A DNA stretch of 61,869 nucleotides, the filler included. It is 10 parts of 10 records of this genome, joined end to end, with 100 filler letters (N's around TTAATTAATTAA, not from the genome) between each part and the next. Parts side by side here need not be neighbours in the genome. Positions count along the whole stretch, not along the records: positions 48,321 to 52,152 come from SRR7504441_9380; 9 more parts are not named here. One strand, written 5' to 3'. A model generated the notes under the pieces. That model was not told the origin of the DNA and made no database searches. It saw only the letters and a list, made by a program, of their open reading frames with translations. The position numbers and the translations under genes were made by a program. This document shows positions 1 to 61,869 of this stretch, piece by piece (positions within the stretch are counted from its first letter, which is position 1; every line of letters starts with the position of its first letter).

Positions 1-180
1 CCGGCTCCGCAATTCGCTCGAGCCCTCTCCCCGGGCCATCCACTGGTTGAGGGCCGCGCGGGCCGGTGGCTGGAGCTGGAGCACTTGCCAGCCGAGCTTG
101 CGCGCGAAGTTCTGAGCAGCCCGAGCCCGGACGGCCGGCAGCTCCGACTGCAGCTTGCTTAGCAGCGCCGATTCGTCCAT
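1..180 (-). CDS. 5' end of a gene running off the window; resembles the rotatin N-terminal domain
   Basis: ATG at 180 on the minus strand gives MDESALLSKLQSELPAVRARAAQNFARKLGW..., open to base 1. It resembles the RTTN_N pattern L..KL....eiRerAl.....Kl. Short and not in the ORF track. Confidence 0.4.
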   Translation of the reverse strand, partial: MDESALLSKLQSELPAVRARAAQNFARKLGWQVLQLQPPARAALNQWMARGEGSSELRSR

Positions 181-272
181 AGTAGCAGTCGGAAGCTCAG
201 GATGTTGCCATGTTTGATTTCAGTTTGAACAACGGACTCGGACTCTGCTGCTCTGACAGCACAGCACGGCTG

Positions 273-3200
273 ATGGGCACCGCAGGCAGGCTGCTGCTGC
301 TGCTGCTTGGAGCTGTGCTAGAGCGTCTGTGCTGTGCGACACAGCCGCAGCGGCAGTGCCACCTTGAGCCTGGGTACCGGTACGACTCGACGCAGAACAC
401 CACAGCACTGCGGGTATGCACGCCTGGCACCCGGCCGGAGAGGGTGTGCGTGGTGGGCGGCGGCTCGTCCGGCGTCCACATGGGCTGGCTGCTCCGCCGG
501 CGAGGCTTCGAGCGCATCACTGTGTACGAGTCCCGAGGCTGGCTGGGCGGTGACGCCTCCGAAGTGCTGACAGCGGGCAATGTCACCCGGGAGCTGGGGG
601 CGGCATTCCTCTCGCCGGACTATTACGAGGTGCGGGCGTTGTTGCACAGGTACAATCTGACCGAGGTGCCGATTTCTGTAAGCAGTATGGTCCGTTTGCA
701 TTCTGCATCCGGTGCGGTGCAGAGCAGCGAAGCGTGGCTCAATAGCTGGCTGGCCGACTGGACCGGAACCGCCGACCCTGCCACCAATGGCCGTTTAGTA
801 AGCGAGGCGCTGGATAAATATGCCTCGATACACCAACAAATCTTTGGGAGGTACAGTGGCCGATTCCCTCCGAAGCCCAAATCAGCCGAGCTGCTCGTCC
901 AAATCAACGGCACAATTGTCCACTTCCTGCGACGGCATCAGATCGGATTGCTCACGCCTATATTCTATCAGTTCTTCGTATTGCAGGGCATGGGGCTGCT
1001 TGATCAGATGCCTGCGTACTATGTGCTCAAATGGGTCAGCCCTGCCTCTCTGCAAGCTGGTGGGTTTGGGCACAACAGTGATACACCGCTGGCAATGGTT
1101 CAGCAGGGGTATGGTGCCCTGGTGGAGCAGATGGCTGCCGAGGCCCAGTTGGACGTCAGGCTCGGGGTGGCGGTACGCAGTGTGCAACGTTACCCAGACA
1201 AACCAGCACGAATCGAGCTGTCTGATGGCACCTCGAGCTCATGCGACATCGTGGTGCTCTCTGGCCCGATAACAAACTTTGTGCGCGGGAGTGACAGTGG
1301 GGATGTCCCGCCAATTTTGCACCCGCCGACAGCGGAGGAAGTCGAATTGTTTGGCCCCAAGCATGCGATGCAGTTCCTGATCCAGTTGATCCAGTTTGGG
1401 GAGCTGCCTGAGGACTATGGAGCGCTAGAATACTGGTAGCCTCCCCTGATCAATACCCCCACCAAACCAAGCTGTTTCTTGACTGATCCTCTTCAAATTG
1501 ACAGGCCCGATTCATTCAGAGGTAAAGGGCGTGTGATTGTGAAGCGCGACATCAGTGATGCTGAGCATAAGAGCAACCGCACAGGCAGCAGGATTGCTGG
1601 GGTGCAATCGTACTCCTACTGGCCTGAGGTAGCTGCAATACTGCCTGCTCTGCTGTGCCCTGATTATGCCATGTTTGGCAGCCGATTTGCAACCAATCGG
1701 GACATCTCGAGCATCAAAGACAGTGGATTGAATCACAGAACCTCAGTGCTTCCAAACTAATCGCCCGACGGTGGTACAATACCTACCTGTTCCATTACCC
1801 AGACTCTCAATATATCTTGCAAGGCAAGCCATGGCAGCTTGATAGCATACAAATGCTCAATCACACGCTCTATGTTGGTGGCTGCGCTTCTTTCGAGACT
1901 GTAGAGGACTCATTTAGCTATAATCTTGATTTGGTAGCCCGCATTTTTGATCAGGAAACAGAGCTCACACTGCCGACTGCAGAGGCACCAATAGTGCGTC
2001 ATCACCAGGCGCTTGAGCAGTTGCTATTCAACCACAGCATTCCGTGCAACCAGCTCGATCACTTTGTGGCCGTTGATCACGCGGTCTGGACCAGCTTTCT
2101 GTCCAGGCTAGATGCGTTTGCACGCAAGCAGGTTATTATGGATCCTGACACAGGTGGCGATAACTGCACAGTGTGGAGTCATGTGCACTGGGCATCGCGA
2201 GAGCTCTGGAAGAACATCTCATCCGCACAGCTGGCTCGGAAGGACAAGGAGTTCACACAGGCCTTTGGCTACAGCCCCCAAATGCACTCGATCCCCACTG
2301 ATGGAGGGTTGGAAGTGCTTGCAACTGTTGGGCAGCCATTTGCCGCGTCTTTCAAGACTCGGGAGCCGCACGGTCTGCTAGAACGATTAAAGTACGCGAT
2401 CCCATGCGACAGAGTCAGCGCATTTGTGGCTGCCGATGCTGCCTCGTTCACACCTGCAGTTGCAGAGCAGCCCGGGTTTGTGCAGAAGCAGGTATTAGTC
2501 GACCGGACTAGCCAGCCCACATGCAGCGTATGGGTGCATTCCTGGTGGCAATCACGTGCGCTCTGGGAGCAAGTACCAAAGCCGGTGATTAAGCAAGCGC
2601 ACGCTCTGTTTGTTGAGCTGTTTGGTGCGAATCCACTCACGAAAGCCAAACAGGGTCTTGATATTCTGCTCACCACAGAAGCAGTGCCTAATGCTATTCC
2701 TGCCATAAATGGGAATGACGTGGTTGCCTACCAATCGCTGCTGCCTGGACAGAAGGATGTGCGAGGATCGGCCTCCATCAAGAGGTTTGTTATTCCCAAT
2801 AGTATTATCATACGGTGCCAATTGCATAACCACGGACCTCAGGTTTATCGAGTCCGGCCCTCTCCTGCCGGAATCTTTGCGTCACATACACCCGCAACCA
2901 TATCAATTCTGGTTCGCCACTGAAGCAAACGCCCACCTATTCGATGCTGACCCTTGGTCGTTCATTCCTGCGTTTGGAGGACATTGCACTCACGGGATCG
3001 CATCACGCAATGATCTGAATGCATCACTCATTGTTGACGGGCGCGTTGCCTTTACCTGTGTCAACAGCACTGAGTTTGTTAGAATCAATCGAACAGTGTA
3101 CATGAATTCATGTGGCATGTATTTTGATTTCGTTAAAGACCCTTCAAGGGATGTTGCACAAGCGTCCAAGATGTGGACCAAGTGGTTTGGCCAACCTCGT

Positions 3201-3299
3201 GGAGTCGGTCCGATCAATGACGCATGCTTTCAAGATGGTGGCTCTTGGGACGGTGATCCTATTGGCGACTTGATACCCGCAAAGTGTGTGATCAATTAA
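273..3299 (+). CDS. Secreted FAD-dependent PUFA-isomerase/amine-oxidase-like protein fused to two TIGR03792-like (ABM-fold) domains and a C-terminal YHS domain; 4 exons
   Basis: Signal peptide MGTAGRLLLLLLGAVL; Rossmann motif VVGGGSSG...ITVYESRGWLGG...ELGA; C-terminal TLYVGGCASFETVEDSFSYNLDLVARIF as in PAI-type isomerases. GT-AG introns 1436-1504, 1629-1681 and 2785-2842 join ORFs 210-1439, 1479-1760, 1817-2923 and 2709-3299 in frame. Confidence 0.8.
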
Positions 3300-3599
3300 A
3301 TTATTAAGTAGCCGAATGTGTCAGAATACTCAGTGTTATAGAGATTTAAGCCATTTCATTGCTTAACATGACAATATTCTTCCCTTTGAAGATGATTGGC
3401 GATAGCTATAGATTGGCGAATTCGATGCAATCGCGTTTTAGACAGTCAACTCCATACAGAACAAGCAAGGTAGATCTACCATGAGATGTACTCTTTCCTA
3501 AAATGTGATTTCAGCTATCATGCTCTAAAGTTGGTTATGGGTGGTGTCAAAACAGGCCCATTCTGAACGGTGGAAATTATGGCACCCTTCGCTGACACA

Positions 3600-4526
3600 T
3601 CATTCACGGGCGATTAAACACAAGAAGCATAGCCGCAGCCAGTTTGTGAGCTTATTTTCGAAGCGGTCCTTAGCCGGATCGAACCCCGCGCACTTCTTGT
3701 CCTGGGCCACGGCGCTCTGGGTGGAGGTGCACACCGCCAGCACTGCACACTCGATCGCTCAGTCCAGCTGGGCTCGCTCACCTATCGGGTCGTCATGCTC
3801 GCACGGCACAGTCCTCTTCCCCCCGAACACAGCACGGGTCGCCTCGTCGTCGGCCAACACGAAGCTGCCGCTCTGAAGCCAGCCGGAGTTAGCTTGCCGG
3901 AAGCCCTCGGCTGTCTTCTTGCCTGCCAGCACCACCCGGCGCACTGCCCGGCCGGCTGGGCTCGAGCAGTACGCTTGAATGTCGTTGGGCACCGCCGTCT
4001 TGAGGAGCAGCTCCCCGTCCGGCTTGCCCTGCTTCTGGGCGCTCGCAAACAGGTGCCACAGCGCGAACCCTCGCCCAGTGACCCGCCCGAGCTGCTCCGC
4101 GTACCCCAGCTGGGGCCATCGGCCGGCCGACCGGCCGGCAACCCCATCGCGGATGTCGCGGCGGAGCGCGCGGCGCTTCCAGAGCTGGGTCGGGGTGAGC
4201 CGGCGCTCGAATTCGAACTTGACCCCCGCGGTGGGCCAGAAGCCGTCGTCCTCCCGGGCGGCGTACTCCCTGGTCTCGATGTCGGCCGCGGACGGCGAGC
4301 CAAAGAGCACGAGCGTGTGGGCTGGGGTGGCGCCCTCCGCTCGCGGCAGCCCGTGAACGGTCACGGTGCCCTGCCCGCAGCCGCAGCTCCCTTCCGGCGG
4401 ACCGTCGGCCTTGCGCTTGTTGCCCGAGATGTTGCCCGGCATGGATGGTTCAGATCCGTTGTCCGGTGGATCGTGGCACCTGACCGTGGCTTCATTAGGC
4501 GATTTGCTATCCGCGTAGGCGTTCAT
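3600..4526 (-). CDS. Uracil-DNA glycosylase superfamily protein (family 6 / hypoxanthine DNA glycosylase-like)
   Basis: Motif order HGLPR...LVLFGSPS...EY....DGFW...GFALWHLFAS...AVPNDI...VVLAGKKTA. After intron 3743-3781 the frame continues CTSTQSA...ENKLTNW to TGA at 3600. A probable in-frame 33-nt intron lies at about 4110-4142. Confidence 0.65.
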
Positions 4527-4601
4527 GCACCTGGCGAACCCCCGCTGATCATGGAGTTGAAGGATGCCGAATACAGTAGAGCTCTACATTTATTACGTAT
4601 A

Positions 4602-5585
4602 TCAAGCTTTCAATGACGCCCGGAGGCTGGCGTAGTCGGGACAGCCAGTCAGCTCGTGCACCTCTGCCCAAAGCGCCACGTTGACCAACTGCGCCACCTC
4701 CACCGAGACCGTCTCCCTCTTACCACCGGCCCGATTCACCTTGCTAGTGACCCCGACCCCGCTCTCCTCCGGCATCCCCGCCAGACGATTAAACCGCCGC
4801 CTGCCCGGGGCGTCATCAAACTTGCTCCCGTGCGCCAGCATCGCCTCGCGGGTCGAGTTGGCTGCCGCCCGCCGGATGACCGCCTGGTCGGTGATCCCTA
4901 TAAACTGGGCCACACGCTCCACGACCTTCTGCGCGTCGTCCAAGATGTCTTCGTAGAACAAAATCAGCAGCCGTGGATCCTCACGCCGCTTCCAGTACGA
5001 GCATATGTGTTCATAGTAAGTACCACCGTGCACTCGCATCGCCCCGCGGTTAGCCCAAAACCACCGGGCGAACCCGTCGAGCGACAGGGCCGCCTTGTTG
5101 AACTTGTACCCCCCGTAAAAGTGGTAGTAACTCTCGAGAACTTTGGCTGGCTCCCGCAGCACCGTTATCACCCTCCCCGCGCTAGGGAGCAGCTCGAACG
5201 ATAGGTGGCTCTTGAACAGCCGCGGCTGGAACCGCTGCTCGTCGGCCATCCCGCCTCCGGAGTCGGTCAGGGATTCCCACCATGGGGCCACCTGCGAGAT
5301 CTCTTCAAACTCCCAGTCCTCGCCACCGGCCCGCAGCTGGTGCGACATCTGCTGCAGCACGGTGGTGCCCACCTTGGGGAACGTGGCGATGAACACGTCG
5401 TCCGATCGTGCTGTGGCTCGGACCGCCGCGGCGAGCGAGGCCAGCGTGCGCTTCGAGTTGTTCCGGTTGATCAGTCGCAGGACCTCACGCAGCTCCTGCC
5501 GCTGGCGGTGCGCCTGCCGGAGCCAACACCAGCCCGCGGCCACGAGCCCGGCAGCCAGACACCCGTACGCATAGCCTGTGCTCAT
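4602..5585 (-). CDS. Sulfotransferase (Sulfotransfer_1 family) with N-terminal membrane anchor
   Basis: 5'-PSB motif DDVFIATFPKVGTT, RLFKSHL, 3'-PB motif VLREPAKVLESYYHF, LILFYED; hydrophobic N-terminus; intact 327-aa ORF. Confidence 0.9.
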   Translation of the reverse strand: MSTGYAYGCLAAGLVAAGWCWLRQAHRQRQELREVLRLINRNNSKRTLASLAAAVRATARSDDVFIATFPKVGTTVLQQMSHQLRAGGEDWEFEEISQVAPWWESLTDSGGGMADEQRFQPRLFKSHLSFELLPSAGRVITVLREPAKVLESYYHFYGGYKFNKAALSLDGFARWFWANRGAMRVHGGTYYEHICSYWKRREDPRLLILFYEDILDDAQKVVERVAQFIGITDQAVIRRAAANSTREAMLAHGSKFDDAPGRRRFNRLAGMPEESGVGVTSKVNRAGGKRETVSVEVAQLVNVALWAEVHELTGCPDYASLRASLKA

Positions 5586-5707
5586 CCTTTGGCAGGGGCC
5601 TCCAGGAACTGGGCGATGCGCAGCTCCTGATCCCTCCCCCCGGCCCGGAACGAAAGAAGTCCGTTAAATTATAGCAACGGCAACGCTTCGGTCACCGCGA
5701 GAAGAAC

Positions 5708-6799
5708 ATGGCGGCCGATGTGCCTGAGCTCCGGCTGCAGTTCGGGGCAGGGCAGGCGCCGGGGGAGCTCGTTAGCGCCCAGCCGCCGCACGCCCGATAC
5801 CGGGTGCTCCAGCAGCTAGCCCAGGCGCTTGGCTCGCACAGGATATACCACACCGCCCGGGCCGGGGTGCAAACCTGGCACCAGTCCGCGCAGGGATGGG
5901 CAGCGCAGGCCTCCCCCGCGGTCACCCCGACGCCCCGGCGGCTCCTGGTGACCGATATGTCCCCGACCTCCCGGCGGCGGGCGGTGGAGACGCCTCGGCC
6001 TCGCTCGCCCCGGTTCGCGTTCAGACTGGCCGACTTGCACGGCATCGGGGCAACGCTCGGCTGTTCGGCCGGGGACGCGGCGGAGGGCGTGTTTCGGATA
6101 GAAGGTGGGTTGGGGCCGGTGGGTCGGCCGAGCGGCCGGCAGGCGGGGTGTCGCACGCGTCGGTGCTGCTTGTGGTAAACGAGCAGGGTGACACGGTCCA
6201 GCTGTGCTGTGGGAATTGCAACATCCAGCTGGGCGGGTGCGTGGCGCTCGAGCTCAACAAGGACGAGCGGTCGGTCAAGTTCACCTTCTCCGACGTCAAC
6301 AGCAAGAGCAAGGCAGCCCAGCCAGCCCAGCCGGCACCGAGCCGGAATGGACAGCTGTCTCGAGAGCTATTGCTGGACGCAGCCACCCGTTATTCGCTGA
6401 CCAGCACCGACCGAAGCGCTGGGCCTATCCTGCCGGAGGGGTGCGGCCGCTAGTGCGGTGGCTGGCTGATCCTGGGCCGCAGCTGGGGGATGGAGCCTAG
6501 TATCAGTCGGCAGGGCGAGTGGACGTACGTGAATTCACACACTAAAGCGCGGCAGGCGGCTGGGCAGGCTCGGGCGGGGCTCACTGTCCGGATAGGTGGA
6601 GCGGCCGACAGGGCCCGCCCCGCAGCTCCCGGCAGGATGGAGGGTGGAACCTTCCAAGAGCAGAGCGGGCAGTTGGACGTGTGAACACCTGCAGTGCACA
6701 CAGTCAGCCTGGGGGCAGATTTGTTAATCAGCACACTCGAGCCCGGCAGAGCATGATTCCGACCGAGCCGGCGCTCCCCGAAGCCTCTGAGGACTGCTC
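5708..6799 (+). CDS. Protein with two WW-like domains, truncated by the contig end
   Basis: Introns 6105-6142, 6441-6482, 6556-6595 (GC-AG) and 6679-6718 give LPEGWGMEPSISRQGEWTYVNSHTKARQVERP and LPAGWRVEPSKSRAGSWTFVNQHTRARQSMIP. Confidence 0.7.
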
Positions 6800-6899
6800 N
6801 NNNNNNNNNNNNNNNNNNNNNNNNNNNNNNNNNNNNNNNNNNNTTAATTAATTAANNNNNNNNNNNNNNNNNNNNNNNNNNNNNNNNNNNNNNNNNNNN
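6800..6899. other. Artificial contig-joining spacer
   Basis: 44 N + TTAATTAATTAA (stop codons in all six frames) + 44 N. Confidence 0.99.
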
Positions 6900-7029
6900 T
6901 ATAATTATCTAGTAGGAAAACATAAAGGGTGCGCCGAGCTGACGTCGACCGGCTTAATACCGTGTACGCATGACGTACATGTATACTCGACTTACGAGTA
7001 CTCGTACAATCATGACATTGTACGTAGTG

Positions 7030-7830
7030 CTAGCTTAGATCTAGTGCGACGTACGGCTCGTACGCTGGGCTAGCATTGAGGTTCTCTCGACCGGCTTCAT
7101 TGATCGGCAGGCTGATCTGCTGCCCGGAGGCCTCTTGCACGGTCAGCGCCCGCATGTGGCCCCGGAATTCCTCCACTCGCCGGACTAGCGCCTGCTTGTC
7201 CCGCTGCTGCTGCTGCTTGGACTCGGCCAGCGCCTCAGTCAGCGCCTGTAACTCGCCCGTCAGATCCGCCCCCGGGGCTCGCACTGCCTGCACTGCCGCT
7301 CGCTCCGCAGTGAGCTCTACACGCAGCTGTCGGTTTACACTCGCACTCTGCCCAGACTCGCCCTCGAGCCAGGCGCGGCCGCACCTCCGGGGTGCGACCG
7401 GCTCTTCGGTTGGCCAGTGCCGAGGCCAGTCCGAGCTCGCTCTTGTAGAAGGTGACCTCGGCCTCCAGTCGGGCCAGCTGCGCCTCCCGGGCCTGTTCCG
7501 GCTCAGGGGCCGGCCGCTCTTGCTGCGCCCTGCCCGCGGCTCGCCCGGCGCCGGAGCCCCGGCCGCCTGCAGTGCTCCGAGGCCCGCAGCTGCCGCTCGA
7601 GCTGGGCAACCCGCTGCTGGAGAGTCCGAATCTGGTCGTCGCGCCCTCCAATTGAGCTGTCGCACGCCTGGCAGTGCTGCCAGAGCGCTTCGGCCGCGTG
7701 GAGCAGCTGCTTGCAAAACCTGCGCGCCCGCTCGACCACGACCCGGCCAGGCGCACTTGGGTAGCAGCATCCGCTTCTGGGCCAGCTCGGACACTACCCC
7801 AAGCATGGCCTGGTATGACGCCTCCGCCAT
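7030..7830 (-). CDS. Small coiled-coil protein; 4 exons
   Basis: Three ~37-nt introns, including GC-AG 7530-7566, link MAEASYQ...LLPK / FCKQLL...EHCR / AQQERP...RTPE / SASVNRQ...ALDLS; heptad-rich sequence. Confidence 0.6.
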   Translation of the reverse strand: MAEASYQAMLGVVSELAQKRMLLPKCAWPGRGRAGAQVLQAAAPRGRSALAALPGVRQLNWRARRPDSDSPAAGCPARAAAAGLGALQAAGAPAPGEPRAGRSKSGRPLSRNRPGRRSWPDWRPRSPSTRASSDWPRHWPTEEPVAPRRCGRAWLEGESGQSASVNRQLRVELTAERAAVQAVRAPGADLTGELQALTEALAESKQQQQRDKQALVRRVEEFRGHMRALTVQEASGQQISLPINEAGRENLNASPAYEPYVALDLS

Positions 7831-8249
7831 CAGGCCTTACACCACTCGCATGTCGGAGTTCGTATTTGAAGCAACGAGCTCTGAGCCGTAGATCTACGCG
7901 TGGCACAGCTCACGGTACTGTAGGGGGACCCCGGCCTCTGGCAATTGCAGCTGAGTGTACTTGGTACTTGTACTTGGTTGTACGCGATACAAACTAGGTG
8001 TAAATGGCAACGCCCAGGTTCATGCTAGTGTTCGCGGTAGCAGCGCTGTGCTATGTGAGCTTAATGAATAAATAGGCCCCGTTCCTTGTCGTTTGTCCAG
8101 CTTCCGCCCAGTGTCCGTGTCGTCCCCCGAAAGGCCGAAACCGCCATGGCAACAGAAAAGAGCCTAGCCCAAAGGGCATTAAAGGGCATAGTCCGATTGA
8201 TAACCGATTGGATTTATTTTTTATTTGAGAGAAAAATGGATTCAAGGCT

Positions 8250-11200
8250 TCATGCCGCTTGGGCACGATTCAAGAGCTCGTATAGAGACATCGCATGCTC
8301 GACGAGCAAACCATCCGGAAAGTGCTCGAACCATTCCGTTGCTTCCAAATCAATAGCCGCTCCGTAGGTGAGGTACTCCTTCAGTTGCTGATCAGGCTCA
8401 CAATACTCGATCTGCTTGCTCAAAAAGTCGTGCAGCACAGGAACTAGCACGGACAGATCTAGTACCTCGATGGCAGCCCCAATCCCACACTCTGCAGGAA
8501 GCTCGCGCTGAAAGCTGAACCACAGAAACAAGTCAATACCTAGCAAGAAAGCCCTGGCACACCACAGCGGCAAACGATCAGCGAGACTGCCGGAGATTTT
8601 CTCATCGAGCAGCACAAAGAGCGACTCGAGGTGGCCAAGCTGCACATGGTCCAGCGCTGCGAATTGGCAGGACACGTCCCAAGCCTGCAGGAGCACCAGA
8701 ATCAACTGGGCATATGCCGGCAGCCACCTCTTGCTGCAACATTGTCTCACACACGAATGAAGCGAGAGGAGTTGTGGGCTGGGCCAACTGCCCACCCCCG
8801 AAAGCGGCGATGAAGTTGATGCAGTCCTCGAGCACAGACAGCAGGGAAAGAGCAGAATCCTGGGTGTCGATCTGCACAGCTAGAGACTCCACGACCGCAG
8901 TACCAAGGGCTTGCTGACGAATCTGTGATGCAATCAATGCAAGCCTGCCATACACATGCAGGTTGGCAACGCTGCAGTCTACCGCAGGTGCACCTGCCGC
9001 TCTTCTGCACTTGGCCTTTGTACGGATAGTGGCATATATTGACCCCGACAACTGACTTTTGCGAGAAGAGCCGCTTGTTGAGAGACGCCTCGATCGCCTG
9101 TTACACCAGTCAGCTGCGCTGCGATAGGCAAGCCACCCTGAAATTGAAACGGCCATGGTCATAAAACCACTCGATCACAGGGAGTAGGTCCGTTGCACGG
9201 TCATATATGAGCAAGTGCTGCTCGATCGCGATGGGGGAGCTCTGAAAGCTCAAGCATGCTGTTGCCACACCGGTGCCTCGGGAAATGCTAGTGGCTGCTG
9301 GATTGAACAGCCTGTTGTGAAGCTGTGTAAGCCGGTTCAGAATTGCAATCGTGCAGAGACCTGCTGCATCCACCTCACCTCTCGCCACGAAAGGGAGCGA
9401 AAATGCGACCTGAGAACCCACCCTTATCATCAACACACACGCGCAGTTTGATCACACACCGGGGTGCTACTTGTCATCCCACCGCCCCCTGTGCGCGTAC
9501 CAGAGAGGTCGATCTCACCCGAACTGCCAATAAACGGATTGGCCTCGCACTCAAAGAGTAGCTCGATTCCGGGCAACACCGCATCAAAGGCCGAGCAAAA
9601 CTGGTCAAACACTTCGCTAGCCTCTGATTGAGATGAAAGAGGGAGCATCTGAATTACGTCTCGATTAGTTATTTCGGTTGCTTGGTCACGGGTAATTGCG
9701 CGTTGGCCACTAAAGGTATGGAACAGTATGGCGTGCCACTTCAGAACAGCACACATATGCTTGATGAGAGGCAGTTCAGCTTCATGCGCCATCAATTTGG
9801 CTAGCTTAACATGCTTGTTGCGCACTTGTGCAAAGTCCCGCTCGAATGCTGCAAACGTAACTGGCTGATAGTACTGCCACACTGATAGAAAGACAGAATT
9901 GGGGCAGGGGGCGCTTATAATTTCGGCCATTCGCTGTTCTCCAAACACTTGCTGCAGCGCCTCCTTCCTCTGATTGCCTGCAAACACCGACTGCAAGGTA
10001 GACAGGTCTGTGTGCACGAAACGCTTGCGCCCGGGGGCAAAGCTCGTTGAGTAGTGCTGCCCGATGGTGTGCTCCATGGCTGTGCAATATCGGTGGGATG
10101 TAGTAAGCGGTCCCAACGCTGACGCATCCTGAGCTGAATTCCGCATCCTCTTCGCATGTTCCGTCGTCATATTTACCAACATCAGGTGGAGACCAGTGCA
10201 TACAACACCTGGCACCATTCCACTTCTTCGTTCAAGCTCAGATAAATCTTCGCGCGTCAGCTCATCTAAAGCAAGGCTTGCTTGGTGGAACACTCCTTCA
10301 CGAGACTCACCTGCTGTGACACCCAGGATCTTGGCAACGGATGGTATGTCCACTTGGTTCATATCTTCGAGGGCTAGAGCGACCATGAGTCCGATGTGCA
10401 GGAACAACCGTGTTACGCAATCAATGCTATGGTCCTCTGTGTACATTCCTTTGCACTCACGGTTGTAGCCAGGAGCCCCAGTACCTGCCACAAGTCAGGT
10501 TCCCAGCCAACATCGTATCACTTACTCATCCCGCTCAGTTCGTCATATTCTATTTTCCTAGCGCCCTCCACCGTCTCATGATTAGCACCTGGACAGCAAG
10601 CATCATAAGCTGCCCACTGCAGGAACTACCTCCGATAGGAGCTCCGCAGCCAGGGTGCCCACAAGTTGCTGTTTCCATGGGCATCGTGCACTCACCGACA
10701 CTATAAGGGTGCCCATTTTCACAGAAATACCATCCAACTGCGCCCATTGCTCCTGCCGCCACCGCGAAATCCGACTTAGGCATCGATGGGATGTAGAGCC
10801 CATTGGACTTCAGCAAGCGGTAAGGCTGACAAATCACTGTGAAAATCCATGAGTGAGGACAGACGTAGGCAATCAGTGCCAAATGCTTTGCAATCTGTTG
10901 TCTGATCTCACTTACGATACCACTCGTATTCTCACTGAGCAGACAGCCCTGCTCAATGAACTTACCTAGTGTGGTCTCAATCTCATCGCTGCTTTGGGCG
11001 TCTGCATAGATCATGCCGAAATTTAAACCAAGCCCATCACAAGTCGACTTGTTGAGCCGGATTTGGCGCTGCTGCTGCATGTGCCATGTTTCAGGGAGCC
11101 AACGCGCTTCCTCGGGGTTTTCACGATCGTCAAGATAGCTGTACTTGCTAATGGCAAGCGGCCAGAATACACGACAGGCCACTTCAGACAGGTCAAATGA

Positions 11201-14200
11201 TTCGATCAGGTCAATCATTGCATCCTCGGCTAAGCCAATATCTAATGTGCCAGCTTCAGCTCCCATTAATACGGTCTTGAGACGACTGAAAGCCGTGAGG
11301 GCATGCTCAGGCTCAGCAGAAGGCGACCATTGCTCGAGAATCCAATAAGTCGGATCGGGCAGTAGCTGACTGCGCAAGTGAGATGGATATAGGTCGATTT
11401 CATCAGCAAGCCACTCCATGAGTGAAGGGCTGAGGCTCAGCGCGTGTGCGAGAGCGCCTTCGCCGCCCAGATGGTGAAGGGCCTGGAGCATATACTTCTT
11501 AGGTCCCTCCTCTGTAAGCAGCCTGCGGAGCGACCACTGCTCCATCTTGCCTTCTCCTGCTGCACCCATGTGAGAATTGCCAGTAGCCTTCTTAGAAGGG
11601 GCTGTCCTCGAGGGCTCTAATTTGAGGACTACTTTAGCATACGCGTGCAAACTTGCTTGGACTCTGACAAGTGATGTCAGGTACGCCTCGGTAGAAACAC
11701 CAGGCATGCCCCCGCCACAGGCGGCAATTTCCCATTCCTTCTCGCTGATTGGCACTGAAGTTGATTGTGCTACCTGCTTTTCGCAAACCTGGCTGAGCAT
11801 CTGGCGTCGAAACAGCGAAGAATCACAGACTTTGCTGTCAGAAGCCCAAACAGCATCGTGTACAGCTTTCACTGGGGTCATCGCAAGTAAAGAAGAGACA
11901 ACTTGTCGCTGATAGCACAAGCTTCCACGGTCCTGAACCGCCATGATTGCTTGCAACCCACAGCCGGCAGGCCCACTCACTGCAAACTCCATGAAGAAGG
12001 ACAACAGCGTTGGCAGCGCTGGATGGCTGGACAGCATGTCTATTGATGGCCGTGTGAGCACTACCTGCGCTGCATAATCGGCGATCAGAGCATTTACCAT
12101 GTCTACATCGGCATTGCTGACGCAAGAGGCCACGGAAATGCAAAATTCGACCGAAGGTTCCCAGTGCCTACATAGCCCGAGCAGTTCTTTGAAAATGGAC
12201 AGCAGCTGATCGGTCCGACTTGTATCCTGCGCCTCAGCATCTAGCGTGTGAACTCCGTGTTGGCCAAAGAGCAAATTCAACTCATCTGTACCGATGACCA
12301 CTTCTTCATCAGACTCGTCCTCTGCATCTTCGTATTTGTCGTCATCGTCGTCGCCATCTTTATTAGTGTCTTGGGCCTCCTTTTCCTTAGTCTGGGCACG
12401 CTGTGATCTGATCAACTCCAACACAGCTGCCATGGTCCTGAGTCCCATCCATCCAGCAAAATAATCAGGAATTACTCCATCACTGTCCCCATGTTGTGTC
12501 ATCAAGCAGTGATAAATGCTCTTGCTCTGCGTGACCAAGTAGCAGAAGTGATTAAACTCTTCAAGGCTGGAAGCATTGTCCAGATACTGCCATAGTATCT
12601 CGTTTGTTGTGCGAATGATCGCTAAATCAAGTCGAATCAGATTTTCTCGTAATGGTTTCCCCTCCGCGCAAAAAGACTCTCCGTTTTCACGGTCTTGTAA
12701 CTGGTCCAGTCGGCGCGCCAGGGTGCTGATAAGGCCCGGAAGCTGAGTTTGGGACACCAGCAAGCAAATCCGGTCCAGCTGGTCTGAGACATGCCACAGA
12801 GCGACGTGAACTCCATGTGGAGAGACCTGTCCGCCCAAGAGAAAACTGATCACGTGCTTATACAGAGACACTTGCGATTGGAAGGGAAGGCCGGGAAAGC
12901 GTGGCATAGTCAGCGCAACAACATCATGCAGATAGGCTAGGCCATGCGGGGACCACGCATTCACAACATCTTCTCCCAGCATCGCCACACAAGCTCGATA
13001 CATGGGAAATTCGTCAACTTCAGCAAGCGCCTGGAGAACATCCTTGGAACCTATCACCTCGATGAGTCGATGAGAGAAGGGAAATTGAGCAACCAGTGGC
13101 CCATGGCGTCCACTGTTAGGTGTGCTTTCGTTGTGCACAGCCTTGCCAGAGGGGAGCATCCATGGGTTTGAAGCAGACGAGACTGGCACGTTACACACCA
13201 TTATCTGTGCGAGACGGAACCATAGCGACTCACAGCCACCCCCAAATTGTTCTAGAAGCAAGACATTAAAGTTCGTATCCAGGACAGCAATGATCACCAC
13301 AAGAGCACGCACAATGGTTTCTTCCAGGGCAGTCCATACCTTTTGGCGTAGGGAGCCTCCGTCAGATTTCATTGCAAGTGCTGTGTGGAAATGAAGTCCG
13401 TCATGCTTGACTTCGCTGTTTGCCTCTAGCACCTTGAACAAAAGCTGCTCGAGAATACCCAGGAAATCTGAACTCTCGGACCACTTGATCATGGTCAAAA
13501 ATCGGTGCGCATGCATATCCTGGCCTTCTGATGAGGCAACTGACGGAGCCTGACAACGTGACAAAGCACTTGAGAATCTCCGCCGAATCGTGGCACGAAT
13601 GTCCCAATCCAACGCCCTGAGAAGATCTGCGGACGCTGTTTGTAGCATCCACTTGGTCGTCAGAGAGCCTCGGTGAGGCCGAAGATCATCTAGAAATGCG
13701 CACTGCCAACCTGTGTAATCAAGAACCCAGTGCCTCTGCCTACTCTCCAACGAAGGCGGGAGGTGCACTATGAAGACGACATTAGCATTTCGAGGAAGCT
13801 GCTCCGAGGAGCAGAGATATTGAACATGGTTTATCATTGTCTGAGAACATTCGAAAGGGTCGCACTGTATGATCAACATTTGTGTCTGATCAGACGCACC
13901 TTCGGCAAATGAAGCTAGAACATTCCGCATGTGCTTTTGACTGGGCACGTCTACCAACTGTAATAATGTAACTGCCCAGCTTTGAGCCTGCAAGAGTTCT
14001 AAACACTCAAGACCAAGATGTGACGTTGGAGAATGTGTGACGATAATCAAATTCTTGGATGTGTTGGGCTCATTATGCACTTTTGACATCAGGAGTGCCA
14101 TAAGATCAGATCTCTCTTCAAAGTAGTTCGGTACAAACGCTTCGAGCAGAGGCGAAGCTATAACTGCTGTTGGCAGTGCAGTTGCTGCTAGGGCTGATTT

Positions 14201-17200
14201 TATGTCATCTATACAGGACAAGCTGTCATGGTTGTCGTCAAGATCTGACATGAAGAGCACCAGTGACGGAACTGTACCTTCGTGATAACCTGCAAACAGA
14301 TCTTGTTTGCTCGGCATCTCAGTATCACTGAGAATTTCCTCGATCCAGGCTTCGATCTGAGAGACTGCGTCCTTCTGGTTAGGACATAGCACGTCTTGCC
14401 ACCTGAACAGCTGCTTTTCGAAACGATTGAGAAGCGGCAGATCCAGATGGTCGTATGCATGGTTCCGCTCGACAATGACAATTAGCTTGAAACCCTCAGA
14501 TACTGTACACAAAGTAGAGCGCGTGCCTATGGCCATCCGTAGCATACGTGTCGACGAGCCATCTTCGTCTGTGCGAACCACATACCGTTGATTCAGGACG
14601 TCATAGAGAGCCTCGTAAATTGAATCTAGGTTAATAAGGACAAGCACGCTGCCATTTGCCATGGCTTGTTTCACCTCGTGAATTTGTTCAAGTAAGTAAA
14701 AGTCGTTGAAGTCGTCCGGAAAACAGGAGCCATGGAGAACTTTGAAAGAACGGGGGAGAATCCGTTTAATGAGAGAAAGAGCCGCGCAGTTCCTGGTGAG
14801 GAGCATCAGGTGCCTTGCATCATCATCGTCCAGGCATGCGAGGGCTAGCTCAGACACCCGCGGCCGCTCCCAGTCTTCGGCTGGGATGTCACTGAAGCAC
14901 GAGTGATGGAATACTGACAGAACTTTATCAATCACCTCAGGCTTTCCTCCGAAATTTCGGCAGAGTGCAATACACAAGCGTCGAGGATCATCCAAGGCTG
15001 GGTCTTTGCGAAGCAGTTTAATCAGTTGATAATAGTCTCGCATGCCGATGAAATCACGACCATCTTGCTGAGTATAGATCTGATGGTATGCTTCTGCAAT
15101 TTTACCAAGCGCGTCTTCAACTGTCTTACCCGATTTCGTGATTATTCGCTGACCCGTGAACTGTATGTCAAGCGCACTAGGCTGTGGGCGTTGGAGGCAA
15201 ATGGCTCTGTTCATTTTGGCGGGATCTAAGACCCAGTTGGAAAGCCCGACGATAGCGACCTCTGGATCGAGCAGAATGGTGTGCAGCACCTTCAGTGGCA
15301 TGTGTGGCGAATGTTCTGCAAGGCCAACTTCATCCAAAAGAAGGACTGTAATGCAATCTTGTGCGTGTTGCTGGTACCGCGTCGCAATCCTGAACTGTTG
15401 CTCGATCCCTTCAGCTGTACTCAGTGGAGAGCATTGGTACGCGAATATGTAGACACTGGGATATTGATGCCAAAATTCGTGGAGAGACTGCTTTCCCTGA
15501 AGATTTGAGGCAATGACTTGCAAGGTTAGAGTTTTTGAGGACCCGGGTTTCCCCACAACAAAAACAGGGATTCGGTTCAGGATGCAAACGGTAACCACGA
15601 ACAAATTCTCACGAAGGGCGTCATTCATGGCGATGGTATCATCCACAGCCATATGCTTTGTCAGCCTCTTCTGACCGAGTGTCACGATCTTTGAAAATGC
15701 ACCTGGCTGGAGAAGTACGGAGAATCCTGGCGATTTTGTGTGGTCCATACCTTTGACAGGCTTGTTTGGTAGACGCTGTATGTCAACCACGCCCATACGG
15801 TGCAAGACCTCAAGGAGTTCATGCCAATATGCGTTGCGAAAGTCCTGATCCCCAATCCGGTAATAATAGACGTGAGCCAGTGCCAGCACGCACGCATTCA
15901 CAAACGGCGATAGGAGGACCTTTTTCGGACCCAGTGGAATAAAGAACTTCACGAGGCGCAGAACGCGCTTAACATCTCGAAGCGAAGTAGCCGAGACGTC
16001 TCCCTCGAATCTTCGAACATAAAGCTGGGAAGTAACGATCATCTCAGCAAGAATCTTGCAGTTGCGCGCTTCTGACGAGTCACCCAGGTAACGCGAAACC
16101 ATTGCGTGGCACGAAAGCCGCTCCATCTCCTCCGGGAGCTGCCCAAAATCGAACAGAAGTTCATGCATACTCTGAGGGAGTGGATGGACACGGTACACGA
16201 GAGACTCCATCAAAGCATCCTGTTCACTCCTCCTGCCGTCTCCCGTACCGGATGTTTCAAACACTAGGCCAGCAGCAGGACTAGCGTTCACCGGCCTGCG
16301 CCTGTAGGGATTCGCAGCTGCAAGAATTTGGATCTGCTCGGCTATCCGTCTTCCGTTGAGAGAGCGATGGACAATAGCTTCGCACACGAGACCCATCGAT
16401 GCACAGGTATTGCACTCATCGAGGAAGACATAAATCTCAGGTGCATCCTCCGAAGCCAAAGCTTCTTCTGCAGATGCAAAAATATCTAAAATGTCCTGAT
16501 CTTCGGTTCCACCGTGCACGTTAAGGACAAATAGTTTGACTCCCAGCCAAGCACACAGATATGAGACTAGCATTGTCTTTCCACAGCCACACTCACCCAT
16601 CAAGATCACAGGGATGCCGCAGCGGATGCGGACAAACACTGCAAGAATTTTGAGGAGCGTATCCCATGTTAAAGCATATGCTCCCCCCAGTAGAGCATCT
16701 GCCTGCGAGGCCTCTATCTGTCGGTCTGTTAGTGCACTCAGAATCTTGTAAAACTTTCTGTTCTGCCCTCCAATGGTTGACGTCTTATCTTTGTGCATAT
16801 CGTCGACGAGCCTATCGAAATCAGTCGCAAGATAATCACCGACAGTGATGCGATTGGTCTCAAGGTGCTGCAGCAATAATGGATGCATCGAATTCCTCAT
16901 GGCCTTGGGAGTTGTGCTGAGAAAGTAAACGGAATACGATTTGTTTGAAAAAAGCATGCATTCGTGATTACTTTCATTCCAGGTCAGTGTCGTATCTTCC
17001 ATAAAGAATCTGTCTCCGTCATCTTCCAGGTCTTCTGGGGCACTGCCTTCCTCTTCTGCCCCGAATTGGTTTACTTTGATTTTCATAGTGACCTCATTGA
17101 CATCTGGCGGCATGTACATCCATTCTCCTGTGATTTCACTAGATACAGAAATAGCAAACGCGCCTTCTTCCAGGGTGCAGACTGGAGAGATCTGCCACAT

Positions 17201-19090
17201 CGTCTCGCCGGCATTCCAGATCAAATGGCGGCGGTGGTCTGCGGATTCCTGCATCAGGTAGTGCGGTTTCCCAGCAACATCGTCATATGGAGGTTGTCGC
17301 ATGTAGATACCATTCAGATCTTTGGTCTTGCACCCTCTCACAGTCACTGCGCATGCTGCATGCCCCTCCACATTCTTTGAATGTGTGAGTGACATGGTTC
17401 TATCACTGTCCCAACCGGGCGAGGTGGTCCACATACTTTGGATATCACCATCAGTCGAACAAGAAAATACAGGCCCGCTAGGCATGATCACGTCGTCAAT
17501 AACCCACTGATTAGTCACACCGCGGTAGTACAACCAGAACACGTCCTTGCCAAACACGGGCTTACCGTCATTGGAAAAGCTCTGCCGGTACCAGTAACCA
17601 TTGAATTGGCTCCTGCTCATGTCGAAAAACACAATAGATTCAATTTGTCCCTGCTTGCTCGTATCGCTTTTGCATCTCCTCGTGCAAAACTCTGCCATAC
17701 AGTTCATAAGTTACCTACACCCCATTTGGGTCTCACCTGCAGCCGTTTTACAGAGGAAGTACACCATTTCCGCCTTGATTTTACTCTTGTTGACCACGTC
17801 ATCGTCGCCTTCCGCCTTTGGGTCGGGCATGCACGCCTGCGCAATAGGCGAGTCGCGATGATGTATCTGCTTGAGTTCCCAGTAGAGCACATTCACAAAG
17901 TTCCATAGGCTCAGAAGCGACACGGCACTCCGGCTTTGCAACTCCGAGTACTGGAGCAGTAGGTCAAAACAGCGAGAAGCAACAATCTCCTGACCCGGCG
18001 CGGGTCCTTCGTAGTCTAGAGGGAAGCCTCTCTGCTGTTGGTGGATATCCAGTGCTGCACATACATAGCGCAGCCTTTCATGGCAGGACGGGCTGCAAAG
18101 CGAGGTAGCAGCTGAAGCAGTTGTGCCATCAAATCGAGCAGACTCCATCTGGACAACGCCCATTCCGTTCAGGAGTGTAGCATAGTCTGAGCGAAAGTTT
18201 TCCCTGGAAGCTTTCGCCTTTACCTGTGGTAATAGCATGGGAGAACGAACCCGAGCGCACAATTCGCCAGAAGCCATTTCAAAAGCAAGTCGGCAGGCTT
18301 CAGGCGTCGAAACGTAAATCAACCGGCCAGTATTGGTTTCGACGAGACCCTCGTAGAACATGAGCTGCCACAAAACCGAGTCTATTCCACCGAGCACAGG
18401 AGAGGCTAGGTCCACATGAAGCATCAGCCGGCCGTCCAAGCAGTAGGAATCACCAGACATCCGAGCTCTGACGGCTGTACAGTCCATCTTGACGTAGTGC
18501 ACAATCTTACCTAAAGGGACTGGCAACCGGCGGAGACTCTGAATGGGCGATGCTGACCCACAACGTTCATGCGTTCCCAACAGAAAGGTATGAATCAGTC
18601 TTAGGCGCTCAATTGCACCCAAGTCAGCGGGGCGATTTCTGACCAAAGCAGTCCTCTGTGATAAGTGCGCCATGAAAGCTGGTAACGACATTGTGTAGTT
18701 TACCGGCACATGGACATATTCATGCCCAGACTCGACTGCAGCGCAGCGCACATTGAAGGTCTTTCCGCCCCCGCTGAACAACGACGTATGCGCAGCAACG
18801 CTCGCACCTTCAGGTGTCAGGGATTCCCGGCCCATCAGACAACGAGCGATTCTTTGCAGCTCAATTAGTGGCAACGGCTCTGCCGACACCCTGGCGTGGT
18901 TGTACTGTGCAACAAGATGTTGCCTCTCAGTAGCCCCAGAAACGAGCAGGAGTGGAGCACTACCAGGCACAGGCTCTCCGATTGCCGATGCAAGTTGCCG
19001 CTGCTTGGTGTATGAAAGCTCCTCCGTGGCAGCAATACAGTACACGCCCGAACTTCGGTCCGGATCGCAGCATTTCCATCGGGCGATCAG
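8250..19090 (-). CDS. RNF213: RNF213/mysterin-like giant AAA+ ATPase with RZ-finger E3 module (5'-partial, >3,400 aa)
   Basis: AAA modules PVILMGECGCGKT...VFLDECNT and VVGKPGSSKTL...LLLDEVGLAEHSPHMPLKVLH; LYDVLNQRY and PLLNRFEKQ; RZ finger WYFCENGHPYSVGECTMPMETATCGHPGCGAPIGG|ANH. Introns 17692-17736, 10589-10629, 10485-10525 and five further 39-50-nt introns join the ORFs to the stop at 8250. Confidence 0.88.
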
Positions 19091-19190
19091 NNNNNNNNNN
19101 NNNNNNNNNNNNNNNNNNNNNNNNNNNNNNNNNNTTAATTAATTAANNNNNNNNNNNNNNNNNNNNNNNNNNNNNNNNNNNNNNNNNNNN
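19091..19190. other. Artificial contig-joining spacer
   Basis: 44 N + TTAATTAATTAA + 44 N. Confidence 0.99.
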
Positions 19191-20113
19191 ACGGACACTG
19201 TAAAGTATTGGCGATGCGAAATAGTGGGTGCGCCCGACCTCCGCAGGCGCTAAAAACATGCGGTATCTTTGGTTAGTACGAGTACACGCACAAGCAAGTC
19301 GCCGGGGGGCTGGTGTGGGTGGGGCTGGTCACCTGGCTGGCACCTGCCATACCCAGTCTGTTGGCAGGTCGCCCATAGTGCAGCAATCTGCATAGACAAC
19401 TATTATATACGTAGCTCTCAGTCAATGGGTGGTGATCGATAGATCGTATGGTCTTCACGTGAGTTGGTGTTTCACTCTCAACTGGTATATATTCCAAGTC
19501 CTAGAGCTAGATGCGGGCAGGCCAACTAGCTCCGGGCGACCCACCGGTGGAGGGTCTTGTGCTCCCGGAAGAATGGGGCCGCCTGCGCCCCAGCTGATGA
19601 GCCCGCGGCCCGCGAAAGGCTAGATGGCGCGGGTGGGGCAGTCGGCAGGTCAGCGTTGGATCTCACGAGACGAATGTCGGTCACTAGCGTGATTCCACAG
19701 CCTACGAGGGTATTGTGCTCTAGCAATCATCCTATCTGCCAGCTGCAGGCCAGAGTCCTAGGCCAGGGTGGCAGGGGGCGTTACCGCTCAGATGGCCCGC
19801 ATGCCTCGGCGGATAACTTGAACGTTCGTCGGGGGGCTGTACCCGAATGGTCAGCGCGGAGCCGGCGCCTAGGAATTAGGGGCGAGGCTCATCAAGCCTC
19901 GGAGTGAGCTGGATTAGTAAGCTATCATCAAAGGGGTCGGCGCTTTGCAGCGCTGTCATTCAGCAGACCATCGTGAAAGAGTATCGTCATCGGCGGCACG
20001 ACGCGACACGGCACACGAGGAAGGTCACCTTGCAACGCGCTCGGCCCTGCCTCTCGAGGGTCGATTTGTGGCTGCACACGCGACAGGATTTAAACGGAAC
20101 CGGCCAGATCTGA

Positions 20114-21175
20114 ATGGCACGCCTGCTCCTACCTCGCCTGCTCCTCCCTCTCCTGTGGGCCCTGATGGTCAGCGCGGACACCCCGGTGGGCCCGGAGACG
20201 GACTGGTTCCAAAAAGCCGCCCGGGGTGTCTTCACCCACTACCTCGACGGACTGCAGAACCACGGGGGGAGCAACTCGCAGGGGCGCAACACAACGTGGG
20301 CCGACGCCGTGGACGAGCTCGACGTCGAGGCGTACGCCGAGTCTGCGGCCCGCGCTGGTGCGAGGTACGCCGTGATTACGATGATGCAAGGGGGCCGTAC
20401 CATGATTGCCCCGAATGCGGTCTACGATCGGTACACAGGATACCAGCCCGGAGAGGCGTGTGCCCGCAGGGACCTGGTGCTGGACCTGTACGAGGCGCTG
20501 GCCAAGCGGAAGCTGAAGCTGCTGCTCTACTGGACGGGGGACGGTCCGCACATGGATCACCAGGCTTCAGCAGGGCTCGGGATGCCCAACTGCCCCGGCC
20601 AGCCCACGATCAAGTGCGATTGCCGGTTGGGATGTCCCGACAAGCCCGGGGACGGGGTGCCGGCGCTCTTCGCTCAGCGATGGGCCGACGTGCTTGGTGA
20701 GTACGCGGTGCGGTACGGCGGCAAAGTGGCCGGGTGGTGGATCGATGGCTGCTATGAGCCTTGGTATGGCCAGAGCGGTGGAACCCGCCAGACCAAGCTC
20801 AAGCCGTATTACGAGGCGATCCGCCGCGGCAACCCGCAGGCTCTGATCGCTTTCAATAATGGAGTGGGCCACCCGATTGCGAAGCAGCGGTACACTCTTT
20901 GGGAGGACTTCACCTGCGGAGAGAGCGACGATTTCACTGACGTGCCAGTGTCCCGCTCGGTCCAGGGTGCCCAGTGGCATACACTCGGCTTTCTCGGTGC
21001 AGCCTGGGGAGCGCCGGGCACCAGCCGATACAACGCGACAGCGATGCGGCTGTACAGCAAGGCGGTGGCGGCAGGCGGTGGGGTTCTCACGGTCGACTTG
21101 CAATTGTTGCGGAACGGGAGCATGAATCCGCACCAGGTTGACCTGCTCGCGCAAGCATGGGCCGGTCTTGCCTGA
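20114..21175 (+). CDS. Secreted GH29 (alpha-L-fucosidase)-like glycoside hydrolase, intronless
   Basis: Signal peptide; WFQKAARGVFTHY, AARAGARYAVIT, RRDLVLDLYEAL...LLLYW, RYGGKVAGWWIDG (candidate nucleophile Asp), NPQALIAFN. Confidence 0.8.
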   Translation: MARLLLPRLLLPLLWALMVSADTPVGPETDWFQKAARGVFTHYLDGLQNHGGSNSQGRNTTWADAVDELDVEAYAESAARAGARYAVITMMQGGRTMIAPNAVYDRYTGYQPGEACARRDLVLDLYEALAKRKLKLLLYWTGDGPHMDHQASAGLGMPNCPGQPTIKCDCRLGCPDKPGDGVPALFAQRWADVLGEYAVRYGGKVAGWWIDGCYEPWYGQSGGTRQTKLKPYYEAIRRGNPQALIAFNNGVGHPIAKQRYTLWEDFTCGESDDFTDVPVSRSVQGAQWHTLGFLGAAWGAPGTSRYNATAMRLYSKAVAAGGGVLTVDLQLLRNGSMNPHQVDLLAQAWAGLA

Positions 21176-21327
21176 AAGGATAGGGGATCTTTTGAGCAAA
21201 CAATTAAAATGTTCAATCCTTCGTCATTAATAATCGCTAGCTTTATACGTAAGTACAGCTCGTCATAATAATCGCTTCCAAGCAATTCATTTTGAATGCT
21301 GTGCTCAAGTCATCTATGTGAGCTCGC

Positions 21328-22495
21328 TCAAAAGATTCCAGATCTGGGCGAGCAAAACGCTCCCGCACCGAGTCCCGTCAACGGCTCGGCATATCTCCCC
21401 GCCTGGATCGCCGACGCGTCCGGCTGCACGGCTCATCAGCAGCCGTCAGGCGGGCAGCGCACCCTGATCGGGGTAGCGTATTTGCTGTTGCCGTACTCTG
21501 GCACAGGGAAGTGATAGCCCGTGACCGCCTCCCTGTGTGTCGGCAAGTATTTGCATTGCGCCTCATGATAATGCGAGCTGTCCGCCAGCCATTCACACCG
21601 GGCCAGCCAGACGCCCACCGCCCCTCCGACGGCACCACGCCAAACCGGTCTTCCACGTTGCCTCCCTGCCTTGTCGACAGCATATATCCATTGTCAAGAG
21701 GGCGCGACACGGCTCCAGGGTGCGCGTAAGCACCGCCGCCGTACCCCGGCTGCGGCGGGGCCGGCCGCTGCCCGTTCATCTTGTCCACGTCGTCCGGGCC
21801 GACCCAGCGCAGCGGGGGCTTGGCAGTTAACTCCGAAGGGTCGTACACACCTCGCTTGTGCAGCTGAGTGAATCCTGCACAGTCTGCGTGCTCCCTCGAG
21901 TGCTGCCCCCGCCCGCTCAGTATCCAGTTACCGGCGGGCGCGCACATCCGGCGCCCAGACACCGCCGCCGTATCCCGGTGGTGGGACGGTGCCCTCGTTC
22001 CGGGAGCCCATGGCTTTGGGCACTGGCCGAGCTTCCAGTGGGTTGCGGGGCTCCTTGATGGCAGTGCGGCCGCCCGGCGCGATGTAGGAATGCTGCCGGC
22101 CCCTGTCAGGCCCACCCCCACCCCCAGGCCGCACCCCCCGCCAGGCGCCCTCGCCGTATGGCTGCTTGGTACTGTTTAGCCGTTTCTCACGGCACTGGCT
22201 GTCGATCCCGGTGCCCTTGGACAGCTTGCGCTCGCTGGCCACCAGCGATGGATCCTCGATGTACCGCTCGCCCCGCTGCTCCGGCGACATGTGCGTGTAT
22301 TCCAGTTTGTACTTGTCGAAGGCACCAGTGCCGTAGTCGCGCGGCTTGAACGGCCGAGCCACCTGCCGGCGCTCGCGGGCTGGCCGGAAGGGTGGGGGGC
22401 ACGTCGGCGCGCGGCTCCTGGTAGCCGACCTTGGGCTGCCTATTGATCGGCCGGGCGTAGTGCCCGCTGCCGTACGAGGGAGCTTTGTGGTACAT
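21328..22495 (-). CDS. Hypothetical Pro/Gly/Tyr-rich protein with several short introns
   Basis: MYHKAPSYGSGHYARP...; short GT-AG introns connect ORFs 22187-22543, 21928-22722, 21378-22121 and 21436-21618 and end ...SPRSGIF*. Internal repeat PPPGYGGGVWAP / PQPGYGGGAYAH. Confidence 0.5.
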
Positions 22496-22555
22496 CGGGT
22501 CAGTCGGGAGCCGGCTGAGTAACGGACACTGCCTCCTCGACACCGGGACGAGTCC

Positions 22556-23954
22556 ATGTCAGCCGAGGAAGCAGCAGCAGCAGTGGCCGAGGCGCCGGCG
22601 GCGGAGGAGTGCAGCGAGGCGGCTGCCAACCAGTCGACGGCGCACCTGGCGGCCAAGGCGGCCAGCGTGTTCAAGCTGGCCGACAAGAACGGGAACGGGC
22701 AGCTGTCAAAGCGCGAGCTCAAGGACTACCTGCACACCGACCTGGACGCGCGGGAGGTGCTGTGCGGGGGCGAGTTCAAATGGCAGGAGATCTACAAGGG
22801 GCTGGACACCGACGGGGACAAGCAGTTCTCACTGGAGGTCCGCCGGGAGCTGGGCAGCGGCTGAACCGGCGGCGCAGGAGTTCAAACAGTTCTACATCAG
22901 CGCCAGCCAGGGCGGCGCCCCGGAGGCGGGCGAGACGACACCGGCAGCGGACGATCGGGTGCTGCTTCCGGGCTGCGTTACCCCCAGCCGGTGGGTCTAG
23001 CGCTGGCGCTGCCGACCTGGCTGCGCGCAGGTACGACATTTGCCTGGACGCCGACTTTACGGCGTTCACGTTCGCCGGAGAGGAGAGCATCAGTGTGACG
23101 GTGGGCTGCGGTGGCCGGAAGGGAGGGCGAGTCGGGTTCCGGCAGGTATCGGAGACGACCAAGGAGGTGTCGCTGCACGCTCACCAAATCAGCGTCGAGA
23201 GCGTGACGTACACCGCGGAGGGCGGGTCGGCAGTGAGCCCAGAGCTGGTGATCTTCAACGCTAACCTGCAGACGGTGACGTTCGCGTTCGAGGAGGAGCT
23301 GCAGGTGCAGTTTGGTGTGGGGGCTGCTGTGTTGAGCAGGCTGGATGTCAGGTGGGCAACGGCAAGCTGGAGATCAAGTTCACTGGGATACTGAACAATG
23401 AGGTAGGGCGGACAGTGCTGTTTCGGATGGTAACTGGGTGGTCAGATGTGCGGTTTCTACCGCTCCAACTACACCGATATGGACGGCAACACCAGGGTGA
23501 TGGGTACGACTCAGTTCGAAGCACTGGATGCGCGGCGTGCATTCCCATGTTGGGACGAGCCGGCAAAGAAGGCTGTGTTCGGGATCACGCTAGTGGTGCC
23601 GGCTGGTCTGACGGCGCTGTCGAACATGCCGGAGATTGAGGCCGGAGCCATTTCGTCGACCAAGCGCAAGTTCCGGTTTGCTGACACGCCAATCGTGAGC
23701 AGCTATCTTGTGGCATTCTGCGTGGGCGAGTTTGACTATGTGCAAGATCAGACAGCACGTGGGGTGGTAGTACGAGTGTACACGCCACCTGGCAAGAACG
23801 AGCAGGGCCGGTTTGCTCTGGATGTGGCCTGTCGCACTCTGGACTTCTATGAGGACTACTTTGCGATTGAGTATCCGTTGGCTAAGCTGGACATGATCGC
23901 AATTACTGAGTTCGCGGCCGGAGCGATGGAAAACTGGGGGCTCGTGACCTATCG
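22556..23954 (+). CDS. EF-hand pair fused to an M1-family (puromycin-sensitive-like) aminopeptidase, 3'-truncated
   Basis: EF loops DKNGNGQLSKRE and DTDGDKQFSLEE; then RVLLP...P.RY, GFYRS, TQFEALDARRAFPCWDEP, SSYLVAF, GAMENWGLVTYR. Introns 22838-22877, 22991-23030, 23101-23145, 23305-23351, 23403-23445. Confidence 0.88.
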
Positions 23955-24054
23955 NNNNNNNNNNNNNNNNNNNNNNNNNNNNNNNNNNNNNNNNNNNNTT
24001 AATTAATTAANNNNNNNNNNNNNNNNNNNNNNNNNNNNNNNNNNNNNNNNNNNN
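23955..24054. other. Artificial contig-joining spacer
   Basis: 44 N + TTAATTAATTAA + 44 N. Confidence 0.99.
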
Positions 24055-24243
24055 AAGCAGCAGCAGCGACCACCGCATTCGTCGTGCGAGCCACGAGCCG
24101 ACTGGCAAAGTGCCGTTAACGTTGGATCCGTGAATGCCGGTAGCTCGACGGACTCGGGGCACCATGTGAGGACTCGGGTGAGCGCACCACGGATCCGTGC
24201 GGCAATTGACCGGCCCCGGTACAGCCCGGTACAGCGGTGTGGG

Positions 24244-27181
24244 ATGCTACGAGTTTGGCGGGCCACCCGCGATGTGCTCACAAGTGAAGGCGGAGACCTT
24301 GAGACTCTTCGGACTGCCTGCGCTCGGGCCCTTGCGACTGGAGAACTCCTAGAATCTGGCGATTCAGGTACTGTCACGACTAGCAGCTGCGCCGACGGAC
24401 GTGGATGCACCCCAGCGATGCTGGCCTGTCACGAGGGCCGCCCCGACGTGCTAGAGGTGCTGCTCCAGGTGTCACCGCGTGCATAGCCTCCTGGCTGAGA
24501 GCTGCACCAACAGACCGGGATAGGACTCGGCATAACTGATTCCACAACTACTGGCGATACCGCATTCTCGCTAGCAGTGCACGGCTGCCCGGCTGAGGGG
24601 CACCTCCGGTCCTGCGGCATTAGCCGCCTTCATAATTAGGTGGCGCAGGTGTGTAGAGCTATTGCTACAGTCGACTGGCGAAGGCATATCCAGCAATCGC
24701 CTGCGTTTGACATCTGATGGGTCAGGTGTACCCGATTTCCAGTTCCGCCCACAGCCATTTGCAGCGTCAATCATCTGTAATGTCCACAAGCAAGAGGACA
24801 CGGCTCTCGGTCGTATGGCCTGCCCCAACTGTCAGAACGTCCCATGCACTCTTGCACACCAGATGTTATTTTCGATGAGCCTCCCGGCAGTGCAGTCATT
24901 GCTGCCAATCCTAACTCTGCACCCAGATGCAGTCCACATTCTCGTTGGCGGCCTCATCGACTCATTACAGAGCCTCAAAGCAGAACAGATCCAGGTACGA
25001 ATGCCTGTTCTTCTGTGCTTTCTAGAGTCAACAGCATGTGCCCCTTGTGTAGCTGCTCATATAGCTTCAAACAGTGAATTTGTGCAAGGGTTGCTGCTCT
25101 ACGAAGCTGGTGACACGTCACTGTTAGAGCGATTCTGGTTATTTGTCAAGGAGCATCACAAGGAATACAACGACAACGAAGCATCTGAACAGAAAGCTGT
25201 ACAGATCTTTGGCGATGCTCTGCAACAGATTCCTGCATCAACGCTTGCTACGCGCATCTGCATTCTGCAAGCATTGCTTGATATCGAGCCTCTTTCAGCG
25301 ACCATTGCTCATAACTTAGTGCACACGTATAATTCAGTAGCAGGAGGCACCATACACATTTCAGAAACATTTGGGAATATGGTCTCCACTCATCTGGAAT
25401 ATTCATCAGTCGAACTTCCACTCATCTGGAATATTGTCTTACGGAGCACAGATGGATTTGAGTTGCTGCGACATAAAGCTATCATGCAAGCCCTTGTTGC
25501 AAACAACTGTGCAGAAGCAGTACAGGGTCTGCATTATTTTGCAGCGGTATTCAGTTTGTTAAGGGCCGACGGACGGGAACCATCGCCATTGAATCAGGTC
25601 GCCAGGGACACATGCCAGTCAGCTAGTACAATGTGCCAGACTCTGGACAAGTTTGTGAGAACCCTTGATCTTTTGACAGCAGTCGCACCTTTGTTTAGCT
25701 GCATTGCAGAGGGTGCTCCTGACACTCTTGCGTCATGTCCCAACTGTCAGAGTGTATGGGCATGGACAGCTGTAGTACTGGATGTAGTGCTTGACCGCCG
25801 AAATGCTGCAACTTTTGTCCAGAAGATTACACCCAATCTTCACACAATCTTGCCGAATCCTGTGCTTGGTCCCAATGGTCCCAATAACGTAATCAATCGG
25901 CGCAAAATAGAGCAGGAGTTTCGTGGTGTATTCCGGAAAGCAATCAATCGTGGGGACGTTCATTGTGTGTTGGCCCTGACCTCTCTCTTTGGATGTGACG
26001 AAGGTATAATTGATCTCATTTTCCCATTACCACATGTCAGCAGCCACTCAGTGAGTGGGAACCCGTCATGCCACCTGCTTTATAGCTTGCTTTGTGCCAA
26101 GAAGGGGTATCAGCTGTGCAAAGCAGCCTTGCAGACAAGCGACGAGCTTCTGGCAGCAGCCCTATGCGATGACTCTGAGAGCGAGTGTCGGCTGCTCATA
26201 GGTCGGCTGCTGTCAGATGCGAGCTTGCTACTGCTACTTCAAGATCACCTGAGCGTGTCTGACATGATGAAAATTGCCAGGGTCAGCAGAACATTCACTT
26301 CAGCTGCCCTGCAGCTCATTTACGGGACATTTGACCGAATGCTCAGAGGCATGCTTGCAACGAAACTGGTTGGTGAGCGCATCGTTGCATTTACAGTCCA
26401 CGAGATTGATTCCAAACACTATAATTCGAAACCAGAAGCAGAAAGGGTCTGTCTAAAGCGCTTTAAGTCGGTTGTATTCAATGCCTTCTGCACCCCAACT
26501 TTCTCAGCCTCGAGCTATCAAATCGGAGAGATCAAAACCGATAAAAAAGTGCTTCTCATGGATCCCAAGGGCACCTACAGGCAAGGGTGTGTTGGTGAAT
26601 GTGGATTGAGCCATTCAAGCCGCGGCCTGTGGAGTTGTAGTTGTGCTAGCTGGGCACCTACCAAATGGCATGAGGAGCGGATTGGGATTCGTGGAATCTG
26701 TCCTTTACATGTCATTGCCCTCTATCACGGTGAACTTCTAGAAACCTTGCTCAAAATGCGTGAGAGCTTTGATCCGCTGCAGAAACCGGGTGCTGCTACT
26801 GGTTCTTTGACACTGAAATCCGTCGAGCTTAGCCAACTGCCATCGATCCCCGTCGACCACCGTCGGTGCTTTAGTTGCGGCCGAGACGGGCATATTGCAG
26901 CTCACTGCGGTCGATTTGACACGAATGGCGTCCAGATGATGAAATACACCAGAGAGCTGCGCTCGTGTGAATTCAGTCCTCTTACCTTGATTGACATAGC
27001 ATGTGTATGCTCAGACAACAGCATGGTCCAATTACTGCTTGATTTTGGTGCGCCTCCAAGGGTTTGTGGTGCACTGAAGGATGATCTTCGCCAATCTATA
27101 GAACAAACTTTGGCCTGTCCGTTCCATGGTAGGTGCAACGGATGCCGCACTTGCACAAGCAAGGGATTTAATGCTTCATGA
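24244..27181 (+). CDS. Ankyrin-repeat protein with a CCHC zinc knuckle
   Basis: GCTPAMLACHEGRPDVLEVLLQ, then after two short introns GDTAFSLAVHG...HLRCVELLL, continuing into the 839-aa ORF. Knuckle CFSCGRDGHIAAHC at about 26866-26907; ankyrin-like TLIDIAC...MVQLLLDFGA near the C-terminus. Confidence 0.7.
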
Positions 27182-27474
27182 TCAGTTGTCCCCTAGGCGG
27201 TCGGCTACAGCCGGCTCATGCCAACAATGCTCACGAGTGCAACGTGATGAACTCGCCCCATACTCGCTCCTAACTCGCTCCAGTACACGGCAATCGGTTG
27301 AATTGTAGTTGAATTACGAGTACTTATATTTAAAATTAAACATTTCTTTCATCATAATAAAGGTCGCATTTATTATCATATCCTCATCGTACGAATCCCA
27401 CCCCACCCCAATCGGGCTCGCGTTGCCGAGCTTCGAATAACGGCAGGTTCTCGGAAGCCACAAACACACGTCCA

Positions 27475-28122
27475 ATGGCGCCGAGGGGACTCGCGTCGTT
27501 GATGATCATCAGCGTTGCCCGGGCGGCCGCCCCGGACCAGATCATCGCCGCGGCGCACTCGGCCGCGGCACGCAACCGAGCCGCTTTGCTGGGGTCGTGG
27601 CACTGGCCGAACCCGTCGCCGCCGTCGGGCTGCCCAAAGGACGACGTCTGCCACGCGAATAAGTGCAAACACTGCGGCTGTGCAGGCCGTGTGCCTTGCC
27701 CGGGCCCGGCCCCGCCGCCCGGGTATTACCCCAACTGCCCCAATCAGGTGCAGTGCGCCGGGATGCCCACGGCCCAAGTCGTTCTGTTCAACAACAACAA
27801 CAAGACGGCCATCGGGCTGGCCAACCAGTTCCTCGAAGTCAACTTCGGCAACAAGTCCTCCGACTGGTGGCGCAGCCTCGAGGGGACTAGCTGGTCAGGC
27901 CCTCCTTTGGAGAACTCCTACAACATAGCGGTGTTCACCATGTTCAATTCCCAATCTCGCTGGACCAAATCTGGCCAAGTGGCCGCGCTCTCCGCAGGGG
28001 CCGAGGCAGGGATGAAGGCCTTCTGGTTTAAATTCGTCTCCAACTGTGCTCAGTACTACCCTGGCGAGGCGCGCGGCCCGCCGCTCCGGCTCCACGATAG
28101 TGAAAACATTGACACGGTGCGG
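27475..28122 (+). CDS. Secreted hypothetical protein with Cys/Pro-rich N-terminal module, 3'-truncated
   Basis: Signal-like N-terminus, CPKDDVCHANKCKHCGC...CPNQVQC, then a globular region open up to the gap. Confidence 0.6.
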
Positions 28123-28222
28123 NNNNNNNNNNNNNNNNNNNNNNNNNNNNNNNNNNNNNNNNNNNNTTAATTAATTAANNNNNNNNNNNNNNNNNNNNNN
28201 NNNNNNNNNNNNNNNNNNNNNN
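28123..28222. other. Artificial contig-joining spacer
   Basis: 44 N + TTAATTAATTAA + 44 N. Confidence 0.99.
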
Positions 28223-28223
28223 G

Positions 28224-28559
28224 CTTTGGATGTTCTGGGAGTGCGGGTGGGCTGGAAGGCTCCTTGTGACTGCAGGGGTGCCATTGACAGGACTGATTGG
28301 GGTAGTAGCACCAGAGCTGGCCATGGTTACATACGGCTGGAGGACTCCAAGCGTCAATGTGCGAGAGCTGAAGGAGTCTCTCTTGCCTGAGGCCGACAGC
28401 AATCGGGACATTGATGTCAGCGTGGCGCTTGGCACCCATAGCAGGACCCAAGGCAGGACAAGGGCGAACACTGCATATTTCGACTTTGAAGAGGAGCCCG
28501 AGCTTGCATACCACCGGTTCGAAGCACCCACAAAGTATAGATCCACGGCCGAGTTCTGA
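28224..28559 (+). CDS. 3' end of an unidentified, possibly membrane, protein
   Basis: Frame open from the contig start, hydrophobic stretch LLVTAGVPLTGLIGVVA, stop at 28559 followed by AT-rich 3' sequence. Confidence 0.45.
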   Translation, partial: LWMFWECGWAGRLLVTAGVPLTGLIGVVAPELAMVTYGWRTPSVNVRELKESLLPEADSNRDIDVSVALGTHSRTQGRTRANTAYFDFEEEPELAYHRFEAPTKYRSTAEF

Positions 28560-28997
28560 TCAATTACAACCGATAGTAGCCGGGCCAGTCGGAGAGGAAC
28601 ATGCACAAGCGCCTCCTCTTGACCATATCTTGACCAGTCTCAACCGCGAGGGCTCTCGAAGTGGCTAATAAAAGCTATCGCTAAGAATTTTATTTGGCAT
28701 TAATGTCATGCTGTGTCATTATGATTGATACGTACCGTGTGGCTACATTTATTCAAGTCGAGTACGGTAGGTCAGCCCCACCATTGGAAATAATTGTAAT
28801 GTGATCACACTACTTACGTACATACATTGAAAATTGACATGCTTGCAGCAACCATTCGTATTCGTGCGTGATGTCTTGCGAGGGCAGGAAACATTTGAAA
28901 TGACCTGAGGCGGTGGAGCAGGTACGGGACCTAGAAGGGACCTAGTTGAAAGACCTCCAATTTTGAAAGAGCTCGACACTGAGCCTTGGTGTAATTA

Positions 28998-29779
28998 TCA
29001 CGCCTTGGCGGCAAAATCCGCCATCCAGCCGACCATCTGCTGGGCTACCTCGCCTTTCTGGCCCTTGGCGGAGGGCAGGCAGCCGTGCCCGCCCTTGGGG
29101 ACCATCTGGACTGAGGTGCTCTCGCCGCACGCGAGCCGCTGCTTTATGTCCTCCCAGAGCGCCTCGCCAGTCGGCTTGCCCGCCGGCACGTTCTTGGTGA
29201 GGTACTCGTCCTTCGCCCCGCTGATCGCGAGCACCCGGGTCCCCTCCGGCAGCTTGAGCAGCCCGTTCACCCTGTCCTCCTTGCCGTTCTCGCCTGCGGC
29301 TCCGGCTGGCCCGGCCCGGGCCCCAGCCGCCCACCGTACATCGGGAACCCAGTGAGCACCAGCCCCGGCCGGGTGGCGGTCAGCTCGTCAGCCACCACTG
29401 CCGCCGCCACCCTGTTCCCGAACGAGGCGCCTAGCAGGAACCTGCCCGGCCAGCTCGAGCCCGCGCCGCCAGCCGGGCACCAGGGCTCCGGCCCGGTCGG
29501 GCATAGCTCGCGGGCGACGGTCTTGGCGTTGTTGTTTGGATTCCAGCCGGTCCACTTGGCATCCGGCCGGACCCTCAGCTCGAACCGCTCCGAGAGCAGG
29601 GGCAGCAGCCGCTCTTTGAAATCTCGCGAGAAGTGCCCGCTCGCCCCCGGCAACATCACCAGCACCGGCTTGGCCGTGGGCTTGGCCCGCTTGCTCGACC
29701 CCTGCTCGCCCTCGGCCCCCGGCTCCGACTGCCGCTTCCCCGCCGTAAACCAGTCGCGAAGGCTCGGCTGCGTAGACAT
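28998..29779 (-). CDS. Alpha/beta hydrolase (Tex30/KANSL3-like)
   Basis: VMLPGASG, nucleophile elbow GASFG, LVLTGFPMY, AISGAKD, GGHG; introns 29442-29480 and 29294-29334. Confidence 0.78.
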
Positions 29780-29787
29780 CCCCGGGG

Positions 29788-30337
29788 ATGAGAACCAGGG
29801 GCAAATTCCGTTGCAGACCGGCCGGTGTGGTACGGCAGCTGCAGGGTGGTACGCTTGTGAGGCTGGCGGGGGAGGCCCAGCCGGGGGCGGCGTACGCGCG
29901 GCTTTACGGCCCGGGGCTGGACTATTACCTGCGCTGCCGCCAGCTGGACATCGGTGCCCGCCCGCGGGCCGGTGCTGGTGCTAGCGGCTCGCCAGGCAGG
30001 GCCCGGAAGCCGCCGGTGCCGGAGGGGCTGCTAATGCTCAATCAGGACAAGGCGATCTCGCGGCGACACGCCTCGATCTGTTGGAACGCCAGCCGGTGCC
30101 CCAGCCAGCCTCGGTGGGCGCGAGGGCGGGCAGGGGGGGCTTCATGCTGTCGGTGCACGGCAAGAACGGGGTTCAAGTTTGTCCGCCGGGCCAGCAGTCG
30201 GGGATCATCTACCCGGGCCAGCCCGAGCACCAGCTCGAGAGCCAGACCCTGGTGCGCCGCCCCAGGCTGCTCGAGGCCCGAGCCGGCGGCAGCTGCAGTT
30301 TGGGAGCCAGCAGATGGTCTTCCTGCTGGCCCGCTGA
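29788..30337 (+). CDS. Small FHA-domain protein
   Basis: AYARLYG...LDIG...KAISRRHASICWN|...FMLSVHGKNGV...L..QTL|LQFGSQQMVFLL, the FOXK/MCRS1-type FHA pattern, with short introns. Confidence 0.72.
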
Positions 30338-30631
30338 GCTCAACCGAACGCCCAGCCCCGCCCCGGGCTCATCATGCCCACGGGCCAGGCGGTCGCTCGT
30401 CTGCACCGTCGGCGTGGCGGCCAGTACCGTGCAACCAAGACTTTGGGTCGTCATACTGCAAGTCATACACGATAATTGTTGTTAGAACTACGTGTAATAA
30501 TCTATAGCTTGGTACTGACCAGCCGCCCACGCCTACCAACACGGGGGCGGCTGGTTAAGTTGCCTTAATTGAGTTCGGCTCGTGTACGTACAATCATTAA
30601 ATCAATCAATAAACCAGGTCATCGGATGCGC

Positions 30632-31237
30632 TTACTTGTCCTCCTTCTCCTGGACCATTGCCAGCATCCGGCCGTCCGGTGCCGGCCAGTCGAGCGCCAC
30701 GTGCTTCATCCCAAACTCGGCCACACCGTACCGCTCCAGGTTGGCCCCCCAGCTGCCCCGTGTGAGCAGTGGCCCAGCGCGCCCCCCGCACCCGTATTTA
30801 TGCGCCTCGACCCTGGGGGCCTCGAACTTCTCCTGTGGCATCTTAAGGCTGTCGCACAGGTGGAACTTCTTGGTGTTGCTGCCCCGGCTCAGCCCGGCCC
30901 GCCGGCGATTTACTTTGAGGCGTTGACGGTGCGGGTGAACTCGTAGCTCGGGGGCACCTTCGCCTTCTGCTTGCGCTCTAAACTGCTGCGCGGGTCCTCC
31001 ACCGTCTTCCCCCCGTGCGCCTCGGCCCACGCCTTGGCCTGCCCCACCGGCTCAGCCGGGCCGGGCCGGGCCGGCACCGAGAGGAACCCCCAGTTGGGCT
31101 CCCACTCGCGCGCCCTTTGCTCCTCCACCAGGATTCGATCGTTCCAGATGGCTGTTCCCGGTCAGCCCCCGCCCCCCGGACCCTGGCCCACCGCCCATGG
31201 CCACCATGTCATTCTTGTCGATCGTCGAGTTGGGCAT
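30632..31237 (-). CDS. Ciliary microtubule inner protein CIMIP1/C20orf85 (LLC1)-like
   Basis: Spliced MPNSTIDKNDMVAMGAIWNDRILVEEQRAREWEPNWGFLS matches the IW..R...E......W..NWGFL pattern; later PQEKFEAPRVEAHKYG. Confidence 0.65.
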
Positions 31238-31335
31238 GCTGCTCCCGCCTCCCCTTGGGTGCTATTCCTAGACAAAATCCGTTACACACAACAGTTTGGC
31301 GCCATGCAGCGACAGACTGGTGCTGCGCAGTGAGG

Positions 31336-32002
31336 ATGAGCGGCCGGGGGCGGCCCTCGGGGCACCCGCTTCTGTCGCGGGCCCACCCGGCGGTGGAGGC
31401 CAACAGCCGGCAGCTAATCGAGGCCACCGCTCGGGCTAGGGACGGCACGGCCCGGCTGCGCAGCGCGGCGGTGCGGTCCAGGCCGATTGGCGGCTGACGG
31501 GGGGGCAGGCCGGGCTGGACGCCCAGATCCGAGCGGCCGCCCTCCGGCAGGAACGGCTGCGGTCCGCGCTGAGCCAGACTCGCCGCCGGCTGCGGCCCAA
31601 GCCGCGGGCGGGCGGGTTGCTAATGATCGCGCGGGCGCTCGAGCAAGACGAGGCGGCCGGCGGGGCGGGTCCGCTGAGCCCGGAGGAGCTCGGCAAGATG
31701 CTCAGCCGGCTGGAGCCCGAACAGAAGGCGGCCGCACTCAACGCGATGGGACCCGACCGGCCGGCTGTGGCGAGCGAGACGGACGGGCGGGAGCCGGCGG
31801 CGGTGGACCAGTCTGGAGCAGAGCAGGCTGCCACGGCGGTGGTGGAGCCTGCAACAGCGGGGTTAGAGCAGACTGCTGCTGCCATGGCAGTAGAGCAGGC
31901 TACAGCAGCCCCAGAGCCTGAAGCAGCAGCAGCGACGGCGGTAGAGCAACCTGCAGCAGTGGTGGCAGAGCATGAAGCAGCAGCAGCAGCGACGGCGGTG
32001 GA
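31336..32002 (+). CDS. Hypothetical protein ending in Ala/Glu/Val-rich repeats, 3'-truncated
   Basis: MSGRGRPSGHP... with one ~40-nt intron, then repeats such as EAAAATAVEQ / EAAAAATAV running into the gap. Confidence 0.5.
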
Positions 32003-32102
32003 NNNNNNNNNNNNNNNNNNNNNNNNNNNNNNNNNNNNNNNNNNNNTTAATTAATTAANNNNNNNNNNNNNNNNNNNNNNNNNNNNNNNNNNNNNNNNNN
32101 NN
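32003..32102. other. Artificial contig-joining spacer
   Basis: 44 N + TTAATTAATTAA + 44 N. Confidence 0.99.
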
Positions 32103-34965
32103 AAACACTGACCTTTGGAGCCTGGTCTGGCCGCGTGGGCAAGCTAATCACATTCTGGACTTCCATGAGGGCAAACAGTCCCGGCAGTGCAGGCACTTTC
32201 TTGGGAGCGTACTGCTCACCAAGCACACATCGCCTTTGCATTCCGCCATCCGCGTCGGTCTCCATGTACGGCAAAGACCTAATATCAGTGCGCTTGATCC
32301 CGTTATCAAAGAAGCAGAACACGAGCCCAGCACGCGAACACCGTGAGCCCAGACCAAGCACATAGTCAAAGAACAGCGTAAATCCAGCTTCAGGGTCGTA
32401 TGGTGCGCCATGTAGCACCCCCGAGTTGTCTGCCGGCATCTGCATCGCGAGTTGCTTCTGAATCCGCGCCTCGAGCAGCTTCTTGTGCTGGTCGTCCATC
32501 CACTGCTGGTGCTCCCTATCCCGCTGCTCCGCCATGTCAGCGTCCCTCCGCTTCTTTTCCAAGTCCTTGAGCTGTTGCTCCTTTTCTAACCTGCCCCCAC
32601 AATTCATCCCCAGCTCCCCAGCCGGGCGCACTTCTCCGCTTCATACCGCAGACGGAGCATCTCCCGCTGATGCTCGCGCTGCATCTCAGCAAACGCATCC
32701 CCCACAGGTACTGCCGCTGCCTCCCCGTCGGCGCCCATAGCCGCCAGCCCGTCCAACTGACTCAACTTGGCGCTCAGCTCAACCAGCTGTCGCTGGAGCG
32801 CCTCGTCAGCTGCTGGCCTTTCGAGCTGGTCTCTCAACCGCCTGTTCTCCTCGGCCAGGTTTGCTGTGTTGATCCCCATCTGCATGCCCATCCCCATCAT
32901 CATCGGGTTCATCCCCATCCCCATTCCCATCATCCCCCACGGGTTTTGCATGCCCCATGGATTCTGCATGCCCATCCCCTGCATTGGGTTCTGATACTGT
33001 CCGCCCATTGCCGGGTGTTGCCCCCCACTGCCCCACTGCTGCTGCTGCTGCCCCATCCCCTGCTGTGATTGATAGGCGTCCTGCTCCAGCTGCTCGAACT
33101 GTGCCAGCACCTGCGCCCAGCCCCTTATCTCTCCTCCCCCGCCTGGGCAAACCTCTGGGTCGTTCCCCCCAGACTCAATATACTGCCTGCGCATCTCCTG
33201 CACTTCCCGCACCATCGGGTCGTTAGGGTCACCCCTCACTGCGCTGGCCGGCCCGCCCCGGCTCCGGCTGCGCTGGGTCCGGCTGCCCGGCCTCGCGGTC
33301 GGGGTGCCGCTATCTGACACTATCTCTTCCTCCAGCGCCTTGATCTCCGCAAGCTCCGGCACCGGCGAGCCCTCGCCCTCGGCCCCATCTGTCGCCTGCC
33401 GCCGCAGCGCCCGGGCCAACTCCAGTTTGAGTTTCTTGACCTCGGCTCGCTGAGCTGTCCGCTCTTTCGACCGCCTGTCCATCTCCTTGGATACTTGCCG
33501 GCGCGCTTCCACCTCCTCTATCTGCAACAAGCCTCAGTTGACCACTCCGCCGGCTGGCTGACCTCCTCCTCGAATCCAGGGATCAGCACGTCAGCCATCG
33601 CGTCCTTGACTCCGCCCATAACGTCCTTCAAGTCACTCACGAACATGAGCCCATGCTCGAGCTCAGCTGCATCCTCCAGCTGCCCGAGCCCAATTGGCTG
33701 CTGCTCATGCGAAGGATCATGCGAGAACGGTTCCTCAATCGCCTGAGCCGTCGGGGTGCCCATCAGCTTGCGCACCTGCCTGGACTTGGCCGCCGGCCAA
33801 GCACAGTGGCACCTCTTCCATGTCCTCCTTGGCCTCCATAATTGCTCGCTCTCGCTCCGATTCTAGGCCATCTACCAGCTTCTTACGGCGCTCGGCCGCG
33901 TCCTTGACTAGCTGCTGCTGCTTGAAGCTGCCCGTGCCGCTCCCGTTCGACACCTGCTTGGCCAGCTCGAGTGCCCGAGCGCACATATCCCCGTCTGAAC
34001 CCTTCTGGGCAGCCTCCACACGTGTCCTGCGCGCCTGCAGCTCCCCGAGCACCTTCCCGTGCTCCTGCGCCCCGGTCTGCTGGTCCGACAGCTGCCCGCT
34101 CCGCCGCTCCACCGACACCTGGTTCAGCCGCTGGGCCAGCCGCGCCTGCTCCTGCTGCTTGGCCGACTCCTTTGCTATTAGGTGCTCCTCAATTTTGGAT
34201 ATCTCAGCCATTTTGGCCTGCTGCTTCTGCTGGAGCGCCTGCATGCTCTCTTGCATCGCCTTGAGCTCCCGCTGCTTGCTCTCCTCCAGCACCTGTCCTG
34301 CCAGCTCGCCGGCCAGTGCCAGTGGCGGCGCGCCTGCAGCCGCTCGGATTCGATCATCCGGAGCTTTTCGGCGATCTTCACACGCTCGATCCGCTTCTCG
34401 ATCTCGGCCTTCTTCTCGCTCTCGATTTTGCCCTGCCCCCGCCGCTGGCCCTGGCCCGGCCCCAGCCTGGCACCTGCAGCTCGCTCACCCGGCGGGCGTC
34501 CTTGTCGACAGTGGCCCTCATCTCGTTCTGCTTGCGCTCCAGCTCACTGGCCATGTCGGCCCGGGTGGCCTTCCTGTTCTTCTCCAGCGCCTGCTGCAGC
34601 CGCTTCATCTCGATATCCCGCTGGGCGAATTTGGACCCGACCTCGTCCAGCCTGGGTGCGCACCGCTCCAGCATCGCCGCCGCCTCGTCCGAGCTGCCGG
34701 CCAGCCGCACTTCGGGCTGCTGCCCCCCTTGGGCCTGCAGCGCCCGCTTGAGCGCCTCAGGCTCGTCGAACTCGCTGCCCTGGCAGAACCGGCGCTGGTG
34801 GTTGGCCAGCATCTCTACAGCCTCCCGGTACTGCCGGGGCACCCCAGTGGCCGAGTCGTTCCGGACCGGCCAGAACCGGATGTGGCACTTGCGGCACTCG
34901 ATCACTGCCAGGTCCTCCCGCTCCGCAGCCCCAGCCTCTGCCTCCGCCTCCGCCGCCGGCTCCAT
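32103..34965 (-). CDS. CCDC17: CCDC17-like coiled-coil protein, 3'-truncated, many short introns
   Basis: N-terminal CRKCHIRF...LANHQRRFC, central YIESGGNDPEV, C-terminal APYDPEAGFTLFFDYVLGL, all recalled CCDC17 features; Met/Gly-rich low-complexity tract; GC-AG intron 34293-34333. Confidence 0.65.
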
Positions 34966-35021
34966 CGAGCTGCCGGCGCTGTGTGGCCAGGGCGGCTCAC
35001 TGCTTTTGTGCCTTAAGGCAC

Positions 35022-35217
35022 CAACGGACTCGTCGATGTGTGCAGACTCAACAGGATCGCCGCAGTGCCGCTGGTAGAGCAGCTTGACCGAGGCCTTGAG
35101 CATCTTATAATCCTGAATATACTGCACCGTCTCCTCCAAGTCGGTCCTAAAACGCCTGTTGAGCGCCTCCGAGTCTGCAAGGATCGAGCGCTGCTTGAGC
35201 AGCTCCTTGTGCTGCAC
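35022..35217 (-). pseudogene. Isolated CFAP57/WDR65-like coiled-coil fragment in frame with the CCDC17-like gene
   Basis: KELLKQRSILADSEALNRRFRTDLEETVQYIQDYKMLKASVKLLYQRH resembles the CFAP57 C-terminal RF..DL......IQ..k.LK..v..LY segment. An in-frame TGA precedes it and no other CFAP57 exons are visible on the contig. Confidence 0.45.
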
Positions 35218-35871
35218 TCACTGCAGTCAAGGGCCGGCCGATATCACGGGAGCGGCTGCCGCCTCTCGAGACCGAGGCGCAGGCGATGATTGGGGCGGAT
35301 GAGTTTGAGGCCATGTGATGAGGCCTGTGCACAGCTGGGGGCATGTGCTGAGCTAGTCCCTGTTGTGTGAGGCTAACGGTTGGTTGAGCAAGACCGCAAT
35401 GCGATCAGGCGAGCGCCGATAGTTGCTGTCTTGAGATGACTTAATTAAACAATGAATACCTTACATAGGTTGGACCGGCACTGAGTGCTATCGTGTGCAT
35501 GAGCACATCTAAGACAATCAATCGCGACGCAACACAGGCCACGATTGCGTCGGTCTCGATGCCTGCACGCCTCCACTTACATTCTTACCGCAACATTAGG
35601 ATACGAGGCGACGCGTCAACAGCGGCAACCAGCGATGCCATAAAAGAGCACTTAAACAACAAGCTCAAGAGGATGGGAAATTGTTACAGGTATTTATTGG
35701 GCGGATCGACTCATGAGTTGGCAACACCAGCGATTTCGCTGGGCCCACTCATGAAGCCCACTCCAGTGCCTTGCGGCCCCGAGGCGGCGATCCATTTTTT
35801 AGCTTTTTTGGTTCTCGTCCCAGATGGGGAAGTAGCAAGACAACGCTTAGAAGTCGTCATCGGAGGACAGG

Positions 35872-35971
35872 NNNNNNNNNNNNNNNNNNNNNNNNNNNNN
35901 NNNNNNNNNNNNNNNTTAATTAATTAANNNNNNNNNNNNNNNNNNNNNNNNNNNNNNNNNNNNNNNNNNNN
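35872..35971. other. Artificial contig-joining spacer
   Basis: 44 N + TTAATTAATTAA + 44 N. Confidence 0.99.
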
Positions 35972-38900
35972 CACGGCTGTCTTCCAGCGCCTTGGCTTTG
36001 AGCTCTGCTGTTTGCACCATCTTTTGATGACTCTTTTGCATTCTTTGTTCTTGGGCTTTTGCTTTCTCGAAGTCTGCTGCAGTCTTCTGCAACTGTTGTT
36101 CCGCCAAGCGTTGCTCTCGCTTCTTTGCTGTCCGCTGATTCCGCGCATTCAAATCTTCAAGTCTGGCTTGTGCCTCTGCCTTGTGAATCTTGGAAACCTC
36201 CCTATCAGAAACCTCTTTTTGAGCACGTGCATCAGCCAAGTACTTTTCAGCAGTTTGCCTTTTGGCAGAAGCCTTCAGACCTTTCTCATCAGCAGCAGCC
36301 TCTTGCACTGCAGCCTGAGATGGCGCCTTTTGGGTTCTCTGAGCCTTTAGTTTTGCTGTCTTAGCATCTGCCTTGGTTAGTTCGACTTGCTGTGCAGCAG
36401 CCTGCTTCAGTTGAGCAGATTCTTTTACTTTCTTTTCATTGTCGTCGATCTTCACGTTTAAGTCAACAAGTTTTGACTTGGCAGCCTTCAACCCTCGCTC
36501 AGCAGTGGAGGCTCCTTTGCGCGCTGCTATGACATTTGCGCGGCCTTTTATAGACGCTTTGTGTGCTAGCTCGCTGTTCACTTGAGCTTTGCTCATTTTC
36601 TCTGTACACGCATTTTGTCAAGCATTTGCTATAGAAACAGGGCAAAAGATCATGCTAAACACACCGTTCAAGCTATTGTTCAATTTTTCAGCCTGTCTTG
36701 ACGCAAGCTCGGACTTCGTCTGTCGTTCTTTCATGATAGTCTCTTGTTCCTGTGCACTCTCTTGCTCAGTCCTAGCATTGGACAGGTCTTGTGAAACTGA
36801 GTCTCTTGTCTTTTCCCCCTTCACCAATTTCTCTGATGCACTCTTGCAGCTGATACTTTCTGCATCACTCTGGTCTGCGTTGCAACTCTTTTCCTTTTGT
36901 AGCTGCAGCGTCTTCAGCATCAGTTGTGCAGATTTCATGAGTTGGGCTGCTTTTGAGAGTTTCTCAGATGCTTGGGCTTGGTCTGCTGCCGCTTGCTCAG
37001 TTTTTTGTTTTGCACGAGACGCATTCAGTTCTTCTTTTTTAAGCTTGTATTTCAATGATTCCTGCCAACAGGTAAGTATTTAACAGTGCAACTTCATGCG
37101 GCACAGACAGCTACAAGGCTTTCAGTCAGGTCGGTAATGTTATCATAGACGGTACCTGTTGATCACGGGTCTGACGAACTTCTGCTTTAGCAGACACCTC
37201 CTTTTCGGCGCCTTTCTGGTCTGTCTCTCTAGCTAGCTTCAAAGATGCAGCAAGTTCTCTGGTTTTCAGCTGTGCTTGGTTCTCCATATCTCTGCTCTGC
37301 TGTATCTCTTTGGCTAGCTTTGCGCCTTCAGCATTGCCAGCTTGCATTGCCCGAGTAGCACCCTCCTGTTTTTCTTTTGCATGTCTAAGAAGGATGGCAT
37401 ATTCGTTTTCCTTGGTCTTTGATTCATGCCTCAGTTTTCGAACAGCAACTTTGTCCTGGAGGCGCTTCAATGTCTGCTGCGACTTCAGGCTGAGCTTGAC
37501 TTTCTCCAAATTGTCTTTTTCACTCTTGCTTGCCTGAGACAGACGCTTATCTGATTCTGCCAAAGAAGCAAGCTTGTTTTCAGCCTTTTGCTCCCGTCCA
37601 GTTTCAGCTCGAAGCTGTTGTTCAGCTGCAGCGAGCTCTGCAGTTTTCTCTTGGACTGCAGTTGCAGTCAAAACTTGGTCCTGAGCGGCCTTCTCCGCAA
37701 GTCTTGTTGCGTTTTGTTCATTGAGAAGTGCTTGATCTACCTCGTCAGTTGCACTCTCTTGGAGTTTCTGCTCCTCATTTTCCATGGTGTGCATGTGTCT
37801 GAGACTACTCTTGAAGAGGGTTTGTTCCCGCTGCAAACAAGTAAATTAGGTATCAATTAGGCAACACTTACGCATCATTTAGGGAAGCACTTACCACAAA
37901 TCTTTTTATCTGCTGTTCTTGGTGTTTCTTCCTCATCCTGCTTTTGTTGCCCTTTTCTCTTGCATCATGAGCTCTTTGCAAGGCATGGGCCTTCTGTTGC
38001 ACAAGGCTTGCTCGTTTTCCTGCAGCTTCAGCTGTGGTGACCTTTCCAAGGATTTGGAGCTTATTAGTATAACCTTGAATGCTTGCTTCTTGCTGCCTTG
38101 CTGCCTTGAAACTTGCCTGAGCTGAGTGCATTCTTGCAGATTTCATCTCCATTGAGCACACTGTCAACTGCTGGTGAACGACTTCAGCTGTTGCAGATGT
38201 AGAAGCTGACTTCACAGCCTCAAGCACAGTAGGAATGATCTTTCGTTTCACATCGGCAAGGTCAAGTTGTTCTCCTGGCTGCACGTCTCGTGCTGACGTG
38301 TTTCCAGACAGCTGCAATCGAAGTGAGCGAACAGTAGTTTTCACAGTACTGAGTCTAATAGCAGCAACTGCCACTGGAACACCTTTGGCTGCACACGATG
38401 TTTCAGCACTTTTGTGTGCAGCGGCAGCAGCAACGCTGACCACAAGAGGCATGAGTTGCTGGCGAAGATAAACCACGCTTGCGGTACGTGCAGCTGCTCG
38501 AGATGCCTGCGTGGCAGCACTGACTGCTGCTTTATGGAAATCAGCATACGTCTTAGGACACCATGTTTTTGTCTGTTCAACCTTCAACAGTGAGTCTCGC
38601 ATTGCACTCAGCATCACGCGTTCAAGTTCAAGACTGTCGACCACCTCAATTGCTAAGTTGTTCACAGATGCATCAAGATCCCTCAAGGCCAAATGAGCAG
38701 CTCTTGTGGCCACTTTCTCAGCAATCTGACACATCGATGCAGTGAATGCTGCCTGGACAATCAGCGCGTCTTTTATTGCCCTATTGGTGAAGTTCTGGAA
38801 ATCTTTTGCAACCAAAGGCTGATTTGCAGAAATTGCCTTTGCGCGGAAGGCATTCCCATGCAGAGAAGCAGTTGCAGCCCACTTTGCCACCTTATCGACT

Positions 38901-40922
38901 GACTTTGCAGTGTGATCGTCACATTCATTATTCTCTTGAGCAAATTGGTGCAGTGCACTTGTCGTTGCCCGCAGAACAAAGCCCAGTTCTTGCCCAATTA
39001 CAGCTTTCTCAGCAGTTTGAGTTGCTTTGGACCGTCCCTGCTCCCATACATTGGTACTTGTAAGATTCAGACAAGCATGAGAAAGCTGTTGGGCATTTGT
39101 TTGACCAGGTGCATGCCGCTTGCTTGCTGCATGGAGCTTGGCACGCACTGCATCCAGCTCACTAGTAGTTACAACTGTTTCAACCACTGCTTGAGCCGCA
39201 GCTCTAGCTTCAACATGACCAGAAATTTGCACAGCAGAGTGTGCAGCTTTCTGCGCAGCTTGTGAAACGAGCATCTTGGTTGCAAGTGGGCATACTACTA
39301 CACCACACTGTCTCTCTGCAATGAGTGAAACGTGGCCAACAGCAGAACTTGCAGCGTGAGTTGCCACCTTGCTTGCCGCTGCATCAGCAGCTTGATGTAC
39401 AGTAGAATGCAACAAGGAGCCACTCCAAGATACAGCATGCATTGCCCGTACAGCCGCAGTCTCTGCAACAGGAACAGCTACTTCCTGTGCATGGGTCAAT
39501 GCCAGTGTGTATGCCTTAGTGTTTACGGCAGACTGAGCTTTAGTGAACACGGCGTTTCTGACACCATTGGAGAATGAACCATTTGCCAGGCGAAGCGATT
39601 TCATAATAGATGAGAGAACTTGGTCACATGCCACTGGGACAGCTTCTTGTGCGAGCCTCTGAGAAGCAATTTTGGCTGCATCCTGTGACACTTTAACAGC
39701 ACTAGAAGTTGCAAGATCTCGAACAAGCTCTAGCAGAGCCGCTTTGTACGTTAATGTAACAGATGCCATCCTTTGAACAGGTTCCAGAGATGCTACATTT
39801 GCAAGAACCTGCTTAACACGATCGTGTATCAGGTCACCATGGTCTATGGATGTCAGATTCTGGGTTGAATTGTAACTGAGAGATATCTTTGAAGCCTTTG
39901 CCCATCCTTTCTGAATACGCTTGAGTGCTGCTAGACTTGTTGCATACAGTTGTTTCTGTTGCTGGGTTCTCAACTTAAGTTCTTTGGCCCTAAGTTTATT
40001 CTCCTCAACTAGTGCTGAAGTAGAATTGAGTTCAAAAAGTAGATCCTTCTGTTGGACTTGGGATCGACCTGCCTGTTTGAACCTGGACTTCAAAGAAGAC
40101 TGTTGAGCAATTGCGCGATTAAGATCCATTTCAATGTGCTTGCGCTGAGCTGCCAAAGAGCGTACCTTGATACGAGCTGACCAGGCTTGCCAGGTCACGT
40201 TGACAGCAGTACTCACAATGATTTTCATCACTGCAGGTCCCAAAAACTGGGTGACGGACTTGTTCACTGTCTCAGAGTGTAATCTTCCAAATGCTTGCAT
40301 GCTTGAAACTTTCCGTGCTGCATCAAGGCTTACCCTTGTGAGAACAACAGACAGCGGTCCTCCCAAAGACAGTGCAGCTGCTAGCCCAGCAACTTTGAAG
40401 AGTTCACTCTGAGTCCCGCCTGCTGCGTTGGTTGCAAGCATAGAGGCCACAACAGCTTGAGATCCTGTACCTTTCGTAATTGATGACATCATAGCCGCCC
40501 TTCCTGCTGCAGTCCCTTGTTTTGAACCAAAATTCCACTGGGCAGCAGAAAATCCTGCTAGCAAGGCTTGTTGAAGAGTGGTGCCACCTTCAGCAAACAC
40601 AGCAACTGATGCAGCATCAGCAGCTTCTTGAGAACATCCACCCATAAGCATAACAGCAAAGGCCGCACCACGGGCTGCTGAAGCAAATGACAGTGGACGA
40701 CTTTCACCTGTCTCAGCTGCAGCAGATCTAGCAGCCTCCCCCTTTGTGCCACCCATGAGAGCAATGATGCAAGCAGCAGCAGCTCCAGCAGTCAAAGACA
40801 GAACTGGAGTGCTTGAGTGAAGAATCTTAGTCAAAACCTGCCTTGCCTTCAAAGATTCCTGATGAGCAAGCTTCTTGCGCATCTGCCTTGGATATGGTAC
40901 TGCATACTTGATCTCCAAAAGT
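35972..40922 (-). CDS. Internal part of a very large Ala/Lys/Gln-rich helical and coiled-coil protein, partial at both ends
   Basis: Four consecutive minus-strand ORFs (1016, 236, 145 and 226 aa) separated by short intron-sized gaps and spanning the whole contig. Confidence 0.65.
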
Positions 40923-41022
40923 NNNNNNNNNNNNNNNNNNNNNNNNNNNNNNNNNNNNNNNNNNNNTTAATTAATTAANNNNNNNNNNNNNNNNNNNNNN
41001 NNNNNNNNNNNNNNNNNNNNNN
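40923..41022. other. Artificial contig-joining spacer
   Basis: 44 N + TTAATTAATTAA + 44 N. Confidence 0.99.
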
Positions 41023-41346
41023 GCTATCTAGATGGTAGCAACAGACTGTATATCGGCTGGTCTGAGAAATTTGTCATGATCATGATCATCCCACAACAGC
41101 AACGGAAAATGGTCAGGTCCACTTCTCTCGATCAGGCTAGGCGTTTCTGTGTTCTTCAGCGCGAGCGCCGCTTGCACCGCGCGCGGGGCGGCGGTGCGGT
41201 GCGGAATTAGCTAGCTCGGCGGTGCTCGGGCGGGGTTGGAACGCGCACAGCCCGCCACACACTGCGAGCTTTGCCGGTCGGCACCGGACAGCCGCCGACA
41301 CCGGCCAACTCCGCTTGCTCGCGCGTGCGCGCACCGCTTGCGCGGC

Positions 41347-44300
41347 ATGGACCAACCTCCCAGCATGGAGCCGCCCGCCACGATCTCCAACCCGAAGATC
41401 CAAGAAATGAGCGCGGTCCAAGACCCGCAGCCGGAGCCGGTGGCGCTCGCCAAGCCTGCAGGTCCTCTCCGCCCCGATTCGGCCCGCGGGCAGATCAGCG
41501 GCTCCCCCCGGGTCTAGCGGCGCCGTTCGGGCGTGCATGGTCGCCTAGGCCGGGGCGCACCGAGCGCCGCTTGCCACATGCTTGCCCGCGCCCGCCGTCC
41601 GGGCTTGTCATGTCGGCTGACTCGCCCTGCGTGCCTGCAGATCCTGCTCCAACCCCGGAGCCACCGCCCGAGGCTCAGTTGGAACCCGCGCCGGCCGCCT
41701 CAGTCCAGCATGAGGTGACCCGCCCCCCGACCCTCATAGACAGGCCAAGCCCTGCCCCCGCCCTCCGGCGCTAACTGGCCGCACGCCCCAGGTGAAGCCT
41801 GAACTGCCCGGTAAGCTAGAGAGCACACCCCACGCGCAGCCCGGTGCAGTGGCTCAGCAGGCCATTCTCCTAGACCCGGCCGCGCCCTCCCCGCGAGGGT
41901 ACCAGCAAGTCGCCACATCGGCCGTCCAGCAAAGCCCCGCTTGCTTGCCCGCCCCGCCCCAGCTAGAACTAGGCAGCGGAGAGCCCAAGCCGAGCCTCGC
42001 CATTGAGCCGGAGCAAAGCAGCGAGCCCGACGCGAAGCCGGCAGAAGAGAGCGGCGCGGTCAAGCTGATGGAGGGGGATGTCGTATGGGCTCGGATCGCA
42101 CCCTACCCTTACTGGCCAGCGAGGGTGGAGAGTGAGGCCATCGAAGAGGTCTCTGCGGAGGAGTACGCGGAGGAGACTTCCAAGGTCTCTCAGCCCGGTG
42201 TATGGGCTGACCGGGCGGGGCAGGGCAACCCGCTGGTGGTGTTTTTTGGCTCTGAGAACTGGGAAGATGTTGAGTTCTCCTTTATCCCGTGGGCAGAGCT
42301 GGTGCCGTGGCAGCACGGCTTGAAAAAGCTCTACCAATTCCTTCCAAACGAGTCGCAGGAGGTGGCTTGCGCCGGCCGGCTGGGCCGACCGTTGGGATTC
42401 CAGGTCCAGGACGACGTTGCCAGGTCGTACAACGAAGCGATCCGATGGCTGCAGCTCTCTCAGCAAGGCGGCATCCGACCCAAGCAGCAGCAGCTGACCA
42501 GCCAGCAACAGCCGATCCGCCCAAAGAAGCGGCAGGCGGACGGCTCGCTCTCTCGCCCAATCTGCGGCGCGCCGGGCACCCGGGGGCCGTGCAAGCAGCC
42601 TTACGGCTCTTGCCCGTACCACAAAGTCACCGAGAACGGATCCTTGGCAAGCCCTTCGCCACGGAGCAAGCCGGCGCTTGTGTCGAGCACGCCCGAGATA
42701 TGCCGGCCGATCGAGAGCAGCGGACATGACAAGGAGCTATGTGGCGTGATCAGTACCCGCGGTGTACCGTGCAAACAAGTCCGCTCGGTGTGCCCTTACC
42801 ACCGGAAAGATAGAGTCAAGAGCAAACCCGCGGCTCAGTACGATAGGGAGAGCTTGGGCGGGTTTGGGCACCCTCGCGAGTACTCACGGAGCCTTTCTGA
42901 GCTTGAGCTGGACCAACAGGACGGTTTGCTCCGCCGCAAAACTGTGATGGAACAGCAAGTTGCGATCCTGCAGGTCGTGTTTATACACCAACCGACAGTT
43001 CTAACGGACAGGGTGCAGGCTGACCTGGGGCCTTACTGGCAGAAGAACTCCTTCCAGTACTTGGCTGACGTGCCGCGCAAGGTAGAAGTGAGTGAGCGTG
43101 CAGGCTGAATGCCGCAGGTGGTCCGTCAAAATTCATCTGAGAAGAACTTGCATGAATCAGGCTACGACATAGGGGCTCACGGGCGGTGCGCGGGCTAGCT
43201 GCGGCACGGCTGACAGCACGGGCAGGCTGATCTGCGGGGCACCGGGGCTGCGGGGTCCTTGTAAGCAGCCGGCGAACTCGTGCCCTTACCACCAGCGAGG
43301 TGAGCGCATTCTAACTGTACTCCAACTGCATTTGAACAGGCATAGAGAAGAAGCATGACAACAAGAAGCTACCGGACCGGCTGTCGCACCTGGTTGAATG
43401 GCTCCAGATGCTGCAGACCTCCATCAGCCAGCTGTGGCAACCGTCACCGGTGCACGCGGCGGGCTTGGTGCTGTGCTGATCAAATCGGCAGAACGGGGCT
43501 TTGCCAGAGAGTGTTGAGACGTTCAAGGCGCAGCTGAAGGCCACAATACAGGACTGGGGCAGTTTCAAGGACCGGCAGGCAACATGCCCAGGGTGGCGCG
43601 CGGCTGATGGTTGGGTGAGCAGCGGAACGACCGAGTGTCGGAGTCGCTTGTCTGCTTGATGGAGACTGATCTGCTTTCCGGACACTGCACCGTCGCGCAA
43701 GACTTGATTCAAGGCATTTGACTGAGTTTAGACCAAAATTAACCGACTTTCAGGCGAGACGGCCACGGCCAAGGACGACGTGTCAGAGCTTACGCTGCTC
43801 TCGCTGCTCCGGGCGGCCCAGTCAGCGGCATCTGTGGCGAGGCAGCAGCGGTCTGTTGGCACGCTGATCTCGCGACAGCACGAGCTGGTCGCGGAGCTCC
43901 GGTGAGCTATAGTAATAGTAGTACTAGGGATAGTGCTATAATAGTAGAGCGTATAGAGCTCCGGTGAGCTGTCGACGGCTGAGCTTTGAGGTGCAGGCAA
44001 GAGCTGAGGACAGCAGAAGAGCACAAGCAGGTCACTGGGATCTCGTACACAGCCGACGTGAGCAAGCTGCACTCAGATCTGCAGGTTAACAGCACCTTTC
44101 CGAAAGGGAATAATCTGTTAACTGCTGCAGGACGAGGAAGTGAATCTTCGGATGCTCAAAGATAAGCGGACGCAGCTGCAGGCTCAGCTGCGCGAAGTCG
44201 AGGGCAAGATATCGCAATCGTCGGATTCAGTCAAACGGATGAATAACGAGCTCGGAAGGCTTGAGCGGGAGCAACGGCGGGTGATGTTACCTTCCTAATA

Positions 44301-46315
44301 AGGCAATGATCGGTTAACAGGTGATGACCAGTAACGACCAGGAGGCCACGGAGAGCGCCTCGATGCACGTTAGGGCCAAACACGAGGTGAGTGTGCTCGC
44401 TGACCTCAAGTCATACTTGCGCGGCGCGTCGCGTCCACTCAACAAGCGCTGCTCTCGCGTGCTCATGGCCGGAGTCTCATGCCGGCTTAGAGCGCTCGAG
44501 CGGGAGCAAGCCACTGCCTTCGGGATGGCAGACAGGGCCAATGAGCAAGATGCAAACCCAGCCCCAGCTGCTACCGGCCACTTGAAGCTCGCAAAGTTTG
44601 CTAAGAATTCGGCGCGACACGACGCCACGCACAAGCTCCGAGACGTGTGCGCGCTCGCCGCTACCAACCTGGAACTGATCAAGCTGATCAAGAGCTGCGT
44701 CGGCGACCAGCTGCAGGACGAGGAGCGCGAGGTCCTGGACCAGGCTCCCATCAAGTATCGCACCCTAACAGGCTGCTGCGGTGTGACTGTGGGTTAGGTG
44801 CCGCTCAGTGAGGGATCAGTGCCTGGAAAGGCTTCAGAACATCAAGGGCGCGATCTCGGTGGCGGACACGAGCGGCGGCGCCACCGTGGTGGTATGGCAC
44901 GAGTCGTGCTTCGCGCACCCAGTCCCGGAGGACCACCCCGAGCAGCCGCAGCGTGTCTCTGTCACGATGCAGGCGCCCACCATTTCGCCCGGTGAGAGTG
45001 TGAGCCCTTAGGACAGGTGCTTCGGAAGCTGGCAGCTGCCGAGGCGACTGCCGGCAGAATACAACTCGAGTCAGACCCAGCCCAGGCCAAGTTTGAGCTG
45101 CTCCAGCTGGTCCACCACCCGCGGTGTGTTCCCAATTAGGAAACGACCTAGCTTAACACGTTACTAATTAGGAAATGACTGTAGCTTAACACGGCTTAAC
45201 AGGTACCTGAGCTCGCTCCAGTCGGCCTTTGGGTTCCCAGCTGAGATCGACGATTTGATTCCGTTCCGGTCCGACATGGACACGTACGTGACTGGCGCCG
45301 TGAGCAAGCGGGCGATTCTGTGCGCTGCGGGCGCCGTCGTACAAGCGGTCGACCAAGTCATGTCTGGCCAAGCCAAGAACGCCTTCTGCTGCATCCGGCC
45401 GCCGGGTCACCACGTGGGCAGATCCGGTGAGCCGTCAGGCCAACCGCCGATGAGCTGTCCGGGCAGGCGCGGCGCTTGGAGCGGAGTCGCAAGGATTCTG
45501 TCTGCTGAACAACGTCTGTGTCGGAGCGGCTCACGCAAGGACTCATTACCCGCAGATCCGGAAGGTTGTTGTGGTCGACTTCGACGTGCATCACGGTAAC
45601 GGAACGGAGGACATTCTGTATGATGACACCGAGGCGCTGTTTTTGTCTGTGCACCGACACACGGACGAGTTTTTCCCTCAGAGCGGCGAGACCGGAGTGA
45701 ACGGGTCCGCGATCAACGTTGGGCTCGAAGAGGGGTATGGCCCGACTCAATTCCGGAAGGCATTCTACGACATTGTGCTGCCCAAGATAAAAGAGTTCAA
45801 GCCGGACATGCTCTTCATCTCGGCCGGGTTCGATAGCCACTACCAAGTGCCAACTGCGCTGTTTGGATCCTAACTTGCGGCAGGATCCAATCGGAGGGGC
45901 CGCACTGCATGAGACGGAATTCGGCTGGGCTACTCTCAAGTTACTTGAGCTGGCGGACGAGGTGCTTGCCCAGGCAGGGTCTGCCGTAAGCTTGTGGTAT
46001 CAGGTGTGCCACGGTCGGGTGGTCTCTGCGCTGGAAGGCGGGTACGACGCTGACGACGTCGAGAGCGGGCTGGCTGTGAGTGTCGAGTGTCACGTGGAAG
46101 CACTTTGTGGACTCACCAAACTCGAGGACTTTGCGACGCCGCGAATTGTGCAGAATGCGCAGGTGCAGGCGGCGGTGATGGAAGGGCTGCCTCCGATGCC
46201 CAGCTGCTACGTTGCTGTGGGTAACAAGAGAGCTTTTGAGCAGATGGATCAAGCCGGCTCGGGCCAGCCTGCAGAGCTGGCTGCTGAACAGAAGACGGAG
46301 CAGCAGGCGTCCTAG
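41347..46315 (+). CDS. PWWP + 3x Cys3His motif + coiled coil + Zn-dependent histone deacetylase (class II-like) fusion; about 20 introns
   Basis: PWWP: GDVVWARIAPYPYWPARV...LVVFFG. Three CG.....G.PCKQ....CPYH motifs. HDAC: HPEQPQR, IRPPGHH, GFCLLNNV, VVDFDVHHGNGT, ISAGFD, LEGGY. I traced a continuous frame through all exons using mostly 36-46-nt introns. Confidence 0.8.
43894..43970 (+). repeat. 15-bp direct repeat GAGCTCCGGTGAGCT flanking a 47-nt AT-rich insert at an intron donor
   Basis: Copies at 43894-43908 and 43956-43970; the insert is low-complexity ATAGTAATAGTAGTACTAGG... Confidence 0.85.
45134..45193 (+). repeat. Imperfect ~27-nt tandem duplication inside an intron
   Basis: AATTAGGAAACGACCTAGCTTAACACG versus AATTAGGAAATGACTGTAGCTTAACACG, followed by GCTTAACAG. 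Confidence 0.8.
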
Positions 46316-46628
46316 CGAGTCCCTGTTGGTGGCCAGGCATGGATTATGCTGTCACCATAGCCATATTTATATAGAAACGCTGCAAGTCATCTCTTTTACT
46401 TGATCTCTGAAACGTATATTGGTATTATAGCTACGAGATGCACGACAGACGGTTGGATCCAGCACACATGCGTGCACCGATTAGTCGTATTTATCAATGT
46501 AATTAGCGTGTTTATCAATGTAATAAAAAAAGTCCCTCAATAAAGGTTATTCTCCCTTGTGCAGTTGTGCTTCAATTTACGGACCTTTATGACCGTAAAA
46601 AAGTACCGTGAAGACACTATTTCTAAAT

Positions 46629-48146
46629 CTATCTGAATTTATAAAGGCCCTCCACTAGAGTTCCAACGATTTGCCCCAGCGCCATGCCCGAGCCCCTATA
46701 ATCCCCGGCGTCCCACCCGACCACAATTTGATGACATTCAGCAGTGATTTGCCCCCAGCTGGTCACCACCTCTACTACCTCCGACACGACCACCCTGACG
46801 ACGCCAAGGGCTCCCGAGCTCATGCGCGCTGCCAGTTTAAGCAGATTTGACACGAGAGCCTTTGACGCAGCCGGGCAGTCTTTCAACCCATCGGCGACGT
46901 CACCAACGAGCTTCCCGATCGAGACGAACGCCTCAGCAATTGACTCTGGTGATTTCTGGTCGATACCTTGCTTCATAGAGACTACCATCGTCTGCCCTGT
47001 GCTGAAGCTCGCATTCACGTCACTAAGACAGGATTTGAACCCCAGGTCCGTTGCAATCCCGGCTACAAGCCCCTCTACGAACGCGGCGATGTCTCTGAGA
47101 GCATCAATAGCCGTGGGCGGCGGCGGGGCTATGCCACAGCTAAATCCGGACAGGACGGAGCCTGTGCACACATAGGTCACGGCTCGAGCAAATCGCGGGT
47201 CATAGATGACTGTCTGCTGCTCTGGCTCATAATTCTCCCGGCCGAACACCACTTGAATGAAGGGCGCGATGGTGGAGTTGACCGAGACTGCCTCGAAACC
47301 TTTGGCCTGGTTCACCTCTGAGGCTGTCAGACATCGTGCAGTCCAGATCGGGTACTTACCCGTTGATCCGGACCACGAGCCACCCTCGGCCGACACCGAC
47401 TTTAGCCGCCACGAGAGCAGCACCGGTGCGTTGTTGTACACGCAGATGGATGAGGCCCGCAGCGACGAGCTGGCTAGTGGTGGGCTCTCTAGCTGCTCGC
47501 TCCACTGGTCTAGGAGGCTGCGCCGGGACCTTCGGCGGCCGAACCACTCGCGTGCGGCGGTGAAGAAGTTTGCGCCGACCAGCCTGAGCTTCTTGCGGGC
47601 GGACACCTCCTGGATGGGGAACCGCTTGGTCCCGAGCGCCGAAACGTCGGACCAGTCGACCGGGCCGTGGGGCTGTTCAAACACTAAATAGACGTATTGG
47701 AACCGGAGTGAGGGCACCGGCGGGTTGGGCGGAAAGAACTTGGAGATGATGGTGCCCGATCCGAGCTGGCCGGCACGCAGGACCTCCCCGGGGATGTTGC
47801 CCCCAGCAAAGTGGAGGATAGGGCTGACGAACGAGGCTCCAGGGACTGCAATTGGGTTGAGTAGGAAGGCTGCGTAAAGTGTGCCCGACTGTGCCCGCGA
47901 CAGTCTGATCGACGGGCGGCTGGTGATGTCCCGGACCCGGAAAGTGTGCGGGGCCTTGCCAACAGCTCCGCACACCACGAGCATGCCGCTGACGTTGAGT
48001 GAAAGGCCGTCCTCGGGGGAGGTGCAATTGTAAATCTTGGACTTGATCCCGGGTGGCTGCCCCCCCGAGTCCAACCAGCTTGTGGGCCCTTGGGTTGTGC
48101 CAAGCACTGCCGCAAGGCCCAGCACCAGCACTCCCAGCCCATGCAT
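46629..48146 (-). CDS. Secreted multidomain protein: PEBP-like domain, Cys-containing beta domain and helical C-terminal domain; intronless
   Basis: Signal peptide MHGLGVLVLGLAAVLG; PEBP-like PSIRL...LYAAFLLNP...ILHF..GNIPG...PPNPP...YVYLVFEQ...LRLVGANFF; basic linker RRRSRR; then ICVYNN...YPI..ARCL and AFVEGL...SCL...DC...GDYRGSGMALGQIV. Confidence 0.7.
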   Translation of the reverse strand: MHGLGVLVLGLAAVLGTTQGPTSWLDSGGQPPGIKSKIYNCTSPEDGLSLNVSGMLVVCGAVGKAPHTFRVRDITSRPSIRLSRAQSGTLYAAFLLNPIAVPGASFVSPILHFAGGNIPGEVLRAGQLGSGTIISKFFPPNPPVPSLRFQYVYLVFEQPHGPVDWSDVSALGTKRFPIQEVSARKKLRLVGANFFTAAREWFGRRRSRRSLLDQWSEQLESPPLASSSLRASSICVYNNAPVLLSWRLKSVSAEGGSWSGSTGKYPIWTARCLTASEVNQAKGFEAVSVNSTIAPFIQVVFGRENYEPEQQTVIYDPRFARAVTYVCTGSVLSGFSCGIAPPPPTAIDALRDIAAFVEGLVAGIATDLGFKSCLSDVNASFSTGQTMVVSMKQGIDQKSPESIAEAFVSIGKLVGDVADGLKDCPAASKALVSNLLKLAARMSSGALGVVRVVVSEVVEVVTSWGQITAECHQIVVGWDAGDYRGSGMALGQIVGTLVEGLYKFR

Positions 48147-48220
48147 GGAGAATCTCCAGAGATGTACCGGTATTTTCAAGTAGTCCGTCCCTATCTCTTC
48201 GTTATACCGGGTCCAGTGAA

Positions 48221-48320
48221 NNNNNNNNNNNNNNNNNNNNNNNNNNNNNNNNNNNNNNNNNNNNTTAATTAATTAANNNNNNNNNNNNNNNNNNNNNNNN
48301 NNNNNNNNNNNNNNNNNNNN
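48221..48320. other. Artificial contig-joining spacer
   Basis: 44 N + TTAATTAATTAA + 44 N. Confidence 0.99.
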
Positions 48321-51300
48321 CTCATCAAGGCGCTGAGTCAATGTCGCATCTCCAAACACTAGAGCGCCAAACCCTCCGAGATCTTCCTCCGGATCCCAGA
48401 AGTAAAGCCGTTTGTGCGATTCGCATTCGAAAAGAAACACAACATTGCCAGCTTCAATCAGAGCCTCCACAGTTTGCTGAGCGATCGATTTAGTATCCAT
48501 ATCCTTGGGGCAGGAGCACTGCGCTGTAAGTAGACTCTGATTGCAGCAATCCCATTTAGACACACTCTCTTTGGCGTGGATCTGAATGGCATAGTGCCCC
48601 GGATGGCTTCGTATGGCGGAAGCGCCCGATCTGTTGCACTTGCCTGCGTACTCTAAACATCCACAGCAGCTCCAGGAGACACTCGAAGTGCATCTCCTGA
48701 GATTCTTCATCGCACCAAACTCCGGTTCCCACTCCGACCAGCTCGCGGACTGCCAGCCACACCACTCACCCGAGTGCTCGGCGACGTTCTGGCGGCCAAC
48801 AGAACTACACTGATCAGCGTACGCTTTTGCGCCACAGCATGACCAGCCCACCTGACCATGCACGTGCGCTCCCCACAGGCCACCATTCCGTACATGGGCC
48901 TCTACGTTCAGCCGATTCTGTCGACCGCACGCGCTACCAAAGTGTTCATCGCCACAGCAGCTCCACATGAGACGAGCACTGTGCTCGTCGTACTTTATTA
49001 GAGTCCAGGTGCCGCCTTGATGCGTCCTGACTAGGTTACTCTCATCGCGCTGCATTTGCCTCCGGTGAGCTGCTAGCACCGCGGCTAGCTTGGCTCTAGC
49101 TTCGTCCATCCGCTGGCTCGCTTCTAAGCTCCAGCCTTTCCAAGAGGCTACACACGTTTCATATCGGAAGGCATTCAACCCGTTCAGCCGCTGCTGGAGG
49201 TGTGGCTGGCTTGCAAGCTCCTGGTCACTCTCTGCTAGCACCATGTCACAGACTCGCCCGTATTCGGCTGATGCGACGAGAAGCCCGTGGAAATATGTAT
49301 TGTGACGCTCAAGCCGTAGCCTTCGCAGTCTCTGCAGCGCGTCGGCGTCAACATGGCCTTCATGCTCTAGACTAGATGGTGCACTGTCACGGTCGTCAAA
49401 ACACTCAAGACGGGCCTTCTTACAAGCTAGCTGGTACCAGTATACCGCCCTCCTGCTGAAGCCAAGCCCGGTGACTGCTGCAAAATTGTGGCTCAGATTG
49501 GGCCAAACTGCCCCTGACAGCCCGTTGGCATCGCACCACTTTACTACTGTCACAGCCACCGCCGAGTCAGGATCCAACTGCGGCGCGAATGACCACTTGC
49601 TGCCATCGAAACAGGCCCATTCCAGATCTGACGGCGCAGCAAGCCCGAGTCGGAGCATCAGCCCAGCCTGCAGCGTGACCAGCTGCTCTTGGCACACCTC
49701 AAAAACGCAAGCCGTACGCTGTGCTGTGTGCTTGCAGTCCGAAACCACTAGGCTGAGCATCCCACTCGGCGCCACTCTTGCCCACTCCGTCGGTAGCACA
49801 GGCCCGCCCTCCCGAAGCCGGTGACCCATAAGCCGGTGCTGCGAGGCCTGTACGCCATAAAGCACGAGTGCAATCGCTGGCGCTGGCGAGAACCATCGTT
49901 GTGGCTCTGGGAAGTCTGCGTAGTTGCACAGTAACCGCTGGTCGAACCATCCTTTTAGCTCGTCGTCGCCTGCCCCCAAAGCTCAGCCCAGTCACACCAG
50001 GCCTCCTCACGCAGCAGACTGAAAAAGTGGCTCAGCATAGTCTGCGGTCGGCACCTCAAGGACTTGACCCAGAGACTCGTCCAAAGGTCACAATCCAGCG
50101 CCAACTCGCAGGCACGCTGCACCACAAGCAGCAGCAGCTTGGTCCACATGACCACCTTTGTGGCCTCCCAGGAGCTGGCGTGGCTGCGGAACTCGACGGT
50201 TGGCTTGCCTTGCGCGAGCAGATTCTGGAGGTTGAGTTTGTAATACCTCGGTGCGCTGTCCGCTAACTCGACGGCCTTCAACAGTGGGTTGGCTGGGGTA
50301 GCGGGATTTAGCCATTCGCACAACTGTTGCATTGTCGAACAGCTGTCCACCTTGTCAAGTGCATGTTTGTCTGTACCTAGTAAACTCCTATTGGACATGG
50401 CAAACATATTATAGTCGGCCCGTCGGCTTGGCGGCTGAATCAAGTCAATGACCTTCTCAAAAGTGACCCAGAGCTTGCACAGCGCCTTGAGTTGTGGCGA
50501 AGGACAGTCCGCAGAGCCCCACACCCAGCTGCACTGACCAAACCCAACGTGGACGTGCAAACCAGTTGAGGTGTTGGCCCTGCTGTCGAGAGTGCAGGCT
50601 GCACTGACCGCCGAGCGCAGCTGCGCAAGCCCTGCGCTCCCATGCAACACCGGCGAGCTCAGCTCGAAGCACAGCACCGGTCCTCTGACCCCAGCCGGGG
50701 GTTTAATGCTCGAATCCGGCTCGAAATTCCATGTATCGAAGCTGTCCACTCTCTTGGTCTCCGACTGGGTGGCGCTGATGCCTGTCTGCTGCTGCCAGAG
50801 GGCCTTGAGCCGCTCCAGGCTCATCTCGGCCAGCACGAAACCCTCGAGCTCGACCCCAAAGCTAAGTGGAACCATCAGTCGATCTTCCCCAATCGGCAGG
50901 CTCTCGGGCACCTCCGAAGAGCGGAGCGGAGTGCTCGAGAGCCGGCGCAGAGGCCCTGGACCCAGGTCCTGCTGGAGCTGGCGCGAGACAAACTGGCGGA
51001 CGAGCTGAAGATACCCAGTCAGATGCTCGCGCCGCCAGCTCTCCAAATCCCAGCCGTCCTCTTGAGACGGCAGATTGGTGAAAGCGCCCGCTATCACCAC
51101 GCCATCCGGCTCAAAGGGCGCTACGTACGAGACCAGCTGCTCGCCGGTCACTGGGTCGGCGTATGGAGCGGTCCAGCCGCGGCCGGCCCGCCCGTGCTCG
51201 AACCACGGCCGGCCGGTCAATTCATACTCGCCAGACCACTCATATACGGGCTGGAGCTGACCACCCTCTTGGACCGCCGAAGGCTCGTACGCCGCATAAC

Positions 51301-52051
51301 GGCCAGCAGCCACCTCCGGCCAGCCAAGCAGCAAGTCGGCGCCGTATCGGTACTGGCCATCGGCTAAGGCAGAGCGATCCATCGCGTAGACACAATAGTA
51401 CTCACCGGGCAGCGCCAACCCTAGGCACTTTGAGTGGATCCGACTGAGACGACACGGGCACTGCTGCCAGGCCCGCCAGGCCGCAGCCAGCCCCGCGCGC
51501 CGCCGCTCGGCACTCGAGCCGTGCCCCGCTGAGGCCCACGCCTCGGCCGCTGCCGCCATGGTTGCGGCCGCCCCCGGAGCCCACTCCCGGGGCTCCAGAT
51601 CGCCCACCCAGGCGTACATGATGGCCACCAGATCGCCGTCGGCAGTGGCAGCCCGGACCGGCCGCTTGGCGTAATCGCACCCACTGCACTCGAACATTTC
51701 AATCATCCGAGCCTCGGCCGCCGATAGGTCTGGCATCGTCACCCCGGCCAGCACATCCGACTGGTCTCCGGGCACGGCCCCGGGCACGGTCAGCCCTGGC
51801 AGCTGGACCAGCCGCCAGCCGCGCACCGAGGCCGGGACGGTGGCCACCCGCCGGCTGAGCAGCCCGACCCGGACCTGCTGGTCGAGCAGGCTGCCGTAGG
51901 CGAATACAGGAGGACTGGTGGGATCTTCCGGCTCCGGGGGCAGTGGAGTCCGCGCAGGCGGCGGCTTGCCCGCGCGGGAGGACCGCTCCCGGGAGAGCGT
52001 CCTGCGCAGCTGGCTCAGCTCCGCCGCCGCCTCCCCGATTGAGCCCTCCAT
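48321..52051 (-). CDS. Multidomain protein: AIG2/GGCT (with Cache-like insertion) + Amidoligase_2-type ligase + second GGCT-like domain + coiled coil + 4 BTK-like Zn motifs; 3'-truncated
   Basis: VFAYGSLL...FE...YAKRPV...MYAW; RPWF...WTAPYADPVTGEQLVSYVAP; SFGVELE...EPDSSI...FELSSPVL...STGLHVHVG...RYYKLNL...TVEFR. A 41-nt GT-AG intron at 49970-50010 joins the 704-aa and 568-aa ORFs in frame. Then GPVLPTEWAR...GMLSLV...W....GLSGAVW and four H..G.W/Y...W(S/D)CC...C repeats. Confidence 0.75.
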
Positions 52052-52152
52052 TCGCCGGAGATAGGTCACGACCTCACTGGGCGCGCCAACCGAACGGCCG
52101 CGGCGATCTCCAACCGCAAAATTCAGAGTGATTTTAATCTATTTTTGTCTAG

Positions 52153-52252
52153 NNNNNNNNNNNNNNNNNNNNNNNNNNNNNNNNNNNNNNNNNNNNTTAA
52201 TTAATTAANNNNNNNNNNNNNNNNNNNNNNNNNNNNNNNNNNNNNNNNNNNN
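52153..52252. other. Artificial contig-joining spacer
   Basis: 44 N + TTAATTAATTAA + 44 N. Confidence 0.99.
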
Positions 52253-55200
52253 GAGCGGCGGAGGGCCAAGCAAGCAGCTGCCGAGGATCGCCGTGATAGG
52301 ATTATGAATGAATTAGATTCAGCGTCAACGAGTGGAGAACGAGAGATGCTACGGAAGCAGCTGGCTTTGTGGCAAGGTGAATACAATCTTGCAGCTGGGA
52401 AGGCTCAGAAGAGCGAGACACTGCAAGGGGTAGATGCCGACCGCTATAGTAAGGCAGTTGCAACCAAGGATGAAAGCCAGACAGATGTGGATACTACGGA
52501 GCGCAAGATCGAGCTGGCGCGAGGTGAAGTGGAAGCACGCCTTGAAGATGTCGAATCGACAACATCAGAGCGCAACAAGGCAAAAGATGACAGACGGGAA
52601 GCGCGACAAAAAGCAGCCGCAGCAGATGCAAAGGCCAAAGAGCTAGAGGAGAATATTGTCCTGGTCGAGCATTTAGTATACAGAAAAGCTCGGAATCGCA
52701 AGCGAGCTTCTGAAAAATCTGCAAAGGCGACTGAACGGAAGCAGCGTCACTTACTCAGCACAGTTCTTGCAAAGGAGGTAGCCAAGACAAAGGCTGCTGT
52801 TCGTAAAGCTTTGAGGGCCAAGATGATTGCCGAGGCAGCCCTTCTCGATGAAGAAGAAGAGCGGAAAATAGCAGAGGAACAGGCTAACAGCCAAAAGCAG
52901 AAGGCGAAGCAAGAGCAGGACAAGCTGAAGGAGAGCGAGCTCAAACTGCACGAGGAGCAGAATGCCGAATCTCTAGCAGTAGGCTCTGAAAACGTCGCAA
53001 AGGCTCAAATGGAAGTGATGTACCGTGCTATGTCTGAGGCAGAACAGGGTATCACAGCAGATGGAATGCCAACCCCCGCTCAGTCGGAAACCGCATTCAA
53101 AGATGCACAGGAGAAGCTCAAAGCTCGACAAGCCGCAAAGGACGAGGCTACTGAAATTGCAGAAACACAATCAAGACTTGTTTCCATGGAAGAGAAGGAG
53201 GCAGCAACAGCCAATGAGGCTGCATCGGTTGCAAAGCAAGAGGCAGAAATCACAAAGGCGCGGGAGGAGGCAACCAAACAGCGGCTGAACGAAACTAATG
53301 CTGAAGCTAAAAACCTCGACAAACAAGAGCACATGCAAATGTCACGAGATAGCAAGATCGAAAAGGAAGATGCTACCAAGGCCAGTGCTAGTCGGGTCCA
53401 GATTCTGATGGAAATGATGGTGGCTGAGGCTCGAGCTGGCACTGAGATAGAGCAACTCCATGTGACGTCGCAGCAGCTACAGGAAGAACTTGAAGCTGCT
53501 CAGGAAGAGGAAGCTGCAGCCAGCAAGAAGGAAACCGCTGCGCAGAATGCAGCTGAAGCAGCAAAGACTGAGGTGGCACAGGCCACCCAGACAGCAGCAT
53601 TAGCAGGAAGTGATCTGAAGGCAGCGATTGGAAATGGTGCATCAGACGCTGATATTGCAGACATGCAGGTGCGCATAAATGAAGCTGAAAAGGCTATGGA
53701 ACTTAAACAACAAGTTAGCAATGACGCAGTGCACTCTAGTGAGCAAGCCAAAGGTGACGCTGACAACGCTAGAGGCAAGGTGCAAGCTATTGCCAAGCAG
53801 AAATTGCACATGGAGGAGACAATTGAATCTAAGAGCAAAGCAATGTTGGAAATACAGGAGAAAATTGTCCAAACGAAGAGTGCTCTTAAAGCTGAAGAGG
53901 ACGCTACAATGGGAGGTGCGGTACATGCGAACAACATGCTGCTGGATGCTGAGGACCATGAAGAGCTCTCTCGGCAAGAGAAAATGGCCGCAAAATATAG
54001 GCTGAATATGCTGGAATCGGTCAAAGAGTCGATTGCGCAAGGGCATTCAGATGCTCGTATGCAGGCAGAGGCTATTCATAAGCAGCAGCAGGACGAGGCC
54101 ACATTGAAGAGTGCTGAACAGCAGAACCATAAGGCCATGTTAGCAGTGAACCACGCCACGACGGTTCTTAAGGAGGCCATGATCGCTGAAAAACACGCCA
54201 CAAAAGAGGCAGACACAAGAATGTCCGAGAGCAAGCAGCTGAAACAAACTGCTCGAGAACTCATGACAAGCGCAAACGATGCAGTATTGCTTCACGCCAA
54301 AAACGCGTCCATTAAGCATACAGCGCAGCAGAAGGCGGCCCAGTTTGCTTGGAACCTGGCGCAGAAGGTGGCAGTTGCTCATGCCTTCGCGCGTGCTGCA
54401 GATCAAGCACTTGGGGAAGATGCAAACGAGCTTGCATTCGCAAATGAGTTCGTGCTTGGTGGATGGAAGTATAATGATGGTGAAACAAAGGCCAAAACGC
54501 AGGCTGATGGGCAATATGACATGATTGCAGCCAATCAGGCCGCCTCTCAGGCAGAAGAAGCAAAGCTTGCAGCAGACGCAAAAAGCTCTGCGGCAGAAGG
54601 AAACGAGAATGAGAGGCAGAAACAGCTTTCACGGTTTGTACACATGTCAACAGTTTTGTCCCAGGCTGCTTCAAGGGCTGCTGCACAGAAATTAGCAGCC
54701 GATAAGGCAGTGGCGGCACGCCAAGAAGACTTGAAAGAAGTTTCTCTTCGAACCAAGGCGCTCAAGGAGCTACAAGCGCAGGCGGCCGATCTGAAATCGC
54801 AGCGCTTGATGAAGCTTGAGATGCTTCAAGTCGGCTTTGAGCAGGCAAACGCCACTGCGGCGGTGAGCATCAAAGCAATGGATGCAGATGCGCGCAAGAA
54901 TCGGAAAGACCTCTCAAACAATCTCAAATGGGCCAAGGAGGAGACTCCTTCTACTGAAGAAGCTGAACTCATCACAGTCGCAATCGATGAATTGAGGACA
55001 ATGGATGCGGCAGAGAGGGCCAAATTCGAGGCTTGGCGCAACGCAACAGCCACACGTTCTCTGCTGGCTGCTTTGTCCGAGGCAAAGGAGAGCTTTGAAG
55101 CCCAGGCAAGCAAGCTTGCTCAGCGCTCGCGAGAGCTGACTGAAGAAATTGATCGGAAGAAGAGCATTGTTGAAACAGCAGTCGCAACTCAAAGGACTGA

Positions 55201-58200
55201 ACAGCAACGTCTGGATGATTTGAATGCTCAGCAAGCCACCAAGGCCGAACTTCAGGAGGACGAAGCAATGATCGGCAAGCTGGCTAAGAACGAGAAGTCC
55301 GTAGAGGAGAACACTAGAAATACCGCGCAGGATCTTGTGGATGCAGCGAAAAATAGGATTGCTTCAATCATAAAGATTGCAGCGCAAGCAAAGAAAGACG
55401 AGGCCATGGCGTCGCGCGCATTTGTGGGTTCTAAGCACATCGCCAAGACGATCAATGAAACACTCCTTGAGCAGCAGGCAAGACTAAAGAATCTAGTCGA
55501 AGAACATACTATCATGAAGGAACGTGCTCAAAACGCAACAAAGCTTTGGCAGGACTTTGTAGGGTTTTCATGGCCGCCGGCTAGCACGCTCACTTCGCAA
55601 GACTGGCTGCAACACGCTCCAACCCTGGATGGCATGATGAAAGCAAACACCCAGCTGAAGGTATTGGACGTGGCTGCTCGCCCCTGGCCCAGTCTGGAGG
55701 ACTTGGAGAAAAAGGCAAAAGCCTGGCAGGAAGCAGTGCTTACTTTCGATCTTCCAAGGGCAGTAGCATTGGCCAAATCCCACGTGGAAGCGACTGCCTC
55801 CACACAATTTGCTCAATTAACTGCTCACACCGCTGAGATGCTACTGCAGAGGGCCAATCAAAGGGAAGAAGGGACGAACCTGCGCACGATGGCTGGCAAA
55901 GATTTGGTAAAAGGATTCAAGGTGCACGCAGCCGAAGCGCACGCTGAGAGCGAAAATGCAGAGATGGAAGCTTCGAGTAAAAAGATGATGTGGAACCAGA
56001 TTAAAAACAGCAGTTTCGCTGCCGAGGGCCCGATTGAGCTCGATAAGTTCAACACGGCTTTCACTAAAGCCCAGCGGACAGTCCACAGGAGCCAAGACCT
56101 TCGGGAAGGTGCCCCTGAACAGCTTGAGGCGATGAAAAAATCAGTATTCCGGTTCCATGCTGATTGTGTGGCTTGGAGAGCACGAGCCATCAAACTTGCT
56201 ACAAGTGCAGCAGAGGAGGGCGCTGATTTGAAAGCCCACGAATGGTCAGTGAGGCATATGAAGCAGCAGATCGTCCAAGATAGGCAGGCTTCCAAGATAG
56301 CAGAGATGGAGTATAGCATGCGAGATGAAAAATATCGTATTGCGAAACTGAGGCTGAACCAAACAAAAGGCTTGCTTGAGGATGCAAAGGCCGGCAAGAT
56401 CGCCGAGGAGAGTGAGCTTGCCAAGATCAAGCAGGAACAAGAAGCAGACGCGAGGAGGCTTGCCAGCCTGACTCGATTGGATGCGAAGGAGGCACCACTG
56501 TCTAAGGAGAGCATCGAAGCAGTGCTTGCTAACGCCACAGCTACAGAGGTGGCAGCAAAGCTCGCTCTCGATAGTGTTGAAGTAGAGCAAAGGCGGGTGC
56601 AACTCGAAAAAAATCAGTATGCAATGGCAGCCACAGGCCTCGAACCAGAGATCGCATCGGCAAAGAAGGAATTACTGGCATTGGAGCAGACTGAAAGAGA
56701 GAAAGAGGCTGTTGTGACCGACTATGGAATACGAAATGCTAAGTACATCAGTCTTGCTACGAAGGCTGTTGCGAAGGATGTTGCTGGCGAGGACAACGAA
56801 ATTGCACTGGATGCAGCCAATCAGACAGAGAATACCCTCAAATCCGCCGCAATGATCATGCAGGGTCATAAGGTTCCTGCAGCGGAGCAAAAGGCAAAGG
56901 ACGACGTACTTCAGGTCATGAAGGCCAAAGCTCAATTGAAACTCGCTGAGTTGAAAGAAAAGCGACAAGGAGCTGTTAAAGCTAAATTCGATTCTGAGAT
57001 CGTCTTGATGCACAGGTCATCATCAAAGGCACGTAATGCTATCCTAAGTGCTCAGGCAAATGCTACCAAGGCCGCCACAAAGGCAGAGGAGGCGCAGAGC
57101 GCTGCAGGGCGAGCTAGACAGAAGGTTTCCCAGGCTGTGGATGCAGCTGGAGTGTCTATGCAAGAACTTGAGGCAATTCGTATAAAGATAGTCAAGAGCG
57201 TCGCTGACATCAGTCAGGCCAAGCTCTCACTGCATCAAAGCGCTGCACAGGAGGAACTGGCCAAGATTGAGGCAGAGGATGAAGAAAAGCTGAAAAGTCA
57301 GGGAGAGGATCTTAAAGAGGCAACAGAGGAAAAGCAGGAAGACGATGAGCGCATGCAGGAGCAAGCTGCTACAATGCCAGTTCCTCCCAACCAAGAGGTC
57401 GAGGACGCCATCGAAGCAAGGGAAAAAGCGGCGTTGGCTGGGGCTGAGGCTAAAGAGTTGCTTCAGCAGGCACAACTGCGAGCTGAAAAGGCCAGCCTAA
57501 ACAGCAATCGCTTAAACGGAGAAGCCAAAGTGCTCGTCAAAGAGGCAGAGGCACTGCGATCAGAAAGCTCCAAATATCATAAGGCTAAGTCAGTTGAGCT
57601 CCATGAAGCCAGGCATGAGGCACGGAATGACCAGGCTACACTTTACAGTGCGGCCCAAGCAGCTCAAGTCCTGGCCAAATGCCGTGTGAATTTCATTGGA
57701 TACTCAAGTGAGCAAATCCCTGCTCCCGTTCAAGCTCAGTTGCGAAAGGCTCTGGCTCAAAGTCACAAGAACTTGACCTCGACAACCGTAGACATAGTCG
57801 AGATCGCAAGGTGTGATCCTCACACACTCGCAACAAAAGACACCAAGTGTACCACAATCGGCTTCAAGTCTCAGCTTGCTTACCATTCACTTGCAGAAGC
57901 AGTCGCAGATGCCGTGAAAAGCTCGGTGTTGACTGGCAAAATGAAAGAGAGGGTCATAGATGCTGATGTGCTGGATGGCGAACCAGTATTCGATTCAACT
58001 AAACTAGACTTGCAGATGCCTTTCAGGTGCTCAATCGATCAAGCGGTTGACAAGAAAGCGCCAGTGACCTGCTCTGGACTCCCTGGACGGCATGGTTGCT
58101 TCAATCGGGGTCAGTGTACTGCGAAGGATACCTGCATGTGCGATGATGGCTATACTGGTGATGATTGCGAAGACCCTATCTGCTTTGAAAAGAGTGGAGA

Positions 58201-61200
58201 CATTGCATGTAGTCACCATGGAAGATGTTCTGCACCGAATGAGTGCAAATGCACCATGCGCTGGGCTGGCACTCAATGCGAAATTCCCAAATGCTATTCT
58301 ACCCTTGCTAGTGATAGCAAGGTGTGCTCAGGTCATGGGACATGTGAGGCTCCTGATACTTGCCTCTGTGCGGATGGCTGGGCTGGCGACGACTGCGAGC
58401 TCCCAGTGTGTTCAGGCGTCAATAGCACTGATGTAAATGTTTGTATGGGACATGGAATATGCCATGCGCCAGATCAGTGTGACTGTCAGCATGGGTTCAC
58501 AGGTTCGCAATGTCAGCACGAGAGCTGTGAACGGTGCAACCACAATGGTCGTTGTATTGGAAGGCATGAATGCGAGTGTCACGGCCAGGGCAAAGGTTAC
58601 GGATTCACCGGCTATGACTGCTCGGCTCCAGTGTGTGGACATTTGTCGGGTCCTGAGGCCTGCTCGGGCCATGGGGACTGCCACCGTGGATCATGTAAAT
58701 GCGGTTATGGCTGGGGTGGCACCGACTGCGAGCTGAAGTTGTGCAATGGCGTGGCACAGAAGGATGGTGCCTGCTCCAACCATGGCCTCTGTACAGGAAT
58801 AGACAAATGCGAATGCGAGGTTGGATGGACAGGCGATTGGTGCTCACATCGGCTATGTGACGGCAAGGGTATCCAGCAAGGTGGATGCTCTGGTCATGGG
58901 CTGTGCAATGCGCAGGGCAAATGCACTTGCATCAAGGGATGGACAGGTGAGAGCTGCGACGAGCCCGTCTGCGAACCATCTTGCATGCATGGTGGTAAGT
59001 GCTCTGCTCCAAATACTTGCGACTGTCCAGAAGAGTGGGGTGGCGCGCAGTGCGGCATGGCTGTCTGCAATGGTAAGACTATCAGCGATGGTGCATGCTC
59101 TGGTCATGGGAAGTGCAGTCCCTTGTCAGATATAGCAACAGCAAGTGAGGCAGCTCCACAGTGTATGTGCGAATTCGGCTGGGCAAAGGAAACCTGCAAT
59201 GAGCCTTCGTGTGGTGGCCTCTCAGGCTGCTCAGGACATGGCACTTGCTTGGGTTATGAGCTCTGCACATGCAATCCGGGATGGTCGGGAAAAGCTTGCG
59301 ATATACCAGCGTGCAGTGGTAGCCCCACATTAGAGGGTGGCTGTTCTGGACACGGCACTTGCACTGCTCCTGAGGTCTGTTCGTGTGATCCTGGATGGTC
59401 TGGTAGTAGCTGTAAGATCACAACGTGCGAGCCCAAGTGTCAAAATGGGGGCGAATGCATTGGCCCAAATAAATGCGAATGCCCAGAAGGATGGACGGGA
59501 GATGACTGCAGCCGGGCTTTATGTGATGGCAAAATCACCGCAGAAGGTGCTTGCTCTCGGAATGGAAGATGCGACAGTCCAGATGAGTGTCGTTGTACCA
59601 GTCTGTGGGCTGGGAAACAGTGTGAAATACCGAAGTGTTTTGGGCTGAAGGGCGAGTTTGAGTGCAGTGGTCACGGTAAGTGTGGATCACCTGACGCGTG
59701 CCAATGTAACGATGGATGGATAGGGCAACAGTGTGAACATGCTATTTGTGACAAGAAGCACTCGGTAGAAGCTTGTTCAAGTCACGGAAGATGCGAGAAT
59801 CCAGACAAGTGTACTTGTGAGGAGGGCTGGACCGGTGAAATCTGCTCCTTGTCTCAATGCTTTGGTGTCGATGCCGACGACGACACAGTTTGTTCAGGTC
59901 ATGGCACTTGCTTTGGGCCCGGCAAATGTCAATGTTTTGACGGGTTTTATGGAAGTGACTGCGCTGGAAAGTCCTGTAGCGAAGATGCCGCAACCGGCCT
60001 CACATGCAGCGGCCATGGTTTATGCAACATTGAAAGCACGTGCGAATGCGATCGAGGCTATTTTGGGTCGAACTGTGACCAAGCAATATGCAAATTTGAC
60101 TGCCAGCATGGTGCACCATGCTTCGCTCCAGACAAATGCCAGTGCCCGAAGGGCTGGTCAGGCTCCCTGTGCGAGACCCCAGTGTGCTCAGTGTCATGTG
60201 CCAATGGTGGCAAGTGTGTAGCGCCAGACGTCTGCGAATGCCCATCTAAGGAGTGGCAAGGCCCCTTCTGTGAGGAGCCCGTTTGTGGAGGACTCACTTC
60301 GGCCCAAGGCGCATGTTCGCAGAACGGGCGCTGCAGTGAACCAGACACATGCGCCTGTGACATAGGCTGGAGTGGTGACGACTGCAGTCAGCCCGTTTGC
60401 GCAGAGACAGCAGATATGGAGGTCTGCAATGGGCGAGGCCAATGTGTTGGACCGGGCAAGTGCAAGTGCGAGCTTGGCTTTGCAGGAATGGACTGTGAGT
60501 GGCCCACTTGCTCGAAGCTCACCTCTGTTGATGGTGGCTGTGGCTTACATGGGGAGTGTGTGGCTCCAGATCAGTGCAAGTGCGCAGAGGGTTGGGGTGG
60601 ACCCGATTGTAATACACCTACCTGTTCTGAGGAGTGCCGCAACGGCGGTGCATGTGTTGCTCCCGATACATGCTCGTGTGCTGCGCAGTGGACAGGGCGC
60701 TGGTGCACCCAGCCACTGTGTGGCGGCAGCACCACTGGTCAAGGCGCCTGCAGCAACAACGGGCGCTGCTCCTCGCCAGATAAATGTACCTGTCATGAGG
60801 GCTGGAGTGGCCCACACTGTAGCATTCCCACCTGCCAAGGAAAGGCTGGCGTTGAAGCATGCAGTGGACACGGAGTCTGTGGTAAACCTCACACCTGCTC
60901 ATGCATGGACGGCTGGAAAGGGGAAGACTGCAACCAAGTTGTATGCGGCGGCGAATGCTCTGCCCATGGCGCGTGCAATCTGCCAGGGCAGTGTGAGTGC
61001 AGCCCTGGATACTCGGGGGTCGCCTGTTCCAACCCAATTTGTCCCTGCGACAACGGCGGAACCTGCGTTTCGCCACACAAATGCGACTGTACACCAGAGT
61101 GGACTGGTGACACTTGTACTCTGGCCAAGTGCGATGGGCTCACTACAGCCGATGGTGCATGCTCAGGGCATGGGCATTGCAGCACCCCAGGGGAGTGTGC

Positions 61201-61549
61201 TTGTAATGAAGGCTGGGCTGGATCAAAGTGCGAGATGCCAATCTGCAATGGTGCCACCGGGCAGAAGGCCTGCAACGGGAAGGGAGAGTGCATTTCCCAT
61301 CAGGTCTGTCGCTGCAAATATGGCTGGGGTGGTTTCTGGTGCGAGGCGGCAACATGCAATGGTCAGTTGAACCAAGAGGGTGCTTGCAGTGGGCATGGCA
61401 CATGCACGGAAATTGACAAATGCGAATGTGACAACGGCTGGACTGGCCAAGAATGTGGCGAGCAGCAAGGCCAAAGCACCGAGGGCCTAGCCGTGGGCTG
61501 GGACCTAGTGCGTAGTGGGCGGCGGTTGCTCAGTGCGTGGTATGGGTGA
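52253..61549 (+). CDS. Giant coiled-coil + SEA-like + EGF-repeat protein (5'-partial, >3,090 aa)
   Basis: One frame open from the contig start to TGA at 61549. About 1,780 aa of Ala/Glu/Lys heptads with several N-x-S/T sites, a short globular linker, then 31 six-Cys EGF units. Confidence 0.9.
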   Translation, partial: ERRRAKQAAAEDRRDRIMNELDSASTSGEREMLRKQLALWQGEYNLAAGKAQKSETLQGVDADRYSKAVATKDESQTDVDTTERKIELARGEVEARLEDVESTTSERNKAKDDRREARQKAAAADAKAKELEENIVLVEHLVYRKARNRKRASEKSAKATERKQRHLLSTVLAKEVAKTKAAVRKALRAKMIAEAALLDEEEERKIAEEQANSQKQKAKQEQDKLKESELKLHEEQNAESLAVGSENVAKAQMEVMYRAMSEAEQGITADGMPTPAQSETAFKDAQEKLKARQAAKDEATEIAETQSRLVSMEEKEAATANEAASVAKQEAEITKAREEATKQRLNETNAEAKNLDKQEHMQMSRDSKIEKEDATKASASRVQILMEMMVAEARAGTEIEQLHVTSQQLQEELEAAQEEEAAASKKETAAQNAAEAAKTEVAQATQTAALAGSDLKAAIGNGASDADIADMQVRINEAEKAMELKQQVSNDAVHSSEQAKGDADNARGKVQAIAKQKLHMEETIESKSKAMLEIQEKIVQTKSALKAEEDATMGGAVHANNMLLDAEDHEELSRQEKMAAKYRLNMLESVKESIAQGHSDARMQAEAIHKQQQDEATLKSAEQQNHKAMLAVNHATTVLKEAMIAEKHATKEADTRMSESKQLKQTARELMTSANDAVLLHAKNASIKHTAQQKAAQFAWNLAQKVAVAHAFARAADQALGEDANELAFANEFVLGGWKYNDGETKAKTQADGQYDMIAANQAASQAEEAKLAADAKSSAAEGNENERQKQLSRFVHMSTVLSQAASRAAAQKLAADKAVAARQEDLKEVSLRTKALKELQAQAADLKSQRLMKLEMLQVGFEQANATAAVSIKAMDADARKNRKDLSNNLKWAKEETPSTEEAELITVAIDELRTMDAAERAKFEAWRNATATRSLLAALSEAKESFEAQASKLAQRSRELTEEIDRKKSIVETAVATQRTEQQRLDDLNAQQATKAELQEDEAMIGKLAKNEKSVEENTRNTAQDLVDAAKNRIASIIKIAAQAKKDEAMASRAFVGSKHIAKTINETLLEQQARLKNLVEEHTIMKERAQNATKLWQDFVGFSWPPASTLTSQDWLQHAPTLDGMMKANTQLKVLDVAARPWPSLEDLEKKAKAWQEAVLTFDLPRAVALAKSHVEATASTQFAQLTAHTAEMLLQRANQREEGTNLRTMAGKDLVKGFKVHAAEAHAESENAEMEASSKKMMWNQIKNSSFAAEGPIELDKFNTAFTKAQRTVHRSQDLREGAPEQLEAMKKSVFRFHADCVAWRARAIKLATSAAEEGADLKAHEWSVRHMKQQIVQDRQASKIAEMEYSMRDEKYRIAKLRLNQTKGLLEDAKAGKIAEESELAKIKQEQEADARRLASLTRLDAKEAPLSKESIEAVLANATATEVAAKLALDSVEVEQRRVQLEKNQYAMAATGLEPEIASAKKELLALEQTEREKEAVVTDYGIRNAKYISLATKAVAKDVAGEDNEIALDAANQTENTLKSAAMIMQGHKVPAAEQKAKDDVLQVMKAKAQLKLAELKEKRQGAVKAKFDSEIVLMHRSSSKARNAILSAQANATKAATKAEEAQSAAGRARQKVSQAVDAAGVSMQELEAIRIKIVKSVADISQAKLSLHQSAAQEELAKIEAEDEEKLKSQGEDLKEATEEKQEDDERMQEQAATMPVPPNQEVEDAIEAREKAALAGAEAKELLQQAQLRAEKASLNSNRLNGEAKVLVKEAEALRSESSKYHKAKSVELHEARHEARNDQATLYSAAQAAQVLAKCRVNFIGYSSEQIPAPVQAQLRKALAQSHKNLTSTTVDIVEIARCDPHTLATKDTKCTTIGFKSQLAYHSLAEAVADAVKSSVLTGKMKERVIDADVLDGEPVFDSTKLDLQMPFRCSIDQAVDKKAPVTCSGLPGRHGCFNRGQCTAKDTCMCDDGYTGDDCEDPICFEKSGDIACSHHGRCSAPNECKCTMRWAGTQCEIPKCYSTLASDSKVCSGHGTCEAPDTCLCADGWAGDDCELPVCSGVNSTDVNVCMGHGICHAPDQCDCQHGFTGSQCQHESCERCNHNGRCIGRHECECHGQGKGYGFTGYDCSAPVCGHLSGPEACSGHGDCHRGSCKCGYGWGGTDCELKLCNGVAQKDGACSNHGLCTGIDKCECEVGWTGDWCSHRLCDGKGIQQGGCSGHGLCNAQGKCTCIKGWTGESCDEPVCEPSCMHGGKCSAPNTCDCPEEWGGAQCGMAVCNGKTISDGACSGHGKCSPLSDIATASEAAPQCMCEFGWAKETCNEPSCGGLSGCSGHGTCLGYELCTCNPGWSGKACDIPACSGSPTLEGGCSGHGTCTAPEVCSCDPGWSGSSCKITTCEPKCQNGGECIGPNKCECPEGWTGDDCSRALCDGKITAEGACSRNGRCDSPDECRCTSLWAGKQCEIPKCFGLKGEFECSGHGKCGSPDACQCNDGWIGQQCEHAICDKKHSVEACSSHGRCENPDKCTCEEGWTGEICSLSQCFGVDADDDTVCSGHGTCFGPGKCQCFDGFYGSDCAGKSCSEDAATGLTCSGHGLCNIESTCECDRGYFGSNCDQAICKFDCQHGAPCFAPDKCQCPKGWSGSLCETPVCSVSCANGGKCVAPDVCECPSKEWQGPFCEEPVCGGLTSAQGACSQNGRCSEPDTCACDIGWSGDDCSQPVCAETADMEVCNGRGQCVGPGKCKCELGFAGMDCEWPTCSKLTSVDGGCGLHGECVAPDQCKCAEGWGGPDCNTPTCSEECRNGGACVAPDTCSCAAQWTGRWCTQPLCGGSTTGQGACSNNGRCSSPDKCTCHEGWSGPHCSIPTCQGKAGVEACSGHGVCGKPHTCSCMDGWKGEDCNQVVCGGECSAHGACNLPGQCECSPGYSGVACSNPICPCDNGGTCVSPHKCDCTPEWTGDTCTLAKCDGLTTADGACSGHGHCSTPGECACNEGWAGSKCEMPICNGATGQKACNGKGECISHQVCRCKYGWGGFWCEAATCNGQLNQEGACSGHGTCTEIDKCECDNGWTGQECGEQQGQSTEGLAVGWDLVRSGRRLLSAWYG
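58070..61456 (+). repeat. Array of 31 tandem EGF-like (tenascin/EGF_2-type) repeats
   Basis: Manual count of C...CsghG.C..p..C.C..Gw.G..C units. Confidence 0.9.
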
Positions 61550-61869
61550 CTTAGTACCGTAACTAGCTAGCACAAAACGGACTAGTTCCGCCATGACGCG
61601 ATGATATCGATTAGGAAGAACTCTTCATAAGTAATGCAACTCTAATTACAAGAGCTTAATTAACAAAGTCTTTTACAAACGCACTAGCTCTTACCGGGCG
61701 CGTTGCTCTCACCTCTAGATCTCACCTTCCACTCCTAGGATCTAGGCCCGTAGGCCTCACGCAGTACTCACGCAGCTGCTTGTACTCTACTGCACGGTTC
61801 GATGAGTTGATGAAAGTGGCGTTACTCGGCTGCGACGAGCAAGGCACGGGCGGCTCCTCAGACAAAGGC

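Follow-up and report, generated by a model that had tools for sequence, protein, structure and literature searches.

A partial RNF213-family gene, probably from an aquatic eukaryote, with an AAA+ core and an RZ finger and no recognisable RING

Human RNF213 is a ubiquitin ligase tied to immunity and moyamoya disease, and AAA3 and AAA4 are its catalytic modules. In the strict sense, animal RNF213 is marked by an N-terminal arm with a CBM20-like module and by a C3HC4 RING that forms part of the E3 module and precedes the RZ finger by about 500 residues; the protein also has a role at lipid droplets. Solved structures of vertebrate RNF213/mysterin include 6tax, 7oik, 8s24, 9g08 and 9jw1. ZNFX1, another protein with an RZ finger, lacks a dynein-like AAA core. 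The unusual ligase activity of mammalian RNF213 was located, in passages of PMC11549300, in the RZ finger and not in the RING. The same passages list the functional residues of the human RZ finger as C4505, H4509, C4516, C4525, C4528 and H4537, with C4516 as nucleophile, H4537 as general base and the four others as zinc ligands. The RZ finger of ZNFX1 was reported, in an excerpt of 10.1101/2025.10.14.682297, to contain a catalytic Cys/His pair.

We analysed a window of 61,869 nucleotides, in which separate contigs are chained by artificial spacers, so that what lies beyond a spacer has no linkage to the gene described here. Positions 8250-19090 of the window were predicted to hold one RNF213-like gene on the minus strand, to which all feature coordinates below refer, with eight exons (17737-19090, 10630-17691, 10526-10588, 9460-10484, 9137-9409, 8994-9097, 8728-8944 and 8253-8684; the longest is 7062 nt) and a stop codon at 8250-8252. 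The seven introns are all GT-AG and 39-50 nt long: intron 1 (17692-17736, 45 nt) is in frame and contains an in-frame TAA at 17711-17713, intron 2 (10589-10629, 41 nt) splits the RZ finger after CGAPIGG, and intron 5 (9098-9136, 39 nt) takes out two in-frame stops, the others being intron 3 (10485-10525, 41 nt), intron 4 (9410-9459, 50 nt, the best of eight stop-free candidates), intron 6 (8945-8993, 49 nt) and intron 7 (8685-8727, 43 nt). All seven introns are predictions, and introns 4-7 were each picked from several stop-free candidates. With the seven introns removed, the frame is unbroken and the partial product comprises 3510 aa. The gene model was built from frame maps, intron enumeration and tblastn with nine relatives, the alignments of which track the frame changes through to the C-terminus. 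Among 13 in-frame GT-AG intervals considered as hidden introns, 10 lie within the aligned part and were rejected, with only 0-4 of 15 relatives gapped there; the other three lie upstream of it. The coordinates of the original prediction fit this model. Its account was corrected on two points, in that seven short introns interrupt the gene and its 5' end is cut: the minus-strand frame stays open up to 19090, where the 12.2-kb contig ends, so that the gene begins beyond it. Comparison with relatives P0007 and P0008, whose N-termini matched no Pfam domain, puts the missing N-terminal part at about 750-1170 residues. Of the six AAA+ modules that form the ring in the RNF213 family, AAA1 and part of AAA2 lie off the contig, as does any N-terminal arm or CBM20-like module, and hence the N-terminal arm of vertebrate RNF213 has no point of comparison here.

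The protein proved to be of the RNF213 type, as originally predicted. In a PDB search with the single sequence (phmmer), RNF213 was by far the best match (E 6.7e-126, 424 bits), and a 12-sequence profile raised this to E 0 and 1088 bits, with profile positions 341-2920 (about 2580) matching chain positions 1828-4614 of mouse RNF213 in one collinear stretch. The homology is thus collinear from AAA3 to the C-terminus. Fold comparison was in line with this for the rear part. An AlphaFold2 model of the 1174 aa up to and including the RZ finger reached a mean pLDDT of 73.0, and was weak just before the RZ (pLDDT below 50 at model residues 1114-1137). Foldseek searches with this model returned RNF213 chains at ranks 1-8 (E 8.5e-13 to 3.7e-9, about 1300 columns) and the human E3-module map at rank 10, the best entry other than RNF213 being Avs3 (E 4.7e-4); identity in these alignments of the E3-like region to RNF213 was just 13-15%, with query-normalised TM-scores of 0.35-0.40. 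VIA-align of the same region gave only generic AAA+ matches (model residues 5-264), in a comparison that skipped chains of more than 3000 residues (72 of 1000 not aligned), RNF213 among them.

The original prediction of two AAA+ modules with intact Walker A and B motifs was borne out. In AAA3, Walker A (GECGCGKT) lies at 16574-16597 and Walker B (VFLDECN) at 16409-16429; in AAA4, Walker A (GKPGSSKT) lies at 15530-15553 and Walker B (LLLDEVG) at 15323-15343. These motifs match those of mouse RNF213 AAA3 and AAA4 residue for residue and are unchanged in all 12 aligned family members, the AAA3 Walker B residues D431 and E432 (P0001 numbering) being identical in 12 of 12 and both AAA4 motifs invariant in alignment A2. 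Upstream, an AAA2-like P-loop (SGGGKTF, 18755-18775, residues 106-112 of the partial protein) stands where the family consensus has GxGKxF. Downstream, 10733-14143 encodes a further AAA+ module, which folds as such (VIA Z about 10, model residues 5-264), followed by a helical region; this segment corresponds, in the same order, to the rear AAA modules, the hinge and the E3 module in RNF213, and the helical region resembles the vertebrate E3 module by predicted fold.

Between the AAA2-like P-loop and AAA3 lies an all-beta insert of about 170-200 aa in two repeats (17105-17611), which is conserved in the family consensus and sets the protein apart from vertebrate RNF213. No Pfam family matched it, and fold searches gave no match between it and RNF213. 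The Foldseek matches, to beta-trefoil and PRYSPRY folds, were all weak (E 0.08-0.3), VIA produced DNMT5 (Z 7.1, with an rmsd of 9.9) and PliC (Z 5.5), and Atlas returned nameless clusters alone, with low recognition. The Pfam search of the protein, insert included, revealed no recognisable carbohydrate-binding domain; the families found were AAA-type P-loop families and RZ only. Unlike ZNFX1, with which it shares the RZ finger, the protein therefore showed neither an SF1 helicase nor NFX1-type zinc fingers in Pfam.

The RZ finger (10575-10732, a span that includes intron 2; residues 2772-2810) scored 48.2 bits with Pfam PF20173 (E 8.5e-13), well above the family cut-off of 27. Before splicing, the match ends at profile position 45 of 54, and the last His is recovered only by removing the 41-nt intron 2. 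After splicing, all six functional residues are present (C2775, H2779, C2786, C2795, C2800 and H2809), so that the finger is complete, as had been claimed. By correspondence with the human RZ, these comprise four zinc ligands, a Cys matching C4516 and a His matching H4537. The second zinc knuckle is C-x4-C (CGHPGC), a two-residue insertion relative to the C-x2-C of human and mouse RNF213.

A RING was sought in the 3510-aa model, and no RING pattern was found. Pfam RING families gave nothing at E up to 1 except a match at 0.34 that overlaps the RZ, and no 60-aa stretch of the model has more than seven Cys and His together. The C3HC4 RING that marks strict animal orthologues of RNF213 was thus not found in the E3-like region of this protein. 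In a loose alignment, the RING columns of the hemichordate protein P0245 fall on an acidic low-complexity stretch (12302-12391, residues 2219-2248), which corresponds to the part where RING-bearing relatives have the RING. Of the 12 relatives that lack a RING pattern, 10 show mostly gaps at these columns, and P0166 and P0183 carry other inserts. The original interpretation held in part: an RNF213-family AAA+/RZ machine is supported, and it differs from animal RNF213 in having no RING.

The closest proteins are environmental sequences and diplonemid transcripts at 51% identity, and identity to relatives is at most 51% in the core (BLASTP), or 54-57% over trimmed columns. In an IQ-TREE tree (LG+G4, short search), from which, as from the FastTree tree, the marmot sequence P0053 was excluded for a gene model that repeats the core (coverage 1.24), a branch with SH-aLRT 100 separates 18 rows from 44. 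All named animal rows, Glandiceps and four octocoral rows, fall on the 18-row side, whereas the present protein groups with diplonemids, dinoflagellates, Prymnesium and Sphagnum on the 44-row side; FastTree likewise places it apart from the animal sequences. It lies inside a RING-less protist clade (SH-aLRT 99 over 38 rows), as a long separate branch whose nearest neighbours, P0010 and P0015, are metagenome proteins. RING-less relatives include the diplonemids Lacrimia, Namystynia, Flectonema and Sulcionema (EukProt) and dinoflagellate proteins annotated as 'RNF213' (Symbiodinium) and 'RZ-type domain-containing protein' (Polarella). The present protein shares with the diplonemid and dinoflagellate proteins the clade, the beta insert and the AAA core with an RZ and no RING, and differs from them by its limited core identity and long branch. 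The family as a whole is present in dinoflagellates, diplonemids, a haptophyte, a brown alga and a moss, that is, in phototrophs and heterotrophs; of 133 sequences of at least 1300 aa, two of them from this locus, 41 fit an RZ pattern and two a RING pattern. A RING-less RNF213-like branch is widespread in protists and a moss, and thus is not special to the source organism.

That source is a eukaryote, because the gene has introns. Among sequencing runs, only metagenomes from aquatic or seawater samples yielded near-identical DNA (four runs from three studies, 0.06-0.17 of sampled words), and the sequencing-run search returned no RNA run with the gene. In the four metagenome runs, 35 of the 40 variant places listed (of 46 in all) are coding, 26 synonymous and nine non-synonymous, in a small sample that covers parts of the gene only. 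In the few variants available, the reading frame is under purifying selection.

Taken together, these data suggest, with a probability of about 0.8, that an aquatic eukaryote carries this locus as a nuclear gene, and that it encodes a giant RNF213-family member of a RING-less AAA+/RZ branch that would act as an ATP-controlled, transthiolating E3. Ubiquitin would be passed from a loaded E2 to Cys2786 of the RZ finger (partial-model numbering), His2809 would then assist its transfer to the substrate, and AAA3 and AAA4, by binding and hydrolysing ATP, may control either how active the protein is or how it assembles on a target surface. Such transthiolation would proceed without a RING.

Other accounts of what kind of gene this is appear far weaker. 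A decaying or inactive copy is very unlikely: the raw frame does show in-frame stops and frame changes near its 3' end, but each break is spanned by one of the short GT-AG intervals and relatives align across to the last residues, and the catalytic motifs are all intact, with mostly synonymous variants. An animal contaminant encoding an ordinary animal RNF213 is more improbable still. Homologues at 33-37% core identity do exist in octocorals, a hemichordate and the marmot, and some animals are known to have short introns. However, both trees split the named animal rows from this protein, the closest proteins are environmental and diplonemid, a RING is absent where the hemichordate protein has one, and a 7062-nt exon beside introns of 39-50 nt also speaks against it. 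The protein could instead be of midasin or dynein type and simply carry an RZ finger, but the chance of this is negligible. The protein shares concatenated AAA+ modules of the dynein/MoxR kind with these proteins, midasin matches the AAA3 Walker A region with 56-61 bits, and dynein AAA modules superpose on single modelled AAA domains (Z about 7-10). This match is confined to 44-80 residues around one P-loop, in contrast to the 424 and 1088 bits and the collinear stretch obtained with RNF213; the protein is without a MIDAS domain, stalk or linker, and Pfam detected no MIDAS or VWA family in it.

What the enzyme proposed above would do in the cell is a separate matter, for which defence against bacteria or viruses may be one possible role among several. 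Instead of defence, it could serve in housekeeping, namely by keeping organelles, membranes or lipid droplets under quality control, and we consider this a tentative but real possibility. Its family occurs in phototrophs and heterotrophs alike, RNF213 has a role at lipid droplets and, judging from the title of a 2026 preprint, acts on damaged mitochondria, and the variants suggest purifying selection rather than rapid evolution, although from a small sample of parts of the gene. The original prediction had favoured a cell-autonomous immune effector. Like animal RNF213, it would form a coat on intracellular bacteria or viruses and attach ubiquitin to them or to non-protein molecules of their surface; this reading seems rather doubtful. 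Coat formation and LPS ubiquitylation in mammals need the AAA3 and AAA4 Walker motifs, H4509 and C4516, and the RING is dispensable there for ubiquitylation of bacteria, according to passages of PMC11549300. The Walker motifs and the counterparts of both RZ residues are kept in the present protein, the part it lacks is the one dispensable in mammals, and its conserved beta-rich insert could be a ligand-binding module. However, there are no linked defence genes, a recognisable carbohydrate-binding domain is absent and the substrate-recognition N-terminus is off the contig, mammalian RNF213 has infection-unrelated roles as well, and conservation in a moss and in algae suits a general cellular role equally well.

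By itself, the gene is a modest finding, since it is truncated and its family is already known and widespread. It does provide one more well-resolved case of a protein with an RZ finger, active-looking AAA3 and AAA4 and no RING, a combination common outside animals. This RING-less RNF213-like pattern is visible in sequence databases, and no discussion of it was found in the literature searched. The RING-less relatives fit the mammalian finding that the ligase activity is borne by the RZ finger (passages of PMC11549300); since the RZ rather than the RING carries the activity, tractable protists may be used to probe the core machine. More speculatively, and with low probability, the RING-less AAA+/RZ protein could be the older form of RNF213, to which a RING was added later on the animal side. 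It would then be an enzyme widespread among eukaryotes that ubiquitylates non-protein surfaces, for example bacterial envelopes or viral factories. In the source organism, taken as a plankton protist, it would provide cell-autonomous defence when prey, symbionts or giant viruses are met, and the beta insert before AAA3 would recognise the ligand.

A search for longer proteins with the E3-like region gave one match among 488 candidates and no full-length animal RNF213. One sequence, P0173, has the length of human RNF213 (5207 aa) and is a diplonemid protein, not the human one.

The protein encoded by the gene at 8250-19090 (minus strand) is a member of the RNF213 family. Compared with all PDB sequences, its large exon matched RNF213 with an E value of 6.7e-126 in three collinear stretches (AAA3; AAA4 plus the sequence after it; the RZ region), whereas midasin reached 1.9e-16 over just 80 residues. 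When 11 relatives were combined with the window protein in a profile, RNF213 was matched with an E value of 0 and 1088 bits, profile positions 341-2920 aligning in a single stretch with residues 1828-4614 of the mouse RNF213 chain, versus 56 bits over 44 residues for midasin. We also modelled 1174 residues up to the RZ finger with AlphaFold2 from a 31-row alignment (mean pLDDT 73.0, pTM 0.60). Foldseek ranked RNF213 chains first to eighth with this model (E 8.5e-13 to 3.7e-9, approximately 1300 columns, TM 0.35-0.40) and the human E3 module, as resolved in a focused map, tenth (E 1e-3, 933 columns); Avs3, at 4.7e-4, was the highest-scoring unrelated entry. The best match was thus neither midasin nor dynein, an identity we therefore rejected, and the RNF213-like assignment of the original prediction was borne out.

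Along the minus strand, one frame stays open between 19090 and 17714 and once more between 17710 and 10553, below which shorter open stretches follow with shifting frame until the stop codon at 8250-8252. The single in-frame TAA (17711-17713) falls inside a 45-nt interval with GTGAGA...CAG ends, and toward the 3' end a GT-AG interval of 39-50 nt spans each change of frame. In tblastn, nine relatives tracked the same frame changes exactly, their last residues being reached at 8256-8271. The predicted model has eight exons (17737-19090, 10630-17691, 10526-10588, 9460-10484, 9137-9409, 8994-9097, 8728-8944 and 8253-8684, all minus strand) and seven GT-AG introns of 45, 41, 41, 50, 39, 49 and 43 nt; spliced, it yields a partial, stop-free product of 3510 aa. 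Thirteen further in-frame GT-AG intervals were weighed as hidden introns; the 10 within the aligned part, which the comparison covered, were unsupported, with 0-4 of 15 relatives gapped there, and the other 3 lie before that part. The 5' end of the gene is missing: the first bases of the contig align in tblastn with residue 752 of one relative (P0007, 4038 aa) and residue 1170 of another (P0008, 4163 aa), and one metagenome contig extends beyond 19084.

Pfam identified AAA-family matches at two places and an RZ-type zinc finger (48.2 bits against a curated cut-off of 27, E 8.5e-13), and otherwise nothing of note. The two AAA+ modules with intact Walker A and B motifs proposed earlier are present as GECGCGKT and VFLDECN in AAA3 and GKPGSSKT and LLLDEVG in AAA4; they lie opposite their mouse RNF213 counterparts in the HMMER alignment and are invariant across the 12-sequence family alignment. 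PMC11549300 reports that zinc is coordinated in the human RZ finger by C4505, H4509, C4525 and C4528, with C4516 acting as the nucleophile and H4537 as the general base. All six positions are matched in the model, by C2775, H2779, C2786, C2795, C2800 and H2809, with the spacing C-x3-H-x6-C-x8-C-x4-C-x8-H. The RZ finger was therefore rightly called complete as to its residues, but not in the raw frame, since the last histidine sits on the next small exon and becomes visible only once the 41-nt intron 10589-10629 is spliced out. The second zinc knuckle (10640-10660, minus strand) reads CGHPGC, a C-x4-C arrangement that differs from the C-x2-C of human and mouse RNF213 and recurs in relatives (CTHKGC in the diplonemid protein P0173; family consensus CxxPGC).

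No RING or U-box family was found by Pfam, and the standard C3HC4 pattern is absent from the 3510-aa model; the same pattern does detect the RING of a hemichordate "rnf213-alpha-like" protein (P0245) at 3677-3716, approximately 500 residues before its RZ finger. Cysteine and histidine together number at most seven in any 60-residue stretch of the model. We aligned 16 C-terminal halves with MAFFT, and at the columns occupied by the RING in P0245 and P0257, where this alignment is loose, 10 of the 12 relatives without the RING pattern are mostly gapped, two (P0166 and P0183) carry other inserts, and the window protein has a stretch including an acidic run (model residues 2219-2248). Among 133 sequences of at least 1300 aa, the window's own two counted, 41 have the RZ pattern and two the RING pattern. 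Absence of a RING agrees with the mammalian result, reported in PMC11549300, that RNF213 can ubiquitylate bacteria without its RING.

As judged from sequence, the protein has intact nucleotide-binding and hydrolysis motifs in AAA3 and AAA4, the modules with catalytic activity in RNF213 itself, and a complete set of RZ catalytic residues. By analogy with mammalian RNF213, a ubiquitin-loaded E2 would pass ubiquitin to the RZ cysteine, and the RZ histidine would aid its release to a substrate; the acceptor may be a non-protein molecule, linked to ubiquitin by an ester bond. The turnover of ATP by AAA3 and AAA4 may govern whether the protein is activated or assembles cooperatively on a surface. 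As for the biological role of such an enzyme, housekeeping surveillance is a tentative possibility, and defence, the immune function originally proposed, is the more doubtful of the two.

A word-indexed search returned 818 proteins at E ≤0.001 among 8000 scored candidates, the best being 51% identical. Searching exhaustively with the E3-like part, which is poorly conserved, gave 372 representatives at E ≤0.001, 107 at ≤1e-10 and 43 at ≤1e-30. Among the named relatives are proteins from four diplonemids (Lacrimia, Namystynia, Flectonema and Sulcionema) and from two dinoflagellates, Symbiodinium, where the protein already carries the label RNF213, and Polarella, where it is annotated as "RZ-type domain-containing protein"; others come from a Prymnesium metagenome genome, Ectocarpus, Sphagnum, octocorals, a hemichordate and a marmot. 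RING-less RNF213-like proteins are already in public databases, partly labelled. No papers on protist RNF213 homologues were found in the literature searched; one preprint (10.1101/2025.10.14.682297) goes no further than tracing the ZNFX1 RZ domain to choanoflagellates.

A FastTree phylogeny of 112 core regions placed the window in a 41-row clade (local support 100) with protist and moss rows, and octocorals formed a separate 59-row clade. A short IQ-TREE search (LG+G4, 62 rows, 836 columns) split 18 rows from 44 (SH-aLRT 100), the 18-row side holding the hemichordate, octocorals and a group including U-box and RING-bearing proteins; the window lay within a 38-row clade (support 99), adjoining two metagenome proteins (support 84, not starred). 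Both trees are unrooted, so that gain and loss of the RING are indistinguishable. Short, low-depth contigs from three studies (four metagenome runs, aquatic or seawater) carry DNA 95-100% identical to parts of the contig. Taken together, the trees, relatives and metagenome DNA argue against an animal contaminant and indicate that the source is an environmental, probably planktonic, eukaryote, which we infer to be unicellular. Variants at 40 listed of 46 places comprise 35 coding (26 synonymous and 9 non-synonymous), 2 intronic and 3 outside the gene, a pattern in favour of the reading frame and of purifying selection. A metagenome contig from run X4 differs at 8092 and 8184, within the 3' untranslated region, by a deletion of 1 base and an insertion of 11.

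The marmot protein (P0053) was left out of the trees; its gene model, in which the AAA core is repeated (coverage 1.24 of the query core, span 1539-3977), probably reflects fusion or duplication in the annotation. A large RNF213-like group (P0044-P0123, approximately 3900 aa) falls with the octocorals in FastTree (59 rows); no RZ family is among its precomputed Pfam domains, and it may reflect expansion of an RZ-less form in octocorals.

Between an AAA2-like P-loop and AAA3 lies a conserved all-beta insert of approximately 170-200 residues in two repeats (17105-17611, minus strand; repeat pattern NG.Y.R...GKP.Y....L.W....W.I), modelled by AlphaFold2 at pLDDT >90. It matched no Pfam family; fold matches were weak (a DNMT5 region, Z 7.1 with rmsd 9.9; beta-trefoil and PRYSPRY, E 0.08-0.3), and Atlas neighbours were clusters of approximately 95 aa from bacteria, haptophytes and giant viruses. 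The insert is a candidate recognition module, with no specific ligand favoured.

The 61,869 bases of the window consist of ten pieces split by nine identical artificial spacers (44 N, TTAATTAATTAA, 44 N) at 6800-6899, 19091-19190, 23955-24054, 28123-28222, 32003-32102, 35872-35971, 40923-41022, 48221-48320 and 52153-52252. Because these separate distinct contigs, synteny across them is meaningless and flanking genes are not to be taken as neighbours. The RNF213-like gene lies on the 12,191-base piece 6900-19090, whose 3' flank (6900-8250) has a G+C content of approximately 62%, compared with 49-53% inside the gene, and carries a minus-strand coiled-coil-like ORF (7033-7836) with weak Pfam hints (Lectin_N 0.019, TPR_MLP1_2 0.1). 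On separate contigs, a 727-aa ORF (49955-52138, minus strand) joins GGACT (gamma-glutamyl cyclotransferase-like) and Amidoligase_2 domains, and an uninterrupted 3114-aa ORF (52205-61549, plus strand), whose DNA has a strong AT skew, is rich in teneurin-type EGF repeats (EGF_TEN, E 2e-135).

Follow-up and report, generated by a model that had tools for sequence, protein, structure and literature searches.

A predicted protist gene joining AIG2/GGACT, Cache-like and Amidoligase_2 domains to a conserved zinc-knuckle-like tail

Has a microbial eukaryote placed an Amidoligase_2-type ligase and an AIG2/GGACT-type cyclotransferase in one polypeptide and, if so, what might such a protein do? The window we analyzed (a stretch of 61,869 nucleotides, filler included) consists of about 10 separate contigs chained by N44-TTAATTAATTAA-N44 spacers, and the gene that raises this question lies on the minus strand of a single contig at 48321-52152 (3832 bp). 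We consider the odds somewhat better than even that a marine microbial eukaryote carries it as a single nuclear-type gene, with two exons and a 41-nt intron, for a soluble protein whose length is 1230 residues or more and whose mechanism we infer from its ligase, GGACT, Cache-like and tail parts. The predicted chain is shown to carry, in this order, an AIG2/GGACT domain, a Cache-like domain, an Amidoligase_2 domain and a conserved C-terminal module with four Cys3-His repeats. This supports the first-pass annotation of the locus, which had placed such parts in one eukaryotic gene; the Amidoligase_2 domain is intact, the tail is Cys/His-rich and the genome is eukaryote-like. The protein is predicted to be soluble, as it has no hydrophobic N-terminus and its best 19-residue Kyte-Doolittle window scores 1.41.

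Exon 1 (50011-52051, minus strand) runs without interruption from the ATG at 52051 to the splice donor and encodes residues 1-680 and the first base of codon 681; this ATG is the first one because an in-frame stop lies upstream at 52139-52141. The predicted GT-AG intron (49970-50010, minus strand; 41 nt, phase 1) starts with GTGAGG and ends with GGGCAG. Exon 2 (48321-49969, minus strand) encodes the C-terminal module, of approximately 549 residues, in a frame that runs off the contig end, and its alignment ends within 1-2 residues of the C-termini of two homologues, P0006 and P0007. Removal of the intron yields a frame of 1230 codons without a stop, which is a lower bound because the frame is open at the contig end. 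If the intron is retained, ORF1 (ATG 52051 to 49958) ends at a stop codon at 49955-49957 (minus strand) and gives a product of 698 aa.

Are the two ORFs parts of one gene, as had been claimed from the letters of the DNA? The two homologues are informative here. P0006 is a hypothetical protein (GAB5353063.1, 879 aa) of the chlorarachniophyte Amorphochlora amoebiformis and P0007 is a cluster of six members (881 aa); in each, Amidoligase_2 is followed by the same tail of approximately 500 residues with four H...WxCC...C repeats. The window protein is 30-32% identical to them over approximately 795 aligned residues, collinear across the splice site: the ligase part of ORF1 aligns to P0007 residues 46-374 and P0006 residues 36-366, ORF2 is collinear with P0007 residues 366-860 (BLASTP 3e-25 and 1e-21) and with P0006, and the spliced junction aligns without a gap against both. 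Also, among 279 stop-free GT/GC..AG candidates the 41-nt splice scored highest (80; the runner-up reached 71). Of 10 sequencing runs that share words with the sequence (only 5-11% of those sampled), none is listed as RNA; four were compared, all as contigs, and none of their contigs spans 49970-50010 or was reported with a joint there, a result that is silent on splicing. Homology thus supports the predicted intron and the fusion it creates, and the ligase and tail half is shown, at the level of predicted proteins, to exist as one chain in other protists. That the locus instead makes two products, a 698-aa GGACT-Cache-ligase protein with ORF2 as a gene of its own, an alternative isoform or a degraded relic, we regard as improbable. 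The splice does rest on homology, the stop at 49955-49957 is in frame when the 41 nt stay in, and intron retention could yield the short isoform; however, no Met precedes residue 52 in ORF2, whereas its conservation with P0006 and P0007 begins at residue 6, these homologues hold both halves in one chain, and simple frameshift models scored 45 against 80 for the splice.

Taking the single-chain reading forward, the best characterized of its parts is the Amidoligase_2 domain (residues 396-641; 50129-50866, minus strand), which belongs to a family of glutamine-synthetase-fold carboxylate-amine ligases. It matches Pfam PF12224 at E 8.8e-22 (78.6 bits versus a cut-off of 22) over profile positions 3-242 of 245, and phrog_2443 at E 1.3e-10. 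The motifs that had been described as intact are all present, FGVELE at 398-403, FELSSP (the ELxSP motif) at 462-467, GLHVHVG at 497-503 and TVEFR at 618-622. The family residue is kept in 33 of the 39 columns with at least 80% conservation, and three of the six misses are an alignment artefact caused by misalignment of the N-terminal motif, which is present at 398-403. We assume that the individual conserved residues have putative catalytic and metal/ATP-binding roles. In an AlphaFold model (pLDDT ~90 over residues 396-690) the domain has a glutamine-synthetase-like fold: 19 chains matched at a Z of 8 or more (8.1-13.5) and all were glutamine synthetase (GS), glutamate-cysteine ligase (GCL), YbdK, PafA, Dop or lengsin. 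The top match had a Z of 13.5 (rmsd 3.6 A, 227 residues aligned), and gamma-glutamylmethylamide synthetase, Dop and PafA scored 11.8, 10.8 and 10.5, respectively; a Foldseek search with the same model found YbdK at E 4.1e-4. In the literature surveyed we found no biochemical data for any Amidoligase_2 member.

The GGACT/AIG2-like domain (residues 49-150; 51602-51907, minus strand), originally recognized by its VFAYGSLL motif (residues 49-56), is likewise borne out, as it matches Pfam PF06094 at E 1.2e-9 (39.2 bits versus a cut-off of 22.8; profile positions 1-104 of 120). Its best matches of solved structure are plant AIG2-like proteins, PDB 2jqv (AIG2 protein-like; E 4.9e-10) and 2g0q (E 1.6e-3), with which it has in common an [FV]-Y-G-S motif and an aligned Glu, both kept in the HMMER alignment to 2jqv. 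We take this Glu to be the catalytic base. The plant proteins stand alone at approximately 170 residues, whereas here GGACT is part of a large chain, and to our knowledge the substrates of the plant proteins are themselves not settled. In the AlphaFold model residues 44-153 have pLDDT below 50, since no relatives of the GGACT part are in the underlying alignment, so that the fold and active site of this domain are predicted from sequence.

Between the two enzymes lies the Cache-like (PDC-type) domain (approximately residues 155-330; 51062-51589, minus strand), which represents a conserved family: 12 of the best 150 library matches cover this part only, with up to 58% identity. A profile built from an alignment of 13 relatives (A4) matched 10 PDB sequences at E of 0.0022 or less, all of them dCache sensor domains, over only approximately 45-65 core residues, the best being 7k5n (8.7e-6), 6iop (4.9e-5) and PctA (7e-4). 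The first-pass annotation had called the domain sensor-like, and this stands for the family profile; in Pfam, however, the window's own sequence scored 16.7 bits against MCP-like_PDC_1 (PF22673), under the curated cut-off of 27. Its relatives also fell below the cut-offs, with 20-23 bits for MCP-like_PDC_1 in six of seven and 19.7-23.6 bits for dCache_1 (PF02743; cut-off 45) in two of seven.

What might such a domain bind? In the numbering of the first A4 row, Y129-x4-R134-x-W136 and Y150, the latter in a downstream PY, are invariant in all 13 A4 sequences. The AA_motif of dCache_1AA domains, as given in excerpts of PMC8915833, comprises a carboxyl-binding YxxxxRxW followed by a Y and a D on the amino side; the invariant A4 residues appear to correspond to its YxxxxRxW and third Tyr. 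The same excerpts report that D173 of PctA is essential for amino-acid binding. The A4 consensus Asp, which pairs with an Asp of 7k5n in the HMMER alignment, we take as the probable equivalent of PctA D173 by its position in the motif, not by alignment to PctA, and the window has no Asp at that A4 position. The Y-x4-R-P-W and PY-x-DP core aligns to the ligand-binding module of dCache_1 domains that bind amino acids (PctA, Mlp24/37 and Tlp3, and animal alpha2delta and CACHD1). Unlike those sensors, the domain in the window comprises just one module, of approximately 175 residues, within a protein without a signal peptide or membrane segment, and it has no counterpart of the amino-group-binding Asp. 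Cache domains usually have an extracytoplasmic placement beside a membrane segment, and no hydrophobic segment was found in the window protein.

The C-terminal module contains four His...W-x-C-C...C repeats (48504-49031, minus strand), putative C3H zinc knuckles that are conserved in the homologues; across the window, P0006 and P0007, all 12 repeats keep the W/C/C/C pattern and flanking His. The claim of zinc-binding motifs stands in the form of these putative knuckles, and its link to BTK does not: ORF2 matched no Pfam family at E of 10 or less, BTK (PF00779) included, and the resemblance of the repeats to a Btk-type zinc finger presumably amounts to the order His, Cys-Cys, Cys. A profile of the repeats (A5) had no match in the PDB. 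The second, degenerate GGCT-like domain that had been proposed within ORF2 was not recovered, by that Pfam search, by an hhalign comparison of the ORF2 family with the GGACT domain at the N-terminus (probability 0.1%) or by an A1 profile search of the PDB, which gave no match. The AlphaFold model of ORF2 from four sequences was unusable (mean pLDDT 35), and on the coiled coil that had also been proposed it offered nothing beyond helices predicted at low confidence.

Where did this combination of domains come from? P0006 and P0007 begin approximately 45-67 residues ahead of the ligase and have neither GGACT nor a Cache-like domain (upstream exons of P0007 were possibly missed), so the ligase does not need those parts. 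Among the matches listed, the amidoligases most similar to the ligase come from other protists. GGACT was absent from all 77 of the longer library matches (those of at least 330 aa among the best 150) and from all 75 of these that bear the ligase, while YEATS occurred in 14 and La in one of the 77. Eukaryotic amidoligases with reader domains (YEATS and others) likewise have Amidoligase_2 in multidomain, eukaryote-type proteins, although their partner domains differ from those of the window. In the library and viral relatives scanned, the full four-part architecture was not found elsewhere; the combination of parts is new and the individual parts are already known. To call the system undescribed was nevertheless too strong, as a proposal quoted in excerpts of PMC2938197 already casts eukaryotic COOH-NH2 ligases as "chromatin protein amino acid ligases." Several other searches returned nothing of use: NCBIfam gave no match, the ESM Atlas gave no usable match for ORF1 or ORF2, and word-based homologue searches (ORF1 at near lengths; alignment A1 at longer and near lengths) found none, which is a failure of the method since relatives exist.

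The contig of 3.8 kb carries only this gene, with no amidotransferase or other partner gene, and a common organism with the window's other contigs is therefore an assumption. A chimeric join was rejected, as GC declines gradually from 0.75 to 0.50 along the gene without a step. Could the DNA be viral or virus-derived, from a giant virus or an endogenous viral element binned with a eukaryote? We judge this very improbable. It would fit with the lack of any other gene on the contig and with the existence of amidoligase and GGACT neighbours in large viral records: in two of three such records the two are separate genes on the same strand, 188 nt and approximately 2.1 kb apart. However, none of the 34 viral amidoligase ORFs scanned (from 33 of 80 loci, their ORFs being 326 aa or longer, and the matched segment only of locus L034) contained GGACT, searches turned up no viral relative of this GGACT domain, and a viral GGACT query returned only itself. 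Furthermore, one of the ligase's closest relatives is encoded on an Amorphochlora contig of 2.6 Mb, the GC content of 61% is within the 48-65% of the window's other contigs, and the predicted intron is of spliceosomal type and resembles short GT-AG candidates that join long ORFs on two of those contigs (45 nt at 17692-17736; 64 nt at 37831-37894).

If the gene is eukaryotic, how does it relate to the systems of bacteria and phages in which the same enzymes are found? Phage and prophage gene sets with both Amidoligase_2 and AIG2/GGCT genes appear in excerpts of PMC3890496, PMC11318856 and PMC10580990. The cassettes of Pseudomonas phage UFV-P2 (ORF23/25/28/29) and C. clostridioforme prophages contain the same two enzyme families, functionally linked by genome context, as separate genes with the ligase followed by GGCT and with amidotransferase and ATP-grasp partners. 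The window, in contrast, has one chain in which GGACT comes first, a Cache-like domain is inserted and a zinc-knuckle tail is added, and 13 cultured-phage records carry stand-alone amidoligases only 24-28% identical to its ligase. By analogy, the gene may work like a phage cassette but it is no instance of one. The operon precedent that had been invoked therefore holds for phage and prophage gene sets (PMC3890496 and PMC11318856, in excerpt) and as separate neighbours in the two large viral records, a pairing that favours a functional link between the two enzymes. Of the further idea that a eukaryote compressed a bacterial pair into one protein, the presence of both enzymes in one chain stands, but descent from an operon is less well supported: among solved structures GGACT is closest to those of plant AIG2-like proteins (2jqv) and the ligase to protist amidoligases, so the fusion may have been assembled within eukaryotes.

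A major question arising from this architecture is what chemistry the protein would perform. Predictions that amidoligase and GGCT gene sets make or strip off amide-linked tags reportedly go back to 2009, and in the literature surveyed no substrate of any such set has been identified. By analogy with its fold relatives glutamine synthetase, glutamate-cysteine ligase, gamma-glutamylmethylamide synthetase and PafA, the ligase would draw on ATP for activating a carboxylate, most likely glutamate's gamma-carboxyl, which would then be joined to an amine. The GGACT domain would undo or process the product, with the gamma-glutamyl group cyclised to 5-oxoproline and the amine freed. The Cache-like domain, having kept the carboxylate-binding half of the amino-acid motif, would probably bind an amino acid or related acid and either gate the enzyme or present substrate, and the zinc-knuckle module could select the target, a protein or another macromolecule. 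Such writer and eraser chemistry is plausible from the domains present. A single chain whose ligase and cyclotransferase worked on one and the same bond would, however, cycle futilely if the two were neither regulated nor directed at different intermediates.

Is the product then a small molecule? A fused enzyme could make or edit one, the ligase putting a gamma-glutamyl or other acyl group on a small amine and the cyclotransferase removing it later, and we hold this to be a real, if minority, possibility. BtrJ and BtrG in butirosin synthesis, and the gamma-glutamyl polyamine or methylamide pathways, are precedents for such protecting-group or salvage chemistry. The fold relatives GS, glutamate-cysteine ligase, YbdK, gamma-glutamylmethylamide synthetase and 1-naphthylamine GS point in the same direction, as do the carboxylate-binding motif of the Cache-like domain, which suggests a small ligand, and the biosynthesis-like clusters around phage amidoligases described in excerpts of PMC8989533. 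On the other hand, a conserved 550-residue tail with four zinc-knuckle-like repeats bears more resemblance to a macromolecule-binding module, the YEATS and La domains fused to ligase relatives are readers of proteins or RNA, and the protein-acting PafA and Dop are fold matches also. The bolder proposal, a cytosolic ligand-gated enzyme in which the Cache-like domain would sense an amino or related acid and switch between gamma-glutamylation of a target chosen by the tail and its removal as 5-oxoproline, we consider unlikely. If true, it would be a reversible, metabolite-controlled tagging of proteins or other macromolecules of a kind not described in eukaryotes.

The gene has two extra handles that make it a convenient entry point, a domain that probably binds a ligand and a tail that probably binds a target; knowing the Cache-like ligand and the tail's partner could lead straight to the chemistry. 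The Cache-like domain and the zinc-knuckle tail each define a conserved family, and the gene is a further example of an intracellular Cache-type domain that is joined to enzymes instead of a receptor. The Cache-like family might already be contained in Dataset S3 of PMC8915833, a list of protist dCache proteins. A metagenome scan with the Cache-like profile found four loci; in one of these (L002) the domain is a stand-alone open frame of 276 aa, and in another (L001) the frame is open at the 5′ end and stops after the domain. Lastly, one relative, P0008, appears by eye to have hydrophobic N-terminal segments.

The gene lies on the minus strand and fills an entire contig (48321-52152, 3832 bp), which makes its genomic neighbours uninformative. 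ORF1, its first reading frame, starts at the earliest ATG (52051), is 698 aa long and ends in a stop at 49955-49957; the second frame, ORF2, has 554 codons without a stop between 49982 and the contig end at 48321. The first-pass annotation had fused the two through a 41-nt intron (50010..49970) that begins GTGAGG and finishes GGGCAG, and homology strongly backs this predicted intron. Excising the 41 nt leaves 1230 codons without a stop, and at the spliced junction a stretch ending SHFFSLL runs directly into DDELKGWF, gap-free against both P0006 and P0007, two relatives that carry a ligase plus a tail. When 279 stop-free GT/GC..AG combinations near the site were scored against these two proteins, the 41-nt intron came top with 80 and the runner-up reached 71, whereas simple frameshift models of the junction scored 45. 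The alignment stops no more than 1-2 residues from the C-termini of P0006 and P0007 and, therefore, little of the protein is missing. Contigs from two public sequencing runs (X1 and X2) match from 48321 and extend 38-42 letters past the contig end, and thus the missing C-terminal codons are present in public data. GC declines steadily along the gene (48321-52051): the first 100 codons stand at 0.75 (GC3 0.87), the last at 0.50 (GC3 0.56).

Both relatives were found in a full HMMER search of 1.84 billion representative proteins, of which 1693 matched at E <= 1e-3. P0006 (879 aa, E 1e-35) and P0007 (881 aa, E 3.4e-33) each have an N-terminal Amidoligase_2 domain and a long tail collinear with ORF2 (BLASTP of ORF2 gave 3e-25 and 1e-21 against P0007 and 5e-14 against the repeats of P0006). 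P0006 is annotated as a hypothetical protein on a 2.6-Mb contig of the chlorarachniophyte Amorphochlora amoebiformis. A half-architecture of ligase plus zinc-knuckle tail is common to our protein and other protist proteins. No Pfam family was matched by ORF2, and its AlphaFold model was unusable (pLDDT 35). It does hold four His...W-x-C-C-(G)...C repeats, conserved in 12 of 12 copies in our protein, P0006 and P0007, a pattern that suggests four Cys3-His zinc sites. The order of their His and Cys residues resembles the Btk motif, a likeness that found no backing from Pfam or from a repeat-profile search of PDB. A second GGCT-like domain, also proposed for ORF2, was not recovered by Pfam, by hhalign with the N-terminal GGACT domain or by a profile search of PDB.

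The two enzymatic domains of ORF1 were both borne out. Amidoligase_2 spans residues 396-641, numbered from the ATG (Pfam E 8.8e-22, above the curated cut-off), and every motif quoted by the first-pass annotation for either domain is present. The family residue is kept in 33 of 39 columns of at least 80% conservation among aligned matches, and three of the six missed columns are a MAFFT artefact in which the N-terminal FGxExE of the homologues was set against the Cache-like region; the protein's own FGVELE lies at residues 398-403. The AlphaFold model has a mean pLDDT of 65 overall and ~90 over residues 396-690. In an exhaustive structural comparison of this predicted fold, all 19 chains with Z >= 8 were GS-like carboxylate-amine ligases, the best being GS (Z 13.5, rmsd 3.6 A over 227 residues), and the others including YbdK-type enzymes, glutamate-cysteine ligases, gamma-glutamylmethylamide synthetase and the Pup enzymes PafA and Dop. 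Foldseek agreed (YbdK, E 4.1e-4). The AIG2/GGCT domain was recovered as GGACT at residues 49-150 (Pfam E 1.2e-9, above the curated cut-off). It resembles Arabidopsis AIG2-like structures (2jqv, E 4.9e-10; 2g0q, E 1.6e-3), with which its YGS motif and a downstream Glu align; pLDDT is below 50 here, and the assignment comes from sequence.

Between these domains lies a Cache-like region. Twelve of the best 150 of the 1693 matches cover only residues ~152-325, at up to 58% identity, and are short proteins or fusions with other N-termini; the domain also stands alone in other organisms, as in metagenome locus L002, where it makes up an open frame of 276 aa that has a stop of its own. The Cache-like domain defines a conserved, unnamed family, whose members are P0001-P0005, P0008-P0010, P0012, P0013, P0016, P0135, and metagenome loci L001 (1-582) and L002 (3257-4087). 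In P0008 the segments preceding the domain look hydrophobic by eye, and in P0003 it follows a 290-residue N-terminal region of no known identity. A 13-member alignment has an invariant core of Y-x-W-x-G-x-Y, R-P-W and T-x-x-Y-x-D-P, and its profile matched 10 PDB sequences at E <= 0.0022 (best 8.7e-6), all of them ligand-binding dCache domains, from chemoreceptors and from a diguanylate cyclase. The earlier description of a sensor-like domain thus holds at the level of the family profile, although our protein and the relatives scanned score under the curated cut-offs of the Pfam Cache models. In PMC8915833, the amino-acid motif of dCache_1 comprises a carboxyl-binding part, a third Tyr and an essential Asp. 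The first two correspond to the invariant Y-x4-R-x-W and the next Tyr. A profile-consensus Asp falls opposite an Asp of 7k5n, which we take to be the place of the essential Asp, but our protein itself lacks Asp there. We found no membrane segment and no signal-like N-terminus in the protein, and therefore the Cache-like domain would be intracellular.

Is the architecture new? The full GGACT-Cache-ligase-tail chain occurred in none of the 77 longer library matches (of the best 150 of 1693) and none of the 34 viral ORFs scanned, both limited samples, and the ligase-tail half already exists in other protists. To call the proposed tagging system undescribed would overstate the case, because protein modification by eukaryotic COOH-NH2 ligases has already been put forward in print (PMC2938197). 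The 77 ligase relatives also include fusions to YEATS (14), prokaryotic YEATS (11), SelR (2), class-I glutamine amidotransferase (2) and La (one, P0024).

What might such a chain do? If it behaves like its fold relatives, the ligase would activate a carboxylate with ATP and then join it to an amine. GGACT-type enzymes cleave gamma-glutamyl-amine bonds by cyclisation to 5-oxoproline. Because of this fold analogy and this chemistry, the most economical reading is that the ligase would make a gamma-glutamyl amide that GGACT would then remove or process. The Cache-like domain would be a putative binder of an acid ligand, and the tail may choose the target, protein or small molecule. The two enzyme families are linked through genome context: phage and prophage tables in PMC3890496 and PMC11318856 place Amidoligase_2 and AIG2/GGCT genes within the same modules, and two of three large viral records searched hold amidoligase and GGACT as stand-alone genes on one strand, the GGACT gene coming second, 188 nt and ~2.1 kb away (viral loci L086, 1363-3022, minus strand, and L085/L076).

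The window (61,869 bases) does not represent a continuous piece of chromosome and comprises ten separate contigs of 3.8-12 kb (GC 48-65%), joined by N44-TTAATTAATTAA-N44 spacers at 6800-6899, 19091-19190, 23955-24054, 28123-28222, 32003-32102, 35872-35971, 40923-41022, 48221-48320 and 52153-52252, so adjacency between contigs is without meaning. Other contigs carry eukaryote-type genes, for an AAA protein with an RZ-type zinc finger, a PWWP protein and an amine oxidase. Within 10550-19090 (minus strand), a candidate 45-nt GT-AG intron (17692-17736, GTGAGA...TGGCAG) holds the in-frame stop between two ORFs of 459 aa and 2386 aa; the longer one has AAA domains and the RZ-type zinc finger, and the gene is therefore RNF213-like. 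A candidate 64-nt GT-AG intron (37831-37894, minus strand, GTAAGT...TTGCAG) links 1017-aa and 239-aa ORFs, neither matching a Pfam family. Short canonical candidates on three contigs (41, 45 and 64 nt) fit an intron-poor genome with short introns. A single plus-strand open frame of ~3100 codons (52253-61549) runs into its contig start; its long N-terminal half is charged and helix-like, and after it come dozens of EGF-like repeats rich in cysteine.
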